Assembly (NCBI GenBank): GCA_963621665.1
Contig: CAVFEZ010000005.1
Span: forward strand, 6,005 to 70,004
From: Akkermansia muciniphila
Lineage (GTDB): Bacteria > Bacteroidota > Bacteroidia > Bacteroidales > Bacteroidaceae
DNA length: 64,000 nucleotides
Direction: 5' to 3'
The position numbers were made by a program, and so were the translations under genes. This document shows, one piece after another, positions 1 through 64,000 of the stretch (its first letter is position 1; each line of letters opens with the position of its first letter). The notes beneath the pieces were generated by a model that was given only the letters and a program-made list of their open reading frames with translations, ran no database searches and was not told where the DNA came from.

Positions 1-201
1 ATACAAACTTTCGAACACAACGGACGCCGCATCACCAATTTCGAGATGGAGAGTTCCGCCCTGGCCGGACTGTCCTGCCTTATGGGACACAAGGCCACCA
101 CAGCCTGTGTAGTCATCGCCAACCGTGTCGTCCAAAAGGCAAACACCGGATACAAGCACCAGATTGACGATCTGATAAAACTTGTTTTGGAAAGAATATA
201 G
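1..201 (+). CDS. Nucleoside (uridine-type) phosphorylase, 3' end, truncated by window edge
   Basis: Frame 1 reads IQTFEHNGRRITNFEMESSALAGL...VIANR...LVLERI* (TAG 199-201). NFEMES is the PNP/UDP phosphorylase motif. Confidence 0.8.
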   Translation: MQTFEHNGRRITNFEMESSALAGLSCLMGHKATTACVVIANRVVQKANTGYKHQIDDLIKLVLERI

Positions 202-231
202 GATTATTATTTAGACTCTTCCCTTAAACGA

Positions 232-1731
232 ATGAAAATATCACTCAGATACACCCTCCTCCTCTTCATACTCTGCGCATTCCAGATTATCCGCGCAGAC
301 AACAATCAAAAGCGCGAATTCAGAGGAGCCTGGATACAATGCGTTAACGGCCAATTCAGCGGAAAGACAACAGCAGACATACAACGGATGCTCATCTATC
401 AACTGAACGAGCTACAGCGGGACGGTGTGAATGCCATCATCTTTCAAGTTCGTCCAGAATGTGACGCTCTCTACCAAAGCGACAAGGAGCCATGGAGCCG
501 TTTTCTCACAGGACGCCAGGGACAGGCCCCAAGTCCATATTGGGACCCTTTACAATGGATGATAGACCAATGCCACCAAAGAGGCATGGAGTTGCACGCA
601 TGGATAAACCCTTACCGTGCAAAAACAAAAGGGACACAGGACCTTGCAACAAACCACATTGCCATCAAGCATCCTGAGCGGATATTCCCCTACGACGGAC
701 AATTCATTCTGAATCCCGGACTGCCGGAAAACAGGAAATACATCTGCGGCATCGTTGACGATATTGTGACACGCTACGATGTAGACGGAATACACATAGA
801 CGACTATTTCTACCCCTACCCCGTTGCCGGCCTCCCCATTCCTGACGACAATGCCTACGCCACATACAACAACGGCATCAGAAACAAAAACGACTGGCGG
901 CGAGACAACGTGAACGTATTTGTCAAAGAACTGGGCGAAACCATACACCACCGCAAGCCTTGGGTGAAATTTGGCGTATCACCGTTCGGCATTTACCGCA
1001 ACAAAAGCAACTCCCCTATTGGAAGCGACACGCGCGGCACACAAAATTACGATGACCTTTACGCAGACGTGCTGCTATGGGTAAACAACGGATGGGTGGA
1101 CTACTGCGTACCCCAGATTTACTGGCAAATCGGACACTCTACCGCTGACTACAAGACGCTCATAGAGTGGTGGAACAAATATGCATCCAAGCGTCCCCTG
1201 TATATTGGTGAAGACGTAGAACGAACCGTCAAATATGCAGACCCCGACGTTGCGAACCAAAACCAAATGCCAGCCAAATACCGGCTTCACGCCCAAATGC
1301 CTTACGTCAAAGGAACCGTTTTGTGGTATGCCAAGGCAGTTGTCGACAATATCGGCAATTATGGTTCAGTATTGCGCAACAATTATTGGAAAAATCCAGC
1401 GCTTCAACCACTGATGCCGTTCATCGACGGAAAAGCGCCACGAAAGCCCAGCAAACTGAAACCGCTGCGAATAGACGACGACTATGTACTCTTTTGGACA
1501 AAGCCCAAAGGAAACGGCTGGAAAGACGAGGCCGTCAAATACGCAGTATACAGATTTGCAAAAGGAGAGAAAGTAGACCTTGACGATGCCTCACACATCG
1601 TCACCGTCACACCGGAAACAATGCTGAAATTACCATACACCGACGGAACGAAAGAATATACCTATGTTGTCACCTCGCTCGACAGAATGAGCAATGAAAG
1701 CAAGGGTGTAAAAAAACGAGTTAAGTTATAA
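232..1731 (+). CDS. Glycoside hydrolase-like family 10 (YddW/YngK-type) protein
   Basis: Signal peptide; EFRGAWI, FQVRP, ELHAWINPYR, DGIHIDDYFY, GVSPFG motifs; C-terminal FN3-like domain. Confidence 0.88.
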   Translation: MKISLRYTLLLFILCAFQIIRADNNQKREFRGAWIQCVNGQFSGKTTADIQRMLIYQLNELQRDGVNAIIFQVRPECDALYQSDKEPWSRFLTGRQGQAPSPYWDPLQWMIDQCHQRGMELHAWINPYRAKTKGTQDLATNHIAIKHPERIFPYDGQFILNPGLPENRKYICGIVDDIVTRYDVDGIHIDDYFYPYPVAGLPIPDDNAYATYNNGIRNKNDWRRDNVNVFVKELGETIHHRKPWVKFGVSPFGIYRNKSNSPIGSDTRGTQNYDDLYADVLLWVNNGWVDYCVPQIYWQIGHSTADYKTLIEWWNKYASKRPLYIGEDVERTVKYADPDVANQNQMPAKYRLHAQMPYVKGTVLWYAKAVVDNIGNYGSVLRNNYWKNPALQPLMPFIDGKAPRKPSKLKPLRIDDDYVLFWTKPKGNGWKDEAVKYAVYRFAKGEKVDLDDASHIVTVTPETMLKLPYTDGTKEYTYVVTSLDRMSNESKGVKKRVKL

Positions 1732-1746
1732 CCCTGTTACTTCCAT

Positions 1747-1794
1747 AATGTGTGCAAGAAAGTCATCAAAAAAAGCTTTCTTGCACACATTTTC
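1747..1794 (+). terminator. Intrinsic terminator
   Basis: 16-bp inverted repeat AATGTGTGCAAGAAAG/CTTTCTTGCACACATT followed by Ts, just after the GHL10 stop. Confidence 0.75.
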
Positions 1795-1873
1795 ATCACG
1801 CACACGGTATTGCTCTCTTAAAAAACAATTTATAGAATCCACCTTCACACAAAACAAAAATATCTTGGTTTAT

Positions 1874-1905
1874 TTTGGGTAATTAAAATTAATGTCTTAT
1901 TTTTG
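1874..1905 (+). promoter_or_regulatory. Bacteroidota housekeeping promoter (-33 TTTG, -7 TAnnTTTG)
   Basis: TTTG at 1874-1877 and TATTTTTG at 1898-1905, upstream of the TetR gene. Confidence 0.7.
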
Positions 1906-1955
1906 CACAGAAAGAATATGATGTGCAACCCAACTGAAGGAGAGAGAAGAACAAT

Positions 1956-2549
1956 ATGTCCATATCAAAAACACGACAAAAACTCGTAGATGTCGCACGG
2001 CAACTGTTCGCCAAAAACGGCATTGCCAACACTACGATGAATGATATCGCCCTTGCATCCGGAAAAGGCAGGAGAACATTGTACACCTATTTCAGTCGCA
2101 AGGAAGACGTATATTCTGCCGTCATCGAGTCCGAACTTGAACGATTGTCAGACAAACTCGATGAAGTCGCAGCAATGAAGATACGTCCACAAGACAAAAT
2201 CATAGAACTCATCTACACCCACCTCAGCATGATACGCGAGACAGTCGTAAGAAACGGCAATCTACGCGCAGAATTCTTCAGAAACATTTGGATGGTAGAG
2301 AAAGTCCGGAAAAATTTCGATGAAGACGAAATCGAATTGTTCCGCAAAGTATATGCTGACGGAAAAGCCGATGGAGAGTTCGACATTGAAGACGTAGATC
2401 TTGTGGCTGACATTACCCACTACTGTATAAAAGGTCTCGAAGTGCCCTTCATCTACGGACGGCTCGGGCACGGCATGACAGAAGAAGCAAGTAAGCCGCT
2501 TGTTGCCAAGGTTGTCTATGGCGCACTGGGAAAATCCGGAACAAAATAG
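1956..2549 (+). CDS. TetR/AcrR family transcriptional regulator
   Basis: N-terminal HTH: ARQLFAKNG...TTMNDIA...GRRTLYTYF. Confidence 0.92.
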   Translation: MSISKTRQKLVDVARQLFAKNGIANTTMNDIALASGKGRRTLYTYFSRKEDVYSAVIESELERLSDKLDEVAAMKIRPQDKIIELIYTHLSMIRETVVRNGNLRAEFFRNIWMVEKVRKNFDEDEIELFRKVYADGKADGEFDIEDVDLVADITHYCIKGLEVPFIYGRLGHGMTEEASKPLVAKVVYGALGKSGTK

Positions 2550-2609
2550 AAGAGACGGATGTTTCCGGCAGAGAATCAAACAATAGAACCAACAAATAAT
2601 AAGAAAAAA

Positions 2610-3356
2610 ATGGGATTACTTACAGGTAAGACTGCCCTTATCACAGGTGCAGCGCGCGGTATCGGAAAATCTATCGCGCTGAAGTTTGCACAGGAAGGTG
2701 CAAACATCGCATTCACCGACCTTGTGATCGATGAGAACGGAAAAGCGACAGAAGATGAAATCAAGGCCCTTGGCGTCAACGCAAAGGGATATGCAAGCAA
2801 TGCCGCAGACTTCAGTGCGACAGAGGAAGTTGTCAAGAAAGTACATGAAGACTTCGGCTCTATCGATATTCTTGTCAACAACGCAGGTATCACAAAAGAC
2901 GGTCTTATGCTCCGTATGACCGAAGGCCAATGGGATGCCGTCATTGCCGTCAATCTGAAGAGTGCGTTCAACTTTATCCATGCCTGCATACCCGTCATGA
3001 TGCGCCAGCGCAAGGGTTCCATCATCAACATGGCTTCAGTCGTAGGTGTACACGGAAATGCAGGCCAGGCCAACTATGCAGCCTCCAAGGCTGGCCTTAT
3101 TGCTTTGGCCAAGAGCATCGGCCAGGAGATGGGTCCCAAGGGTATTCGCGCCAATGCGATTGCCCCCGGCTTCATCGATACAGACATGACCAAGGGTCTG
3201 CCCGAAGACATCCGCAAGGACTGGATGAAAAAAATTCCTTTGCGCCGAGGCGGAAATGTGGAAGACATCGCCAATTGCGCCCTCTTCCTTGCATCCGACA
3301 TGTCAAGTTATGTGAGCGGACAAGTCATCCAGGTTGACGGCGGCATGAATATGTAA
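2610..3356 (+). CDS. fabG: 3-oxoacyl-ACP reductase
   Basis: TGAARGIG, NNAGITKDGL, catalytic YAASK, VDGGM. ATG at 2610 follows an A-rich leader. Confidence 0.93.
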   Translation: MGLLTGKTALITGAARGIGKSIALKFAQEGANIAFTDLVIDENGKATEDEIKALGVNAKGYASNAADFSATEEVVKKVHEDFGSIDILVNNAGITKDGLMLRMTEGQWDAVIAVNLKSAFNFIHACIPVMMRQRKGSIINMASVVGVHGNAGQANYAASKAGLIALAKSIGQEMGPKGIRANAIAPGFIDTDMTKGLPEDIRKDWMKKIPLRRGGNVEDIANCALFLASDMSSYVSGQVIQVDGGMNM

Positions 3357-3482
3357 TGCGCCACAATCCCTTCCTACAGAGAAAGTGACAGACGGAGCCC
3401 CTGACTCCACCTGCCATTTTCTCTTCTTCTATTTATCTACACACGCACACCCCATCGCCCCGATTCCCCAATAAACACGTTC

Positions 3483-4160
3483 ATGGACATCGTATACGAA
3501 GACAACCATATCATTGTTGTCAACAAACACAGTGGAGAAATCGTACAAGGAGACAAGACTGGCGACAAACCGCTGGTAGAAACCGTGAAAGAATACCTAA
3601 AAGAGAAATACGCCAAGCCCGGCAATGTATTTCTCGGCATACCGCATCGACTTGACAGACCTGTCAGCGGACTGGTGATTTTTGCCAAAACGTCTAAAGC
3701 ATTGTCACGTCTGAGCACCATGTTCCGCGACGGTGAAGTACACAAAACTTATTGGGCCATCACCAAAAACACGCCAGTACCATCTGAGGGAACACTCACC
3801 AATTGGCTGACAAGAAACGAAAAGCAGAACAAGAGTTACGCATACGACCATGAAGTGCCAAACGCCAAGAAAGCCATATTGAAATACAAGACACTGACAC
3901 GGTCACAGAACTATTCTTTGATAGAGATCAACCTGCTTACCGGCAGACACCACCAAATAAGATGCCAGTTGGGACATATCGGTTGTCCCATCAAAGGCGA
4001 CCTCAAATACGGTGCGCAGCGCAGCAATGCAGACGGCAGCATCTCACTATTGTCACGCTATGTAGATTTCATACATCCAGTATCCAAAGAACATATTTCC
4101 CTCACTTCCCCCCTACCGGAAGACAATCTCTGGAAGGCCGTTGCCGCCGGAATGTCCTAA
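3483..4160 (+). CDS. RluA/RluD family pseudouridine synthase
   Basis: HRLDRPVSG catalytic motif, TGRHHQIR, GDLKYG. Confidence 0.92.
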   Translation: MDIVYEDNHIIVVNKHSGEIVQGDKTGDKPLVETVKEYLKEKYAKPGNVFLGIPHRLDRPVSGLVIFAKTSKALSRLSTMFRDGEVHKTYWAITKNTPVPSEGTLTNWLTRNEKQNKSYAYDHEVPNAKKAILKYKTLTRSQNYSLIEINLLTGRHHQIRCQLGHIGCPIKGDLKYGAQRSNADGSISLLSRYVDFIHPVSKEHISLTSPLPEDNLWKAVAAGMS

Positions 4161-4188
4161 AGAACTAGCACACAAACAGACCGATAGC

Positions 4189-7100
4189 ATGATGACGAAA
4201 AAGCAAAAGACAATATCCTGGGCGGTTGGCCTTCTATTGTCACCCATTGCCCTGTTTCTTGTTTTGGCCATTCTCCTCTACATACCACCCATACAAAATT
4301 GGGCGGTACACAAAGTAGCGGCATATGCAAGCAAGAATACCGGATACAACGTCAGCATCGACTATGTACGGTTGGCCTTTCCTCTAGACCTGAGCGTCAA
4401 CGGACTGGCCATGACCCAGTCATCTCCAAAAAGCGGAAGTGCAGACACCATAACCTACGCCAAACAATTGTTTGTGAGTGTAGAACTGTTGCCTTTATTG
4501 CAAAGCAAGGTAGAAATAGACAAACTTGACTTTCAAGACATACACCTCAACACGGCCGATTTCATCAAAAGTGCACGCATAAAAGGAAGTGTAGGGCGTC
4601 TCTTTCTGCAAAGCCACGGAATAGACCTAAGAAACGAGCATCTCACCCTGAACAAGGCCTTGCTTTCCGAGGCAGACATTGACATTGCCTTAAGCGACAC
4701 CGTCCCGGAAGACACCACAAAAACACCTACCTATTGGCAGATTGAAGTACACCGACTGGATATTTCCCAAAGCCGCGCCCTACTCCACATGCCCGGCGAC
4801 ACACTGAACGTGGAAGCCTCCATGGGAAAACTCGGTGTCGAGGGCGGACTGCTCGACCTCGGGAAAAACGACTACACCCTCCGCACACTGACATGGAAAG
4901 ACGGCGGCATAAAATACGACAACAGATTTGAGAACGCAGTCAAAGGTCTTGACTACAACCATATCTGCCTTACCTCACTTGATACACGTATTGACTCGGT
5001 GCGATACGCCGGCGGTCAGTTACAGTTGGCCGTCAAGAATTGCAAATTCCAGGAAAAATCCGGTTTCTGCGTACAAACCCTGCAAACAAAAGTAAGCCTT
5101 GACTCCGTCCACATCGACATACCACAATTTCTCGTCAAAACATCCGAATCCCAGATACGGGCTGAGGTCGCAATGGATTTCAACACATTCGCATCCGAGA
5201 ATCCAGGAAAGATGTCCGTCAATATAGACGGATGGGTCGGCAAACAGGACATTGCGCGGGCGATCACCGACAAGAATTTTATCAGCCATTGGCCCAACTA
5301 TCCACTTTCCGTCAAAGCCCTCATAAGGGGCAACATGAAACGCGCCCATATTGTAGGTTTTCAGATAAAACTGCCAACAGCTTTCGATTTCTCTGCAAAA
5401 GGGTTTGTTGCGAATGCAGACAAAATGGAAAGGTTGCGCGCTGATATCGACTTCAAAGGTGACACCTACAACATGCGATTTCTATCAGCCATGCTACCCA
5501 AAGAAATTGCATCTACAGTCAGCATACCCAATCGCATTTCTCTCAATGGAGAAGTCCACGCCGACGGCCCCGCATACTCAGTAGCCGCAAATGCCAGAGA
5601 AGGAAACGGTACACTGACGGCAAAAGGCAATATTGACACAAAAAGCATGAAATACAAGGCGAAGATTGTTGCCCGGAACGTACAACTCCAGCACTTTCTG
5701 CCCAACTACGGACTGTCACCTTTCTCCGGAACTATTGAAGTCGACGGATGCGGGACAGACCTGTTGTCGCCATCCACAAGGCTGAATGCGAATGCCAATA
5801 TTTCCGGTTTCAACTACTCCAACTACACATTGGGCGGAACGAAACTGTCTGCAAACGTAAAGAACGGTATCGGTCACTGCAAGCTCGACAGTCACAACGC
5901 TCTGCTTGACGGTCTGATAGAAATCAATGCGCTCATAAGCAAGAGACAACTTAAGGGCACACTATCCTGCGACCTGCAAAAAGCAGACCTGTATGGTCTT
6001 CATGTCACCAAGAAACCATTGACCGTATCTCTCCGTTCTCATATCGACATAGCAAGCAATCTCAACAATGACCACGCGGTAAAAGGACAAATAAGCGACA
6101 TCTACCTGAAAGACAGTTGCCGTACATTTCATCCGGAAAATATCCGTCTGAACGCATTTACGCGCAAGGATTCTACACATGCTACCATTGAAAGCGGAGA
6201 TTTCTCGATGCGGATGGATGCCCACGGATACTATGAGCAACTGCTGACGGCATGCGAGCGACTCAGCAAAGAAGCACTCAAGCAGAAAGAAGACCGCTAC
6301 ATCAACCAGCAGCGTCTGCGCGCCATCCTCCCCTACGTATCACTTGATGTGAATACGGGAAAAGAGAATATGATTTGCCGTGCCCTCAACTATTGGGGAT
6401 ACGAGATAGAACGTGCAAAAATACAAATGGAGACATCGCCCGTCAAAGGCATCAATGGCGGTATGGAAGTCAACGCGCTAAGCACATCGGGAATAAAACT
6501 GGACACGCTCCGATTTGCAGTACGCTCCGATTCCACCAATACGTTCTTCTCTGGACAGATACGCAACAACAAGAAAAACCCGCAATATGTATTCAATGCC
6601 ATGTTCGGAGGTACATTCTACGAACGCGGCATATATTTCGGGACCCGCGTTTTCGACGACAAAGACAAGCTCGGTATTGCCCTCGGACTCAGTGCATCGA
6701 TGGTGGAAAATGGCATACAATTGTCTTTGGGCAAGAAAAATCCGATATTGGGCTACAAGGAATTCAGTGTCAATGAAGACAACTACATCCTTCTGCAGCG
6801 CGACAATCACCTTTCTGCCAATCTCAGCCTTTTGGCCAATGACGGAATGGGCGTACAGGTCTATACCAATGACAGTACCGATGCCCTGCAAGACCTGACC
6901 ATCGGCCTACACCGCTTCGACTTGGCGAAGGTTCTGTCCGTCATCCCTTATACGCCACAGATGGCGGGCGAGATGTCCGGTGATTTCCACGTCATACAGA
7001 CAACCGAGGAATTGTCAGTATCGTCATCCGTGGCCATTGACGACCTCGTCTACGAACATTGTCCGATGGGCAACGTGTCAACAGAGTTTGTATATATGCC

Positions 7101-8802
7101 CAAAGAGAACGGCACACACTACGTCGACGGCAATCTGGCCTGCAACGGGTACGAGGTCGGTGCCCTTAAAGGCACATACGACCCAGCGGGGAAAGGACAC
7201 CTCAGTGCAGACCTTACCCTCACCCATACTCCCTTGTTGCTACTCAACGGTTTTATCCCCGACAGGCTTTTCGGTTTCAAAGGCTATGCAGAGGGAACAT
7301 TGTCTGTAGAAGGTGCTTTGGACAAACCCAACGTCAACGGTGAACTTTATCTTGACTCCGCCTATATCGCAAGCGAACCGTATGGTGTCGAGATGCGTTT
7401 TGCTGACGACCCCGTGATCATATCCAACAGTCACCTCGTTTTTGAGAACTTCGAGATATACTCCCACAACGAGAGTCCGCTGAACGTTTCCGGGTACTTC
7501 GACTTCTCCGACATGGACAACATGTACCTTGATACCAAAATGAGAGCCACCAACTATCTGCTGATAGATTCCAAGGAAAACAACCGGTCGGAAACCTACG
7601 GCAAAGCCTATGTCAATTTCTTCGGTATGATGAGAGGACCCGTTTCCGCACTGAAAATGAGAGGAAAATTAGACGTGCTCGGCTCTACCGACATGACATA
7701 CATTCTGAGAGACTCACCTCTGACAACAGACAACCAATTGGACGAACTGGTAAAGTTTGTCGATTTCAAAGACGCAAAAGAGCAGGTTGTGACCCGCCCA
7801 CCCCTCACCGGCTTTGACATGGACCTCACTGTCGAGATAGACGAAGGTGCCCATATATTGTGTGCGCTCAACACCGACCACTCCAACTACATTGACCTCA
7901 TCGGCGGCGGAAGTCTGCGTATGCAGTACAATACGACAGACAACATACTGATCCGGGGCAGATACACCTTGAGCAACGGAGAGATGAAGTATTCGCTGCC
8001 AGTCATTCCGCTCAAAACCTTTACGATACAAGATGGAAGTTACGTCGAATTCAACGGTGACCCGATGAACCCGACACTGAACATCACAGCCATAGAACAA
8101 AACAAAGCCAATGTATCGACCGGCGGCACCGAAAAAACCGTACTTTTCGAGTGCGGAGTGGCCATCACGCAGACACTCAACGATATGGGGTTGCAATTCA
8201 TCATCGATGCCCCCGAAGACATGTCCATACACAACGAATTACAGACCATGTCGAAAGAAAACCGCGGAAAAATAGCCGTCAGCATGCTTACCACCGGAAT
8301 GTACCTTGCAAGCGGCAATACCAGTTCGTTCTCCATGAACAGCGCATTGTCGGCATTCCTCAACAGCCAGATCAATGCCATTTCCGGCAACGCCCTCCGT
8401 ACTCTGGACCTGAGTTTCGGTATGGAAAACAGTACGACCGGCAGCGGACAGACACATACCGACTACTCCTTCAAATTCGCCAAGCGCTTTTGGAACAACC
8501 GCCTACGCATCGTCATTGGCGGAAAAGTTTCGTCAGGCGCCGATGTACAAAATCAAAACGATACGTTCTTCGACAACGTGACCTTCGAGTACCGACTAAG
8601 CCAAAATTCCAACAAATACCTCAAACTGTTCTACGAGCGCGACAGTTACGACTGGCTGGAGGGCAATGTACAGGAATATGGCGGCGGTTTCATTTGGAGA
8701 CGCAAACTTCAGAGTCTCAAGGATATATTCCGTTTCAAGTCAGCCAAGGAAGAAACCATCCCAGCCACAAATAAAAACGATTCTACAAAGACCACGAAAT
8801 AA
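4189..8802 (+). CDS. tamB: Translocation and assembly module TamB (AsmA-like)
   Basis: N-terminal TM anchor, long beta-rich body, C-terminal DUF490-like region (GDPMNPTLNITA). Stop overlaps the start of an Omp85 gene (TAATG). Confidence 0.85.
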   Translation: MMTKKQKTISWAVGLLLSPIALFLVLAILLYIPPIQNWAVHKVAAYASKNTGYNVSIDYVRLAFPLDLSVNGLAMTQSSPKSGSADTITYAKQLFVSVELLPLLQSKVEIDKLDFQDIHLNTADFIKSARIKGSVGRLFLQSHGIDLRNEHLTLNKALLSEADIDIALSDTVPEDTTKTPTYWQIEVHRLDISQSRALLHMPGDTLNVEASMGKLGVEGGLLDLGKNDYTLRTLTWKDGGIKYDNRFENAVKGLDYNHICLTSLDTRIDSVRYAGGQLQLAVKNCKFQEKSGFCVQTLQTKVSLDSVHIDIPQFLVKTSESQIRAEVAMDFNTFASENPGKMSVNIDGWVGKQDIARAITDKNFISHWPNYPLSVKALIRGNMKRAHIVGFQIKLPTAFDFSAKGFVANADKMERLRADIDFKGDTYNMRFLSAMLPKEIASTVSIPNRISLNGEVHADGPAYSVAANAREGNGTLTAKGNIDTKSMKYKAKIVARNVQLQHFLPNYGLSPFSGTIEVDGCGTDLLSPSTRLNANANISGFNYSNYTLGGTKLSANVKNGIGHCKLDSHNALLDGLIEINALISKRQLKGTLSCDLQKADLYGLHVTKKPLTVSLRSHIDIASNLNNDHAVKGQISDIYLKDSCRTFHPENIRLNAFTRKDSTHATIESGDFSMRMDAHGYYEQLLTACERLSKEALKQKEDRYINQQRLRAILPYVSLDVNTGKENMICRALNYWGYEIERAKIQMETSPVKGINGGMEVNALSTSGIKLDTLRFAVRSDSTNTFFSGQIRNNKKNPQYVFNAMFGGTFYERGIYFGTRVFDDKDKLGIALGLSASMVENGIQLSLGKKNPILGYKEFSVNEDNYILLQRDNHLSANLSLLANDGMGVQVYTNDSTDALQDLTIGLHRFDLAKVLSVIPYTPQMAGEMSGDFHVIQTTEELSVSSSVAIDDLVYEHCPMGNVSTEFVYMPKENGTHYVDGNLACNGYEVGALKGTYDPAGKGHLSADLTLTHTPLLLLNGFIPDRLFGFKGYAEGTLSVEGALDKPNVNGELYLDSAYIASEPYGVEMRFADDPVIISNSHLVFENFEIYSHNESPLNVSGYFDFSDMDNMYLDTKMRATNYLLIDSKENNRSETYGKAYVNFFGMMRGPVSALKMRGKLDVLGSTDMTYILRDSPLTTDNQLDELVKFVDFKDAKEQVVTRPPLTGFDMDLTVEIDEGAHILCALNTDHSNYIDLIGGGSLRMQYNTTDNILIRGRYTLSNGEMKYSLPVIPLKTFTIQDGSYVEFNGDPMNPTLNITAIEQNKANVSTGGTEKTVLFECGVAITQTLNDMGLQFIIDAPEDMSIHNELQTMSKENRGKIAVSMLTTGMYLASGNTSSFSMNSALSAFLNSQINAISGNALRTLDLSFGMENSTTGSGQTHTDYSFKFAKRFWNNRLRIVIGGKVSSGADVQNQNDTFFDNVTFEYRLSQNSNKYLKLFYERDSYDWLEGNVQEYGGGFIWRRKLQSLKDIFRFKSAKEETIPATNKNDSTKTTK

Positions 8803-11111
8803 TGATGAAGAAGATACATCCATCCGCATATATCACCGCCCTCCTGATTGCAGTAGCGACATGCTTCACCGCATGTTCATCAACAAGCGGCGTTCCAGAC
8901 GATGACCAACTCTTCATCGGTCTGAAAAAAATTGCATACAACAACTACGAAAAGAACGATCATTTCATTTCGATACAAGAAGAAGTGGAAGCCGCTCTTG
9001 CTACCACCCCCAACGGTGCGCTCTTCGGCAGTTCCTATTACCGTACTCCGTTTCCCTACCGTCTCTGGATATGGAACGCCTTCAACAAGTCTGAATCGCC
9101 TCTCGGGAAATGGATAACAAAGTCGTTCGGAAAACGTCCGGTGCTCATGAGCTGGGTCAACCCGACCCTTCGCGCACAAGTTGCCCAGCAGATGCTGCGC
9201 GCACACGGATACTTCGGGGCAAACGTATCTTATGAAATCGTCGGACAAAAAAATCCCAAGGAAGCCAAAATCGCCTACGATGTCAACTTAGGGCATCTGT
9301 ATACCATCGATTCCCTTTCATACAGGAACTATTCGCCGGAAGCAATGTCCTTGATAGAAACAGATTCGGCCAATGCGGCCATACACAATGGCGACCCGTT
9401 TGATGTGTCTACCCTGGACGCAGAACGCAACCGTATAAGCACACTGCTGCGCAATCACGGCTACTTCTACTATCAGTCCGGTTACGCCACCTATTTGGCA
9501 GACACCATCTCTGCACCAGGGAAAGCCTTGCTACACTTTCAGCTGGCAGACAGTCTTTCGCCAAAGATTCTAAGACCCTGGTATATCGGGAAAACAGAGA
9601 TACAACTGCGCAAGAAGTTCACCGACGAACTGACCGACTCCATCCGACGACGCAGTCTCACCGTGAAATATCAAGGGAAAAAGTCACCTATACGTCCGCG
9701 TGTCATACTGCGCGATATGAAAATCCGTCCCCGACAACTGTACAGTTATGAGAACCACATGGAAACGGTGAACAAGCTCACTTCCACAGGACTGTTCAGC
9801 ATGGTAGACCTCAATTTCACCCCGCGCGACACATCTGCCCTCTGCGACACGCTCGACCTTACGCTCAACTGCATCTTCGACAAACCGTATGACATCTATG
9901 TAGAAACCAGTCTGGTAGGAAAATCTTCAGGTCGGCTCGGTCCTGGATTGACCGTCGGTTTCGTCAAGAGAAACGCTTTCCGAGGAGGTGAAAAGTTGGA
10001 AATCAATCTCAAGGGTTCATACGAATGGCAAACTGGCCACCGTGCAGACGGCACAAGCTCCAAAATCAACTCATACGAATATGGAGCAGATGCCTCTTTG
10101 GAACTTCCCCGGCTACTCTTGCCCTTCTTCCGCCATACCCGATGGTATACCACTCCGTCTACCGTCATCAAGGTTTCATCCGATGTCATCAACCGCTCAC
10201 AATTCTTCAAGCGACACATCGTATCCGGAGAACTCACCTACAAATTCCAGCCGACCGCAACATCCGTCCATCAATACAGTCCGCTTATTCTGCAATATGA
10301 ATACATGCAAAAGAAGACGGAAGCATTCAACGAGGTACTACAGGAAAATCCCTATCTGCTCATGTCCATGGCCGACCAGTTTGTGCCAAAAATGACCTAC
10401 ACATACACCTACTCCAGCCCCTCCAACTACCAAAACCCGATTTATTGGCAGACGTCAGTCAGCGAGGCATCCAACATATTGTCACTCGGTTACATGGCTG
10501 CCGGAAAAAAATGGGGGACAAAAGGCAAGCAAATGTTCAAAAACCCCTATGCACAGTTCGTAAAAATAGAAAGCGATCTGAGAAAAACATGGAAGATAGC
10601 AAGCCACAGCCAGCTCGTAGGACATGTCAGCGCAGGCGTGATTTGGGCATACGGCAACTCCACCGATGCGCCCTACAGTGAGCAGTTCTATATCGGCGGA
10701 GCCAACAGCATCCGCGCCTTCAACATCAGAAGCGTCGGTCCAGGTGCCTACTATACCAGCAACAACAAGTCTTCATACATGGACCAGACTGGCGACATCA
10801 AGTTGCAGCTCAACCTGGAATACCGCCCACGTATATTCGGCAACCTTTATGGGGCACTCTTCCTCGATGCTGGAAATGTATGGGCCATGCATGACGACGG
10901 ATACCGTGCCAACTCCAAACTGCAACTGAAAAATCTGCTCAAAGAGACCGCTCTCGGAACAGGTGTCGGCATACGCTACGACCTTGAATTTTTCGTTCTC
11001 AGACTGGACTGGGGTATCGGCCTGCACCTTCCCTACAAAAGCGGATTCTACAACTTCTCGTCTTTCAAAGACAGTCAAAGCCTACATTTCGCCATTGGAT
11101 ATCCATTCTAA
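8802..11111 (+). CDS. Omp85/TamA-family outer-membrane lipoprotein (TamL-type)
   Basis: Lipobox FTAC, POTRA-like segments, IGGANSIRAF, FLDAGNVW, C-terminal AIGYPF. Confidence 0.87.
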   Translation: MMKKIHPSAYITALLIAVATCFTACSSTSGVPDDDQLFIGLKKIAYNNYEKNDHFISIQEEVEAALATTPNGALFGSSYYRTPFPYRLWIWNAFNKSESPLGKWITKSFGKRPVLMSWVNPTLRAQVAQQMLRAHGYFGANVSYEIVGQKNPKEAKIAYDVNLGHLYTIDSLSYRNYSPEAMSLIETDSANAAIHNGDPFDVSTLDAERNRISTLLRNHGYFYYQSGYATYLADTISAPGKALLHFQLADSLSPKILRPWYIGKTEIQLRKKFTDELTDSIRRRSLTVKYQGKKSPIRPRVILRDMKIRPRQLYSYENHMETVNKLTSTGLFSMVDLNFTPRDTSALCDTLDLTLNCIFDKPYDIYVETSLVGKSSGRLGPGLTVGFVKRNAFRGGEKLEINLKGSYEWQTGHRADGTSSKINSYEYGADASLELPRLLLPFFRHTRWYTTPSTVIKVSSDVINRSQFFKRHIVSGELTYKFQPTATSVHQYSPLILQYEYMQKKTEAFNEVLQENPYLLMSMADQFVPKMTYTYTYSSPSNYQNPIYWQTSVSEASNILSLGYMAAGKKWGTKGKQMFKNPYAQFVKIESDLRKTWKIASHSQLVGHVSAGVIWAYGNSTDAPYSEQFYIGGANSIRAFNIRSVGPGAYYTSNNKSSYMDQTGDIKLQLNLEYRPRIFGNLYGALFLDAGNVWAMHDDGYRANSKLQLKNLLKETALGTGVGIRYDLEFFVLRLDWGIGLHLPYKSGFYNFSSFKDSQSLHFAIGYPF

Positions 11112-11228
11112 TGGCAAGAAGCGTACAGACACATCGATGATGCAGACGTTTTCGTATTAAAATATATCAAAATCAGCCAAGATATGTAAAAATACATTGA
11201 ATGGGAAACCTGCACTTATTTCTTTTCG

Positions 11229-11236
11229 TAATTTTG
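11229..11236 (+). promoter_or_regulatory. -7 promoter element
   Basis: TAATTTTG about 24 nt upstream of the ATG at 11260. Confidence 0.6.
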
Positions 11237-11259
11237 CACAAAATATAAATCTTTTAGGT

Positions 11260-11649
11260 ATGAAAAAATTCTTACTCATGAGCCTGATGATGCTGACCTT
11301 TGTCTGCACATCATTTGCCCAAAAGAAAGCAGAGATAAAATTCGAGAAAACTTGTATCAATATAGGAACATTCTCGGAAAGCAACCCTGTACAGAAATGC
11401 GTCTTCAAGTTCACCAACGTAGGCGATGCGCCACTGATTATCAATCAGGCCGTAGCCAGTTGCGGATGTACTGTCCCCAAATACACCAAGGCCCCCATAC
11501 AGCCGGGCGAAAAGGGAGAGATATCCGTCACCTATAATGGCAAGGGAAAATTTCCCGGCCACTTCAAAAAAAGCGTAACCATCCGCACCAATGGTGAGAC
11601 TGAGATGACACGCCTCTACATAGAAGGCGTCATGGAAGAGGCCCAATAA
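11260..11649 (+). CDS. DUF1573 domain exported protein
   Basis: Signal peptide; FKFTNVGDAPLII...ASCGCTVP...PIQPGEKGEI. Confidence 0.88.
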   Translation: MKKFLLMSLMMLTFVCTSFAQKKAEIKFEKTCINIGTFSESNPVQKCVFKFTNVGDAPLIINQAVASCGCTVPKYTKAPIQPGEKGEISVTYNGKGKFPGHFKKSVTIRTNGETEMTRLYIEGVMEEAQ

Positions 11650-11683
11650 AAGGTATGTTTCTACAATGCCGTAAACAATGTAC

Positions 11684-11719
11684 AATGGCTGTGTGGCATT
11701 AAGCCGACAGCCATTTTTT
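11684..11719 (+). terminator. Intrinsic terminator
   Basis: AATGGCTGT...ACAGCCATT stem followed by a T run. Confidence 0.7.
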
Positions 11720-11737
11720 CGTTTTCACGTCCATCAT

Positions 11738-12523
11738 ATGATTTTCTATTTCTCTGCTACAGGAAATACTGCATGGGCCGCACGCACCATTGCAGAGAGC
11801 ACCGGTGACCGCATCATATCCATGTCGGAAGCAAAAGAACGTTGTTACGATCTTTCCCCCGAGGAATCGATTGGATTCTGCATCCCTGTTCATGGATGGC
11901 GTCCGCCATCCATTGTTCTGCGATTTGTGCGCGAACTGCATATCGCCAATGCAGAACATCACTATACCTACATTCTCTGCACAGCAGGAGACACAACCGG
12001 CGAAACCCACGCCATACTGCAAAAGGAACTCGAAGCCGTCGGTATACATTGCGACGACTGGTTCGCCCTGCTTATGCCGGAATCCTATGTAGGTCTGCCT
12101 TTTATGGATGTCGACAATCCCGAAAACGAAAAACGGAAAATCAAACAAGCGCAGCACGACCTGCAAAAATATATTGCGAGCATAAAACAAGGCAATTGCC
12201 GGACGGGAAAGATCGCCACCCACATCACCCATGCCGGACGCTGGCCCAAAACGAACAGCCGTTTGCTCGGACCACTATTCCATAAATACCTGGTCAGCGA
12301 CCGCCGTTTCAAGGTCAAGGAAGAGCGTTGCATACGATGCGGGCGCTGTGCATCGGTTTGTCCAGTGGACGACATCAACGGTGGAAAGGGCCAAATACCG
12401 CAATGGAAACACAACGGCCACTGTATGACCTGCTTTTCCTGCTATCATCATTGCCCAACGCACGCCATAGAGTTCGGCCGCCAGACCTATGGCAAGGGCC
12501 AATACTTCATGGGCCACAAATAA
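11738..12523 (+). CDS. EFR1-family ferredoxin (flavodoxin-like domain plus 2x[4Fe-4S])
   Basis: YFSATGNT start; CIRCGRCASVCP and CMTCFSCYHHCP cluster motifs. Confidence 0.88.
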   Translation: MIFYFSATGNTAWAARTIAESTGDRIISMSEAKERCYDLSPEESIGFCIPVHGWRPPSIVLRFVRELHIANAEHHYTYILCTAGDTTGETHAILQKELEAVGIHCDDWFALLMPESYVGLPFMDVDNPENEKRKIKQAQHDLQKYIASIKQGNCRTGKIATHITHAGRWPKTNSRLLGPLFHKYLVSDRRFKVKEERCIRCGRCASVCPVDDINGGKGQIPQWKHNGHCMTCFSCYHHCPTHAIEFGRQTYGKGQYFMGHK

Positions 12524-12566
12524 CAAGAGTCCCAACATACGAAACAACAACGAGAACCATATGTAT

Positions 12567-14366
12567 ATGAAAAAAGCGCTTACTACACTTGTATTCGCCC
12601 TGTTGACCACAACATCATGGGCAGTCAACGCCTATCCCCACCCCATCACTGTCACACAAAAAGACGGCACCCGTCTTACCGTCATCGGATATGGCGATGA
12701 GCACCACCACTACTATACGACAACCGACGGCGCACTGCTTTTCCACCAAGGAAAAGATTTCTTCATCGCCCGCACAGAAGCAGACGGTACGTTGACCGCA
12801 ACCACTTGTCTTGCACATGATGCAGCCATGAGAAGCGACAACGAGCGCACACTTATCAAGTCGCAGGATATATCCCGCTATTTTAGCCATCAGCAGGACA
12901 TCCGTACAAAGAGCATGACAAAAGACGAGACTGTCAACGTACCTTATTTTACCCATACAGGCACCCCCACAGCAGTAGTCATTATGGTTGAGTTCAGCGA
13001 TATACAATACACCATCGACAGTGCCAACAGTGCCTACGATCAGTTTCTCAACAAACTGCGCACGCAAGACGGCACCCAAATGGTAGACTACGGCAACCAC
13101 GACCAAAGCAACTACGGAAGCGTGGCGCAATATTTCAAGGATATGAGTTCCGGCACATTCCAGCCGAATTTCAAAGTCCTTGGCCCCGTCAAACTCGACC
13201 ATCCCATCTCCTATTATGGAAGTGCAGAACGTACAGATCTGCTCATTCCGGATGCTTGCCAAAAGGCAAAAGATGTTCTCGGAACCGATTTTTCACTGTT
13301 CGATGAGAACAATGACGGCTACATCGACCTCGTATATGTTGTCTGCGCAGGTTACTCCGAAGCGTGGGGAAACGACACGAAATACATTTGGCCCCGCTCG
13401 GGTTCGAGAGATTTCTCCGAAACGTTTGACGGAAAGAAGTTAGGACGGTATGGTGTCTCCACCGAGTTGAACGGTATAGAGGGCGAGCAAGTAAAATATA
13501 TCGACGGCATCGGCACCTTCTGTCATGAATTTTCACACACAATGGGCCTGCCCGATTTCTACGTCACCAGCAGCAACACAGAGAGCAAGAAGGCAGAGAA
13601 TCAAGCCATGGAAGAATGGAGTCTTATGGACGCGGGAGAATACGTCAGCAACGGCTACTGTCCTACCGCATACACCGCATGGGAGCGCGCCTTCTTCGGA
13701 TGGGCCACATTGTCTGATCTGACCGAATCAAAGACCGGACTGACCTTGACCAATCTTGACAATGGCGGAACCGCCTATCAGGTAAAACACAAGACCAACA
13801 CCAACGAGGCCTTTGTCATGCAGAACATCCAACAGGAAGGATGGAACCGGAAACAACGCGGGCACGGACTGTTGGTCTACCACGTAGACTATGACCCGAC
13901 AATCTTCTCCGTCAACGTCAACTCCGTCAACAACACGATTGGACATCCCCGCATGACCGTCATTCCTGCAGACGGATTGCTGATGAACCGCAAGAATGAC
14001 AAATACGCCGAACTCACGACACAAGAGTTGAGTTCCGCCTACCGCAATGAAGAAGCAGGCGATGTATTCCCCGGACTGACCATTGTCAACAGTCTGAACT
14101 CAAGTATGGACTTGCCCAACGCGAAATGGTTTACAGACGACTCTGCACTTGATTTTTCTTTGACCGAGATAAAGGAAGATACCGAATCAAAGACCGTCTC
14201 GTTCAATTTCGTGTCCTCCTCGTCTACCGGTATCAAGGACAATGTAGTGCCTGAAGACACCGACACCGATGTATACGCCATCGACGGCACTTGGGTCGGC
14301 AACGACACATCACGTCTTCCGCAAGGCATCTACATCAGAGGCCACAAGAAGATTGTCGTGAAATAA
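12567..14366 (+). CDS. M6 (immune inhibitor A-like) metalloprotease with T9SS-type C-terminal tail
   Basis: Signal peptide, HEFSHTMGLPD zinc motif, WSLMDAG Met-turn, C-terminal VYAIDG...LPQGIYIRGHKKIVVK. Confidence 0.85.
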   Translation: MKKALTTLVFALLTTTSWAVNAYPHPITVTQKDGTRLTVIGYGDEHHHYYTTTDGALLFHQGKDFFIARTEADGTLTATTCLAHDAAMRSDNERTLIKSQDISRYFSHQQDIRTKSMTKDETVNVPYFTHTGTPTAVVIMVEFSDIQYTIDSANSAYDQFLNKLRTQDGTQMVDYGNHDQSNYGSVAQYFKDMSSGTFQPNFKVLGPVKLDHPISYYGSAERTDLLIPDACQKAKDVLGTDFSLFDENNDGYIDLVYVVCAGYSEAWGNDTKYIWPRSGSRDFSETFDGKKLGRYGVSTELNGIEGEQVKYIDGIGTFCHEFSHTMGLPDFYVTSSNTESKKAENQAMEEWSLMDAGEYVSNGYCPTAYTAWERAFFGWATLSDLTESKTGLTLTNLDNGGTAYQVKHKTNTNEAFVMQNIQQEGWNRKQRGHGLLVYHVDYDPTIFSVNVNSVNNTIGHPRMTVIPADGLLMNRKNDKYAELTTQELSSAYRNEEAGDVFPGLTIVNSLNSSMDLPNAKWFTDDSALDFSLTEIKEDTESKTVSFNFVSSSSTGIKDNVVPEDTDTDVYAIDGTWVGNDTSRLPQGIYIRGHKKIVVK

Positions 14367-14429
14367 CGCGGTCTCCGCCCTACCCTACAAAAATACCCAT
14401 ACACCATGACCCACACCATGGGAAAACAA

Positions 14430-17400
14430 ATGACTATCTATAAGGCGAGCGCTGGAAGTGGAAAGACTTTCACGCTCGCCACAGAATACATCAAACTGCT
14501 CATCAACAATCCGCAGAGTTACCGCAACATTTTGGCCGTCACCTTCACCAACAAGGCTACTGGAGAAATGAAACAGCGTATTCTCAGCCAACTCTACGGT
14601 ATATGGAAGCAGTTGCCCGACTCTGCAAGTTACACGGAGAAGATCACAAAAGAGTTGGGCGTCAGTCCACAGTATGCCGCCAATCGTGCAGGCCTCGCCC
14701 TACGGCTCATCATACACAACTATGGGTATTTTCGTATACAGACCATCGACACTTTTTTTCAGAGCGTACTGCGCAACTTGGCCCGCGAACTTGACCTGAC
14801 GGCAAACCTGCGAATCGAACTGAACGACAAACAAATAGAATACAACGCTGTCGACAGTCTCATCGAAGACCTTGGTCCTCACGACGATACGCTGACATGG
14901 ATTATGTCTTATATCAATGACAATATCGAGGAGGAAAAAGACTGGAATGTCATCGGGGCCATCAAAAGTTTCGGCGAATATATCTTCAATGAGCGGTATA
15001 AGGCCAACAGCAAGCAACTCAACGAAATACTCCTGCAACCTGATTTCTTCACGAACTACAAGAACAAACTGTTCGCCATCAAGAATCAGGCTAACGAAAA
15101 TGTCAAAAAGCATGGCCAACAGTTTCTTGACATCATTGCCCAACATGGTATAGATGTCTACGATTTCTACCAGGGAAAAAGCGGAGTCGGTGCATACTTC
15201 ACTAAACTTAGCCAAGGACTGCTCAATACCCCCCCCAACAAATACGTTACCGCTGCACTTGAAGGTGCCGACAACTGGGTCGCAAAAAGTATGAAGGACA
15301 AGCAGCTGCAGCAGACCATACGCAGTTTGGCTGAAACTACATTGATAGACCTTCTCCGACAGACCGAAAACGAGCGAGCACAAGCATGGCGCAATTACCA
15401 GTCGGCCACGCTTACACTGGTTCACCTCAATCAGTTGCGCCTGCTCAACCGTATCGAAGCCAAAGTGCGAGAGATGAACACCGAAGCCAACCGGTTTCTG
15501 CTCAGCGACACACAATCACTGCTCCATGCCCTTATCCGTGACACCGATTCTCCATTTATCTTCGAAAAGATAGGTACCCAGTTGGAACACATCATGATCG
15601 ATGAGTTTCAGGATACGAGCACCACGCAATGGGCGAACTTCAAAGTGCTTTTGGAAGAATGCATGAGCCATGGCCAGCAGGGCAACCTAATCGTCGGCGA
15701 CGTCAAGCAAAGCATCTACAGATGGCGTGCCGGTGACTGGCGCCTTCTCAACAATATAGAAACACATTTCGCCCATCCGGAGGACAGACTCTCATTCTGT
15801 CCGCTCGGCACCAACTACCGGTCGTCAAGAAAGATTATCACCTTCAACAATATGTTCTTCCGGTTGGCTGCCAACCAAGAATATACCGACTTGTCCGACA
15901 TCAATGAGAACTTAGCCCAACAGATACTGAAAGCCTATGCAGATGTCGAGCAACAAGTTCCGGAGCAAAAGCCCGACACAGGATACGTCAGGGTGACACT
16001 TACGCCAAAGAAACAAGAAAAAGACCGTCAACTGGAAATTATCCGCGACACCATCCGCGAACTGCTTTCGCAAAACGTGGCTCCAAGCCAAATCGCAATA
16101 TTGGCCCGCGCCAACAACACGCTACACGAAATAGGCGAATATCTGTCAAAAGAGATTCCGGAGATAAGACTGATTTCCGACGAGGCATTCACGCTTGACA
16201 GTTCCTTGGCTGTAGACATCATCGTTGAAGCCATGCATTGCCTGGTTCACCCGGAAGACAAGTTGGCAGAAGCCACACTCGTCAAGGCCTACCACAATCA
16301 TGTGCTTCGCGATGGACTGACAGATAGCGAACTACTGGTGTGCGAAGACAAATCAGCCGCACTTCCCAAGACCTTCATCCAAGAGCGGGAACACTTGTTG
16401 TCCACCCCCATCTACGACCTTGCAGAACAACTATATACCCTATTCGGTCTGAAAGCCCTCAAAGGGCAGGAGGCTTACCTGTGCGAATTCTACGATGCAC
16501 TCAACGACTTTCTTCAAGACAAGTCCACCGACATCGACTCGTTCACTGACGAATGGGAGAAATCCATTCACAAGAGAAGCATCCAAACCAATGAGACCAA
16601 TGGCATCAGACTCATCACCATTCATAAAAGCAAAGGACTGGAGTACGAAAATGTCATCGTACCCTACTGCGACTGGCAAAAAGAGAAGTCTACCGCTTTT
16701 TGGTGTTCCCCAAAAGAACCACCGTTCAACGCTCTTCCGTTGGTATCCATAGACTATAAAAAAGAAGTAAAAGACAGTATCTACAAAGATGAATACAACG
16801 AGGAACATCTGCAAAAGACCGTAGACAACCTCAATGTCTTGTATGTTGCGTTCACCCGTGCAGAAAAGCGGCTCTTTGTCATCGGAAAGAAAGGGGACAA
16901 CGGCACACAATCCAAATTAATAGAGGACGTGGTCACCAAGTTGGAGCAGCAACTCCCCGGCAGCCAAACAACAGAAGGCACGGATGAGGCACCTTTCGTA
17001 TACGAATACGGCAGCATCGGCGAAAATTCCGAAAGCCACACAAAAAAGACAAGCGAAAACGTGTTCTTGTCTGACGTGGAGAAAGTAGACGTACACATTT
17101 CGTCCCAGACATCAACTGCCAATATCGATTTCCGGCAAAGCAACAAAAGCCAGCAATTTGTCTCCGGAGAGGAGGAAGACCAGCAACAGTCATACATCAA
17201 GACAGGAAACCTGCTGCACAACCTTTTCGCAAGCATACGGACAACGGCAGATGTAGACAAAGCACTCGACCAATTGGAAGCCGACGGTCTACTGTCAGAA
17301 GGCGGCCTCAGCCACCAGAAGATACAGCATCTGCTCCAGAAAAGATTTGCGACCCCGCAAGTGGCCGACTGGTTCTCTGACCGATGGCAGGTGTACAACG

Positions 17401-17636
17401 AATGTACGATACTCTCCCTCGATGAAGAGACACACGAGGTTGTCGAGCACCGCCCCGACAGAGTCATCACAGACGGACACCAGATTGTGATTATCGATTT
17501 CAAGTTTGGCACACCCAAACCACAATATCACCAACAAGTAAGACAGTACATGGATCTTGTCACCAGCATGGGTGAAAAAAATGTCAGAGGATACCTGTGG
17601 TATGTATACACCAATAAAATAGAGGAAGTGAAATAA
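14430..17636 (+). CDS. AddA/RecB-like UvrD helicase-nuclease
   Basis: ASAGSGKT, TFTNKA, DEFQDT, GDVKQSIYRWR, TIHKSKGLE, YVAFTRA; C-terminal RPDR..IIDFK nuclease. Start could be 14406-14430. Confidence 0.9.
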   Translation: MTIYKASAGSGKTFTLATEYIKLLINNPQSYRNILAVTFTNKATGEMKQRILSQLYGIWKQLPDSASYTEKITKELGVSPQYAANRAGLALRLIIHNYGYFRIQTIDTFFQSVLRNLARELDLTANLRIELNDKQIEYNAVDSLIEDLGPHDDTLTWIMSYINDNIEEEKDWNVIGAIKSFGEYIFNERYKANSKQLNEILLQPDFFTNYKNKLFAIKNQANENVKKHGQQFLDIIAQHGIDVYDFYQGKSGVGAYFTKLSQGLLNTPPNKYVTAALEGADNWVAKSMKDKQLQQTIRSLAETTLIDLLRQTENERAQAWRNYQSATLTLVHLNQLRLLNRIEAKVREMNTEANRFLLSDTQSLLHALIRDTDSPFIFEKIGTQLEHIMIDEFQDTSTTQWANFKVLLEECMSHGQQGNLIVGDVKQSIYRWRAGDWRLLNNIETHFAHPEDRLSFCPLGTNYRSSRKIITFNNMFFRLAANQEYTDLSDINENLAQQILKAYADVEQQVPEQKPDTGYVRVTLTPKKQEKDRQLEIIRDTIRELLSQNVAPSQIAILARANNTLHEIGEYLSKEIPEIRLISDEAFTLDSSLAVDIIVEAMHCLVHPEDKLAEATLVKAYHNHVLRDGLTDSELLVCEDKSAALPKTFIQEREHLLSTPIYDLAEQLYTLFGLKALKGQEAYLCEFYDALNDFLQDKSTDIDSFTDEWEKSIHKRSIQTNETNGIRLITIHKSKGLEYENVIVPYCDWQKEKSTAFWCSPKEPPFNALPLVSIDYKKEVKDSIYKDEYNEEHLQKTVDNLNVLYVAFTRAEKRLFVIGKKGDNGTQSKLIEDVVTKLEQQLPGSQTTEGTDEAPFVYEYGSIGENSESHTKKTSENVFLSDVEKVDVHISSQTSTANIDFRQSNKSQQFVSGEEEDQQQSYIKTGNLLHNLFASIRTTADVDKALDQLEADGLLSEGGLSHQKIQHLLQKRFATPQVADWFSDRWQVYNECTILSLDEETHEVVEHRPDRVITDGHQIVIIDFKFGTPKPQYHQQVRQYMDLVTSMGEKNVRGYLWYVYTNKIEEVK

Positions 17637-20578
17637 TGAAGGCGCAAACAAAAACATTTCTGGAATATGTCGCAGAAGACATGATTGCCAAGTGGGGAAC
17701 CAATCTGTCGCGCACCGCCATCGTTTTCCCCAACAAGCGTGCGGCACTCTTTCTCAATGAGGCACTCGTACAGGCTGCCCGGCAACCGGTATGGAGTCCG
17801 ACGTACATCACCATCAGCGATCTTTTCCGCCAGCACTCCGCTCTCGAAGTGGCCGATCCGATCAAGCTCATCTGCGACCTGCACAAGTCGTTCACCCACT
17901 CCACCCACTCCACCGAGACACTCGACCATTTCTATGCATGGGGACAGTTGCTGCTGGCCGACTTCGACGACATCGACAAGAATATGGCAGATGCCGAGAA
18001 AGTGTTCAGCAATCTCCGCAACCTTCACGCCTACGACGACACGTCGTACCTCACCGACGAGCAGAGGGAATTGTTGCGCCAGTTTTTCAACACCTTCAAC
18101 GACGGGCACGACACCGAACTGAAACGGCGTTTCGAAGAGTTGTGGAATCATTTCGGCGACATCTACACCCACTACAATACACGTCTCCGCCAGCAAGGTC
18201 TTGCCTATGAAGGTGCCCTCTACCGCGAAGTAGCCACCGATGAAGATCAGACCTATGAGTACGACAGATACATTTTCGTCGGATTCAATATGCTGCAGCG
18301 CGTAGAGCAGAAACTGTTCGAGCGTCTCAAGAAGGAAGACAAAGCCTTTTTCTATTGGGACTTCGACTCCTACTATATGCCCAATGGGAAATTGCCCAAC
18401 GCCATACGCAACGAGGCCGGACACTACATTGCACAATATCTCAGTGCTTTTCCAAACGAACTCGACATCCACAACGAGGACATATACGCAAATTTTGCAA
18501 AGCCCAAAACCATATCCTTCATCAACGCCACCACTGAAAACATTCAGGCCCGGTATGTGGCTCAATGGCTTGGAGAGAAAGAAAGGCTGAAGGCCGGTCG
18601 ACATACAGCCATTGTGATGTGTGACGAGAATGTGCTCCAGGCCGTACTGCACAATCTTCCGTCCGAAACAGACAAGGTAAACGTCACTACAGGTTATCCT
18701 CTCGGACAGACACCTGTAGCCTCACTCATCAGCCAGTTGCTGGATCTGAGAACCTTGGGCATACGCAAGCAAGCCGATAAATACAATCTGCACTATGTCA
18801 ACAAAGTCCTGAGACATCCCTACGCAAAATACCTGTCAGAACAATCATCCACACTGCTACAGGAACTCATAGACAATCACATCTACTACCCTTCACAGGA
18901 AAGACTGGGAATAGACGATGGCCTGAAGCGACTCTTCTGCCCACTCACCCGATACGCTCTTGCATCAGACCAAACGCTCAGCGCCGACATACAGTTCAAC
19001 ATACTGTTGATCAGATGGATGGCCGATCAAGTGCAACAGATTGGCATACAAGGGAAAGATGATGCTGACGCTCTCTTCCAAGAATCTGTATTCCGTGCCT
19101 ACACCATACTCAGCCGTTTGGAAACCCTTTCCGCCAATGGAGACATTGACGTGAATGTCATCACCCTGCGACGCCTCATCACACAACTCATTGACTCCAC
19201 CTCTGTACCCTTCCACGGAGAACCAGCCATCGGTCTGCAGATAATGGGTGTACTTGAGACCCGCAACATTGACTTCGACCACTTGCTGTTGCTTTCTTGT
19301 TCCGAGGGCAATATGCCCAAGGGTGTCAATGATGCATCTTTCATACCCTATTCCCTACGCAAGGCTTATGGTCTGACCACCATCGACAACAAGGTGGCCA
19401 TCTACTCCTACTACTTCCACCGATTGCTCCAACGTGCCAACGACATCACCATTGCCTACTGCGATGTGCAAGTCGACGGAAAGTCAAAAGAGCCCAGCCG
19501 CTTCCTTCTGCAGTTGCTGGTAGAAAGTCCGCTGAAAATACAGCGGTTGTCCATGCAGACTGGTGACAACACGACAGACCGCAATGTACACCCCATTGTG
19601 AAGGACGACCATGTCATGCAAAAAATGCACAGCATAGAATACCTGTCACCATCGGCCATCAACCGTTACATAGACTGTCCTCTACGATTTTTCTATCAGC
19701 ACGTAGCCAATATCAAGGAACCTGATAGCGGTGATGACATCTCGGACAACCGTATGTTTGGTCTCATCTTCCACCGTGCAGCCGAACTGGTCTACCGTCA
19801 GGCACTCGCCGACGGTGGCAACGTAAGCAAACCGTACATTGACAAATTATTGCAAGAGGAAGGCGTCATAGAGAGAATCGTAGACCAGGCTTTCGATGAC
19901 GAACTGTTCAAGACTGACGGCAAGAGGTCATCACGCCCCGAATACAACGGTCTGCAAATCATCAACCGCAGAGTGATCATCGGTTATCTACGCCAATTGC
20001 TCAACATTGATAGACAACTGGCTCCGTTCAGGATACTGGGTCTCGAGAAAAAGGTCAGCACAACGCTGAATGTCTGCGTTCCTGGCCATCCTGCATTTCC
20101 ACTGCACATCGGCGGAATCATAGACCGCCTTGACGCAGTGACCGACGCAGACGGAAAGACCACCATTCGTGTCATTGACTACAAAACAGGAAGGCCAAAA
20201 GAGGCAAATGTAAAATCGGTCGAAGATATATTCTGCCGCAATGGGAGCACAAAGCAATTGGCTGAATATGCCTTTCAGACCATCTTCTACGCCAATATCA
20301 TTGACCAATCTTCCGTACTGAATGCCGACAAGATGCCGGTATCACCCGGTCTGCTCTTTGTCAAGCAAAAAGTGACAGACCAATACAGCCCGATACTGTG
20401 CATTGACAAATCGCCTATTACTGACGTTAGGCGCTATCAGGAAGATTTCACCAAAGAACTTCAACAGGTACTTGCTGATATGTTCGACCCTGACAAGCCG
20501 TTCACTCCGACAGACAACCGCGAGCAATGTACCAACAAAAAATTTGAATGTCCATTCAAAAAACTCTGCTACCTGTAA
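17636..20578 (+). CDS. AddB-like PD-(D/E)XK nuclease subunit
   Basis: VFPNKRA, LSPSAINRYIDCP, GIIDRLD, IDYKTG; terminal C..C..C that with the upstream Cys fits the AddB Fe-S staple. Translationally coupled to the helicase. Confidence 0.87.
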   Translation: MKAQTKTFLEYVAEDMIAKWGTNLSRTAIVFPNKRAALFLNEALVQAARQPVWSPTYITISDLFRQHSALEVADPIKLICDLHKSFTHSTHSTETLDHFYAWGQLLLADFDDIDKNMADAEKVFSNLRNLHAYDDTSYLTDEQRELLRQFFNTFNDGHDTELKRRFEELWNHFGDIYTHYNTRLRQQGLAYEGALYREVATDEDQTYEYDRYIFVGFNMLQRVEQKLFERLKKEDKAFFYWDFDSYYMPNGKLPNAIRNEAGHYIAQYLSAFPNELDIHNEDIYANFAKPKTISFINATTENIQARYVAQWLGEKERLKAGRHTAIVMCDENVLQAVLHNLPSETDKVNVTTGYPLGQTPVASLISQLLDLRTLGIRKQADKYNLHYVNKVLRHPYAKYLSEQSSTLLQELIDNHIYYPSQERLGIDDGLKRLFCPLTRYALASDQTLSADIQFNILLIRWMADQVQQIGIQGKDDADALFQESVFRAYTILSRLETLSANGDIDVNVITLRRLITQLIDSTSVPFHGEPAIGLQIMGVLETRNIDFDHLLLLSCSEGNMPKGVNDASFIPYSLRKAYGLTTIDNKVAIYSYYFHRLLQRANDITIAYCDVQVDGKSKEPSRFLLQLLVESPLKIQRLSMQTGDNTTDRNVHPIVKDDHVMQKMHSIEYLSPSAINRYIDCPLRFFYQHVANIKEPDSGDDISDNRMFGLIFHRAAELVYRQALADGGNVSKPYIDKLLQEEGVIERIVDQAFDDELFKTDGKRSSRPEYNGLQIINRRVIIGYLRQLLNIDRQLAPFRILGLEKKVSTTLNVCVPGHPAFPLHIGGIIDRLDAVTDADGKTTIRVIDYKTGRPKEANVKSVEDIFCRNGSTKQLAEYAFQTIFYANIIDQSSVLNADKMPVSPGLLFVKQKVTDQYSPILCIDKSPITDVRRYQEDFTKELQQVLADMFDPDKPFTPTDNREQCTNKKFECPFKKLCYL

Positions 20579-20628
20579 GTATACACAGCGTCTTCCGTAT
20601 CAAGCCAAATTCCACAGAGTCACCCAAA

Positions 20629-20676
20629 TGAAAGAGCCAAGGACAGGTCTGCAAAGACACGTCCTTGGCTCTTTCA
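20629..20676. terminator. Bidirectional terminator between convergent addB and ugd
   Basis: 16-bp inverted repeat TGAAAGAGCCAAGGAC/GTCCTTGGCTCTTTCA. Confidence 0.75.
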
Positions 20677-20699
20677 CCGTTGGTGGGTTCGGTTTGCAA

Positions 20700-22025
20700 T
20701 CAGTCGCGTTGGAACAGGTCGCGCGTATAGACTTTCTCTTTCGCATCGTCAAGACAAGCGTCATACCTATTGGCAATGATTGCCTGGCTCTGCTGCTTGA
20801 AGGCGGCAAGATCGTTGACCACCTTGCTGCCGAAGAACGTGCTTCCGTCCTCAAGGGTAGGTTCATACACAATCACCTCGGCACCTTTTGCCTTGATACG
20901 CTTCATGATACCCTGTATGGCAGACTGGCGGAAATTGTCGCTGTTGCTCTTCATCGTCAGACGATAGACTCCGACAACACAATTGTGTTCTTTCTGCACA
21001 TCATAACTGCTGTTCTCGTCATAACCGTAGTAGCCGGCCTTCTTGAGTACAGCATCGGCAATATAGTCCTTACGTGTACGGTTGCTTTCCACGATGGCCT
21101 CAATAAGATTTTCGGGTACATCACGATAGTTGGCCAACAGTTGTTTGGTATCCTTCGGCAGACAATAGCCGCCATAACCGAACGAAGGATTGTTGTAGTG
21201 CGTTCCGATACGGGGATCCAATCCTACGCCCTGAATGATAGAACGGGAATCAAGGCCTTTGACCTCGGCGTAGGTATCCAGTTCGTTGAAATAACTGACA
21301 CGCAGCGCCAGATAGGTATTGGCAAACAGTTTGACGGCCTCTGCCTCTTTCGCTCCCATATACAAGGTGTCGATATTCTCCTTGATGGCCCCTTCCTGCA
21401 AAAGTGCTGCAAAGGTCTTGGCGGCTTCCTCCAGCATCTCCACATCTGTCACCGACGAGATGGCCTTGTTTTCCTCAGCGAATATATCCTTGTCTATCAG
21501 TTTCGGATAACCTACGATGATGCGGCTCGGATAGAGATTGTCATACAAAGCCTTGCTTTCTCTGAGAAATTCGGGAGAAAAGAGCAGATTGAATTTCTTC
21601 ACGCCCTTCTGTGCATACTTCAGATAGAGGTTGCGTGTATAACCTACGGGAATGGTCGACTTGATGACCATCACTGCATCGGGGTTGACTTCGAGCACAA
21701 GATCGATCACTTCCTCTACGTGCGACGTATCGAAATAGTTCTTCACTGGGTCGTAATTGGTCGGTGCCGCTATCACGACAAAGTCAGCATCGGCATAGGC
21801 CGCACGCCCGTCAAGCGTAGCCTCAAGCATCAAGGGCTTTTCGGCCAGATACTTTTCTATGTAGTCGTCCTGGATGGGGGATATATGGTTGTTCAGTTTC
21901 TCTACCTTTTCGGGGACCACGTCGACAGCCTTCACCTGATGGTGTTGGGACAACAAGGTAGCGATACTGAGACCTACGTAGCCAGTACCGGCTACAGCAA
22001 TCTTCAAGTCTTTGAATTCTCTCAT
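20700..22025 (-). CDS. ugd: UDP-glucose 6-dehydrogenase
   Basis: [47 protein letters not shown]. Confidence 0.93.
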
Positions 22026-22120
22026 AACGAAACTATTGTTCATCTTTTGTTTATGTCGCTAAATTACCATTTTTTCCCGAAAGTGCCAAACATACAGTGT
22101 GGATATTGGCAAAAATGCCT

Positions 22121-22128
22121 TACCTTTG
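22121..22128 (+). promoter_or_regulatory. -7 promoter element
   Basis: TACCTTTG upstream of the HD-domain gene. Confidence 0.6.
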
Positions 22129-22160
22129 CAGCATAACCATACGACTGTAATCAAGACACA

Positions 22161-22685
22161 ATGGAATACAAGCACGCAAAACTGATGGCGGCCATGGTGG
22201 AATATGACAAGGGAGACGCTCCCCGTATACAACATTTCATCAAGGTACACGATTTCGCCGCTACGATTGCACGATTGGAAAACGTAGACGACGAGACCAC
22301 CTTTATTCTCGAAACCGCTGCCATTCTACACGATATAGGCATACATGCCAGCGAAGAGAAGTACGGCAATGCCGGCGGGAAGCACCAAGAGGAATTGGGA
22401 CCTGCAGAAGCCCTGAAACTGATGGAAGCAGTAGGAGGATACACAGAGGCACAGATGCAGCGCGTGTGCTTTCTGATTGCTCATCACCATACCTACAACG
22501 AGGTGGAAGGCATAGACTGGCAGATACTGCTCGAAGCCGACTTTTTGGTCAACGCCTTCGAAGACCACCTTTCACAAGAAAGCATTTTGACATTTGAAAA
22601 GCGCGTATTCCGCACAACGTCAGGACGTTGCCTGCTACACGAAATGTTCATACAGCCCCGCATCGACCCACAGAGCAAAGAGTGA
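22161..22685 (+). CDS. HD-domain phosphohydrolase
   Basis: RIQHFIKVH, AILHDIG, IAHHHTY, LEADFLVN. Confidence 0.87.
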   Translation: MEYKHAKLMAAMVEYDKGDAPRIQHFIKVHDFAATIARLENVDDETTFILETAAILHDIGIHASEEKYGNAGGKHQEELGPAEALKLMEAVGGYTEAQMQRVCFLIAHHHTYNEVEGIDWQILLEADFLVNAFEDHLSQESILTFEKRVFRTTSGRCLLHEMFIQPRIDPQSKE

Positions 22686-22687
22686 AA

Positions 22688-22774
22688 TACTACAAAGGCC
22701 TTGTACGAACCGTACAAGGGCCTTGTAGCAACCGTACAAAGGCCTTGTAGCAACCGTACAAGGCCTTTGTAGTA
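22688..22774. repeat. Palindromic 22-bp-period mini-array with 20-bp terminal inverted repeats (MITE/REP-like)
   Basis: Four 15-nt cores (TACAAAGGCCTTGTA and variants) separated by CGAACCG/GCAACCG. Ends TACTACAAAGGCCTTGTACG and CGTACAAGGCCTTTGTAGTA are exact reverse complements. Confidence 0.9.
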
Positions 22775-22831
22775 ATTGGATATCAGTGACAGTGAAAACA
22801 ACCAGACTATAGGTAGAAAATTCCTATAGTA

Positions 22832-23974
22832 TTATCTGCCTGCGTACATATTTTCGTAGTACTTTTGGTAGTCGCCTGAGGTGACATTGTCCATCCAGGC
22901 CTGGTGATCAAGGTACCAGCGTACGGTCTTTTCGATACCTTCCTCAAACTGCAGACTCGGTTCCCAACCCAGTTCGTGCTGCAGTTTGCGCGAGTCGATG
23001 GCATAGCGAAGGTCGTGCCCCATACGGTCGGTGACATGGGTGATGAGTGCCTCGTCTTCGCCCTCTTTCCGTCCGAGCAACCGGTCTACGGTTTTTATGA
23101 GAACGTGTACAATATCGATATTCTTCCACTCGTTGAATCCGCCGATATTATAGGTGTCGGCCGTTTTGCCTTGATGGAAAATCAGGTCGATGGCTCTCGC
23201 ATGGTCCTCCACATACAACCAGTCGCGCACATTGAGTCCCTCGCCATATACAGGCAACGGCTTGCGGTGACGGATATTGTTGATGAACAACGGTATCAGT
23301 TTCTCCGGAAACTGGTACGGGCCGTAGTTGTTGGAGCAGTTGGTCACAATCGTCGGCATGCCATAGGTGTCATGGAAGGCACGCACAAAGTGGTCTGAAC
23401 TGGCCTTCGATGCGGAATAGGGTGAATGGGGATTGTATTTGGTCTCTTCGGTGAAGAATTCCGTACCGTAAGCATGATGGTGTTCGGAAGAGGCCTTGGT
23501 CGTGAAGGGAGACTCCAAGCCCTCGGGATGAGTCAGTTGCAAAGCCCCGTACACCTCGTCGGTCGAGATATGATAGAAGCGTTTGCCTTCATATTTTCCG
23601 GGCAGACTCTCCCAATACTCCTTTGCCACTTGCAAAAGGGTGAGCGTACCCATCACATTGGTATGGGCAAAGGTGAACGGGTCCTTGATAGAACGGTCTA
23701 CATGGCTTTCAGCTGCCAAATGTATGATACCGTCCACATGATAATCCTGCATGAGTTTTTGCATCGCAGGGTAATCACAGATGTCGCCGAGAACGAAGGT
23801 GTAGTTCTCCTTGTCTTTCACATCATCCAGATTGGCCAGGTTGCCGGCATAGGTCAACTTGTCAAGATTGACGATATGGTATTCCGGATACTTGTTGACG
23901 AACAAGCGCACGACGTGCGATCCGATAAATCCGGCGCCGCCGGTGATGACGATGCATCTTTTGTATTTTGCCAT
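22832..23974 (-). CDS. rfbB: dTDP-glucose 4,6-dehydratase
   Basis: TGGAGFIGS, DKLTYAGN, AAESHVDRSI, STDEVYG, YSASKA, GHDLRYAID. Confidence 0.95.
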   Translation of the reverse strand: MAKYKRCIVITGGAGFIGSHVVRLFVNKYPEYHIVNLDKLTYAGNLANLDDVKDKENYTFVLGDICDYPAMQKLMQDYHVDGIIHLAAESHVDRSIKDPFTFAHTNVMGTLTLLQVAKEYWESLPGKYEGKRFYHISTDEVYGALQLTHPEGLESPFTTKASSEHHHAYGTEFFTEETKYNPHSPYSASKASSDHFVRAFHDTYGMPTIVTNCSNNYGPYQFPEKLIPLFINNIRHRKPLPVYGEGLNVRDWLYVEDHARAIDLIFHQGKTADTYNIGGFNEWKNIDIVHVLIKTVDRLLGRKEGEDEALITHVTDRMGHDLRYAIDSRKLQHELGWEPSLQFEEGIEKTVRWYLDHQAWMDNVTSGDYQKYYENMYAGR

Positions 23975-24019
23975 AATATATATGTGTTGGATATATTTTT
24001 TTCGGTGAATGATAGTGTG

Positions 24020-24919
24020 TCAATCTGCCTGACCTTCCAATTGTGCGATACAGGTTTTCAGAGAGTCTGTCCAATAGGGAACCGTCATGCCAAACGTAGA
24101 CTTGATTTTCGTCTTGTCGAGTACCGAAAAATGGGGACGCTCTACCGGACTGGGGAATTCCTCACTGTAACAGGGCTGTATATCGCAGGCATTGCCGCTC
24201 ATCTCACAGATGGTCTTTGCAAAGTCATACCACGAACAAACGCCCTCGTTGGAGAAATGGTAGATGCCCGTCTTGTCGGTCTGCCCGGTCGCGATGATAT
24301 GGGCGATGGCACGGGCCAGATCTCCTGCAAAGGTAGGAGTACCCACTTGGTCGAACACGACTTTGAGCGCATCGCGCGTAGCCGTCAGTTGACGCATGGT
24401 CTTGACGAAATTCTTGCCCCACTGCGAGTACAGCCATGCCGTGCGGATAATGATTGCCTTGCAACCTGCCGCAAGGATGCTCTTCTCACCGGCCAGCTTG
24501 GTCTTTCCGTATACGCCAAGCGGACAGGTATCCCAGTATTCCTTGCAGGGTATGTTGCGGTCGCCACGGAATACATAGTCCGTAGAGATATGTATGAGCG
24601 TACCGTTGACCTCGGCAATGGCCTTGGCCAGATTTCCGGCAGCGGTATTGTTGAGCAGGTCCGCCGTCGGTTCATCCGACTCCGCCTTGTCTACATTCGT
24701 ATAGGCAGCGCAGTTTACAATAAGATCCACGCCATACGCCTTCACCATCTTCCGGACATCGTCCAGACTGGTGATGTCAAGTTTCTCGTATCCGTCAGCC
24801 ACATCCGTAAAGATGAAGCGGTGCTTTCCGGCCATCGCCAACGGACCTTCACTGCATTGTGCCACCAGTTGCATCTCATGACCGAGTTGTCCGTTGGCTC
24901 CTGTTACTAAAATGTTCAT
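24020..24919 (-). CDS. rfbD: dTDP-4-dehydrorhamnose reductase
   Basis: TGANGQLG, NCAAYTNVDKAE, ISTDYVF, YGKTKLAGE, DQVGTPT. Confidence 0.95.
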   Translation of the reverse strand: MNILVTGANGQLGHEMQLVAQCSEGPLAMAGKHRFIFTDVADGYEKLDITSLDDVRKMVKAYGVDLIVNCAAYTNVDKAESDEPTADLLNNTAAGNLAKAIAEVNGTLIHISTDYVFRGDRNIPCKEYWDTCPLGVYGKTKLAGEKSILAAGCKAIIIRTAWLYSQWGKNFVKTMRQLTATRDALKVVFDQVGTPTFAGDLARAIAHIIATGQTDKTGIYHFSNEGVCSWYDFAKTICEMSGNACDIQPCYSEEFPSPVERPHFSVLDKTKIKSTFGMTVPYWTDSLKTCIAQLEGQAD

Positions 24920-24973
24920 CTATTATTTTCGTTTTATGGGCATCGCCCTTGGGCAGGCGTCTGCCGTATGATG

Positions 24974-25085
24974 CAAAATTACGTTTTTTTCGGGAGATAG
25001 ACTTCTACCCGCCGCAGTCAATTTTGTCATTCTCTTATAAAATGTACTAAAAGTTCCGAATTACGCCGACAAATGACTAACTTTG
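24974..25085. promoter_or_regulatory. Divergent promoter pair (rfbD on -, orphan/fhs on +)
   Basis: TAATTTTG on - at 24974-24981; TAACTTTG on + at 25078-25085. Confidence 0.6.
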
Positions 25086-25113
25086 CATTGGCCGAGCCAC
25101 TTTTGACATACTT

Positions 25114-25848
25114 ATGAGACAAACGACTGACAAATACAGACTGATGGGGGCTATGGTGCGCGGATTCTTCGGTGCCTTCGCCACAGGCATTATCGACTGC
25201 CATACGACCGACACCGCCGAGAAGAACGATGCAAGAACCATCAAGCGCCTTATGCTCGAACACTACGAGGAAATATCCAGTGTCTTTCACGACACGCTGT
25301 TCTACCCTATTGCCGCCATGAATTTCAGTTACGACGAGATTGCATCCATCGTAAGTGATGCCGCGGCACAAAAGCAGTCTATGATGGAACTCGTCGAGAA
25401 AGCCTGCGCCTCAGCCTCCCTTTACCAAGCCATGATAGCGGAATACCGCAAAAACTTCTCGGGACTGCTTGGCGGAAGATTTGTCCCCATAGCCGAGCAC
25501 CTTTCCAACTGCACATGCGGCACGTCGCCGCAACAAGATCCGGTCGACACGAGCCTGGCCATACGACTCGTGGTGCGCACGGTGATGACCGCCTACGCCA
25601 AGGGTATAGAACGCGGCGCTACAGGACAGCGACCATTCCGCCAGGCATCACTGCTCCACCTCATGCTCGACGCCATGAATGCGCTGATGGGCGACACGCC
25701 GGTACAGTTGGGTGATGACGACAATATCGGCGAAATGTTTCTCAAGGTGTGCAAGACTGAGGACAACGTCAAGACGCTGGCAGCAGAGATGGACAACACC
25801 TATGAAGAACTGGCACAGACCGACAGACAAGACATCCCAACGGCATAA
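25114..25848 (+). CDS. Hypothetical helical protein with internal duplication
   Basis: 244-aa ORF filling the gap between a promoter and fhs; host-like codon usage; no recognised family. Confidence 0.75.
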
Positions 25849-25889
25849 TGCCCCGCACGTATATCTTCGAAAATATCTTATTACAATAT

Positions 25890-27557
25890 ATGAAATCAGA
25901 CATAGAAATCGCACGCAGCATAAAACTTGCTGAAATCCAAGAAGTAGCCGACAAGTTTGGCATTCCCTCAAAGGAAATCGAAAACTACGGCCACTACATC
26001 GCCAAAGTACCCGTACGCCTCATCGACGAGGAGAAGGTGAAGAAGAGCAACCTCATATTGGTGACTGCCATCACACCGACCAAGGCCGGTATCGGAAAGA
26101 CCACGGTATCCATCGGTTTGGCCCTCGGACTCAACCGTATCGGAAAGAAAGCCATCTGTGCGCTCCGCGAGCCCTCACTCGGTCCGTGCTTCGGCATGAA
26201 AGGCGGAGCGGCCGGCGGCGGCTACACCCAAGTGCTGCCGATGGAGAAGATCAATCTGCACTTCACCGGCGATTTCCATGCCATCACCTCTGCCCACAAC
26301 ATGATCACGGCACTTCTCGACAACTACATGTACCAAAACAAGGACAAGGGATTTGCCTTGAAGGAAGTATTGTGGAACCGTGTACTCGATGTCAACGACC
26401 GCGGCCTGCGCGACATCGTGACCGGTATGGGCGGCAAAGCCAACGGCATCGTGCGTGAATCGGGATTCGACATCACGCCGGCCTCCGAAATCATGGCCAT
26501 TCTGTGTCTTGCCACTGACGAGGACGACCTGCGCCGCCGTATAGAGAACATACTGCTTGGTTTTACCATAGAAGGAAAACCTTTCACTGTCAAGGATCTC
26601 GGTGTTGCCGGCGCTATCACTGTCCTGCTGCGCGACGCACTTTCACCCAACCTTGTGCAGACCACCGAGCACACGGCCGCATTCGTACACGGCGGACCGT
26701 TTGCCAATATCGCACACGGCTGCAACTCCATCCTGGCCACCAAGATGGCCATGACCTTCGGCGACTACGTCATCACAGAGGCAGGCTTCGGTGCCGACCT
26801 CGGCGCAGAGAAATTCTACGACGTGAAGTGCCGCAAGAGCGGACTGCAGCCCAAACTCACCGTCCTCGTCGCCACTGCACAGGCACTGAAGATGCACGGC
26901 GGCGTCGAAGTAGACAAGATCAAGGAGCCCAACGAGGAAGGACTGACCAAAGGACTTGCCAATCTCGACAAGCACATCCACAACCTTCAGAGTTACGGAC
27001 AGACCGTCGTAGTGGCCTTCAACAGATTTGCCGAAGACACCGATGCCGAGATAGCACTCGTCGAGGCCCACTGCCAGTCACTCGGCGTAGGGTTTGCCGT
27101 CAACAGTGCTTACGCCAAAGGTAGCGAGGGTGCAGAAGACTTGGCACGCCTCGTCGCAGAGACCATCGAGAAGCATCCTTCCGGCCCTGTACAATACGCC
27201 TACGAGGACACCGACAATGTCGTGGAGAAGGTAGAGAAAGTGGCCAAGAACATCTACGGCGCAGCCAAAGTCACCTTCACTGCAGTAGCCAAAAAGAAAC
27301 TGCAGATGATCGCCGACCTTGGCATCAGCCACTTCCCCATCTGCATCGCCAAGACACAGTATTCCTTCTCGACAGATGCAAAACTCTATGGTGTAGTATC
27401 GGGATTTGAAGTCAACGTACGCGACATCGTCCTGAATACCGGTGCCGAGATGATTGTCATCATTGCCGGAAACATCATGCGCATGCCCGGATTGCCCAAA
27501 GATCCGCAAGCCAACCACATAGACATCATCGACGGAGAAATAGAAGGTCTGTCATAA
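25890..27557 (+). CDS. fhs: Formate--tetrahydrofolate ligase
   Basis: [54 protein letters not shown]. Confidence 0.97.
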
Positions 27558-27590
27558 CTTGCAGACCGCCTCCTGCGACTATCGCATACC

Positions 27591-27635
27591 GACGGAAAGG
27601 GTTGCGCCATACAACGGCGCAACCCTTTTTTCGTC
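27591..27635 (+). terminator. Intrinsic terminator after fhs
   Basis: AAAGGGTTGCGCC/GGCGCAACCCTTT stem plus T run. Confidence 0.85.
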
Positions 27636-27789
27636 TACAGGAGTCATCACAACATGCCATACGGAAGCACAGGCAAAGCAGACTACAAGCATCTGACCTT
27701 ATGCACACAGAATGCGACAAAACAAAGCAAGTTGTCATATCTATATCCATTTTATAAGATTTATGTTTTGTTATGTAAATTAAAAACAA

Positions 27790-27797
27790 TAACTTTG
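27790..27797 (+). promoter_or_regulatory. -7 promoter element for the SusC operon
   Basis: TAACTTTG in an AT-rich tract, with TTTG about 20 nt upstream. Confidence 0.65.
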
Positions 27798-27901
27798 CAA
27801 AAGTTTTCTTAGGGTTTTCAGGAACATGGCTATAGGAGATAGCCAACAAAAGGAATAGAGAAAGCGCACCCCGCATAGAGAGAGACAGATAAAGACAGTA
27901 T

Positions 27902-30900
27902 ATGAGAATTAAGGTTTTGACAGTCTCCTTGCTGCTCGCAGCATCGGGACAAATGATGGCACAGCAACCTGCGACAGTAGGCGGACAGGTTCTCGACGAG
28001 AGCGGCGAACCGGTGATGGGTGCCCAAATCACGGTAAAAGGCACAAAGACCGGCACCGTGACCGACATGAACGGCAAATTCAGTTTGCCAAGTACGACAA
28101 AGGGCCAGATGATCGTCATCAACTACCTCGGCATGGAATCGCAGACCGTGAAAGCCCAGCCCGGCATGAAGGTAAGCCTCCGCACCAAAGACAGCCTGCT
28201 CGACGAGGTCATCGTTGTAGCGTACGGCGAGCAGAAGAAATCCTCGTTTACAGGTTCCGCCGGCATCGTAGACAGCAAAGCCATCGAAAAGCGGCAGGTA
28301 AACAACGTGATGGACGCTCTTCAGGGCAATGTGGCCGGCTTGCAGTCGTTCTCGTCCTCCGGTTCTCCCGATGCCAATCCCGAATTCCGTATCCGCGGTA
28401 TCAGTTCGCTCAATGCCGGCAACGACCCGCTCATCGTGCTCGACGGCGTACCCTACGACGGTCTGTGGAACAGCATCAATCCGAATGATGTAGCCAGCAT
28501 CACCGTGCTCAAAGATGCTGCGAGCAACGCGCTCTACGGCGCACGCGGTGCCAATGGCGTCATCATCATTACCACCAAGAAAGGCAGTCAGGGCAAGGCC
28601 AACATCACCTTCGATGCCAAACTGGGCTGGAGCAGCCGCAGTTCCAAGCGCTATGAGACCATCGACAACCCTGCCGAATATCTTGAGACCTACTACAAGG
28701 CCCACTACAACTACAACATTGCCAACGGCCAAAGTCCCTATACGGCACATGTCAATGCCAACAACACGCTCTACAAGTCGTCCGGCGACGGCGGTCTGAC
28801 CTACATCCCCTACTCCGTACCCGAAGGACAATACCTCATCGGCGACAACGGCAAACTCAATCCCAATGCCACACTCGGCAACCGCATCTACAACAACGGG
28901 CAGGTATACACCATCTACCCCGACGACTGGATTGACGAGTCCTACCGCACCGCACTCAGACAGGAATACAACCTGAGCATCAACGGAGGTGGCCAGCAGG
29001 GACAGTTTTATGCTTCACTGGGCTATCTCAACAATGACGGTATCGTGATCGGCTCCGACTACGAACGCTATACCGCCCGCATGAAGGCCAACTACCAAGC
29101 CACGAAATGGCTCAACGTAGGCGGCAACATCAACTTCGCCCACACCAACACCAACAATGCCGACGAGGACGACACCAGCGGTACAAGCATCTTCTACCAG
29201 GCAAGCCTTATGGGCCCCGTCTACCCCGTCTACCTGCGCGACGGTGACGGCAACATCCTCACCAACGAGTACGGCAAGATCGGCGACTACGGCGACGGCA
29301 TGTATTTGGGCTCCTCCTACATCCGCCCCTACCAAAAACAGGTAAACGGCATCACCGACGCCGGTCTCAACACCCACAATACCGTATCAAACACGTTCAC
29401 GCTCAACGGCTTTGCCGACATCGACATTATTGACGGCCTGAAAGCCACCCTCAACGGAAGCGTCTACAGCAGCAGCAACCGCATGACCCAGACGGTCAAT
29501 CCGTTCTACGGCTACGGTTATATGAGTTATCCCTCGGGTTACGTCTACAAATACAACTACAATTACTACTCGGTCAACTTCCAGGAACTGCTGAAGTACG
29601 CCAAGAGTTTCGGCAAGCACAACATCTCCTTGCTTGCCGGCCACGAAAACTACTCACACACCTACGACTACATGACGGGCGACCGCAAGAACATGTTTTC
29701 CTACTTCGGAAACCAGGAACTCAACGGTGCCACCACCTACATCAGCAACGGATCGTACAAGAGCCAGTACCAGACCGAGGGATGGATATTCCGCGGCCTC
29801 TACGACTATGACGGCAAATACTTCGGACAGGTATCCTACCGACGTGATGCATCCTCGCGTTTCCACCCCGACCACCGTTGGGGAAATTTCTACTCGTTGG
29901 GCGGCGCATGGATTCTGACCAAGGAAAACTGGATGCACGACATCTCCTGGCTCAACCTTCTCAAACTGAAGGCCTCCTTCGGACAGAACGGAAACGACAA
30001 CATCAGCGACTTTCTCTACACCGACACGTACACCATACAAAAGGGCGACGGCAGCGAGATCGGTCTGATACTGAGCAACGTGGGCAACGAGAAGATCACA
30101 TGGGAGACGGTGAGCAACTTCAATGCCGGGTTTGAGTTCGAACTGTTCGGCAGCCGTTTGCGCGGCGGCATCGACTACTTCTACCGCAAGACCACCGACA
30201 TGCTCTGCACCGTACGCGTACCGCTCTCGCAAGGCTACGCCGGCTATTCGAGCAACGTGGGCGACATGGTAAACAAGGGTGTGGAAATCGAACTCGAAGG
30301 CGACGCCATTTCGACCAAGGACATCAAGTGGACCATCGGAGCCAACCTCACCGCCTACAAGAACAAGATCACCCGCCTCAACGAAGACAACCGCTACAAC
30401 ACGCTCGACGGCGGACATCCCGGATACACCAGCGGTTCCTACTACTACGGCGAGGGACTGCCCATGTACACCTGGCGACTGATAAAGTATGCAGGTGTGG
30501 CCGATGACGGACAATCCCTGTGGTACATCCACGACGCCGACGGCAACCTCACCACGACCAAGAATCCGACAGACATCACCAAGGACGAGGACTACTTCAA
30601 CTGCGGCACTGCCCTGCCCGACTTCTACGGCGGATTCAACACGACCCTGTCTGCCTACGGGTTTGACTTCAACATCGCCTTCGCCTACTCCGTCGGCGGC
30701 AAGGCCATGGACTGGACCTACATGGACCTCATGACCAATCCGACCGCCGGCGCTACCGGAAAGGCCCTGCACAAAGACCTGCTCAATGCATGGAGCACAA
30801 GCAATCCCGGATCTAACATTCCGCGCCTGCAGTACGACGACACCTATTCGGCTGCCACCTCAGACCGGTTCCTGACCGACGCCAGCTGGCTGGCCCTGCA

Positions 30901-31108
30901 AAATGTGTCCTTGGGCTACACCTTCCCCAAAAACTGGATCTCACACATCGGACTGTCAAGCATACGGCTCTATGTGTCGGGCGAGAACCTCACCTACTGG
31001 AGCAAGCGCAAGGGCTTCGACCCGCGCATCAGTTATGCAGGTTCGGTGAGCAACATCAGTTATGCCCCGGCCCGCACTGTCACCGCAGGACTTACCGTAC
31101 AATTCTAA
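27902..31108 (+). CDS. SusC/RagA TonB-dependent transporter
   Basis: TonB box LDEVIVVAYG, plug LKDAASNALYGARGANGVIIITTK, barrel motifs, terminal Phe. Confidence 0.96.
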   Translation: MRIKVLTVSLLLAASGQMMAQQPATVGGQVLDESGEPVMGAQITVKGTKTGTVTDMNGKFSLPSTTKGQMIVINYLGMESQTVKAQPGMKVSLRTKDSLLDEVIVVAYGEQKKSSFTGSAGIVDSKAIEKRQVNNVMDALQGNVAGLQSFSSSGSPDANPEFRIRGISSLNAGNDPLIVLDGVPYDGLWNSINPNDVASITVLKDAASNALYGARGANGVIIITTKKGSQGKANITFDAKLGWSSRSSKRYETIDNPAEYLETYYKAHYNYNIANGQSPYTAHVNANNTLYKSSGDGGLTYIPYSVPEGQYLIGDNGKLNPNATLGNRIYNNGQVYTIYPDDWIDESYRTALRQEYNLSINGGGQQGQFYASLGYLNNDGIVIGSDYERYTARMKANYQATKWLNVGGNINFAHTNTNNADEDDTSGTSIFYQASLMGPVYPVYLRDGDGNILTNEYGKIGDYGDGMYLGSSYIRPYQKQVNGITDAGLNTHNTVSNTFTLNGFADIDIIDGLKATLNGSVYSSSNRMTQTVNPFYGYGYMSYPSGYVYKYNYNYYSVNFQELLKYAKSFGKHNISLLAGHENYSHTYDYMTGDRKNMFSYFGNQELNGATTYISNGSYKSQYQTEGWIFRGLYDYDGKYFGQVSYRRDASSRFHPDHRWGNFYSLGGAWILTKENWMHDISWLNLLKLKASFGQNGNDNISDFLYTDTYTIQKGDGSEIGLILSNVGNEKITWETVSNFNAGFEFELFGSRLRGGIDYFYRKTTDMLCTVRVPLSQGYAGYSSNVGDMVNKGVEIELEGDAISTKDIKWTIGANLTAYKNKITRLNEDNRYNTLDGGHPGYTSGSYYYGEGLPMYTWRLIKYAGVADDGQSLWYIHDADGNLTTTKNPTDITKDEDYFNCGTALPDFYGGFNTTLSAYGFDFNIAFAYSVGGKAMDWTYMDLMTNPTAGATGKALHKDLLNAWSTSNPGSNIPRLQYDDTYSAATSDRFLTDASWLALQNVSLGYTFPKNWISHIGLSSIRLYVSGENLTYWSKRKGFDPRISYAGSVSNISYAPARTVTAGLTVQF

Positions 31109-31123
31109 ACAGCGAATACGATT

Positions 31124-32908
31124 ATGAAAACATTGCTCAAAAAGACATATCTTCTTCCTGTAGCAGCGCTCGCACTCACGCTGGGCAGCTGCATGGACGA
31201 TCTGGAGCCGCAAAGTTCCATTGCCTCCACCAGTCAGATCAGTCAGGACAGCGAAGCGTTCAGCAAACTGCTCACCGGCCTGAAGGCCAAAATGACACAG
31301 ACCGACACCTACGGCGGTACCAGTAGCGACTATGTAGGAACCTGGACTGAGGCCGTGGCCGACTGGGGATACCCCAACTACATGTTCATGCGCGACGTCT
31401 GCCTCGACGGCATGCCGACCACCGGAACCGACTTCAACTACCAGTATACCACCGAAGCCTGCACCAATCTGGCGACATACGGCGGCTATCCGTACTACTA
31501 TTACTACAGTTTCATCAACAACTGCAACCGCATCCTGGCCGCACGTCAGGAGGCAACTTCACCCACGAGCATCTGCCAGCAGCTGGCCATCGCCCGCACC
31601 TACAGGGCGCTGAGTTATCTGCACCTCTGCATGATGTACGAATTCTACAAGACCGGCATCGATGAGCTCGACCAGAAGGCCAAGGCCAATGGTGTGATGG
31701 GACTGACCGTTCCGCTTGTCACGGAGAAGACCACCAACGACGAGGCCAAGAACAATCCACGCGCACCCTTCTACACCATGTACCGCTTCATCTACAACGA
31801 CCTCGCCACGGCCGAGACCAACATCAGCGACTACGACCGCAGTGACAAGAACGACATCAACATCGATGTAGTAAACGTGCTGATGGCCCGCTTCTGGATG
31901 ATACTCGGTTCGCGGTTCAGTCTCCACGCCGACGACCTCGCCACCCAACTGAGCCACGAGTCTGATGCCGACGGCTACAAGCCACTTGGCATCTCCTCCG
32001 CCGACGACTGTTTCCGCAAGGCGTCTGCCTATGCCGACAAAGTGATGGCCGCCGGCTACTCCCCCACCACGCAGAGCCAGTGGCAGGATGTAAAGACGGG
32101 TTTCAACACGGCCAACCAAGCCTGGATATGGGACATCAAGTACAGTTCCACCGAGAATACGCCCCGCTACTGGATGACCCTCACCGGCAATTACGCCGTA
32201 GAGCCGACATGGGCATTCCCGGCGTATACCAAGGAATACCGGTGCATCAGCAGTGCCCTCTTCGACAAGATGGGCGACGACGACTTCCGCAAGACCTCAT
32301 GGGTGGCACCCGAAGATGCTGGGGCGCACACCGTCCCTGCCAAGTACAGCACCCAACTCAAGGACTCCACCGCCACCACGGCAGCCAACAATACAAGCTG
32401 GCACCGTCTGCCGGCCTACGCCTCCCTGAAGTTCCGCGCGGCCGGCGGCAACATGGACGCCGAAGAGGAAGGACTACTCGTACAGTTCCCGCTGATGCGC
32501 GTCGAGGAGATGTACTTCATCAAGGCTGAAGCAGCCCTCCACACTCAAGGGATTGCCGCCGCCAAGCAGATGCTCGAAGACTTCATCAACTCCTATCGCT
32601 ACACCAAGAGCACCTACAAGTGCAAGGCCGCAAGCGCAGACGAATTCATCGCCGAACTGATGGCGCAGAAATACATAGAGTTTTGGGGCGAGGACATCAT
32701 GTTCAACGACTACAAGCGGCTGGGCCTCAAGATCGACCGCACCTACGAGGGAAGCAACTACCTGTCCTCCTACAAGTACTCTTCGATGGGCGGAGGATAC
32801 GTCGCCCCGTGGCTCAACTTCTACATACCCGAAGCAGAACGCAGTTTCAACCAAGGCATTGCCATGAACCCCGATGCCACATCTTATGCGAAACAGTACT
32901 GTAAATAA
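31124..32908 (+). CDS. SusD/RagB lipoprotein
   Basis: Lipobox LGSC; LMRVEEMYFIKAEA and KYIEFWGE..FNDYKR SusD motifs; directly follows SusC. Confidence 0.93.
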   Translation: MKTLLKKTYLLPVAALALTLGSCMDDLEPQSSIASTSQISQDSEAFSKLLTGLKAKMTQTDTYGGTSSDYVGTWTEAVADWGYPNYMFMRDVCLDGMPTTGTDFNYQYTTEACTNLATYGGYPYYYYYSFINNCNRILAARQEATSPTSICQQLAIARTYRALSYLHLCMMYEFYKTGIDELDQKAKANGVMGLTVPLVTEKTTNDEAKNNPRAPFYTMYRFIYNDLATAETNISDYDRSDKNDINIDVVNVLMARFWMILGSRFSLHADDLATQLSHESDADGYKPLGISSADDCFRKASAYADKVMAAGYSPTTQSQWQDVKTGFNTANQAWIWDIKYSSTENTPRYWMTLTGNYAVEPTWAFPAYTKEYRCISSALFDKMGDDDFRKTSWVAPEDAGAHTVPAKYSTQLKDSTATTAANNTSWHRLPAYASLKFRAAGGNMDAEEEGLLVQFPLMRVEEMYFIKAEAALHTQGIAAAKQMLEDFINSYRYTKSTYKCKAASADEFIAELMAQKYIEFWGEDIMFNDYKRLGLKIDRTYEGSNYLSSYKYSSMGGGYVAPWLNFYIPEAERSFNQGIAMNPDATSYAKQYCK

Positions 32909-32920
32909 CACCAAACGACT

Positions 32921-33829
32921 ATGAAAAAGACCATAGAATATCTGTCCGTCCTCTTTTCAGCCATGCTCTGCCTGGCATCATGCACCGACAGTGCCGACAT
33001 GGACTACACCCCCGGACAACCTACAGCCGACGGCTGCATGAAAGTATACTTCGACAGCAGCAACCCCGAGGACTTCATCAACGAACCGGGCACCGTGACA
33101 AGCATTGACATAAAAGTGTCGCGCGTAGACACCGCCCAAGCCGCCGAGATACCGGTGACCTGCAAGAGTGCCGATGAGGGGCTGACCATCCCATCCTCCG
33201 TCAAGTTCGGTGCCGGACAAAAGACCGCCACGCTCACCGTCACCTTCGGCGCACTCGAAGCATCGAAGAAGTACAACTTCTCACTGGCGATTCCCGAAGA
33301 GTATGTAGACCACTACTCCAAGCTCGACGGCGCGTCGGCCTACAGTTCCTATGTGATGGATGCCGCATGGGCTGACTACATACCCGACGACACCATATAC
33401 GTCACCTCGTCGGGCAGCACCTACGAGTGGATTGTACCCCTGCAGCGTCTGGGCCAGACCGACCGCTACCGCGTACAGGACTTCCTCGGATCGGGACTCG
33501 CCTTCACCTTCACCATCGGCGATGCCGCCACGGTGTCGGGCTACAACAAGATAGAGCCGACCGGCAACTACTACAACTTTGTCGATACCGACTACGGTGT
33601 CACCGGATTCTACCTTTGGGATACGGCCGGCGACAAGATGGCGGAGTTTGCCCTTGGCAGCAAGACCGTCACCGAGATGGCCTTCATGAGACAGTACGGC
33701 ACCACCGACTACAGTTATATCTCATTCAAGAAAGGATTTGCCCAGATCGGCACCTACTACACCACCTACGCCGACGGCACCTACGAGTATTACAACTATG
33801 TGTACATGTATTTCAAACCGCAAAAGTAA
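32921..33829 (+). CDS. Surface lipoprotein (Ig-like N-terminal domain)
   Basis: Lipobox LASC followed by acidic TDSAD; beta-rich and Tyr-rich. Confidence 0.8.
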   Translation: MKKTIEYLSVLFSAMLCLASCTDSADMDYTPGQPTADGCMKVYFDSSNPEDFINEPGTVTSIDIKVSRVDTAQAAEIPVTCKSADEGLTIPSSVKFGAGQKTATLTVTFGALEASKKYNFSLAIPEEYVDHYSKLDGASAYSSYVMDAAWADYIPDDTIYVTSSGSTYEWIVPLQRLGQTDRYRVQDFLGSGLAFTFTIGDAATVSGYNKIEPTGNYYNFVDTDYGVTGFYLWDTAGDKMAEFALGSKTVTEMAFMRQYGTTDYSYISFKKGFAQIGTYYTTYADGTYEYYNYVYMYFKPQK

Positions 33830-33836
33830 GACCGCT

Positions 33837-35249
33837 ATGAAAAGACTATATTATCTGTTGTTGTCCATGGCCGCCGTCTGCATGACGCTCACCTCCTGCA
33901 GCGACGACACGGTGACCAAGACACCGCTTCAGGCTCCCGTCGTCAGCGAAGGGGCCAAGACGGTAAGCACCATCTCCTTCAGTTGGGCCCCGGTGGAGGG
34001 CGCGTCGCAGTATGCCTACGAACTGTACGATGCCGACGACAAGCAGGTGTCGGGATACGGTGGCGTCACCACCGCCACTTCATATATCGCCACCGGACTG
34101 AAGCACAACACGGCCTACACCCTCAAGGTCTGGGCCTACTCGCCGCTCGACGGCAACCGCTCGACATCTCCCGTGGCCACGCTCACGGCCACGACCAATG
34201 CGCCGCAGCCATTAGGCAAGCCGCAGGAAGCCGAAACCAGCATCAACGGTTCGTCTGTGACCGTGACCTGGCCGCAGGTAGACCATGCCACGGCCTATAC
34301 CTATACGCTCACCTCCGGCGGCGAGACCGTCGACTCGGGTACGGCCTCGGGCAACAGCGTGACCTTCGGCAACCTCGCCATAGGCGACTATACGCTGACC
34401 CTCGTGGCCACAAGCGACGACGAGAACTACTCCGACTCCGACCCGTTCACTGTCACCTTCAGCGTAGAGAAGAAGAAACAGGAGCAGTGGCGCGCTACAG
34501 GAACATACCACTCGTCCGCACTCGACAAGGACTTCACGGCCGACATCGTATCCTATGACGACGGTACCTACACTATAGAAAAGCCGTTTGGAGAAGAGGG
34601 CTACAACATCAGTTTCAGCGTAGACGCAGGCACGGGCATCCTCGTACCGCAGGATGCGTACACCGACAGCGACGGATGGACCTACTTCTATCCCAGCAGC
34701 GAGTATTATACGGGATCCTACCTCGGCGACGCATCCTACTCCAACTTTGAGGGCGACAAGAGCAAAGGCGAACTGTGGTTCGGTACTTATCTCTATCAGA
34801 TGGACGGTACGTCAGTGGGTGACTGGGGCTACGACACATTCACGTGGGAGAGCGCCGCACTGACCATCGACGACCTCTGCGGCACATACAATGCCCACGT
34901 GACGGGCTACGACTACTTCGACTTCACGGCATGGGCTACCATTGACCGTACCGACGAGGTGACCATCACCGACAACGGCGACGGCACGGTCAACATCTAC
35001 AACTTCTACGACTGGCAGGACAACTTCACGGCCACGGTCGATCTGGAAGCCGGCACGCTGAACGTCAGCCCCATGCAGAACTGGGGCGGGTACTATACCT
35101 TTGCCGATGCCGACGACGAGACGGCCGCCGTGACTGGTACCGTCAACAGCGACAAGACAATCACCTTCAGCAATTTCGGGGCATGGTACGGCGGCGCCAG
35201 TTACATCTACTCCGGCATGCAATGCGTGATGACCAAGAAGTCTGAATAG
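33837..35249 (+). CDS. Fibronectin type III repeat surface lipoprotein
   Basis: Lipobox LTSC-SDD; two FN3 repeats (SWAPVEGASQY...GLKHNTAYTLKV; TWPQVDHATAY...GDYTLTL). Confidence 0.82.
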   Translation: MKRLYYLLLSMAAVCMTLTSCSDDTVTKTPLQAPVVSEGAKTVSTISFSWAPVEGASQYAYELYDADDKQVSGYGGVTTATSYIATGLKHNTAYTLKVWAYSPLDGNRSTSPVATLTATTNAPQPLGKPQEAETSINGSSVTVTWPQVDHATAYTYTLTSGGETVDSGTASGNSVTFGNLAIGDYTLTLVATSDDENYSDSDPFTVTFSVEKKKQEQWRATGTYHSSALDKDFTADIVSYDDGTYTIEKPFGEEGYNISFSVDAGTGILVPQDAYTDSDGWTYFYPSSEYYTGSYLGDASYSNFEGDKSKGELWFGTYLYQMDGTSVGDWGYDTFTWESAALTIDDLCGTYNAHVTGYDYFDFTAWATIDRTDEVTITDNGDGTVNIYNFYDWQDNFTATVDLEAGTLNVSPMQNWGGYYTFADADDETAAVTGTVNSDKTITFSNFGAWYGGASYIYSGMQCVMTKKSE

Positions 35250-35265
35250 ACGAAAGTACGGTATA

Positions 35266-35313
35266 GAAACAATAAAGGCGGGTTCCCCCACAGGGACCCG
35301 CCTTTATTGTTTC
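35266..35313. terminator. Bidirectional terminator overlapping the stop of the convergent gene
   Basis: 18-bp perfect inverted repeat GAAACAATAAAGGCGGGT/ACCCGCCTTTATTGTTTC. Confidence 0.85.
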
Positions 35314-36401
35314 ATCCGCCAGAGGAAATGACCTACGCGGAAAAAGGGTTCGCTCAGGGCTTCTGCCGGATAGTAGACCAGCAGTCTGGCGTCACGGAAG
35401 AGGCGCTGCAGATTGTGTCCTATCACACCCGTGCCGAAATGGTAACGGGTCTCGTAGTGTCCGAAATTGCCTCCGCACACGATATCCTCGAGCAGCAGCC
35501 GTCCGCGCCGCGCATCGGGAGGGGCCATCATCCGGTCGTCCGGCATGGCCAGCACCTCACGGAGCACATACATCATCGCCCCGGCAAATTTCCATAGGCC
35601 CAAATGCCGCAGATGACGTTGAAGACCGGCTATGGCATCAGCCGTACGGGGAAGACCGGACAACACAAAATAGTAGTCGAGCACTTGCCGCAGCCCCACG
35701 CCTTCGAAGAAATAGTGGTGGTAGAGATGGAACAACTGGTACACGGCATTGAATGTCGCAGTGGGTACGGCCACACGACCGACATCCTCAGAAGCCAATG
35801 ACACCGTATTCGCGCATTGCTCCGCAATGTTCTCCCATAGCCATCTCTGCATACGGCGGTTGTGCAGAGGATTGGACATGATGGCGGGTGTGGTGTGCAG
35901 TTCCACGGCAACACCGTTCACAGTCAGTTCGATATGGTTGAGGCTTTCCTCCCCCACCTGTCCGTTGCGCGCCGACAGTGCCTCGGCAAGCAAGCGTATG
36001 TCCGCCCGCGGCGCATCCACCCACACATCCACGTCGCCCGGTGTCCGTGCCGACGGGTTGGGGTAAAGCACGGCATTGCCCTGCCCCTTGAGTATGCAGC
36101 AGGCGAAGCCCGCCTCCGTCACCTTGCGGTAGACATAGGCGGTGGCCTTGTCGAGGATATGGTTTCTCTTCCTGATAGTCTCGCTCACGCCCAGCCACTT
36201 CATCAACAACGGCAACGGCGGGGCTATGCCCTTTGGCAAGCGCTGCACACCGTCGAACACGATGCCGGCGAGTGTCTGCTCATTGGCAAACCGATAGAAG
36301 GCCGCCCAGTCAAAACCATGCAGGGCGGTACCGTCAAGAAACTCCTTGCCCTCATAGAGGCCCAACGAGAACTGTATGAACCGGAAATAAAGATTGTTCA
36401 T
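35304..36401 (-). CDS. Nucleotidyltransferase family protein (NTP_transf_5-like)
   Basis: ILKGQG...RTPGDVDVWV, VELH, HLYHH..GVGLRQ motifs. Confidence 0.8.
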   Translation of the reverse strand: MNNLYFRFIQFSLGLYEGKEFLDGTALHGFDWAAFYRFANEQTLAGIVFDGVQRLPKGIAPPLPLLMKWLGVSETIRKRNHILDKATAYVYRKVTEAGFACCILKGQGNAVLYPNPSARTPGDVDVWVDAPRADIRLLAEALSARNGQVGEESLNHIELTVNGVAVELHTTPAIMSNPLHNRRMQRWLWENIAEQCANTVSLASEDVGRVAVPTATFNAVYQLFHLYHHYFFEGVGLRQVLDYYFVLSGLPRTADAIAGLQRHLRHLGLWKFAGAMMYVLREVLAMPDDRMMAPPDARRGRLLLEDIVCGGNFGHYETRYHFGTGVIGHNLQRLFRDARLLVYYPAEALSEPFFRVGHFLWRMKQ

Positions 36402-36441
36402 CCTCTATACTTTAGATACCTGTAAGCATCACAGACAATAA

Positions 36442-36521
36442 GTCCCGTAGGGACGAAATATTATAGCGTAGGGGCGTGCCCCTACGTCTTGGAATGACCG
36501 TGACATTGCCCCTGTAGGGGC
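36442..36521. repeat. GTAG-type REP-like palindrome cluster
   Basis: GTCCCGTAGGGAC (36442-36454), CGTAGGGGCGTGCCCCTACG (36467-36486), GCCCCTGTAGGGGC (36508-36521). Confidence 0.75.
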
Positions 36522-36574
36522 GCATAATTCATTGATGAGACTGATCACGCTAAGGGCGTTTACCGTACACAAGT

Positions 36575-37297
36575 TTATCTCTCATGTGCAAAGATATTCC
36601 ACAAGAACAGGGCGTTGCCGATAATATACCGCCGCCACATACGCCGTGGTTCCTTGAGCAAGCGGTAGAGCCACTCCAGGCCGTGGCGCTGCCACCACAA
36701 CGGGGCGCGCTCCACGGTGCCGGCAAAGAAGTCGAACACGGCACCGACGGTACCCACATGACAGTCGATGTCAAGTTCGGCCCAGTGGACATACGTCCAC
36801 TTCTCCTGCTTGGGTGCCGTCATGCCTATCCAGAGCAGGTCGGGACGGGCGGCGTTGACAGCATCGATGATGGCGCGGTTGTCGGCATCTGAAAATTCGG
36901 GCTTGTAGGGCGGCGAATAGGTCACCACGTGCAGGCGGGGATATACCTCTGCCGCCCGCCCGACTACAAGCCGGAGCACGCGGTCGCTGCTGCCCATGAA
37001 CATCACCGTACCGCCCTTGCGGTTGAGCCTCTCCATCTCGTACTCGAAGAGATCCCATCCAGCGATGCGTTCCTTCGGTTGGCTCTTGGCCCCTATCCAC
37101 CGGCACGCCTTGACGATGCTCACCCCGTCGGGTATGAGCACGTCGCCACAGGTCAGCGCCTCGGCGAAAAGGGTGTCGCGGCGGGCCGTGTTGTACGAGT
37201 GGGCGTTGATGGTGTTGATCAGCAGTTTGCCCTCGGGCAACGAGGCCAGTGCAGCCTTGCTGCCCAGTATATTCAAGTTTTTCAGTCTAAACATCAT
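36575..37297 (-). CDS. WecB/TagA/CpsF family glycosyltransferase
   Basis: TINAH, PDGVSIV, RIAGWDL, GMTAPKQEKW, VGAVFDF, GLEWLYRL...RMWRRY. Confidence 0.92.
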   Translation of the reverse strand: MMFRLKNLNILGSKAALASLPEGKLLINTINAHSYNTARRDTLFAEALTCGDVLIPDGVSIVKACRWIGAKSQPKERIAGWDLFEYEMERLNRKGGTVMFMGSSDRVLRLVVGRAAEVYPRLHVVTYSPPYKPEFSDADNRAIIDAVNAARPDLLWIGMTAPKQEKWTYVHWAELDIDCHVGTVGAVFDFFAGTVERAPLWWQRHGLEWLYRLLKEPRRMWRRYIIGNALFLWNIFAHER

Positions 37298-38333
37298 GTT
37301 GATTGTAAGTGGATATGCTCCCGCATGGCGTTGTGCCGTGCAGATGGAGAAGATGCCGGAAATACCCGTTCTTGTTCTTGCCGGCCTCCGCAGCCTTGCG
37401 GTAGTTGAGTTTATGGAGGCTGACATGCGCTACGAGTTCGTCCCAGTCGGCCGCATTGAAATCCTTTGCCAACGCGCGGCCAAGCAGCAGACTATGGAAA
37501 CTGTTTTCACGCGGCATACGCCCGGCCTCCTCCGGGAACCGTCGGAGCGACATCCCCAGAAACAGATGTATGATATAGTAGTCTACCAGACAGTCATAAT
37601 CCCGCCAATAGGCCAGGAGCATATCGAGCACGGCGGCCACATGCCGCTGTCCGGGCACGGCGGCCACAAACCATGTAGACAGACCGACGGGCTGCGCCAC
37701 ACCCTTACGGAAATAGCGGAACAGGGTCAGCCGGCTCTGCATGATACGCTGCCAGCGGGTCTGCAACCGCTCGTCGGCGAAGCCTGTGCAGTAGACCGTG
37801 GCATCCATCCAGATGCCGCCATACTTCTTCAGCGCGGCCAGGCGCAGCAGGTCGCTGAACGAGGCAGGCGGTATCCGTCCCTTGCGGTACTTGCGGATGA
37901 TATCCTCTGGCAGGTCTACCCACTGCCGGTAATTGTCCATGTCGAGAACACGCACGTCGTACCCGGGCAGATGTTCCCTTTGCGACTGGAGACACGCCTG
38001 CACCATCTCCGGCGCTTGGCCGACGCCCTGCAGCCATGCCGACCATATGATTCGAGGCACCTCACATGACGCGCTGTCCTCCCGGACCGGACATCCGGCA
38101 CTGTCGGCATAGGCGTCGAGGATATGCCCGTAGCGGCACGCCAGCACATCGTCCACTTTGCGTGTAATGGCCGAGTAGACCTCCTTGGGCGACCTGCCCG
38201 ACAGGATGCAGCGCGCCAAAGCAGCGACAGCCGTACCCAGCACGCCCATACGGGCATACTGGCAGACAAGACGCCATCCGCCGAACTGGCGGTAGCGCAC
38301 GAGCAATCGGTCAAAGTCCTTCACGAGTCTCAC
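37287..38333 (-). CDS. Capsular polysaccharide synthesis protein (DxD glycosyltransferase-like)
   Basis: IIWSAWLQG...AP, SDLLRLAALKKYGGIWMDAT, HKLNY; GTG start; overlaps the WecB-family start. Confidence 0.85.
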   Translation of the reverse strand: MRLVKDFDRLLVRYRQFGGWRLVCQYARMGVLGTAVAALARCILSGRSPKEVYSAITRKVDDVLACRYGHILDAYADSAGCPVREDSASCEVPRIIWSAWLQGVGQAPEMVQACLQSQREHLPGYDVRVLDMDNYRQWVDLPEDIIRKYRKGRIPPASFSDLLRLAALKKYGGIWMDATVYCTGFADERLQTRWQRIMQSRLTLFRYFRKGVAQPVGLSTWFVAAVPGQRHVAAVLDMLLAYWRDYDCLVDYYIIHLFLGMSLRRFPEEAGRMPRENSFHSLLLGRALAKDFNAADWDELVAHVSLHKLNYRKAAEAGKNKNGYFRHLLHLHGTTPCGSISTYNQHDV

Positions 38334-38364
38334 CGTAATAATGTGTTTCAGAATGTATACAGGA

Positions 38365-38490
38365 CAAAGATACGTATTTTCTTCCGTTTACGCACAACAA
38401 CGGCCTGTAATTTTGGCCGGGCGGATGCGCCGTACAGAGGGAAAAGCAAGGGAAAAAGTTTGCTGCTTTGCGCAAGAAAGCGTACATTTG
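38365..38490. promoter_or_regulatory. Divergent promoter pair
   Basis: TATCTTTG on - at 38365-38372; TACATTTG on + at 38483-38490 with TTTG at 38459-38462. Confidence 0.6.
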
Positions 38491-38518
38491 CCGCACAGAC
38501 AAAGAACTCAGCAACATC

Positions 38519-38953
38519 ATGACAATAAGTCTTCATTCCACCATACCGTATGCGTATGCAGCCTGCATGCATGCCGACTGCCCCTTGTCGGGCCACTGTC
38601 TGAGACAGGTAGCCTACAAGGAGCTGCTGTCTACGAGCGACCGCTTCTGCATCGTCAACCCGTCGCAGTGCAGCAAGGATGACTCTTGCCGCTACTACCG
38701 CAGCAACGCCCCGGTGCGCTATGCCCGCGGATTCACGGGCATGCAGAAGCGGATGTATCCCGAACAGTACGCTACGTTCATGCAAATACTGATCGGCCGC
38801 TTCTCGCGCACTACCTTCTTCGAGCGGCGGCGCGGCGTAAGGCCGATGCCGCCCAAGGAGCAGGCCATCGTGCTGGAGGCACTGCGCAGAGCGGGAGTCA
38901 CCGAACCGATGGACTTTGACGCCTACGAGGAGGGCATCGACTGGCAGGACTGA
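38519..38953 (+). CDS. DUF6078-like Cys-rich protein
   Basis: IPYAYAAC..DCP...CLR, C.YY...ARGF, RRG.RP.PP.EQ..V, FDAYEE..DW pattern of this Bacteroidales family. Confidence 0.75.
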   Translation: MTISLHSTIPYAYAACMHADCPLSGHCLRQVAYKELLSTSDRFCIVNPSQCSKDDSCRYYRSNAPVRYARGFTGMQKRMYPEQYATFMQILIGRFSRTTFFERRRGVRPMPPKEQAIVLEALRRAGVTEPMDFDAYEEGIDWQD

Positions 38954-39018
38954 CACCGGACGGACGGCCTTACCCCCGCGGAAGAAATACGCCCCGGCGA
39001 GGGCCGTACAGAGGCGCA

Positions 39019-39102
39019 CAGTCAGTACGCGGCAGCAAAAACTCGAGTACGCGGCCCGCGTACTCGAGTACGCGCTACCGCGTACTGGCTGCGTACTGGC
39101 TG
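39019..39102. repeat. Palindromic 21-22-bp-period mini-array
   Basis: Central ACTCGAGTACGCGG-C-CCGCGTACTCGAGT palindrome; outer arms CAGTACGCGGCAGC/GCTACCGCGTACTG; duplicated GCGTACTGGCT. Confidence 0.85.
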
Positions 39103-39218
39103 ATGAGGACCGAAAAACACCAATGGCGGACTGCGCAAAGTACACCTGCACGGTCCGCCATTGTCATTGTGTGGCAGCGGCTCTATCAGCCGGGGTTTTG
39201 CTTGATATGGTGTGGCAT

Positions 39219-40442
39219 CTATGGTATAAGCAGAGAACTGTCACCATAACTGAGGAAACGGAAATCGTGACCGAGCGCATAGTCGTACACGCGGCGCCAG
39301 TCGCCGTGCAGGAAGGCACTGACCAGCAGAAGCAGGGTGCTCTGCGGCTGATGGAAATTGGTGACAAGCATCTTGACTATCTTGTACTCGTAGCCCGGGG
39401 CGATGATGATCTGCGTGCTGGTGTGCAGGGAGTTCAGACCGTTGGCATCAAGATAGGCGAGTATGGCCTTGACGGCATCCATAGGCGAGATGCCCTCTGT
39501 CATGGCGGCCGCATCGTAGGGGTCCCACTGATTGACGTGCAGTTCGTTTTCGGAAAGGCCAGGATTGTGCACCAGTTTGCAGCCGATATAGTAGAGGCTC
39601 TCCAGTGTACGCACGCTCGTGGTGCCTACGGCGATGGCCGAAGCGTCGTGACGGATGAGTTTCTCGAGTGTCTCGCGGTGCACGCAGATATACTCGGTAT
39701 GCATATCGTGGCCGTCGATGGTCTCCGACTTGACCGGTTTGAACGTGCCGGCCCCCACATGGAGAGTGATCTCCTCGCGGTCGATGCCGTGGCGGTCGAG
39801 ATCGGCAAGTACCGCATCGGTGAAATGCAGTCCGGCGGTAGGTGCAGCCACCGACCCCTTGATCTTGGAGTACACGGTCTGGTAGGTCACCTTGTCGCTT
39901 TCCTGGGTATCGCGGTTGAGGTACGGGGGGATAGGCAGTTCGCCGACCGACTCGAGGATTTCGGCAAACGACACCGCGTCGTCGTCCCATCCGAAGTCTA
40001 CCCAATGGCTCTTGCCGTGCTCTCCGCGACGCGTAGCCGAGAGCACGACATCCCTGTCGCCGATGCGGAGGGTACGCTGCAAGGTGCCTTCCTTCCACTT
40101 CTTGAGATTGCCGACCATGCACAACCATGCACACTGTCCGCGGCTCTGGAACATCAGTTCATAGTCGGTGGGGGCAGCCGGTTCGAGAAGGAACACCTCG
40201 ATGAGGGCACCGGTCTCTTTTCTGAAGTGGAGCCGCGCCTGGATCACCTTGGTGTTGTTGAACACCATCAGTGTACCGGATGGCAGGTATTGCGGAAGAT
40301 TGTAGAAATGGTCATCGGAGATGTCGCCGTGACGATAGACAAGCAGTTTGCTATGGTCGCGCCGGGCGATGGGAAATTTGGCGATGCGCTCGTCGGGCAG
40401 AGCGTAGTTGTAGTCGGAAATATGTATCTGTTTGGTATCCAT
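39219..40442 (-). CDS. queA: S-adenosylmethionine:tRNA ribosyltransferase-isomerase
   Basis: LPIPPYL, YQTVY, GSVAAPTAGLHF, LHVGAGTF, VGTTSVR, TNFHQP, FLSYGDS. Confidence 0.96.
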   Translation of the reverse strand: MDTKQIHISDYNYALPDERIAKFPIARRDHSKLLVYRHGDISDDHFYNLPQYLPSGTLMVFNNTKVIQARLHFRKETGALIEVFLLEPAAPTDYELMFQSRGQCAWLCMVGNLKKWKEGTLQRTLRIGDRDVVLSATRRGEHGKSHWVDFGWDDDAVSFAEILESVGELPIPPYLNRDTQESDKVTYQTVYSKIKGSVAAPTAGLHFTDAVLADLDRHGIDREEITLHVGAGTFKPVKSETIDGHDMHTEYICVHRETLEKLIRHDASAIAVGTTSVRTLESLYYIGCKLVHNPGLSENELHVNQWDPYDAAAMTEGISPMDAVKAILAYLDANGLNSLHTSTQIIIAPGYEYKIVKMLVTNFHQPQSTLLLLVSAFLHGDWRRVYDYALGHDFRFLSYGDSSLLIP

Positions 40443-40470
40443 GCAATAAAGGATAATTCTGATGAAAAGG

Positions 40471-41160
40471 CTAAAGGATGGTTCTGAACAAGGTATAGAC
40501 CAAGGTCAGGAGGAAGACGACGGCAACGATGTCGACATCGCTGCACTGGTAGCCGGTCACGGTGTACTGGGAGGAAATGTAGTTGAGCCGCGGCGAGATG
40601 CGGCGGTAGACCTTTCGGAACGTGAAATAAGTGACCGCACCGGAAACGGCGCCCCACAACAGGCCGACCGTGATGTCGGAGGGATAATGCAGCCCGAGAT
40701 ACAGGCGCGTGTAGCAGTTGAGCAGCGACCACGCCACAAGCACCACACCCAAAAGACGGTCGCGCACAAGGCAACAGAAGAACACGGCCAGCGAAAAGGT
40801 GTTGGCGGCATGGGCGGAAAAGAAACTGAAGTCGGTACCGCGCAAGTCGTTCACCACACGCACGGTGTACTTGTACAGCGGGTCATTGCCCGGACGGGGA
40901 CGGGCCGCGAGCGGTTTGGCGATAAAGTCGGCCATGCCGTCGGCGAGCACCACACACAGGAAGGCGCATCCGACAATGAGGAGGATCTGCGCCATCGTCT
41001 CATTGTTTTTCACAACGAGATACAACAACGACAGATAGAGCGGTATCCATGTCACACCGGAGGTGAGGACCACCATCCAGCGGTCAAGAAACAGCGAGTC
41101 GCTGCCATTGAAGAACGGCAGCAACTGGTGGTCGAGGTCTATGATTGTCTGTATGTCCAT
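40471..41160 (-). CDS. PAP2 family membrane phosphatase
   Basis: K...RPRP, SFFSAHAAN, TRLYLGLHYPSD; several TM helices. Confidence 0.9.
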   Translation of the reverse strand: MDIQTIIDLDHQLLPFFNGSDSLFLDRWMVVLTSGVTWIPLYLSLLYLVVKNNETMAQILLIVGCAFLCVVLADGMADFIAKPLAARPRPGNDPLYKYTVRVVNDLRGTDFSFFSAHAANTFSLAVFFCCLVRDRLLGVVLVAWSLLNCYTRLYLGLHYPSDITVGLLWGAVSGAVTYFTFRKVYRRISPRLNYISSQYTVTGYQCSDVDIVAVVFLLTLVYTLFRTIL

Positions 41161-41181
41161 ACGTTATGCCGTTTGTACAAA

Positions 41182-43764
41182 TCAGATTTCCTCGATGACC
41201 GCGGTCTTGAGCCAGCCCTCGCGTCCGTCGGCCAAGCGCACAGCCCGCCAGCCCTTCATGGTATTGTCGGTGATGTCGACACGCGTTCCCTCGTGTATGA
41301 TAAAGGCATCGTTGGCACTGTCGGCGGGCGTCTTCTTGACAGTGACCACCGGTGCGATGACCACCGCCCCATTGCGCTGCTCGAAGGCCCGCTTCTGCTG
41401 CCAGGCAAACACATTGCCAAGCAGGAAGACCACAGCGAGTACGATACTGCCGTAGAAACCGACCTCGCGTACAAGGATACGCTTGCCAAACAGGTACAGC
41501 AACAGAAGTACGCACGCCAAAGTCAGCGCCACAACCGAGAGCGTCGCCCAGGCGTCAACACTCATCGCATTGACAAGCGAGCGGTACCAAGTGACGAAGA
41601 ACATCTCGTTTTGCGGGGTGATCTTGTCGATGGTGCGCGAGGACACAAACTGGAGATTGAACCAGATGTCCTTGTCGCCGGGCGACAGGAGGTGGGCACG
41701 CTCATAGGCAAGGACGGCCTGGGGCAGATTGCCTACCCGATACTGGGCGTTGCCGAGATTGTAGTATACATCGGCACTGACCCCTTGGCGCAACAGTTGG
41801 GTGTAGACCGTCACCGCCTGCTGGTATTCGCCACGCACGTAGGCAGAGTCGCCCTCAGCCTTGGTCACGGCAGATGCGGGAAGTGCCGTCATGAGCATAA
41901 ACAACAGGAGGAGGGACAGCGCACCGGACTTCTTCCGTGAGCGGGCCGCGCGTATGGCGTCTTCGATATCCATAATGGCATTCATGGCCGAGGTGTAGGT
42001 CTTGTTCATGTTTCCTGCCGCATCGCCGGGCGCATACCTTTCGTATTCGCACTCGTCGAGGGCACTGATAAATGTATCGATGGTAGTCTGGCTCACCTGA
42101 TGGCGCGACAGGGCTTCGGCGACATTGTCGCGCGAGAGTTGCTCGACAGGCATATTGAGTTTGTTGCTGACGTATCCCCACAATGCCCGCAGCACCTCGT
42201 CGTAGAACTCGCCCTGCCGTCCGGACTCCATCAGCCGGTGGGCAGCCTTGAGCCGCTTTGTGGCCACCTTGTTGGCACGGCGGCCCTTCATCTTGACGAT
42301 ATCGGCACTGTCGGCGGCATGCTTTCTGAAGACAACCATCAGGATGACAAATACGGCCAAGAGGGAGATGAGCGTCAGGATATAGCGCGTCGAGCCGAAG
42401 TAGAAGTCACCGACATCGTGCAGACGTGACGTTCCTTCATGCAACGGCAATATGTCATTGCGCTGGGCCTGCGAATAGTCGATGACGGCGGAACTCTTGC
42501 CGCTGCCCTTTTCTACAGTGACGGAGATGGGCTGTGTCTGTACCGTCTTGTAGGAAGATGTGGATGTGTCGTAATAGGTCAGTTTGACCGACGGTATAGT
42601 GTAGGTACCCTGGTTGCGCGGCACGACAAGATAGTCGTACACCATGTTGCCCTCGATGCCGTTGGTCGTCAGCCGTGTCTTGTCGGTCACCTTGGGGTCG
42701 TACTTGTCGAAATCCTTGGGGAACTCGACGACGGGCTGCTTGATCAGTTTGAGGTTGCCGACACCGCTCACCACGACACGCAAGGTCAACGGCTCGCCGG
42801 CCTTGGCCGTCTTCGACAAGAGCTGGGCCGTGATGCCGAACCGCCCTACTCCACCGGAGAAACCGGCGGGCTTGGCCGGCAGCGGATCGACCTGTATGGT
42901 CAGTCCGGGAGCGACAATGTCGCGATTGACCTCCACATATCCGGAACCGCCATTGAAGAAGGCCTCGAAGGGATCGACGTTTCTGTTCTGCTGCACAACA
43001 ACGCCCTTGAAGGTGATGCCGGGTATCTTCATCTGTCCCGTCATTTGGGGATACATGACATACTGGCTCCACGTGACACAACGGTAATTGCGGCCGTTGA
43101 CATTCTCTATGTGGAAACTCTTCTGCTGCGGCAGGGGTATCTCCTGGGTATGGAACCCTGCCAGATCGGGCATCTTGCCATTGAGCTGGGTCAGATTGAC
43201 CAACGTGTAGACCTTGTAGGTAAGAAGGATGGGTTCCTGCTCATGGACACGCTTCTTGTTGGCGCTCACCTTCACAAAAAGGTCGCTGCCGGAGATGCGG
43301 CTTCCCGCAGCGCGCATACCGTCGTCCTCACCGTCGTCCTCGTGCATACGCGGCGCACCGTTGCCTCTGCCGGCATTGCCGGAGACAGTGATGCGCACAG
43401 GGCGCGAGGTACAGGCCTTGCCATTGACGACGGCCCTTGCGGCCGGTATAGTGAACGTTCCGTTCTTCTCGGCATAGAGGGTATAGGTATAGGTGACCGA
43501 CGACGAACTGCTGGTATGGCCGTTGACAACCTGAAAACTGGACTGCTGCGACGTGTAGGGCCCGGCGATGACCTCGAGCCCTGACGGTATGTTGCCAGAC
43601 CGGAAGTCTGACACATCGGTTGTATTGATGGTATAGGCTATGCGGAAGTTTTCTCCGACAGCCACATGAGAAGGGGCTGAGACAACAATCTGCTGGGCCT
43701 GGGCGAGTAGCGCAAGGCAACTCAGGAAGCAAGCCACAAGCATGCGTTTCATAATTATCATCAT
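41182..43764 (-). CDS. batD: BatD-BatE fusion protein
   Basis: About 610-aa BatD (signal peptide, Ig-like repeats, TM, CEYERYAP) read through in frame into BatE (TPR YYNLGNAQYR, TMs, SH3-like IHEGTRV...GREGWL). Confidence 0.85.
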   Translation of the reverse strand: MMIIMKRMLVACFLSCLALLAQAQQIVVSAPSHVAVGENFRIAYTINTTDVSDFRSGNIPSGLEVIAGPYTSQQSSFQVVNGHTSSSSSVTYTYTLYAEKNGTFTIPAARAVVNGKACTSRPVRITVSGNAGRGNGAPRMHEDDGEDDGMRAAGSRISGSDLFVKVSANKKRVHEQEPILLTYKVYTLVNLTQLNGKMPDLAGFHTQEIPLPQQKSFHIENVNGRNYRCVTWSQYVMYPQMTGQMKIPGITFKGVVVQQNRNVDPFEAFFNGGSGYVEVNRDIVAPGLTIQVDPLPAKPAGFSGGVGRFGITAQLLSKTAKAGEPLTLRVVVSGVGNLKLIKQPVVEFPKDFDKYDPKVTDKTRLTTNGIEGNMVYDYLVVPRNQGTYTIPSVKLTYYDTSTSSYKTVQTQPISVTVEKGSGKSSAVIDYSQAQRNDILPLHEGTSRLHDVGDFYFGSTRYILTLISLLAVFVILMVVFRKHAADSADIVKMKGRRANKVATKRLKAAHRLMESGRQGEFYDEVLRALWGYVSNKLNMPVEQLSRDNVAEALSRHQVSQTTIDTFISALDECEYERYAPGDAAGNMNKTYTSAMNAIMDIEDAIRAARSRKKSGALSLLLLFMLMTALPASAVTKAEGDSAYVRGEYQQAVTVYTQLLRQGVSADVYYNLGNAQYRVGNLPQAVLAYERAHLLSPGDKDIWFNLQFVSSRTIDKITPQNEMFFVTWYRSLVNAMSVDAWATLSVVALTLACVLLLLYLFGKRILVREVGFYGSIVLAVVFLLGNVFAWQQKRAFEQRNGAVVIAPVVTVKKTPADSANDAFIIHEGTRVDITDNTMKGWRAVRLADGREGWLKTAVIEEI

Positions 43765-43797
43765 GGATTGTAATTAATGCATTATATTAGGACCGGT

Positions 43798-44481
43798 CTA
43801 CCAATTCTTGTCAAGCTTTCTCGGACGGGAGCGGTGCATGGCGTCCTTGACACGCTGCTGCGTGTTTTTCTCGTCCTGCATGGCCGCATTGAGCAGCTGC
43901 TCGGCGTTGTCTTTGCTCATACGCTCTTTGTCTTGCTGCTGCTTGTTCTGCTGCTGCTTGTTCTTGTCCTGGTTCTGCTTGTCCTTATTCTGTTTGTCCT
44001 TGTCTTTGTTCTGCTTGTTCTTGTTCTGGTTGTTGTTCTGGTTGTTGCGCGGGTCGTTTTTCTGCAAGCGCTTGCAAAGGGCAAGGTTATAGCGGGTCTC
44101 GTTGTCAGACGGATTGTTGCGCAGGCTCTCCTTATAGGCATTGATGGCCTCGGCATACATCTTTTTCGTCTGACAGATGACACCGATATTATGATAAGAC
44201 TTGGCCTTGCGCAACTTGCTGGTCTCCAACTGTCCGGCACGCTGGAACTGTTCGACGGCGGCAGAATCCTTGTTCTGCATCATCAGGGCACAGCCGAGAT
44301 TGTATATAGCCTGGGCGTTGCCCGAGTTTTCGGAGACGGCCTTGCGGTATTCCACCTCGGCCTTGGCAAAGTTCTGCTGCCGGAAAAACTTGTTTCCCGA
44401 GCGTATGTATTGTCTGTCGGCCTGTGCTGAAACCGCTACGGCAAGCAGGGTCAACAAATATAGAAGGATGGTTCTTTTCAT
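43798..44481 (-). CDS. batC: BatC TPR protein
   Basis: Signal peptide, TPRs (YNLG, YHNIG, TRYNLA), Q/N/K/D low-complexity linker, terminal KNW. Confidence 0.88.
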   Translation of the reverse strand: MKRTILLYLLTLLAVAVSAQADRQYIRSGNKFFRQQNFAKAEVEYRKAVSENSGNAQAIYNLGCALMMQNKDSAAVEQFQRAGQLETSKLRKAKSYHNIGVICQTKKMYAEAINAYKESLRNNPSDNETRYNLALCKRLQKNDPRNNQNNNQNKNKQNKDKDKQNKDKQNQDKNKQQQNKQQQDKERMSKDNAEQLLNAAMQDEKNTQQRVKDAMHRSRPRKLDKNW

Positions 44482-45506
44482 TTTTCTCCCTTTCTGAACA
44501 AACGGATATTTCTGAAAGCCGGATTCTTGGCCTCGAGAAGGCAAGCCTCAACGACAAGCAATACCAACGCCAGGATGGCAAATGCCTGAAACTGCTCGGC
44601 ATACTCGCTATAGACCACACTTTGGGTCTCGCCCTTCTGCAGTTTTGCCAACTCGCTATTGAGCCGCTCCTGTGCATCATTGGTATTGTCGACATGGATG
44701 TACGTGCCGTTGCCCGCCTGCGCCACTTCGCGGCACATCTGCTCGTTGAGGGCAGACATGACGGTCTGGCCGGCTGCATCACGCATATACTCGCCCTTGC
44801 CCAAGGGTATGGGGGCACCGGAGGTGCTTCCTACGCCAAGGATAAACACATTGATGCCCTTCTTCTTGGCGGCCTTGGCTGCCTCCAACGCACCGCCCTC
44901 ATGGTCTTCGCCATCGGTGATGAGAATGACGGCACGCCCGATCTTCTCCTGTTTCGAAAAACTGCTGCAAGCCAAATCGATGGCACGGGCTATATCGGTA
45001 CCCTGCGTGGAGATAAGAGACGGATTGGCACTCTGGAGAAACATCTTGGCGGAAACGTAGTCGCTCGTGATGGGCAACTGCACAAAGGCATCGCCTGCAA
45101 ACACAATCAAACCAATCTTGTCGTTGGTGAACTTGTCGACGAGGTTCTCCACCAGCATCTTGCTCTTGTCGAGTCGGGAAGGGACGACATCCTGTGCCAA
45201 CATGGAGTTGCTGATATCCAGCGCGATGATGGTCTCTATGCCATTTCGGTTGTCACGGGATATCTTGGAGCCCATCTGCGGACGGGCCAGCACAACAACC
45301 AGAAGGGCATAGGCGGCCGTCACGAGCCAAAACTTCACGGTAGGACGGTAGCGGGAGACCTGCGGCATGAGCTGCCGCAACAAAGCGGGGTCGCCAAAGG
45401 CGCGAAGGCGCTTGCGACGCACACGGAAAGTGATGATGCGGACCAGCATCAGCACCGGGACGGCCAAAAGCAGCCAGAGATATATAGGGTCTTCGAATCT
45501 GAACAT
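44478..45506 (-). CDS. batB: BatB vWA-domain protein
   Basis: LARPQ, MIDAS DISNSM, ITDGE. Confidence 0.9.
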   Translation of the reverse strand: MFRFEDPIYLWLLLAVPVLMLVRIITFRVRRKRLRAFGDPALLRQLMPQVSRYRPTVKFWLVTAAYALLVVVLARPQMGSKISRDNRNGIETIIALDISNSMLAQDVVPSRLDKSKMLVENLVDKFTNDKIGLIVFAGDAFVQLPITSDYVSAKMFLQSANPSLISTQGTDIARAIDLACSSFSKQEKIGRAVILITDGEDHEGGALEAAKAAKKKGINVFILGVGSTSGAPIPLGKGEYMRDAAGQTVMSALNEQMCREVAQAGNGTYIHVDNTNDAQERLNSELAKLQKGETQSVVYSEYAEQFQAFAILALVLLVVEACLLEAKNPAFRNIRLFRKGEK

Positions 45507-45513
45507 GACAATG

Positions 45514-46512
45514 CTAAGGTATACGGCGCAAAACCGTTGTTCTCAATATAATCTCGAAAAGCAACAGGATGACAGCAGCAAGAGCAAAGGGCTGATAGGC
45601 TTCATACCGCTTGGAGAAGCGCTTGACATCCATCTTGGTCTTCTCGAGTTTGTCTATATCTTTGTATATCTGGGCCAACTCCCTGTTGTTGGTGGCACGG
45701 TAAGAACTGGCACCGGTCACAGAGGAGATGTCGGAAAGGGTCTTGGTATCGAGCTCGACAGGCATATTCACATACTGCACACCGCCTGCTACCGGCACAG
45801 GATAGGGGGCGACCTTATTGGTACCTACCGCTATCGTGTAGACTCGTATGCCGAAACTCTGCGCTATCTGCGCGCTGGTCATGGGCGAGATGTCGCCCAT
45901 ATTGTTGCTTCCGTCTGTCAGCAGAATGACAATCTTACTCTTTGCCTTCGAATCTTTCAGGCGCGACACAGCATTGGCCACACCCATACCGATAGCCGTA
46001 CCGTCATGGATGATGTCCTGTGCAGCGATATCGGTGCGGACGCCCTGCAGCAAATTGAGCAACGAGGCATGGTCGGTGGTCATCGGACACTGCATGAAGG
46101 CTTCTCCGGCGAAAATCGTAAGGCCGATATTGTCATTTGGACGGCCGGAGATGAAGTCGGCGGCCACCGCTTTAGCAGCCTCAAGCCGGTTGGGGCGGAG
46201 ATCTTCGGCCAGCATGGATGTAGAAACGTCCATGACCAACATGATGTCGATACCCTCTACCGACTTGTTGTCCCATGAATTGTGGGTTTGAGGACGTGCC
46301 AGTACACATACGACCAGCACATAGACGATACACCGCAAGACCATCGGCAGATGCACAATGCGCATACGCCAACTCTTGGGTACATACCGATAGGCATCGG
46401 TACTGCCCATCCTCATTGTCGGTTCGCTGCTCTTGCGATAAAGCAAGTACCACAATATATAGGGTACAAGCAGAAGGAGCAACACGAAATATCCTTTACT
46501 TGCAAATTCCAT
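45514..46512 (-). CDS. batA: BatA vWA-domain protein
   Basis: LARPQ, DVSTSMLAED..PNRLEAAK, GTAIGMG, LLTDG.NN. Confidence 0.92.
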   Translation of the reverse strand: MEFASKGYFVLLLLLVPYILWYLLYRKSSEPTMRMGSTDAYRYVPKSWRMRIVHLPMVLRCIVYVLVVCVLARPQTHNSWDNKSVEGIDIMLVMDVSTSMLAEDLRPNRLEAAKAVAADFISGRPNDNIGLTIFAGEAFMQCPMTTDHASLLNLLQGVRTDIAAQDIIHDGTAIGMGVANAVSRLKDSKAKSKIVILLTDGSNNMGDISPMTSAQIAQSFGIRVYTIAVGTNKVAPYPVPVAGGVQYVNMPVELDTKTLSDISSVTGASSYRATNNRELAQIYKDIDKLEKTKMDVKRFSKRYEAYQPFALAAVILLLFEIILRTTVLRRIP

Positions 46513-46521
46513 TTCCTAATC

Positions 46522-47610
46522 TTATTCGAGCAACAGATACAAACGATAGGCCGCAAGCGATGCCAGCACGGCTATTGCAATGACGACAACCGTGATGGCC
46601 GTCTTGATGACGGTGCGGTTGCTTTGGGTGCGCTTGTCGTCCGCGCTGAGTTCGGGAACAATGCGCTCCGTGGTCGGCTGGCCTTCGATCTTGGTCTGGT
46701 CTATGAAATTGATGGCGTTGACGAGATTGAGGTCATTCTCGTTGAGAAGCGTAGAATACTTGGCAAACTTCACCAAATCGGCGGTGGTGAACAGTTCCTT
46801 CAGTTCGTCAAGCATCTTCCGGTCGCCCTGCTCCTGCAGGCGGTAGAGTATCTCCGAACTGGTCATTTCCTTGGCACTGAATCCGAAACGTTCCTCGATA
46901 TACTGACGCAAGGCATCAGTCAGTCGGGTATAATACTCCTTTTGGCTTTCCGGAGTGGCAAGATGCTCACTCTTCAGTTTGTCTATCGTATTGAGCGCCT
47001 TTTGGTGGGCAGGCACACGCTTGACGATTCGGATATGTGTGATAATGGGCTTGTTCTGCCGAAGTCTGACCACAAGGTAAAGACATACGACCGAAAGGAC
47101 CAGGACAAAAATGCACATCCACAATACAGGCGACCATTCCGACCAAAAGAAAGGATTGTCCTGCACATCCTTTGGCGGGAAGAACTTGTCGGCATGCAAG
47201 GTATCGACATCTACCGATATCACTTTGAGGGCCAACGTATTGGATGTATAGGGTTTGCCGTCTACCTTGACCTTCACACCGGGGATAGCGTACAGATGTT
47301 CGTCAAAACTGGTCAGCGTATACGAACGCGACACTTTCGTCTGCCCGTCGACATCGGTCTTCTCTTCTGAAGAACAGTCGAGCACCTCAACACCCGGAAC
47401 GATCAACTGACTGCGCTTGTAGGTCGGAAACGTCACACGGGCACCGTTACGCGCCGTCACCTCGACAGTCATCCGCACCTGCTCGCCGATCAGTATCTGC
47501 ACTGAGTCTATCTTCGCCTCGACATGTACCTGCGCCTGCAAGACGACAGCCACAAGCGAGAACAGCAGAAGGGCAATATGTCTTTTCAATAATATCTTAC
47601 TCATTTTCAT
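46522..47610 (-). CDS. Conserved Bat-operon membrane protein
   Basis: Signal peptide, Ig-like domain, TM, YYTRLTDALRQYIE..FG..A.EMTS, ADLVKFAK; sits between DUF58 and batA. Confidence 0.8.
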   Translation of the reverse strand: MKMSKILLKRHIALLLFSLVAVVLQAQVHVEAKIDSVQILIGEQVRMTVEVTARNGARVTFPTYKRSQLIVPGVEVLDCSSEEKTDVDGQTKVSRSYTLTSFDEHLYAIPGVKVKVDGKPYTSNTLALKVISVDVDTLHADKFFPPKDVQDNPFFWSEWSPVLWMCIFVLVLSVVCLYLVVRLRQNKPIITHIRIVKRVPAHQKALNTIDKLKSEHLATPESQKEYYTRLTDALRQYIEERFGFSAKEMTSSEILYRLQEQGDRKMLDELKELFTTADLVKFAKYSTLLNENDLNLVNAINFIDQTKIEGQPTTERIVPELSADDKRTQSNRTVIKTAITVVVIAIAVLASLAAYRLYLLLE

Positions 47611-47621
47611 TCATCATACTA

Positions 47622-48494
47622 TCAAACGCCCCGGGAAGAGAACAGCGCCATCATAGAGCGTACATAATCACCGTTGGTGGCTACCGACACCCAGTCGACA
47701 TTGCTCTTGGCGAAAGTCTGCCGCAGACGTTCCTCACGCATCTGCCAATAGCGGGAGTGGGCCTGCCGTACCTTCTTGGAACTGGTATCGATGAGCATCT
47801 CGTGCCCTGTCTCTGCATCGAGTACCTTCATCAGACCGATGTCGGGCAAGGTCTTGGCACGCTGGTCGTAGACCTGAATTGCCATCACATCATGCTTGCT
47901 GTTGGCAATCTGGAAGGGCTTTTCCATATCCTTGCCGTCATAGAAGTCGCTCAGCACGAAAGCGGTACAACGCCGCTTGACAACACGTGTAAGGTATTCC
48001 ACCGCCATACCCACGTCGGTACGGAGACTCTGCGGCTTGAAATCGATCATTTCGCGGATAATGTACAGAATGTGTTTCCGGCCCTTCTTGGGGGGAATGT
48101 ACTTTTCGATACGGTCAGAGAAGAAGATGACACCTATCTTGTCGTTGTTCTGTATGGCGCTGAACGCTATAGTGGCGGCAATTTCAGCCACCATGTCACG
48201 CTTCATCTGCACAGCAGTACCGAAATCCAGCGACCCCGAGACATCCACAAGCAGCATGACAGTCAGTTCACGCTCTTCCTCATATACCTTAATATAAGGC
48301 CGGCGGAAACGTGCGGTCACATTCCAGTCGATATCGCGGATGTCATCACCGAACTGATACTCGCGCACCTCGGAGAAAGCCATACCACGCCCCTTGAAGG
48401 CCGAATGGTATTGGCCGGCAAAGATGTTTTGGCTCAATCCGCGCGTCTTAATCTCTATCTTGCGGACTTTCTTTAATATATCTGATGTTTCCAC
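47622..48494 (-). CDS. DUF58 protein
   Basis: FKGRGMAFSEVREYQFGDDIRDIDWNVTAR, DVSGS; GTG start. Confidence 0.92.
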   Translation of the reverse strand: METSDILKKVRKIEIKTRGLSQNIFAGQYHSAFKGRGMAFSEVREYQFGDDIRDIDWNVTARFRRPYIKVYEEERELTVMLLVDVSGSLDFGTAVQMKRDMVAEIAATIAFSAIQNNDKIGVIFFSDRIEKYIPPKKGRKHILYIIREMIDFKPQSLRTDVGMAVEYLTRVVKRRCTAFVLSDFYDGKDMEKPFQIANSKHDVMAIQVYDQRAKTLPDIGLMKVLDAETGHEMLIDTSSKKVRQAHSRYWQMREERLRQTFAKSNVDWVSVATNGDYVRSMMALFSSRGV

Positions 48495-48562
48495 GAATTA
48501 CTTGTTTTTTATGTAACACTATTCGTTGTGTACAGCAAAAGCGGCACACGGAGGTGGCTACA

Positions 48563-49558
48563 TCAGGGTACCTCAACCTTGTTGATTATCTTGGAAACAA
48601 TTTCCTCGCTGGTCACATTGCTGGCTTCTGCCTCATAGGAAAGACCTATACGGTGGCGCATCACGTCATGGGCAACCGCACGCACATCTTCAGGCACTAC
48701 ATAGCCTCTGCGCTTGATGAAAGCGTAGGCACGGGCTGCCTTTGCCAGATTGATGCTTGCACGGGGAGAACCGCCGTAGGTGATCATGTCCTTGAGTTCC
48801 GGCAAACCGTAGCGCTCGGGGTAGCGGGAAGCGAAGACGATATCGGCAATATACTGTTCGATCTTCTCATCGATATATACTTCGCGTACCACCTTGCGGG
48901 CGTTGAGTATTTCTTCTGCCGTAGTCACGGGAGTAACTGCAGGAAGACTGCCGGCGAGATTTTCGCGGATAATCAGTTTTTCCTCTTCAAGCGACGGATA
49001 ACCGATGATGACCTTCAGCATAAAACGGTCGACCTGTGCCTCGGGCAACTGGTAGGTACCCTCCTGCTCGATGGGGTTCTGGGTAGCCATCACAAGGAAT
49101 GGATTGGGAAGGGCAAATGTCTTCTCCCCGATGGTAACCTGATGCTCCTGCATGGCCTCAAGCAGAGCGCTCTGCACCTTTGCCGGGGCACGGTTTATCT
49201 CATCGGCCAAAACGAAATTAGCAAATACGGGACCTTTCTTCACATGGAAGCCTTCATCCTTCTGTGAATAGACGAGCGTACCGATGACATCGGCCGGAAG
49301 GAGATCGGGAGTAAACTGTATTCTGCTAAAATCGGCATCAATAAGTTGTGACAAAGTTTTGATGGCCAATGTCTTGGCCAGACCGGGGACACCTTCGAGC
49401 AAAATATGTCCGTCACTCAGAAGGGAAATGAGCAAAGAGTCAACCAAGTGACGCTGCCCCACAATCACGCGGTTCATTCCCGTCACGAGATTGGTGATAA
49501 AACCGCTTTGCTGTTCTATCCGAATGTTCAGTTCCCGGATATCAATAGATTCTGCCAT
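48563..49558 (-). CDS. MoxR family AAA+ ATPase
   Basis: EGVPGLAKT, RIQFTPDLLPAD, DEINRAPAKVQSALLEAM, TQNPIEQEGTY, GSPRAS. Confidence 0.95.
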   Translation of the reverse strand: MAESIDIRELNIRIEQQSGFITNLVTGMNRVIVGQRHLVDSLLISLLSDGHILLEGVPGLAKTLAIKTLSQLIDADFSRIQFTPDLLPADVIGTLVYSQKDEGFHVKKGPVFANFVLADEINRAPAKVQSALLEAMQEHQVTIGEKTFALPNPFLVMATQNPIEQEGTYQLPEAQVDRFMLKVIIGYPSLEEEKLIIRENLAGSLPAVTPVTTAEEILNARKVVREVYIDEKIEQYIADIVFASRYPERYGLPELKDMITYGGSPRASINLAKAARAYAFIKRRGYVVPEDVRAVAHDVMRHRIGLSYEAEASNVTSEEIVSKIINKVEVP

Positions 49559-49582
49559 TGTTCTGCGTATTAAAATTTATCG

Positions 49583-49590
49583 CAAAATTA
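49583..49590 (-). promoter_or_regulatory. -7 promoter element for the moxR-bat operon
   Basis: TAATTTTG on the - strand 25 nt upstream of the moxR ATG. Confidence 0.6.
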
Positions 49591-49702
49591 CAACATAAAA
49601 AACGAGGAGTCGGTGCACAGCGGTCTAAATTATATTAAAAAGTCTCTAAAACTGAATATTTTAAGAACATTTATAGAGGACACAAAAGGTGTTTTACGCA
49701 GG

Positions 49703-49744
49703 TTGGCATAAGGCGGCATCTGACGGAAGCCCGCCATACGCCAA
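49703..49744 (-). terminator. Probable hairpin terminator after maf
   Basis: TTGGCGTATGGCGG...CCGCCTTATGCCAA imperfect stem on the - strand; weak U tract. Confidence 0.5.
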
Positions 49745-49750
49745 ATCTTT

Positions 49751-50347
49751 TCAGCCACGCAAAGCACTGAGTTTCAATCCAAATTCGGTTGTCAGTTCTT
49801 CATATATACGCTGTACGGGAAGTCCCATCACATTGAAATAACTGCCTTTCAGCGCCGTGACACCGACATACCCGATCCACTCCTGTATGCCGTAGGCACC
49901 GGCCTTGTCGAATGGATGATAATGATTGATATAGTAATCGATTTCATCATCGGCAAGCATTTTGAAGGTCACTTCGGAAACGACGGAGAAGACCCGTTGT
50001 TTGTCGGGAGTCGTCAGACAAACGCCTGTCACCACCTCATGCGACCGCCCGCTGATGAGCCGCAACATCCGTCGGGCATCAGCGGCATCTGCCGGTTTGC
50101 CCAAGATTTGATTGTCGACGATGACCACCGTATCGGCCGTCACCAGGAGTTCGTCGCACGTGATATCGTAGGCCGCAGCTTTCTCTCGGGCAATATACGC
50201 CGGGACATCGGCGGCTGGCAAATTCTCCGGATAGGACTCGCTGACTCCCTTCATCACCCGCACTTCGAAATCGATGCCGAGACCAGCCATCAACTCGCGG
50301 CGACGGGGGGAATTGCTGGCCAACACGTACTTATACTGTTTTGTCAT
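49751..50347 (-). CDS. maf: Maf/YhdE nucleotide pyrophosphatase
   Basis: LASNSPRRRELM, ADTVV, GKP, DKAGAYGIQ, NVMGLP. Confidence 0.93.
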   Translation of the reverse strand: MTKQYKYVLASNSPRRRELMAGLGIDFEVRVMKGVSESYPENLPAADVPAYIAREKAAAYDITCDELLVTADTVVIVDNQILGKPADAADARRMLRLISGRSHEVVTGVCLTTPDKQRVFSVVSEVTFKMLADDEIDYYINHYHPFDKAGAYGIQEWIGYVGVTALKGSYFNVMGLPVQRIYEELTTEFGLKLSALRG

Positions 50348-50355
50348 TTTTGCAA

Positions 50356-50456
50356 CAAAGGTAAACAGATTTGCCCGAACCACGCCGCACAAGTCTCACA
50401 TTTTAATAAAATAACGCACGGAAGTCCCCGACTTTCACGTATTTTTCTTATTTTTG
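50356..50456. promoter_or_regulatory. Divergent promoter pair (maf on -, tubulin/actin operon on +)
   Basis: TACCTTTG on - at 50356-50363; TATTTTTG on + at 50449-50456. Confidence 0.6.
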
Positions 50457-50490
50457 CAACCATATCAAGAGACAACACGTCACACTAAAT

Positions 50491-52002
50491 ATGAAGAAAA
50501 CCACATACGTCACCATACTTTTCCTACTATCCGTCTTTATAGCAGGCATAACGAGCGGATGCCAAGACAGCGGAAAGAAAGCATTCAACCGCCTGTTGCT
50601 GCAATTGGCCGAAGAAGACCACACCATAGACCACAATGACTGGATGGCCATCGAAAAATGGATGCACGAGAATGCCGCAGCACTCAGCGAATTGCGTGAC
50701 GGCGACCATCCAGACGTCAAGAAGACCAAGGAGTACATCGCAGATTTCTTCAAAAACCGCCGACCCTCCGCAGACATCACCTTTGTCGGTATCGGGAACA
50801 AGCCCTTTTTTGCCGTTCACCTGTACTTGGAGCGTTCCGGCAGCATGGCACCCTACGACAGCCGCGAAGGAGACGGACTCTTCAAGTCAGCCATCGTGCA
50901 GTTGCTGAACAGTCTACCCGGTGACAACAACGACAACCGCATCTATATCGTCAACAGCACTGTAAACGCCTATCCCGAAGGATTCGACAAATTTCTTTCG
51001 GATACCGACATCTTTGAAAGCACCAAGGGCATAGGCGATGCCAGTTATACGGATTTCAGTTCGATCTTCAGCGACCTGCTGAACAATACCGGAGACAATG
51101 ATCTCAGCATCCTTGTCACCGACATGATCTACTCCACCAAAAACATGAGTGGAGTAAGTCCGCAAAAGATATTCAACGAGGCTGAAGGAATGACCAACGC
51201 TGTCTTCAAGAACATCGGAACACAAAAATCGATGCTGGTTGTAAAATTGCACAGTGGATATCACGGCCCCTACTACAGCTACGATGCGCCATCCACAGGC
51301 AAACGCTATGACGGGCAACGTCCCTTCTATATGGTCATCGTGACCTCGAATGCGAACATGGCCCGACTGACAACGGACCACCACTATCAGGCATTTGCCC
51401 GACTGGCACAGATCAAGGGATACGACGACGAGTACCTTTTCAGCGCAGCACCACCATACGCCCCCTACCACTCGCTGTTGCTGAACCACCGCGACATACG
51501 CGGACGGTTCAAACCGGAAAGAGGATCAGGTACGCAGGTTACATCCATCAAAGACGTGGAAACTGACCCTGAGACAAAAGACTTCAGGCTAATACTGGCC
51601 GTCGATCTCAGCCACATGTTCATCGCGGACAGTTATCTGACCGACAAGAAGAACTACGAGGTGGCATCGGGCAGCGGTATGAAAATCGTTTCCATACGCC
51701 CCATCAGGAGCGGTGACCTCACAGAGACAGAAAAACGGTACGCCGGCACGGCCACCCATCTGTTCACACTCAGTGCGGGGAGAACCATCCCCAAAGACGA
51801 CATCCACATCCGGCTGAAGAACGTTTTGCCGGCATGGATTGCCAACACGTCTACTGACGATGACCGAGACACGCACACGGGGAATTTCAGCGAAACGACA
51901 TTCGGTCTGAAATATCTTTTAGGCGGCATATACCAGTCGTACAAGAAAAGTGCGGGCGGCGTACCCGACTACTTTGACATCGAACTCAAACTGAGCGAAT
52001 AA
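50491..52002 (+). CDS. Lipoprotein with vWA/MIDAS-like domain
   Basis: Signal with lipobox ITSG-C24; VHLYLERSGSM, YTDF and SILVTDM resemble the MIDAS DxSxS...T...D triad. Confidence 0.7.
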   Translation: MKKTTYVTILFLLSVFIAGITSGCQDSGKKAFNRLLLQLAEEDHTIDHNDWMAIEKWMHENAAALSELRDGDHPDVKKTKEYIADFFKNRRPSADITFVGIGNKPFFAVHLYLERSGSMAPYDSREGDGLFKSAIVQLLNSLPGDNNDNRIYIVNSTVNAYPEGFDKFLSDTDIFESTKGIGDASYTDFSSIFSDLLNNTGDNDLSILVTDMIYSTKNMSGVSPQKIFNEAEGMTNAVFKNIGTQKSMLVVKLHSGYHGPYYSYDAPSTGKRYDGQRPFYMVIVTSNANMARLTTDHHYQAFARLAQIKGYDDEYLFSAAPPYAPYHSLLLNHRDIRGRFKPERGSGTQVTSIKDVETDPETKDFRLILAVDLSHMFIADSYLTDKKNYEVASGSGMKIVSIRPIRSGDLTETEKRYAGTATHLFTLSAGRTIPKDDIHIRLKNVLPAWIANTSTDDDRDTHTGNFSETTFGLKYLLGGIYQSYKKSAGGVPDYFDIELKLSE

Positions 52003-52061
52003 CTGCAAGACGGACATCGTCCGCCACAATATTCGCACTAGATTAAGGGCTATAAAAAATT

Positions 52062-52505
52062 ATGAAGAATATCTTACTATTGGCAGGAGGACTACTGCTG
52101 ACACTCCTTTTCCTCATCATGTCTGCGACAGCATTTGAGGGGATGTACTATGAACGGGAATTTTCCAACGAGATGTACAACCAAGGGCTCTACCTTCCCG
52201 CTTCAATCCTTGTCACCGGTATGGCATGGGGGGCTGCAGCGGCGTACTATTACCTCATCAATTCGGTCAATTTCTCACGATGGTTCCACTGGCTCATCAT
52301 GCTTGTTGCCACCGCAGCACTGTCAACAATATGCGTACACACCTATACCGCCAGCGCACTTGCTGACGAGGGACTCAGTTTCGGCCATCAACTGACTACA
52401 TTCTCAGGAGTTTGTGCCGTTACGAATACAATCTTTTTCATCATTGCCTCCTTTTCGCTAAGGTGGTGGAGTTCCAACTGCCGCCACACCCCCATTCCCG
52501 AATAG
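52062..52505 (+). CDS. Small integral membrane protein (4 predicted TM helices)
   Basis: Four hydrophobic segments; C-terminal WWSSNCRHTP. Confidence 0.8.
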   Translation: MKNILLLAGGLLLTLLFLIMSATAFEGMYYEREFSNEMYNQGLYLPASILVTGMAWGAAAAYYYLINSVNFSRWFHWLIMLVATAALSTICVHTYTASALADEGLSFGHQLTTFSGVCAVTNTIFFIIASFSLRWWSSNCRHTPIPE

Positions 52506-52580
52506 CAGAATTCTGCACCATCTTGGCTCAGCAGAAATTCCTTTTCAAAAGAACAAAAGCAAACATAACACCATACGACA

Positions 52581-54125
52581 GTGAGACTTTTCTTATTCTT
52601 GGTCGGCGGGACCGGTTCCCGCGTATTGCGTCCGCTCATCATGCAGTTTGCAGCGGGCATACACCCGACCGACGAGGCCGGCAACGCCATTCCCCTGGAA
52701 GTAGTACCCGTCATCATCGACCCCCACAAAGCCAATGAAGACCTGAAGCGTACGGACAACCTCCTACGTTGGTACAAACAGATACACCGCGCTCTGTACG
52801 GACAACGCAGCGATGCCACACGCGGCTTTTTCTCAGTCAAGATATCGACACTCAGCGATATATGTCCGCAAGGGAATGAACTGGCAGACACGTTTCAGAT
52901 GAAACTTGGTACGCTGGAATCGACAAAATTCCGCGACTTCATCAACTACAACACGATGGACACCGCCAACCAGGCCCTTTGCTCCATGATGTTTTCCGAC
53001 TACCAACTTGAGACCAAGATGGACATCGGATTTGTCGGAAGTCCCAATATCGGAAGCATTGCGCTCAACGAGCTGAAAGACAGTGAAGAGTTCAAACAAT
53101 TCTCCAACGTATTTCAAAAAGAAGACCGTGTGTTCATCGTCAGTTCGATATTCGGCGGAACAGGAGCGGCCGGATACCCTGTCATCGTGAACAACATCCG
53201 CAATGCGGACGAAAACACATCCATCAACAACCGAGGAGACCTGCGCAACGCAAAAATCGGGGCACTCACCGTATTGCCCTACTTCAACGTACAACAAGAC
53301 GAGAACAGTCCGATTTCCCGAGCCGACTTTATCTCCAAGACGAAATCTGCCCTGTATTACTATCACGACAATCTGACCGGACTACGGTATGGCGGAAAGG
53401 ATACGGGAACGTCAAAAATCAACGCATGCTACTATCTCGGTGACGAGGTACCGTCGACCCCATATTTCAACGACCCAGGAGGGAACGGCCAGCGCAACGA
53501 TGCCCACCTTGTGGAATTTGTCGGAGCCTTGTCCATACTCGACTTTCTCCAGATTTCAGACGACCAGATCGTTACGGCAGACGGCAAAGCCATTCGCCCC
53601 ATTTACAAAGAATACGGGCTGGCCAACGACACGAGAAACGTCACGCTCAAAGACTTGGGCCTGCAGACACGGATTGCCATCAATGAGCAGATGGCCAAAT
53701 TCCATCTCGCATATATGTATATCACATATCGGCTGCGCGAAGATATCGGGCACGGCTACACGCTCGACAAACCAGCCATAACGAAAGGATTTCTGTCGAC
53801 ATCGTTCTTTACCACGCTGACAGCCAACTTTTTCGTAGCCTACGCACAATGGCTCAAGGAACTGCAAAACAACCAAAGAAGTTTCGCTCCCTTCAACCTC
53901 GATACGCAGGAGATAAGAAATTGCCTGAACCACATCGAAGCGAGAAGCGGATTTCTGAAGACTCCACCCAACTACAAGCACATACTCTCTGCACTCAACG
54001 CGGCCTCACAAAAAGCAGTCAAAACCAATGCCTATGGCGAGACAGAGACCGCCGGCAAACTCCTTGGACTACTCGACATGGTCTTGGGGAAACTGCTCGA
54101 CGAAAAATACGATTCCGTAGTCTGA
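52581..54125 (+). CDS. Divergent tubulin/FtsZ-superfamily GTPase (Tubulin_2-like)
   Basis: LVGGTGSRV, IIDP, GFVGSPNIG, SSIFGGTGAAG (tubulin signature variant), TVLPYF in canonical order; GTG start. Confidence 0.85.
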   Translation: MRLFLFLVGGTGSRVLRPLIMQFAAGIHPTDEAGNAIPLEVVPVIIDPHKANEDLKRTDNLLRWYKQIHRALYGQRSDATRGFFSVKISTLSDICPQGNELADTFQMKLGTLESTKFRDFINYNTMDTANQALCSMMFSDYQLETKMDIGFVGSPNIGSIALNELKDSEEFKQFSNVFQKEDRVFIVSSIFGGTGAAGYPVIVNNIRNADENTSINNRGDLRNAKIGALTVLPYFNVQQDENSPISRADFISKTKSALYYYHDNLTGLRYGGKDTGTSKINACYYLGDEVPSTPYFNDPGGNGQRNDAHLVEFVGALSILDFLQISDDQIVTADGKAIRPIYKEYGLANDTRNVTLKDLGLQTRIAINEQMAKFHLAYMYITYRLREDIGHGYTLDKPAITKGFLSTSFFTTLTANFFVAYAQWLKELQNNQRSFAPFNLDTQEIRNCLNHIEARSGFLKTPPNYKHILSALNAASQKAVKTNAYGETETAGKLLGLLDMVLGKLLDEKYDSVV

Positions 54126-54148
54126 ACCACTCCACAAGAAACGACAAC

Positions 54149-57100
54149 ATGAGCAAAATACTGGCATACAACAACAAGACGACCGGCGAGAGTTGGATAC
54201 CGCTAAGCGGCCAATACTCTGCCGACGAAATAGAAATGATAGCCGATCCGAACGGCGGGCTGTCGCAAACGCCACGGACTGCCATTCCAAGTCCATTTGC
54301 CCAAATGGACCTGGTCAAGAATGCCTTTCACCGGCTATCAACCCACACTGACCTCCACGGGGAGACAATGGACGAGAAACTCGTATCAGACGCTTTGGAC
54401 ATTGCCCAACTGTTTTTCTGCTACAAAGAACTGACAGAAAGTCTGCACATCATCACATGGAACAGAGCAACAGAGATTGCCAAATTGCTGGCCAGTCCGC
54501 AACACAGAATTGTCGGAGAGACAATCGAGATGTTCCTCAAGCAAGACCAGGAAGCCTTCAACTTTGCAAAGATGGACAAGCTCCACTTTCTTGTCTACGG
54601 CAATGCTGTCATCGGAAGCACGTCACCAGTCACCCTCTTCATGGCCAGTCCCAACGCCGCACCAAACATATACGACATTCCATTGGAGCAGAACGTGAAG
54701 ATATTCTCCCGATGGCGGCCGCTCTATCAACGCGAAAAGCGCTTTGTTGTCTACTGCTATGCGCTCTTCACGGCCTACCCGGAACTCAAGCAACTGTGCA
54801 GCGAGGTCAATGCCTACCTGATCAGGAACTTCCGCCTTTTGCCACAAGACACACAGTCGGACATCACCAAAAACATCGGCAACCCGGAAGCACTCGACAT
54901 GGACAAGACAGACAAGGCGCTCAACTACCTGAATGCCAATTTCGACAAGATGGAAGACGGAGTACAGGCCTTAGGCGTTCCGTTCTACTGCGCACGCCAG
55001 CAAGACGTAGAAGAGGATATTGCAGCAAGCGATTTCAGAATACAAAGCACAAAGGCGACAATGGGCGAAAAGATGCCGCTCATTCTTCAGAACCACCTGA
55101 ATGCGCCGGGCAACGACCCATTCAGATACATTGTCGACAACTGGGACGACTCTATCATCATCACTCCGGAGGACTATGCCCTTTCTCCAGAGAAAAGATT
55201 GCTTCCGGGGACCACCCACCAGTATCCGTGGCTCACAGACGACGATTTTCTTGAACCGGCACTCATCAAACTCGACTATGCCATCAACCGCGACTGCTTC
55301 TTCGACGGCAACATCACACAGGAGACAAGAGAGACCGATGACTACGATTTTCTATTGCCCATCAAACCGCTTTTCTTCAAATACTTCAATGTCAGCGACC
55401 TTTGGGGGACAATAGGTGGCCGTCCGCGTTTCGAACTGCGGCACTCCAAAACCGGACAGACGGAAACCGTCAAGGCCATACTGCGTATACCCGTACAGAA
55501 GTCAGGACACTACGTCACACTCTCGCGTACATACATCCAGTCGACAGACTGCAATTTGGAATACGACAACGGACGGAATTGCGGAAAATTTATTACCCTA
55601 CCATTTGCTATCGCCATCTTCCCGTTTGTCAAGACCACACAACCGGGACAATACCACATACAACTCGTTGACCGGGCACTCGGACAAATGGAAAACTACG
55701 CCATCGGCCTGACGTTCCATGACAGTACCCATGACGAACAGATAGAATGCACAGCGAGAAAGCGGAGCATGAAAGCCGTCAAAAGGGTCGGCTCGCTATA
55801 CTACAGACTCGACGGTTCATTCGACCATATCAAGGCTTCACTTACCGACGACCTCAACAGGGTTGTGGCAGAAGGCATCATCTGCCCCCGATGGGCCAAT
55901 CACGTCGAAGGCCACGAAGCCTTCACCTTCGCTGTAGATTTCGGTACGACCAACACCCATGTGGAATGTATGCGCGAGAACCAAATGCCCGCACCGCTCA
56001 AAGTGGCCTCCGCCACGCAGGAGCGTATGGTTGCCACGCTATACAACGGAAGCAGCATTCTATACGATGTCATACTTCATCAGGAATTTCTGCCACAAGT
56101 CATCGGAGGCGAGTACGGATTTCCACAACGTACTGTACTTTCTGAAAGCGAGCACCTCAATGCAGCGCAGGCCGACGAGATTATCGCTCTGTGCGACGCC
56201 AACATCCCCTTCATCTACGAGAAGGAATCCATCGGTTACGGAAACCGCATCATCGCCGACCTGAAATGGTCTACCGACCTGTCCACCAACAAGCGCATCC
56301 ACACCTACCTGACCGAGTTGGCCCAACTCATGAGAACAAAGGTTCTTCTTGAGAACGGTGACCTAGCAAAGACACGCGTGGTCTGGTTCTACCCCCTCAG
56401 CATGAAAGTGGGAAGAATCCGGAAAATGGAAGAAATGTGGAAAAAAACCTTCGAAAAGGTATTCGGTACTACCGCAGACGAAAAGAACCTTCTGCAAATG
56501 CCCGAATCGGTCGCTCCCTACTACTATTACAAGTGCTCCAGCCAGTTCCGGGGTGCCGCCGCCAACGTAGCGAGCATAGACATAGGCGGCGGATCAAGTG
56601 ACGTGGCCGTATTCGAGTCCAACACCGGAGTCCCCACCCTACTCACATCATTCAGATTTGCAGCCAATACGCTCTTCGGCGACGGATTCTCGGAATTGCC
56701 ACATGGCGACACCAATCCCCTGACCCGGAAATACGTCGGCTTCTTCAGACAAATATTCGATCGCGACGATGACAAGTACGGCGAACTGAACGGCATCATG
56801 GACGACATCGTAGACAAGCGGAAGTCAGAAGACATCAATGCGTTTCTCTTCTCCATCGAAAACAACAAAGCCACCAAAGGCAACGACCTGTTCTCTTTCA
56901 ACAAGAGACTCAATGAGGACGAGACACGCAAGATCATCTTCATCTACTTCTACGCCGCTATCATCTACTATGTAGCCCGGATGATGGAACACCGGCAACT
57001 GGATATGCCCCAAAGCGTCATGTTCAGCGGAACAGGTTCCAAGACACTTGATATCGTTGGAACCAAGACTGATTTGGAACTACTCACCCGGTACATCTTC

Positions 57101-57622
57101 GAAAAGGTATACGCAAAAACCTACGGAGAGAAACCGTTCTCCATCGTCACAGAAAGGACCGAGCCCAAACACATCACCTGCAGGGGGGCACTCCTGCAGG
57201 TAAGAGACGAGACCGGCTGCAAAAACGTGCAGGAACTTAACCGCCAAATGTACGAATTTGACAACCCGCTGAAGTACAACTACTCCATGCTCGACAAAGA
57301 AACGCTCACCTACGATGACATAAGCAATTCCGACATACAGGCATCCATTGTCAACGAAGTACGCAAGTACAACACGATGTTCCTGCAACTCTGCGAAGAT
57401 GCCCATGTATGCGACCGTTTCCTTGTCAACAGAAAAGCATTCGAACTGTTCAAAACGCTACTGAACAAGGATTTGGAACACCATCTCATCACAGGTTGGA
57501 ATTTCTACAACAAAAACCAAAGCGAGAAGAACGGAGCCGATCCCATAGAAGATGCCGTATTCTTCTACCCTATCATAGGAAGCATACGCGACAACATGAT
57601 AGAAAACTTAAAAGAGGAATAA
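54149..57622 (+). CDS. Large protein with C-terminal actin/Hsp70-superfamily ATPase domain
   Basis: AVDFGTTNT, MPESVAP, SIDIGGGSSD, MFSGTGSK, EPKHITCRGAL match phosphate1, connect1, phosphate2, adenosine and connect2; about 590-aa unknown N-terminal region. Confidence 0.85.
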   Translation: MSKILAYNNKTTGESWIPLSGQYSADEIEMIADPNGGLSQTPRTAIPSPFAQMDLVKNAFHRLSTHTDLHGETMDEKLVSDALDIAQLFFCYKELTESLHIITWNRATEIAKLLASPQHRIVGETIEMFLKQDQEAFNFAKMDKLHFLVYGNAVIGSTSPVTLFMASPNAAPNIYDIPLEQNVKIFSRWRPLYQREKRFVVYCYALFTAYPELKQLCSEVNAYLIRNFRLLPQDTQSDITKNIGNPEALDMDKTDKALNYLNANFDKMEDGVQALGVPFYCARQQDVEEDIAASDFRIQSTKATMGEKMPLILQNHLNAPGNDPFRYIVDNWDDSIIITPEDYALSPEKRLLPGTTHQYPWLTDDDFLEPALIKLDYAINRDCFFDGNITQETRETDDYDFLLPIKPLFFKYFNVSDLWGTIGGRPRFELRHSKTGQTETVKAILRIPVQKSGHYVTLSRTYIQSTDCNLEYDNGRNCGKFITLPFAIAIFPFVKTTQPGQYHIQLVDRALGQMENYAIGLTFHDSTHDEQIECTARKRSMKAVKRVGSLYYRLDGSFDHIKASLTDDLNRVVAEGIICPRWANHVEGHEAFTFAVDFGTTNTHVECMRENQMPAPLKVASATQERMVATLYNGSSILYDVILHQEFLPQVIGGEYGFPQRTVLSESEHLNAAQADEIIALCDANIPFIYEKESIGYGNRIIADLKWSTDLSTNKRIHTYLTELAQLMRTKVLLENGDLAKTRVVWFYPLSMKVGRIRKMEEMWKKTFEKVFGTTADEKNLLQMPESVAPYYYYKCSSQFRGAAANVASIDIGGGSSDVAVFESNTGVPTLLTSFRFAANTLFGDGFSELPHGDTNPLTRKYVGFFRQIFDRDDDKYGELNGIMDDIVDKRKSEDINAFLFSIENNKATKGNDLFSFNKRLNEDETRKIIFIYFYAAIIYYVARMMEHRQLDMPQSVMFSGTGSKTLDIVGTKTDLELLTRYIFEKVYAKTYGEKPFSIVTERTEPKHITCRGALLQVRDETGCKNVQELNRQMYEFDNPLKYNYSMLDKETLTYDDISNSDIQASIVNEVRKYNTMFLQLCEDAHVCDRFLVNRKAFELFKTLLNKDLEHHLITGWNFYNKNQSEKNGADPIEDAVFFYPIIGSIRDNMIENLKEE

Positions 57623-57700
57623 AGGTGGGAACGATGCGTGGAATTTATAGAACACGCCTAAAAAGCAATGGTTTAGTATTCCCTAATACTTTACAAAAAG

Positions 57701-57742
57701 AGCAAACCCCGGAAACAGAAAATTCTGTTTCCGGGGTTTGCT
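57701..57742. terminator. Bidirectional terminator hairpin
   Basis: 20-bp perfect inverted repeat AGCAAACCCCGGAAACAGAA/TTCTGTTTCCGGGGTTTGCT between convergent genes. Confidence 0.85.
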
Positions 57743-57751
57743 ATACACTCA

Positions 57752-58138
57752 TCAGAACGGCAGATCGTCACTGCTATTCTCCTGTACTACAGGTTGAGGT
57801 GCAGCAGGAGCCGGTTGCGGAGCCACAATGGGCTGCGGAGCCACTACGGAAGCGCCGCCTATTGCTGCAGGGTCAACAAGACGCACATCAAAAGCACGCA
57901 CACTGTTGAACCAGCGGCCGTTGTACTCATGGGCATCGATGTCAAATGAGACCATCACCTCCTGGCCAACCTGGATATTGAAACGCTGCAGGCGATCGGC
58001 ACCAAATACGCTGAACACCATTTTGCGGGGATAGGTATCATGGGTCTCAATAACAAAATCCTGGGCAGTCCATTCACCTCTTGCTGACGTGCCACTTCTT
58101 GCAGGAAGGGCGGCTATCACTTTTCCTTGTAATTCCAT
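57752..58138 (-). CDS. DUF3127 protein (OB-fold/SSB-like, acidic tail)
   Basis: MELQGKVI...W..Q.FVIET..YP, FDIDAHEYNGRWFN; terminal DDLPF like the SSB tail. Confidence 0.85.
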   Translation of the reverse strand: MELQGKVIAALPARSGTSARGEWTAQDFVIETHDTYPRKMVFSVFGADRLQRFNIQVGQEVMVSFDIDAHEYNGRWFNSVRAFDVRLVDPAAIGGASVVAPQPIVAPQPAPAAPQPVVQENSSDDLPF

Positions 58139-58361
58139 TGTAAAAATCTGTTGGTATTGTTTTTCTTATCTTTTCCAAAAGTCTGGCCGGGAACAGCCTG
58201 ACAGGTGCCATAACATTCCTTTCAAATTCCGACCGTAAGCATGCACAAGGCACAGAAAACAGAATATTCCAGCGTTCCCATTGGACTTGCGAAATTAATA
58301 ATTTTTGCTTTAACAAGAGAAAGTTTCACACAAGTTTTTTGTTCCACACAAGGCTTTTTTG

Positions 58362-58369
58362 TATTTTTG
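58362..58369 (+). promoter_or_regulatory. -7 promoter element for dnaN
   Basis: TATTTTTG with TTTG about 20 nt upstream. Confidence 0.6.
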
Positions 58370-58403
58370 TACCTGAATAGGAAAACAACAAAATATTACA
58401 TAC

Positions 58404-59528
58404 ATGCGATTTACATTATCAAGCAGTTTGCTCAACAGCCGCCTGCTGACTTTGGCAAAGGTCATCAGCAACAAGAATTCCATCAACATACTTGAATGTT
58501 TTCTCTTCGAAGTAAAAGAGGGCGTACTTGTCATCACCGCAAGCGACAGCGAGAACGTCATGGAGACAGAACTGACACTCGACGAATGCGACGGCAACGG
58601 TTGTTTCGCCATCGCAAACCGCACGATAATCGATGCCTTAAAGGAGATACCCGAACAGCCGCTCACATTCAATGTTGACACCAGCACCTTCAACATTCAG
58701 ATAGCCTACCTCAACGGCGTATACAATTTCACGGCGCAAGACGCTACCGAATACCCGAGACTGAAACCGATGGCAGAAGACTCACACGTGATCACTATCT
58801 CCTCAAGTATGTTGCAGAGCGGACTTTCGCGCACAATGTTTGCCGCTGCCGCCGGCGACATCCGGCCAGTAATGAGTAGCGTGTATTTTGATTTGAGCGA
58901 AGACTGCCTCACCCTTGTTGCCACAGACGGACACAAACTGGCCCGCAACCGCAACTACACAGTGAAGACAGAAGAGCCGTCGGCATTTATTCTGCCCCAG
59001 AAGCCGTCCAATCTGCTCAAGAACATACTTGCAAAAGACGACAGCGACGTTGTCATCCGTTTCTCCGAAGGCAATGCGGAAATAAGATATGCGGAAGGCA
59101 CACTCTCTTGTATCCTGCTTGAAGGACGATACCCCAACTACAATTCAGTCATCCCCACAAACAACCCCAACGAGATGACCATCGACCGCAAGGCTTTCCT
59201 TGGCGCCCTGCGACGCGTATCGACATTCGCCAGCGAAAGCAGCCAACTGGTACGCCTGCACATCACCCCCGGCAACCTTGAACTGTCTGCAGAAGACATC
59301 GATTTCGCCACAAGCGCCAAGGAGAACATCATCTGCGAGTACACCGGAAAGCCTATGGATATCGGTTTCAAGAGCAGCGCATTAAGCGACATTCTCAACA
59401 ATCTGGGGAGCGATGAGATCATCGTAAAACTTGCTGACCCCAGTCGCGCATGTGTCATTGTTCCGACAGAAAATCCCGAAAACGAGGACATTCTGATGTT
59501 GCTCATGCCCATGTTGCTCAACGACTGA
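58404..59528 (+). CDS. dnaN: DNA polymerase III beta clamp
   Basis: ITASD, RPVMS, VATDGHKLA, EGRYPNYNSVIP, IGF, LLMPM. Confidence 0.96.
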   Translation: MRFTLSSSLLNSRLLTLAKVISNKNSINILECFLFEVKEGVLVITASDSENVMETELTLDECDGNGCFAIANRTIIDALKEIPEQPLTFNVDTSTFNIQIAYLNGVYNFTAQDATEYPRLKPMAEDSHVITISSSMLQSGLSRTMFAAAAGDIRPVMSSVYFDLSEDCLTLVATDGHKLARNRNYTVKTEEPSAFILPQKPSNLLKNILAKDDSDVVIRFSEGNAEIRYAEGTLSCILLEGRYPNYNSVIPTNNPNEMTIDRKAFLGALRRVSTFASESSQLVRLHITPGNLELSAEDIDFATSAKENIICEYTGKPMDIGFKSSALSDILNNLGSDEIIVKLADPSRACVIVPTENPENEDILMLLMPMLLND

Positions 59529-59712
59529 ATATAACCCGTGAGGCACAGCTTCACTTACAATACACAGGGGATGAGGTAAAACAAACGGTTTCAGACCGCC
59601 ATACCTCATCCTCTGCATTGTATAGACAGGTGCTAAAAATCCAATAATTATAGATCAGGCAGATTCCACAGAGAATAGAAACGCCGCCATTTATCAAGAA
59701 CAAGCAGAACAG

Positions 59713-60567
59713 ATGAAACTGAATCTGAAAAAGCCCCTCATCGTATTCGACCTGGAAGCAACAGGACTCGACCTTGTAAACGACCGCATCATACAACTGT
59801 CATACATAAAGGTATTCCCCGACGGTCAGGAAGAAAGAAAAACCTATAACATTAACCCCGGGAAAAATATTCCTCAAGAAGTAGCAGAACTGACCGGCAT
59901 TTCAAACGACGATGTAAAAGACAGTCCCCGATTTGCAGAACTGGCCAACCAACTGAGCGCCGAGATGAAAGGATGCGACTTTGCCGGCTACAATTCCAAC
60001 CACTTCGACATACCATTGCTGGCAGAGGAATTTCTACGGGCCGGCATAGACTTCGATTTCTCAAAGTGCCGGCTCATTGACGCACAGACCATCTTCCACA
60101 AGATGGAGCGCCGCAATCTGGCAGCCGCCTACAAGTTCTTTTGCGGACGCAAGATGGAAGACGACTTTGTCGCCCATCGCGCCGACAACGACACTGAAGC
60201 CACCTACCGCGTACTGATGGGAGAACTCGATATGTACAACCCTGAAACACAGGAAGATCCGGAACGGCACCTCGAAAACGATATGGACACGTTGGCCGAA
60301 TTCTCCAAAAACAACGACAACGTAGATTTCGCGGGTCGCATTGTATGGAAAGCCGCCAAAGGACAAGACGGAAAACCGATTCTTGACAAAGACGGAAAAG
60401 AATGCAAAGTGGAAACTTTCAATTTCGGAAAATACAAAGGACAACCCGTTGCTGACGTACTGCGCCGCGACCAGGGATATTTCAGTTGGATGCTGTCAGG
60501 CGATTTCACCTACAACACCAAACAGGTACTCACCCGGATCCGTCTTCGCGAAATGCAAAACAAATAA
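59713..60567 (+). CDS. DEDDh 3'-5' exonuclease (DnaQ/epsilon-like)
   Basis: FDLEATG, GYNSNHFD, HRADND; C-terminal FGKYKG domain. Confidence 0.9.
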   Translation: MKLNLKKPLIVFDLEATGLDLVNDRIIQLSYIKVFPDGQEERKTYNINPGKNIPQEVAELTGISNDDVKDSPRFAELANQLSAEMKGCDFAGYNSNHFDIPLLAEEFLRAGIDFDFSKCRLIDAQTIFHKMERRNLAAAYKFFCGRKMEDDFVAHRADNDTEATYRVLMGELDMYNPETQEDPERHLENDMDTLAEFSKNNDNVDFAGRIVWKAAKGQDGKPILDKDGKECKVETFNFGKYKGQPVADVLRRDQGYFSWMLSGDFTYNTKQVLTRIRLREMQNK

Positions 60568-60624
60568 TCCTCCACCATCCATAAACAGGACAAGGGAAAG
60601 ACACGACACACAAGAATACTACAC

Positions 60625-61824
60625 ATGCTGAAAGGAAAAAAAATAGTATTGGGCATCACCGGTTCCATTGCAGCCTATAAAGCCTGCCTCATCATCAGAG
60701 GACTCATCAAGAAGGGTGCAGAAGTGCAAGTTGTCATCACACCGGCCGGCAAGGAATTTATCACCCCCATTACACTGTCGGCTCTAACCCACAAGCCTGT
60801 CATTAGCGATTTTTTCTCCCAACGTGACGGCACATGGCATTCACATGTAGACTTGGGTATTTGGGCCGATGCCATGCTTATTGCACCCTGCACCGCCAGT
60901 ACGCTCGGGAAAATGGCCAACGGCATCGCTGACAACATGCTCATCACAACCTACCTGTCCATGAAGGCCCCCGTATTTGTCGCCCCTGCCATGGACCTTG
61001 ATATGTACGCGCACCCCTCGACAAAAGCCAATTTGGAGCGGCTGGCCGGTTACGGCAACCACATCATAGAACCAGGTGACGGATTTCTTGCCAGCGGACT
61101 CGAGGGAAAAGGGAGAATGGAAGAGCCCGAAAACATTGTCGCACATCTCGACCGCTTTTTCGACCAAACAGATACACAGTCGCAACTTCACGGGAAACGC
61201 GTACTTGTCACAGCCGGCCCGACATACGAGAAGATAGACCCGGTACGGTTTATCGGCAACTACTCAAGCGGGAAAATGGGCTTTTCCATTGCCGAAGAGT
61301 GTCTGAAGCGTGGTGCTGACGTGACCCTCATATCCGGCCCTGTGGCACTGACATGTCCATCCGGCATCCACCGTATCGACGTGGAATGTTGCGAAGACAT
61401 GTACAATGCCACCACCAACGCATTTCCCGATACCGATATTGCCATACTCTGCGCTGCCGTGGCTGACTTCAAACCAGAAGAGGTTGCCTCACAGAAGATC
61501 AAGCGACATGGCGAGAATCTCACCCTCACGCTCTCCCCTACACACGACATCGCAGCGGCCATAGGCCAACAGAAGCGCAAAGACCAAGTGATTGTCGCTT
61601 TCGCCCTCGAAACCAACGACGAGGAAGAGAACGCTAAAAGAAAATTGGAAAAGAAAAATGCCGACTTCATCGTGATGAACAGTCTGCGCAACTCCGGCAC
61701 ATGCTTCCGCACCGACGACAACCAGATATCCATCATCGGAGCATCAGGGATAAAGACCTTTCCCAAAAAGCCGAAAGAGGAGGTGGCCAAAGATATCATA
61801 GACCACCTGTGTACACAACTATAG
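60625..61824 (+). CDS. coaBC: Phosphopantothenoylcysteine decarboxylase/synthase
   Basis: GITGSIAAYK, APAMD, TAGPTYEKIDPVRFIGNYSSGKMG, AAVADF, FALET. Confidence 0.96.
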   Translation: MLKGKKIVLGITGSIAAYKACLIIRGLIKKGAEVQVVITPAGKEFITPITLSALTHKPVISDFFSQRDGTWHSHVDLGIWADAMLIAPCTASTLGKMANGIADNMLITTYLSMKAPVFVAPAMDLDMYAHPSTKANLERLAGYGNHIIEPGDGFLASGLEGKGRMEEPENIVAHLDRFFDQTDTQSQLHGKRVLVTAGPTYEKIDPVRFIGNYSSGKMGFSIAEECLKRGADVTLISGPVALTCPSGIHRIDVECCEDMYNATTNAFPDTDIAILCAAVADFKPEEVASQKIKRHGENLTLTLSPTHDIAAAIGQQKRKDQVIVAFALETNDEEENAKRKLEKKNADFIVMNSLRNSGTCFRTDDNQISIIGASGIKTFPKKPKEEVAKDIIDHLCTQL

Positions 61825-61843
61825 TCCAAAACCAAGTGTCAAT

Positions 61844-62752
61844 ATGAGAAATGCTGCCACAATACTGATTGTCATCCTGTCTCTTCTCGCCGACATCGCC
61901 AAGGGACAAGAACTCAACGCCAAGATCACAATCAACCACAACCAGATTCAGGGCACGGATGTCAGCGTATTTGACGACTTGCAGAACAATCTCACGCAGT
62001 TCGTCAACGAACGGCAATGGACCAACCTGCAATTCCAAAAAAACGAACGCATATCCTGCAACTTCAATATCACGGTGACACAGTACGACAATTCCACCAA
62101 CGTATTCACGTGCAAAGCACTCATACAGGCCAACCGCCCCGTATACAACGCATCATATACCACGACTATATACAACAACACCGACAACGACTTCAATTTC
62201 ACCTACGCTCAGTTCGACCAACTGCAGTTTAACGACGAGAACGTTGACAACCAGCTCACCGCACTTATCGCCTACTATGCCTACCTCATCATCGGCATCA
62301 ACCTCGACACGTTCTCACCCATGGGAGGCGAAGATGTACTGCAACGCTGTATGAACCTCACCAACAACAGCCAAAACCTTAACTACCCCGGATGGAAGGC
62401 CTTCGACAGCGACCGCAACCGCTTCGCCATCATCAACGACTACCTTGACGGTGCTATGAAACCGTTCCGTCAACTACAGTACGACTACTACCGCAACGGT
62501 CTCGACGAAATGACCAACAATGCAGACCGCGGGCGCACAAATATCACGACCGCCATCGAAGAGAACTTGAAAAAATGCCATGCTGACCGCCCGCTCAGCC
62601 TTCTGCCTCAGATATGGACAGACTACAAGCGCGACGAACTGTCGAATATATACAAGGGAAAGGGCACGCAGAAAGAAAAAGAGTCCGTCTACGACATCCT
62701 CTTCTCCATCAACGCCAGCCAAAACTCTGCCTGGGAGAAGATCAAGGAATGA
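61844..62752 (+). CDS. DUF4835 / PorD-like exported protein
   Basis: Signal peptide-QELNA, RPVYNASY, AYYAYLIIG..DTFS..GG, YYR.GLD; conserved position between coaBC and recN. Confidence 0.82.
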   Translation: MRNAATILIVILSLLADIAKGQELNAKITINHNQIQGTDVSVFDDLQNNLTQFVNERQWTNLQFQKNERISCNFNITVTQYDNSTNVFTCKALIQANRPVYNASYTTTIYNNTDNDFNFTYAQFDQLQFNDENVDNQLTALIAYYAYLIIGINLDTFSPMGGEDVLQRCMNLTNNSQNLNYPGWKAFDSDRNRFAIINDYLDGAMKPFRQLQYDYYRNGLDEMTNNADRGRTNITTAIEENLKKCHADRPLSLLPQIWTDYKRDELSNIYKGKGTQKEKESVYDILFSINASQNSAWEKIKE

Positions 62753-62807
62753 AGACGGGGCTGAATATCAACTCAATGTATTTTTGAATTTTAGAAAACA
62801 TACAGCC

Positions 62808-64000
62808 ATGCTGCAACAACTCTATATACAGAATTTCACCCTCATCGACAAACTCGAGATGTGTTTCCATCCGGGTTTTTCCGTCATCACCGGTGAGACT
62901 GGAGCCGGAAAGAGTATCATCATCGGCGCCATCGGACTTCTGCTCGGCAACCGGGCCGACGCCAAACAAGTGAAGACCGGTACCAGCAAGTGCATTGTCG
63001 AAGCCACATTCGACCTTACTCCCTACGAGCAAGCCCCACTTGTCAAGTTCTTCGATGACAACGATCTCGACTACCAGCACGGCGAATGCATCCTGCACCG
63101 CGAAGTAAGCGCTACAGGCAAAAGCCGTGCTTTCATCAACGACACCCCAGTCACGCTCACAACCCTACGGGAACTTGGCGGACAACTCGTAGACATTCAT
63201 AGCCAGCACCAAAATCTTCTGCTGGCCAAGGAAGACTTCCAAATGGAAGTAGTCGACATCATGGCCCATGACAAAATACAGCTGGGCACCTACCAAAACG
63301 CATTTCATCAATACAAGACAGCACTCGCCGAACTCGAGCAATTGCGCAACCTTATCGCGGAAAGACGCAAAAGCGAAGATTTCATCAGATACCAATACAA
63401 CGAGCTCTGCGAAGCAAACCTTCAAGAAAACGAGCAGGAGGAACTGGAGCAGGCCAGCGAAATGATGTCACACGCCGAAGAGATCAAGAGCGTACTTCAC
63501 GAAACCGACAACCTACTCAACGATGAGGAGAGCGGCATCGTGGAACGCACCCGCAACATGGCCAACCTACTCCACGGCATAGAGGACGCCTTCCCCATCG
63601 CCAAAGACCTTGCCGACCGTATCGACAACTGCTTCATTGACATGAAGGACATCTCACGCGAACTGTCCCTACACGCCGACGACGTGGAGTTTGAACCGCA
63701 AAGGTTGCAAGAGACCAATACCAGGCTCGACCTCATCTACACTCTTGAACAGAAATACGCTGCCGCGACAGTGGCCGAACTGATTGCACAAAAAGAGACT
63801 CTCGGCACTCAACTTGATAGCGTAGAACACAGTGATGAGCAATTGGCCCAACAAGAAGAACAGGTAATACGCTTGCTCGAAGAATGCAACCAATGCGCAG
63901 CCGCCCTCACAACGCTCCGCAGAAAATCGGCAACCGCCATCGAAAAGGAACTTTCCACACGGCTTGTCCCCCTCGGCATACCCAAAATCCGCTTCCAGGT
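62808..64000 (+). CDS. recN: DNA repair protein RecN, 5' part, truncated by window edge
   Basis: MLQQLYIQNFTLID...ITGETGAGKS, GKSRAFIND.PV, DIHSQHQ; open to the window end. Confidence 0.95.
   Translation, partial: MLQQLYIQNFTLIDKLEMCFHPGFSVITGETGAGKSIIIGAIGLLLGNRADAKQVKTGTSKCIVEATFDLTPYEQAPLVKFFDDNDLDYQHGECILHREVSATGKSRAFINDTPVTLTTLRELGGQLVDIHSQHQNLLLAKEDFQMEVVDIMAHDKIQLGTYQNAFHQYKTALAELEQLRNLIAERRKSEDFIRYQYNELCEANLQENEQEELEQASEMMSHAEEIKSVLHETDNLLNDEESGIVERTRNMANLLHGIEDAFPIAKDLADRIDNCFIDMKDISRELSLHADDVEFEPQRLQETNTRLDLIYTLEQKYAAATVAELIAQKETLGTQLDSVEHSDEQLAQQEEQVIRLLEECNQCAAALTTLRRKSATAIEKELSTRLVPLGIPKIRFQ

Follow-up and report, generated by a model that had tools for sequence, protein, structure and literature searches.

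The four-gene operon and its distribution

The stretch of DNA analysed here, a window of 64,000 nucleotides, carries a set of four genes arranged as an operon, all with intact frames, that encode a predicted lipoprotein, a small membrane protein, a tubulin-like protein of 514 aa and a large protein of 1157 aa, hereafter the partner (Table 1). The lipoprotein has a hydrophobic N-terminal stretch (residues 6-24), and its C24, S116 and D211 are invariant in 36/36 homologues, which carry E or D at position 114; it gave a weak match to a PDB chain (E 0.073) and no Pfam vWA match. The small membrane protein has no Pfam family either. The tubulin gene is a single open frame that starts with GTG, and at the first aligned codon 67 of 80 homologous loci have ATG and the other 13 have GTG. 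The scan that detected the stem-loop beyond the partner gene calls it on the minus strand only; a sigma-70 promoter scan performed at chance level (6 found, 6.6 expected).

Table 1. Features of the operon, with positions in the window
Feature	Position	Strand	Basis or remark
503-aa predicted lipoprotein with vWA/MIDAS-like motif (ExSGS ... TD)	50491..52002	+	Motif conservation
Small membrane protein of 147 aa with three predicted hydrophobic helices	52062..52505	+	Hydropathy
514-aa tubulin/FtsZ-fold GTP-binding protein (predicted) without T7/H8	52581..54125	+	GTPase domain at roughly 1-345, followed by a helical domain (361-509)
T2-T3 insertion, residues 121-142	52941..53006	+	Predicted partner-docking surface (interface list of complex model)
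Family motif Q304-x-N306-x-A308-H309-x-x-E312 and helix H7	53490..53552	+	Putative guanine-reading element
Variable loop, residues 325-343, at the FtsZ T7/H8 site	53553..53609	+	Alignment and model
1157-aa partner	54149..57622	+	N-terminal arm 1-58, tubulin-binding domain (predicted), beta-rich middle, actin/Hsp70 fold 588-1035
19-bp stem-loop, terminator-like	57701..57742		Between operon end and convergent DUF3127 gene

This copy of the operon has a GC content of 50.5% (genome, 53.7%) and is flanked by maf and dnaN. In the 93.7%-complete assembly no copy of the gene that usually stands fifth was found. The one that usually comes sixth, which encodes a zinc-ribbon membrane protein and normally ends the operon in Prevotella-type loci, lies on another contig (L166:3605-4357, plus strand; contig C8 of G000). 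Its neighbours on C8 also flank the operon in loci L030, L033 and L036, in the other orientation. The displacement of the zinc-ribbon gene and its neighbours suggests that the four core genes have moved. A complete MoxR-DUF58-BatA/B/D (Bat) operon occupies positions 41182-49558 just upstream, on the minus strand; since the two operons adjoin each other in no locus but this one and that of the near relative L002, the proximity looks coincidental.

Gene order (lipoprotein, small membrane protein, tubulin, large protein) is kept in 77/80 close loci, the exceptions being two contig ends and L041, which has no large gene. The lipoprotein gene is present in 78 of these loci (both absences fall at contig ends), the small membrane protein gene in 79, and the partner gene lies directly 3' of the tubulin gene in 79. 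Another 47 loci, taken from sampled genomes of Bacteroidota, show the same adjacency in 45 cases; this set comprises 7 phylum-level loci, 28 order-level loci from which edge and fragment matches were excluded, and 12 genus-level loci picked for their divergence. Besides L041, the loci with no adjoining partner gene are L146 and L152, both of a distant clade. The tubulin was detected in 58/150 genus-level, 29/400 order-level and 7/400 phylum-level genomes. Among the 150 genus-level genomes, the partner profile matches 55, all of them tubulin carriers, and none of the 92 that lack the tubulin; the three carriers that the profile missed hold distant-clade copies, one of which (L164, in G840) has a partner by inspection.

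Within Bacteroidota the operon has a patchy distribution. It is found in cyanobacteria as well, with the same layout on plasmids of Gloeothece and Picosynechococcus. Some tubulin copies are plasmid-borne and others are cargo adjoining an integrase and a relaxase. Four loci labelled as non-Bacteroidota (L002, L022, L036 and L077) encode proteins 47-90% identical to the tubulin within loci of Bacteroidales type; they are probably mislabelled bins and were therefore not taken as evidence for further phyla. A literature search that reached few subscription journals or bioRxiv supplements found no paper describing the operon, and the parts of PMC3495828 that were covered contained nothing relevant.

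The tubulin-like protein and its T7 region

The nearest named relatives of the 514-aa protein are of Prevotella-type Bacteroidales; 2884 homologues were recognised among 7997 candidates scored, and 1605 cluster representatives had E <= 0.001. A sequence-only reading of this gene had described a non-canonical tubulin/FtsZ homologue and listed its GTP-binding loops, every one of which lies in the translation where that reading had placed it: VGGTG from residue 8, IIDP from residue 45, GFVGSPNIG from residue 150, FGGTGAAG from residue 191 (positions 53151-53174) and LPYF from residue 232. In an alignment of 150 homologues the T1 glycines G9, G10 and G12 are 98% conserved, while D47 of T2, G150, F151, G153 and G158 of T3, G192, G193 and G195 of T4, and P233 and Y234 of T5 are all 100% conserved, a pattern by which the motifs are judged not to be a product of chance. 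T4 of the family reads FGGTGA(A/S)G, as against GGGTG(S/T)G in the tubulin/FtsZ superfamily. Further conserved columns are K253 and the pair G287/D288. Since the nucleotide-loop columns are conserved, the protein is likely to bind GTP.

A second conserved block precedes and enters helix H7 (residues 310-324 of the model). Q304 is found in 95%, N306 in 99%, H309 in 96% and E312 in 100% of the 150 homologues, and the motif is retained across all three subclades. In FtsZ, guanine is read by F183 and D187, and by their position H309 and E312 are the likely counterparts of these two residues.

The fold assignment agrees with the motifs. An AlphaFold2 model built with 150 sequences reached a pLDDT of 94.7 and a pTM of 0.95, and its best structural match was CetZ (3zid; Z 15.3, rmsd 3.6, 215 residues aligned), tied with FtsZ and tubulins; CetZ, FtsZ, tubulins and PhuZ lie within about one Z unit of each other, at 8-19% identity. 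When 48,161 chains were searched without bias, members of the tubulin superfamily took all top 17 places (Z 10.1-15.2), and the Rossmann enzymes, an unrelated fold whose appearance as best match would have refuted the earlier reading by its own terms, reached a Z of 9.4 at most, below every one of these chains. The matches cover approximately residues 1-370. Beyond the strand at 341-344 the model consists of helices to the end, with no counterpart of the alpha/beta C-terminal domain of FtsZ; residues 361-509 form the helical region that had been foreseen. This domain is poorly conserved (identity 0.29) and, in structural searches run with whole-chain models, no fold match was listed for it. 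On the basis of the model, the protein has a tubulin/FtsZ GTPase fold.

The region following H7 is where the family departs from FtsZ. The loop varies from 10 to 30 aa in length and contains the synergy motif NxDxx[DE] in 1/150 homologues, compared with 6/6 FtsZ controls; some form of DxxD/E occurs in 21/150. Mean pairwise identity falls to 0.22 in the loop (325-343) against 0.51 over residues 1-324, and no H8 was seen in the model after H7. The only NxDxx[DE] of the protein, NLDTQE at residue 439, sits in the C-terminal helical part and is unconserved. A profile-profile alignment placed D334 opposite the T7 aspartate of FtsZ; the residue is not conserved, and the comparison with six FtsZ sequences had a probability of 0.3%, too weak to use, so D334 was rejected as a T7 aspartate. 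The terminal peptide of FtsZ is of the IPxFL type, and none is visible in the translation. The earlier failure to find the synergy loop or this peptide was thus borne out, as was the claim of a long insertion between T2 and T3, where the alignment gives a spacing of about 100 residues, far above that of FtsZ. The canonical protofilament interface is formed by T7, the base of H8 and S9, with the catalytic aspartate on T7 (PMC3678025, in the parts covered). As T7 and H8 are missing from the model, a canonical self-activating filament is unlikely.

Profile scans do not assign the protein to a known family. It scored 20.1 bits with Pfam Tubulin (cut-off 33), 18.3 bits with Tubulin_2, PF13809 (cut-off 27), and 13.3 bits with the FtsZ model TIGR00065 (cut-off 295.2); for the four core proteins together, Pfam, NCBIfam and PADLOC gave nothing above cut-off. 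PF13809 is annotated on many cyanobacterial homologues, one of which (L089) exceeds the cut-off with 40.8 bits, and when seven long Tubulin_2 proteins were compared by profile, the match reached E 7e-4 at a probability of 27%. In a tree of 39 GTPase domains, the 26 short proteins from Bacteroidota and cyanobacteria form a single clade (support 99/97), the seven long Tubulin_2 proteins, taken from Bacteroidota only, form their own (96/92), and the six FtsZ sequences stand apart, an outcome whose reliability is limited by long branches, a thin outgroup and the few long rows. Placement inside FtsZ is thus contradicted by tree and score alike. A canonical FtsZ is encoded elsewhere in this genome and in 5/5 other carriers, and from these sequences we conclude that the 514-aa protein is not the cell's own FtsZ. 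One genome (G398) holds both a short-clade tubulin (L096) and a long Tubulin_2 protein (L103) at different loci, and an 820-aa relative of the cyanobacterial subclade (P0433) bears an N-terminal protein kinase domain.

The closest published description is that of FtsZl1 by Makarova and Koonin (2010; PMC2875224), who suggested that these proteins might polymerise by a novel mechanism. According to the parts of that paper covered here, FtsZl1 combines a divergent FtsZ-like N-terminal domain, carrying inserts between T1 and T4 and no recognisable T7, with a helical C-terminus, coexists with a normal FtsZ, is patchily spread, and is linked to genes for vWA, GTPase and OmpA-like proteins; apart from the GTPase link, these features recur in the 514-aa protein and its operons, the vWA gene having as its candidate counterpart the lipoprotein with a MIDAS-like motif but no Pfam vWA match. 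The two differ in that full-length FtsZl1 entries in the neighbourhood table span 732-1393 aa and mostly contain a coiled coil, with neither T6-H7 nor T7 identifiable, whereas our protein is compact, retains T6 and H7, and has a T3 of the form GFxGxPNxG. Moreover, the fixed partner of the short clade has an actin/Hsp70 fold (predicted), a family not named among the FtsZl1-associated genes in those parts. Going by the covered parts of the published FtsZl1 set, the 514-aa protein would therefore represent a short (about 500 aa) sister clade of FtsZl1, apart from the published long ones. FtsZl2, defined in the same source by the presence of T7, a stand-alone gene and occurrence in Proteobacteria, is set apart by that description, T7 being absent and the operon fixed in our case. 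Tubulin_2 proteins were left aside as overly divergent in PMC9871819, again as far as its covered parts go.

The actin-like partner and its predicted complex with the tubulin

Modelled alone, the partner reached a pLDDT of 86.8, with residues 1-21 and 29-47 below 50. Residues 588-1035 superimpose on Arp3 (Z 13.3, rmsd 4.3, 314 residues aligned), the best Foldseek match is the filament protein BeeR (E 3e-8), and the matches spread evenly over Arps, Hsp70, MreB and ParM. The phosphate-1, phosphate-2 and adenosine motifs are all present, and D597/G599/T600, E786, D811/G813/G814 and G961 are invariant in 88 partners; on model and motifs, the partner has an actin/Hsp70 superfamily fold with intact ATP motifs. 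No fold match was listed for residues 48-585 in a whole-chain search. As this region and the tubulin's C-terminal domain are matchless only inside whole models, neither provides evidence of a new fold. When a partner homologue was searched in the Atlas, the named Pfam cluster that came closest at a similar size was SrfB (PF07520) of srfABC (score 0.88, 162 shared features), which we regard as a lead only: PF07520 had no Pfam match in the partner or the homologues scanned, and no SrfA- or SrfC-like genes were recognised in the tubulin operons. In L053 (9624-16000) the large actin-like gene is duplicated in tandem.

The N-terminal half of this protein had been proposed from sequence as the tubulin's partner, and complex prediction gives the idea support. 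A model of the tubulin with partner residues 1-420, GTP and Mg had an ipSAE of 0.90, against 0.00 for the best of three controls; the runs share at least 91% of their contacts, and the partner has a pLDDT of at least 80. The mark used for this score is reached by 116/157 solved complexes and 2/215 mismatched pairs, figures that apply to this prediction only approximately. In the complex model the arm, unconfident on its own, wraps the tubulin domain, and partner residues 16-19 pair antiparallel with tubulin residues 342-346, joining W16 (98% conserved) with E344 (88%). The T2-T3 insertion (121-142) docks onto partner residues 102-169, which gives it a likely role, and the predicted interface takes in T3 (153-156), T4 (191, 193), T5 (232, 234), T6 and H7 residues. 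Conservation is higher at the interface than elsewhere on both sides (0.58 vs 0.42; 0.49 vs 0.37), a comparison confounded by the membership of GTP-loop residues in the interface. Likewise, the pairwise identities of tubulin and partner correlate at 0.98 because of shared descent, and this correlation is therefore not evidence of binding. Binding between the two proteins is supported by the prediction.

Possible roles of the operon

Taken together, we lean with modest confidence towards a T7-less tubulin that probably binds GTP and probably acts as a switch subunit, clasped by its partner's arm, and not as a self-activating filament. Partner residues 16-19 would add a strand to the tubulin at 342-346, and the arm would then run over H3-H5 up to the T3, T4, T5 and T6 loops. 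GTP turnover might be slow and uncoupled from canonical protofilament growth, and the nucleotide state of the tubulin might control the ATPase partner. The small membrane protein and the vWA-like lipoprotein could anchor the pair beneath the inner membrane. The system would respond when the envelope is perturbed, for example by an entering phage or a damaged wall, and a ZorAB-like ion motor could serve it as an optional sensor. From the neighbouring genes, the operon is likely membrane-linked and responsive to cell-envelope damage or phage attack.

The motor refers to genes that follow the core in many relatives. Of 40 genome loci that extend downstream by 3.5 kb or more, 16 have a ZorA/ZorB-like pair there, as do 7 of 8 loci from the viral collection, several of them near-identical. 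The ZorB-like genes have a W.SY.DLM motif and an OmpA-like domain (PADLOC ZorB, E 6e-14), and in the ZorA-like products three TM helices are combined with a long tail (weak matches, E 6e-7 at best). In two loci (L115:14861-17955 and L131) one ZorA-like gene precedes two ZorB-like paralogues, and in a distant subclade (L096, L097, L153 and L164) a partner of 1290-1300 aa is followed by two TerD-like genes and not by ZorAB, with an OmpA protein gene also following in L096. Other accessory genes encode trypsin or aspartyl proteases, non-specific endonuclease, TerD, OmpA, SH3, YkuD and TM2 proteins. In Zorya, according to the covered parts of PMC11946911, the ZorAB motor senses envelope perturbation and its tail recruits cytosolic effectors. 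Many tubulin operons end in comparable genes, with the ZorA long tail, the ZorB TM aspartate motif and the OmpA-like domain; in place of ZorC, ZorD or ZorE, the cytoplasmic parts are tubulin-fold and actin-fold NTPases.

The operon could be specifically an anti-phage system with kinship to Zorya, its tubulin-actin pair taking the place of nuclease effectors, a possibility that we consider less likely than not. The motor genes, the patchy spread and the copies beside an integrase and a relaxase speak for it. However, the motor is optional and no ZorAB-like pair was found among the ORFs called in the 80 close loci, nor in this genome, where the neighbours are the housekeeping genes maf and dnaN; the four core proteins have no PADLOC match, nor do ZorC/D, ZorE or ZorF/G effectors appear among the proteins scanned; and defence models matched, at E <= 1e-20, 5 of the 128 flanking proteins scanned (of 178, in loci L126-L155), a count that stands without a control set. 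A comparable system, the predicted GAP1-N2 GTPase-centric conflict systems, uses tubulin, HSP70 and vWA components (Kaur et al. 2020, PMC7159879); in the parts of that work covered, the themes built on tubulin and on HSP70 do not overlap, come from firmicutes and actinobacteria and require TRAFAC GTPases, whereas our operon holds both folds at once and no TRAFAC GTPase was recognised in it.

That the partner acts as a true GAP, its arm supplying the catalytic residue that T7 gives in FtsZ, was also part of the sequence-only reading, and this part fared less well. The predicted interface does reach T3, T4, T5 and T6 residues, partner position 33 is D or E in 92% of 88 sequences, and 42 of 49 diverse partners have Arg at the residue following the IPSPFA motif. 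Nevertheless, that position is Gln (Q52) here and in 57% of the 88-row alignment, and the acidic columns near the motif are unconserved across clades, the best having D in 19/49 and 21/49. The arm, whose core reads T-[SA]-[IVL]-P-[ST]-P-F-A-[RQ], has W16 in 98% and P47 and P49 in 100% of 88 partners, and its invariant residues, Pro and Ala, resemble a docking strap. As no acidic or Arg residue of the arm is invariant, the GAP idea is unsupported and we judge it unlikely; judged from the model, a nucleotide-state reader or clamp fits the arm better.

Equally improbable, in our opinion, is a filament or scaffold built through new interfaces, by the tubulin alone or by tubulin-partner units, that remodels membranes in the way proposed for FtsZl1. 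The novel polymerisation suggested for FtsZl1 in the covered parts of PMC2875224, together with the partner's intact ATP motifs and its top match to BeeR, would favour such a structure, but T7 and H8 are missing, the C-terminal helical domain is poorly conserved, and the partner's matches are so evenly spread that they give no indication of filament formation. The role of a second division protein or of a TubZ for plasmid or phage partitioning, despite the fold matches to FtsZ, CetZ, TubZ and PhuZ and the plasmid-borne copies, is very improbable given the TIGR00065 score, the canonical FtsZ of this and the other carriers, the lack of any match among 50,697 annotated phages and the absence of the tubulin from most sampled relatives.

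The divisome itself offers a familiar parallel to the operon. There, FtsZ and FtsA bring a tubulin-fold GTPase and an actin-fold ATPase together near the inner membrane, a pairing common to the operon described here. The latter has neither T7 nor the FtsZ C-terminal domain and peptide and is dispensable in most relatives, and the predicted contact is reversed, with the N-terminal arm of the actin-like protein binding the tubulin core.

The 514-aa tubulin is, on the models and alignments, real, T7-less and, by prediction, bound by its partner; the contributions made here are a count of how far T7 has been lost and a predicted partner interface. The cited papers, in the parts covered, state no known function for FtsZl1-type proteins, and a short soluble member with a confident model and a specific predicted interface makes the action of a T7-less tubulin directly testable. 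In a broader and more tentative interpretation, which we would not yet expect to hold, this would be a tubulin family that has abandoned self-activated protofilaments for an obligate tubulin-actin heterocomplex, in which a GTP switch is joined to an actin-fold effector powered by ATP, and which would form the cytoplasmic output of a Zorya-like, nuclease-free immune system that senses the envelope in Bacteroidota and cyanobacteria. If the operon is defensive, Zorya-type motors would be widened to non-nuclease effectors. A direct complex of a tubulin fold with an actin fold outside the divisome, if true, would be a new use of both cytoskeletal folds, in a system present in more than a third of the sampled genus-level genomes.

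Follow-up and report, generated by a model that had tools for sequence, protein, structure and literature searches.

A distinct actin-fold protein encoded beside, and predicted to bind, a divergent tubulin-like GTPase in an accessory gene cassette

To which family does the large protein encoded at 54149-57622 (+) of the window (the whole stretch of 64,000 nucleotides analyzed here) belong, and what might it do beside a tubulin-like neighbor? Translation of the window gives 1157 amino acids plus stop, and with 2637 relatives this Prevotella-type gene is genuine and conserved. ORF calling also allows a start at an ATG farther upstream (53849), which falls within the tubulin gene; among 150 relatives, however, 90% or more keep Met1 at 54149.

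Architecture and family identity of the 1157-aa protein

The initial annotation described five actin-fold motifs in the C-terminal half, and mapping confirmed them, with starts at 55937 (DFGTTNT), 56501 (PESVA), 56579 (DIGGGSSD, earlier placed at 56578), 57026 (SGTGSK), and 57161 (EPKHITCRG). All five ASKHA motifs (phosphate 1, connect 1, phosphate 2, adenosine, and connect 2) are present. Ten motif residues (D597, G599, E786, D811, G813, G814, D818, G961, K1007, and G1013) are invariant in 150/150 aligned relatives, most of them at 30-40% identity, so the motifs are not a product of chance; with the catalytic-type Asp and Glu invariant, ATP hydrolysis is predicted. In the model, residues 586-1035 (55904..57253, +) form a two-lobed actin/Hsp70-fold ATPase (Foldseek E 8e-9; Z up to 11.9, rmsd 3.8-4.8, 273-329 residues aligned). 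ParM (7x54) and MreB (4cze) at Z 11.9, BeeR (8r2n) at 11.6, and an Arp2/3 chain at 11.5 are effectively tied, and a long insertion follows phosphate 1. FtsA aligns over 254-260 residues in the structure search, versus 304-329 for BeeR, Arps, and BiP. The all-helical C-terminal domain (residues 1036-1157; 57254..57619, +) ends in a conserved (E)ETLFFYP-type motif; residues 1021-1157 are helical according to DSSP of the model, and these helices are all that follows the ATPase, in agreement with the earlier statement that no DnaK-type substrate-binding domain is found there.

The motif-like blocks noticed in the N-terminal half (AIPSPFAQ from 54281, IGSTSPVTLF from 54611, LPGT..QYPWLT from 55202, and LLPIKPLFFKYF from 55352) are also conserved, P47, F50, D84, and R195 being invariant. 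Residues 1-169 (54149..54655, +), which carry a T(S/A)IPSPFA(R/Q) motif, are a predicted tubulin-binding module, as judged from the co-fold interface and conservation; residues 1-50 have a pLDDT of 40-56 in the monomer model, and residues 1-45 are of low confidence when folded alone. Then come a confidently folded alpha/beta region (residues 170-483; 54656..55597, +; N-half model pLDDT 93.5) and an immunoglobulin-like beta-sandwich (residues 484-585; 55598..55903, +), for which the structure search gave a best Z of 8.6 (rmsd 2.9 over 93 aligned residues) and placed filamin/Ig repeats next, at Z 6-7.4. A segment first described as beta-rich and unassignable is indeed beta-rich, but it can be assigned to this sandwich, a common fold that is uninformative on function. 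Separate fold searches of the two halves led to the actin/ParM/MreB group for the C-half and to Ig-like matches for the N-half. When residues 41-585 were compared with the PDB and viral models, Ig-like matches filled the ranked list and no solved fold covered residues 41-483, which does not prove a new fold; the one common fold recognized in the N-half takes up its last 100 residues, and no well-known domain was recognized that would account for this half as a whole.

The proposal of a distinct actin-fold family, neither DnaK, MreB, nor FtsA, is supported. The protein has no family match in Pfam, NCBIfam, or PADLOC, and a single-protein sequence search of the PDB returned three matches (E 0.8-1), all chance. 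The family profile matches MreB, Hsc70, FtsA, and BeeR in the PDB, and the presumed MreB- and DnaK-sized proteins of the same genome score poorly against it (E 4e-4 and 1e-3, respectively). Hsp70/DnaK was rejected on the lack of a beta-sandwich substrate domain or lid and of any HSP70 Pfam or DnaK NCBIfam match. MreB/Mbl, a single domain of ~340 aa, was rejected on the length of 1157 aa and the lack of a family match, the profile match being limited to phosphate-2 (E 2e-4). The window protein likewise has no FtsA family match and its context is not dcw; one relative matches PF14450 below cut-off, over 36 residues. SrfB has a similar build, ~1000 aa in which a long N-terminal part precedes an actin/Hsp70-fold ATPase, and it too occurs in Bacteroidota (2/201 genomes); however, the 1157-aa protein lacks a PF07520 match (it does not exceed the 27.1-bit threshold of that 992-position model), and the profile comparison aligned just 89 columns around phosphate-2. 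An Atlas link of the N-half to SrfB (score 0.80, SrfB in 19% of members) is a weak lead. With MreB, ParM, and BeeR the protein shares the actin fold and its five motifs, but at 12-15% identity and with 585 extra residues in front and ~120 behind; unlike MreB and ParM it has no RodZ/MreC or ParR/parC context.

The cassette and its distribution

The actin-like gene is the last of four. The first (50491..52002, +) encodes a predicted 503-aa lipoprotein with a vWA/MIDAS-like motif (ERSGSM ... ILVTD) and hydrophobic residues 6-24; Cys24, S116, and D211 are invariant in 31/31 aligned relatives, and (E/D)xSGS with a downstream Asp is conserved. Its vWA assignment is weakly supported by sequence, with Pfam VWA_CoxE and VWA_2 each matching 1/31 members and no PDB match for the lipoprotein. 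The second (52062..52505, +) encodes a 147-aa membrane protein with three helices predicted by a hydropathy scan; an HMM match was found in 28/35 loci, and most others have genes of similar size. The third (52581..54125, +), with a GTG start, encodes a divergent 514-aa tubulin/FtsZ-like GTPase, the predicted partner. Pfam Tubulin and Tubulin_2 match it below cut-off (Tubulin_2 18.3 bits against 27); GGTGxR, GFxGxPNxG, FGGTGAAG, and LPYF are conserved, and the region past the core helix is not. Among Atlas neighbors of a 71%-identical homologue, Tubulin_2 occurs in 17-25% of members, and unfused relatives measure 450-547 aa. The four-gene copy in the window is the smallest intact form seen and therefore defines the core. 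A perfect 20-nt inverted repeat (57701..57742), terminator-like by consensus match, separates the cassette from a convergent gene, and a promoter scan stayed at chance level.

Within Bacteroidota the cassette has a scattered distribution, and it turns up on cyanobacterial plasmids too, whose large proteins match the family profile at E 1e-27 to 2e-39; the four-gene order is the same on two of the three plasmids opened, and the third has the lipoprotein gene inverted. The pattern is accessory: 17 of 150 genomes of the family and one of six other genomes of the genus carry it. Most copies lie on chromosomal-looking contigs, downstream genes vary between loci, and degenerate copies exist (e.g., L061 and L076). 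The window locus sits among housekeeping genes with genome-typical GC, is shared by close relatives, and has no mobile or defense genes seen beside it. In five genomes of the genus that lack the cassette, the two genes that flank it here do not neighbor each other, and an insertion site could therefore not be demonstrated. Eight IMG/VR contigs, four of them near-identical, carry family loci; since 50,697 GenBank phage records gave no match, these loci may belong to integrated elements or to flanking host DNA. A phylum-wide profile search had matches in 349/401 genomes; apart from eight, those among the matches listed were short phosphate-2 matches in ORFs of 321-517 aa, presumably of FtsA type, and were not counted. 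A 2012 paper on the Ter system by Anantharaman and colleagues may bear on the TerD-linked variant.

Tubulin partner, motor genes, and known systems

The tubulin gene lies directly upstream of the actin-like gene in 34 of 35 non-redundant loci, each with at least 3.6 kb upstream. Each of the 31 long homologues of the tubulin that were examined contains the actin-like part as well. These natural fusions occupy seven places on a 112-row tree, and on a 32-row tree the fusion state needs six changes (at least five forced); a single fused clade is rejected (p-AU 3e-42; 1e-46 with just the three multi-member groups). The two genes have been fused repeatedly, in several unrelated bacterial lineages.

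Co-folding the tubulin-like protein with residues 1-485 gave an ipSAE of 0.85, against 0.00 for the best of three controls, with at least 94% of contacts agreeing between runs and a partner pLDDT of at least 84. The ipSAE mark is reached by 116/157 solved and 2/215 mismatched pairs, a calibration that holds just roughly because custom alignments were used, their first 38 rows paired by locus. The interface on the actin-like protein comprises residues 1-58 and 102-169, so that residues 1-169 are predicted to grip the tubulin-like protein. In both chains, conservation is higher at the predicted interface than among the remaining residues (0.58 vs. 0.43; 0.57 vs. 0.41), active-site and buried residues included. 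Gene order, repeated fusion, and co-fold together lend support to the link with the adjacent tubulin-like protein suggested at the outset, and the two proteins very probably form a heterocomplex.

Half of the related loci (18/36) carry, downstream, a MotA-like gene (485-594 aa) and a MotB-like gene with a transmembrane Asp, which match the PADLOC ZorA/ZorB models and recall Zorya; the other 18 lack such a pair. No such pair is present in the window or was found in the 93.7%-complete assembly, where ZorB-model matches cover the OmpA-like part only, in unrelated contexts. The Zorya studies describe a ZorA5B2 motor combined with ZorC/D, ZorE, or ZorF/G (PMC11946911, PMC11890865), the motor recruiting soluble effectors (PMC11946911); tubulin goes unmentioned in the Zorya modularity paper. 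Here, in contrast, a tubulin and an actin-fold protein make up the soluble components, the core also exists in motor-free form, as the window shows, and no ZorC/D, ZorE, or ZorF/G was recognized by PADLOC in the four window genes, the relatives scanned, and some downstream genes.

FtsZ and FtsA offer a close parallel in that tubulin and actin homologues are encoded side by side, bind directly, and are membrane-adjacent, as predicted here. FtsA has ~420 aa and binds the FtsZ tail via its ATPase domain. The present cassette differs in that the predicted contact with the tubulin core runs through a distinct N-terminal module, and in being accessory, not universal. To our knowledge, FtsZ-FtsA is so far the only case of direct binding between actin and tubulin homologues in bacteria, and we found no description of the present cassette in the open-access literature.

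Makarova and Koonin predicted FtsZl1 (Pfam Tubulin_2, PF13809) in vWA/OmpA operons in 2010 (PMC2875224). As in FtsZl1, the cassette tubulin is very divergent, retaining its GTP loops but no recognizable T7 region; the operons also share nearby membrane and OmpA/MotB-like genes and patchiness, and the upstream gene, of vWA type there, is putatively so here. However, the FtsZl1 proteins listed in that article have ~900-1400 aa with a long coiled coil (PMC2875224), and the cassette tubulin, at 514 aa, does not fit that architecture of an extended coiled coil with a helical C-terminal domain (at least 900 aa); the cassette core also lacks the P-loop GTPase or kinase. The accessible text names no actin-fold partner of FtsZl1, and a table row places a 1626-aa 'DnaK (HSP70)' near a Magnetospirillum FtsZl1 (PMC2875224). 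No functional study of the Tubulin_2/FtsZl1 group was found in the open-access literature. The DO-GTPase/GAP1 conflict systems, for which these two genes are diagnostic, are patchy and membrane-proximal, with a proposed function against invaders (Kaur et al. 2020, PMC7159879), and their neighborhoods can hold Tubulin, Hsp70-fold genes, and vWA proteins; their tubulin and Hsp70 themes, however, do not overlap and come from Firmicutes and Actinobacteria (PMC7159879), and neither DO-GTPase nor GAP1 gave a Pfam match in the four window genes and the neighbors scanned.

Possible role and rival explanations

The actin-fold ATPase is predicted to pair 1:1 with the neighboring tubulin-like GTPase. Residues 1-169 would clamp the tubulin, the first 45 residues becoming ordered on binding, and residues 170-585 would keep the ATPase at a distance from this grip. 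In the co-fold, the clamp touches tubulin residues beside the nucleotide site, which we take to be T3, T4, T5, and T6 by FtsZ motif order. Since this contact coincides with the absence of a conserved T7-type loop, the actin-like partner would serve as a cap or timer for the GTPase instead of allowing FtsZ-like treadmilling, and the turnover of ATP would power assembly or release. More speculatively, the lipoprotein might sense envelope disturbance, the small membrane protein might pass the signal on and dock the complex, and a Zorya-like stator, where present, might contribute ion-driven input.

We tentatively regard the pair as a switch on the cytoplasmic side of a surveillance or defense system that is anchored in the envelope, a reading favored by the fixed gene order, repeated fusion, patchiness, and the ZorA/ZorB-like pair in half of the loci. 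Counting against a defense role are the housekeeping setting, the absence of a motor pair from the other half of the loci and the failure to find one in this assembly, the lack of a recognizable nuclease, NADase, or other effector domain in the four cassette genes, and the lack of any PADLOC match for them. The same heterocomplex could instead be a second, non-defensive FtsZ/FtsA-like pair of some lineages, shaping membranes, vesicles, or cell contacts. Stators of MotA/MotB type are not confined to defense and also drive transport and motility; the window copy lies among housekeeping genes, recurs in close relatives, and is conserved at 60-68% identity across Prevotella-named records; and membrane remodeling was suggested by Makarova and Koonin as the role of related tubulin-vWA-OmpA operons (PMC2875224). 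Patchiness even inside one genus, variable downstream genes, degenerate copies, and copies on plasmids and the eight IMG/VR contigs speak against this second pair, which we consider rather unlikely.

Less probable again is a dedicated Hsp70-like remodeler, in which the ATPase folds, loads, or strips a tubulin that is the real filament and the N-module replaces the Hsp70 substrate domain: Hsp70-type ATPase domains come within ~1 Z unit of the best matches and the N-module is predicted to bind tubulin, but permanent fusion in several lineages implies a fixed 1:1 stoichiometry, unlike a catalytic chaperone, and inspection of the neighborhood tables brought up no DnaJ- or GrpE-like gene. Partition or positioning of a mobile element's DNA by combined ParM-like and TubZ-like filaments would fit the tied ParM match and the plasmid-borne copies; it is very improbable, given that no centromere-like or other repeat array was found within 50200-58400, that the core has no small DNA-binding adaptor gene, its conserved partners being a lipoprotein and a membrane protein, and that chromosomal-looking contigs hold most copies. 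A metabolic ASKHA enzyme merely adjoining the tubulin, a sugar kinase or Ppx-like protein as first considered, is scarcely credible: sugar kinases share the fold (Z 9-10) and one exopolyphosphatase appears at rank 27 (rmsd 22.9), but kinases reach at best Z 10.0, below the actin/ParM/MreB group and with fewer residues aligned, the PDB matches of the profile are those named above, and gene order and fusions bind the protein to tubulin.

Returning to the surveillance switch, its fullest version, an obligate actin-tubulin heterodimer formed via a new fold and repeatedly fused, acting as an inner-membrane co-polymer or switch and as an effector of envelope-sensing immunity pluggable into a Zorya-like rotary motor, is doubtful. 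What is likely is that the tubulin-like and actin-like proteins together make up a so far unstudied, envelope-linked actin-tubulin machine. This would be a second bacterial actin-tubulin pairing, predicted to act via a module for which no solved relative was found; it occurs in two phyla or more, and fusion has fixed it on several occasions. For the Tubulin_2/FtsZl1 group, a prediction of 2010, it offers a concrete and testable point of entry, and the natural fusions are ready single-chain cryo-EM targets. Comparing four-gene with motor-bearing copies would test whether Zorya-type stators serve as modular inputs for unrelated effectors.

Sequence and predicted structure of the actin-like protein

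The actin-like gene (54149..57622, +) encodes a single 1157-aa protein, in which all motifs quoted by the initial annotation were located on the sequence (one coordinate was 1 base out). Among 6736 candidates of similar length, 2637 relatives were found at E 0.001 or better, the named ones being hypothetical proteins of Prevotella and Hoylesella, and the protein also matches 1312 representatives of 50%-identity clusters. Pfam, NCBIfam, and PADLOC models gave no match to it. The actin-type Asp, Gly, and Glu are invariant across 150 aligned relatives, as are several N-terminal residues; the protein is conserved and real, and lies outside every family tested. The obvious large actin-fold family, SrfB, was rejected, its alignment being confined to the surroundings of phosphate-2. 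An Acidobacteriota cluster is listed for the N-terminal half in Atlas.

The full-length model, based on an alignment of 64 sequences, has a mean pLDDT of 87.8, with residues 1-45 as its sole poorly defined stretch. The proposal that the C-terminal half belongs to the actin superfamily was supported by the fold search, in which residues 589-1035 matched ParM and MreB (both Z 11.9), BeeR (Z 11.6), and Arps, PilM, Hsp70-type domains, and FtsA (Z 10-11.5); these matches are largely tied at 8-15% identity, with sugar kinases following from Z 10.0 downward. Foldseek was concordant. Because the region behind the ATPase is modelled as helices only, an Hsp70 substrate domain is not predicted, which agrees with the earlier statement that a DnaK-type substrate-binding domain is lacking. 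Residues 41-585, folded separately, reached a pLDDT of 93.5; an Ig-like sandwich (residues ~484-585, best Z 8.6) closes the N-terminal half, and residues 41-483 returned no structural match, but were scarcely probed by the fold searches of 41-585.

Gene order and distribution of the cassette

The actin-like gene is the last in a same-strand run of four, after a predicted lipoprotein that carries a MIDAS-like motif (50491..52002, +), a 147-aa membrane protein (52062..52505, +), and a 514-aa tubulin-like protein (52581..54125, +); a 20-nt perfect hairpin lies 3' of it. From 51 loci with an actin-family match, 6 near-duplicates and the short-flank loci were removed. According to our own HMMs, the tubulin adjoins the actin-like gene in 34 of the 35 loci having enough upstream DNA, with the lipoprotein in 31/35 and the membrane protein in 28/35; the misses are mostly divergent genes of the right size, and the loci share kinship, so that these counts are non-independent trials.

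MotA-like and MotB-like motor genes lie downstream in 18 of 36 loci. PADLOC ZorB models match all MotB-like proteins tested (7/7), and ZorA models match 5/11 MotA-like proteins. In a divergent branch (L045:5892-16595, L046, and L062; actin-like proteins of 1134-1302 aa), the motor pair is replaced by genes that we take to be TerD-like; one additional gene, of 427 or 861 aa, lies downstream together with TerD-like pairs and no ZorA/ZorB-like pair, and L045 also has genes for an OmpA-domain protein and a kinase on the opposite strand. The window holds neither motor pair nor TerD-like genes, and the pair was not found in the source assembly (93.7% complete). The 185-aa gene directly after the actin-like gene in a 92%-identical relative is also missing from the window copy.

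Other loci vary in composition. On near-identical IMG/VR contigs, two ZorB-like genes stand in tandem behind a single ZorA-like gene (L068:15993-17399), with an upstream 408-aa gene presumably integrase-like. L074:9956-17410 has the actin-like gene and ZorA/ZorB-like genes without the three upstream core genes; L078 shares its N-terminus and has the full core. Two relatives are interrupted close to where the first N-terminal domain ends: L076:4606-8043 has an in-frame stop after ~267 residues, and ~285 residues are left in L061:12257-13126, beside an intact tubulin, the lipoprotein being undetected. Such breaks could reflect decay, an error in the sequence, or the boundary of a domain. In the window, 41182-49558 (-) carries a MoxR/vWA/TPR gene run that we take to resemble the Bacteroidota Bat operon, including an 860-aa ORF with the look of two fused Bat genes; this run, divergent from the cassette, is probably unrelated to it.

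The cassette is accessory, being present in 18 of 151 family genomes (the source genome included) and in 1 of 6 other genomes of the genus, with 6 close and 2 distant matches among 401 phylum genomes. When plasmids were searched for the tubulin, 5 cyanobacterial records emerged. In all three plasmids opened, the gene after the tubulin encodes a 1093-1118-aa homologue with actin motifs; two of these homologues also have an SIPSPW motif. Homologues of the lipoprotein are encoded upstream, in one case in inverted orientation. On a Picosynechococcus plasmid (L092:1-14881), an alternate F1F0 ATPase operon adjoins the cassette. A metagenome locus of non-Bacteroidota appearance (L085:8599-10880) has the cassette with ZorA/ZorB-like genes ~4.5 kb downstream. 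The cassette locus also occurs at 90-92% identity in records titled Lachnospiraceae and Flexilinea (L001, L003), whose flanks are the same Prevotella-type genes, and whose titles seem at odds with their content.

Predicted contact and fusion of tubulin and actin-like protein

Co-folding of the window tubulin with residues 1-485 scored 0.85, 0.83, and 0.85 (best control 0.00), a mark reached by 116/157 solved pairs and 2/215 mismatched ones, this calibration being only approximate since our own alignments with 38 locus-paired rows were supplied. Agreement between the runs is 94% of contacts or better, with partner pLDDT no lower than 84. PDB sequence, profile, and fold searches found no solved relative of the N-terminal module, which makes it unlikely that the score merely reproduces a structure known to the predictor. 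The predicted contacts lie on residues 1-58 and 102-169, taking in a conserved segment modelled as disordered in the protein folded alone, and on the tubulin include 153-167, 193-208, 232-234, 248-272, 283-289, and 340-363. Both predicted faces are better conserved than the remainder, active-site residues being part of the comparison. The tubulin keeps its GTP loops, and its alignment has no conserved residues where T7 would come after the core helix (loop names being assumed from FtsZ).

At a metagenome locus, tubulin and actin-like protein are joined in one 1563-aa frame. A search for long tubulin homologues yielded 30 more among 7994 candidates, and both parts are present in all 31, one of which (1197 aa) is incomplete. 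Their pairwise identity is 21 to 93% (median 31%), and named carriers are Paludibacteraceae and Thermoflexibacteraceae. On a 112-row tree of the actin-like part, fusions occupy 7 places; a 32-row tree, whose rows were picked after the first was known, needs 6 changes of state, at least 5 of them forced. A single fused clade was rejected by the AU test (p 3e-42), also with the three multi-member fusion groups alone (p 1e-46), both under LG+G4 without mixture. Stop-codon errors could account for singleton fusions, but not for the three groups, whose 18, 4, and 4 members have diverged. Because the tree is unrooted, we infer repeated fusion rather than repeated fission from the unfused majority.

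Comparison with described systems and possible role

FtsZl1-vWA-OmpA operons were predicted by Makarova and Koonin 2010 (PMC2875224), and FtsZl1 is kin of the cassette's tubulin; the available part of that paper gives FtsZl1 tubulins as long coiled-coil proteins and describes no actin-fold partner. In the portions available, Kaur 2020 (PMC7159879) treats tubulin and Hsp70 as distinct themes within DO-GTPase systems, and PMC9871819 uses Tubulin_2 proteins merely as an outgroup. Compared with Zorya, as covered by excerpts of PMC11946911 and PMC11890865, some cassette copies have borrowed a similar motor. No description of the cassette was found in the open-access literature, which was the coverage, subscription papers lying outside it; taken as a whole, the system corresponds to no kind described.

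The co-fold model predicts that the N-terminal module clamps the tubulin. We tentatively prefer surveillance or defence as the role of the cassette. However, the window copy has housekeeping surroundings, no effector domain is recognisable, and the motor was not found in the source genome. Constitutive membrane remodelling is the strongest rival, though rather unlikely, and a dedicated chaperone is improbable; partition is very doubtful, and metabolism hardly credible. In the proposed mechanism, the clamp would regulate a tubulin GTPase unable to activate itself in the manner of FtsZ, and ATP turnover would power assembly or release. Coupling of the actin-tubulin pair to the state of the envelope would fall to the lipoprotein and the membrane protein.
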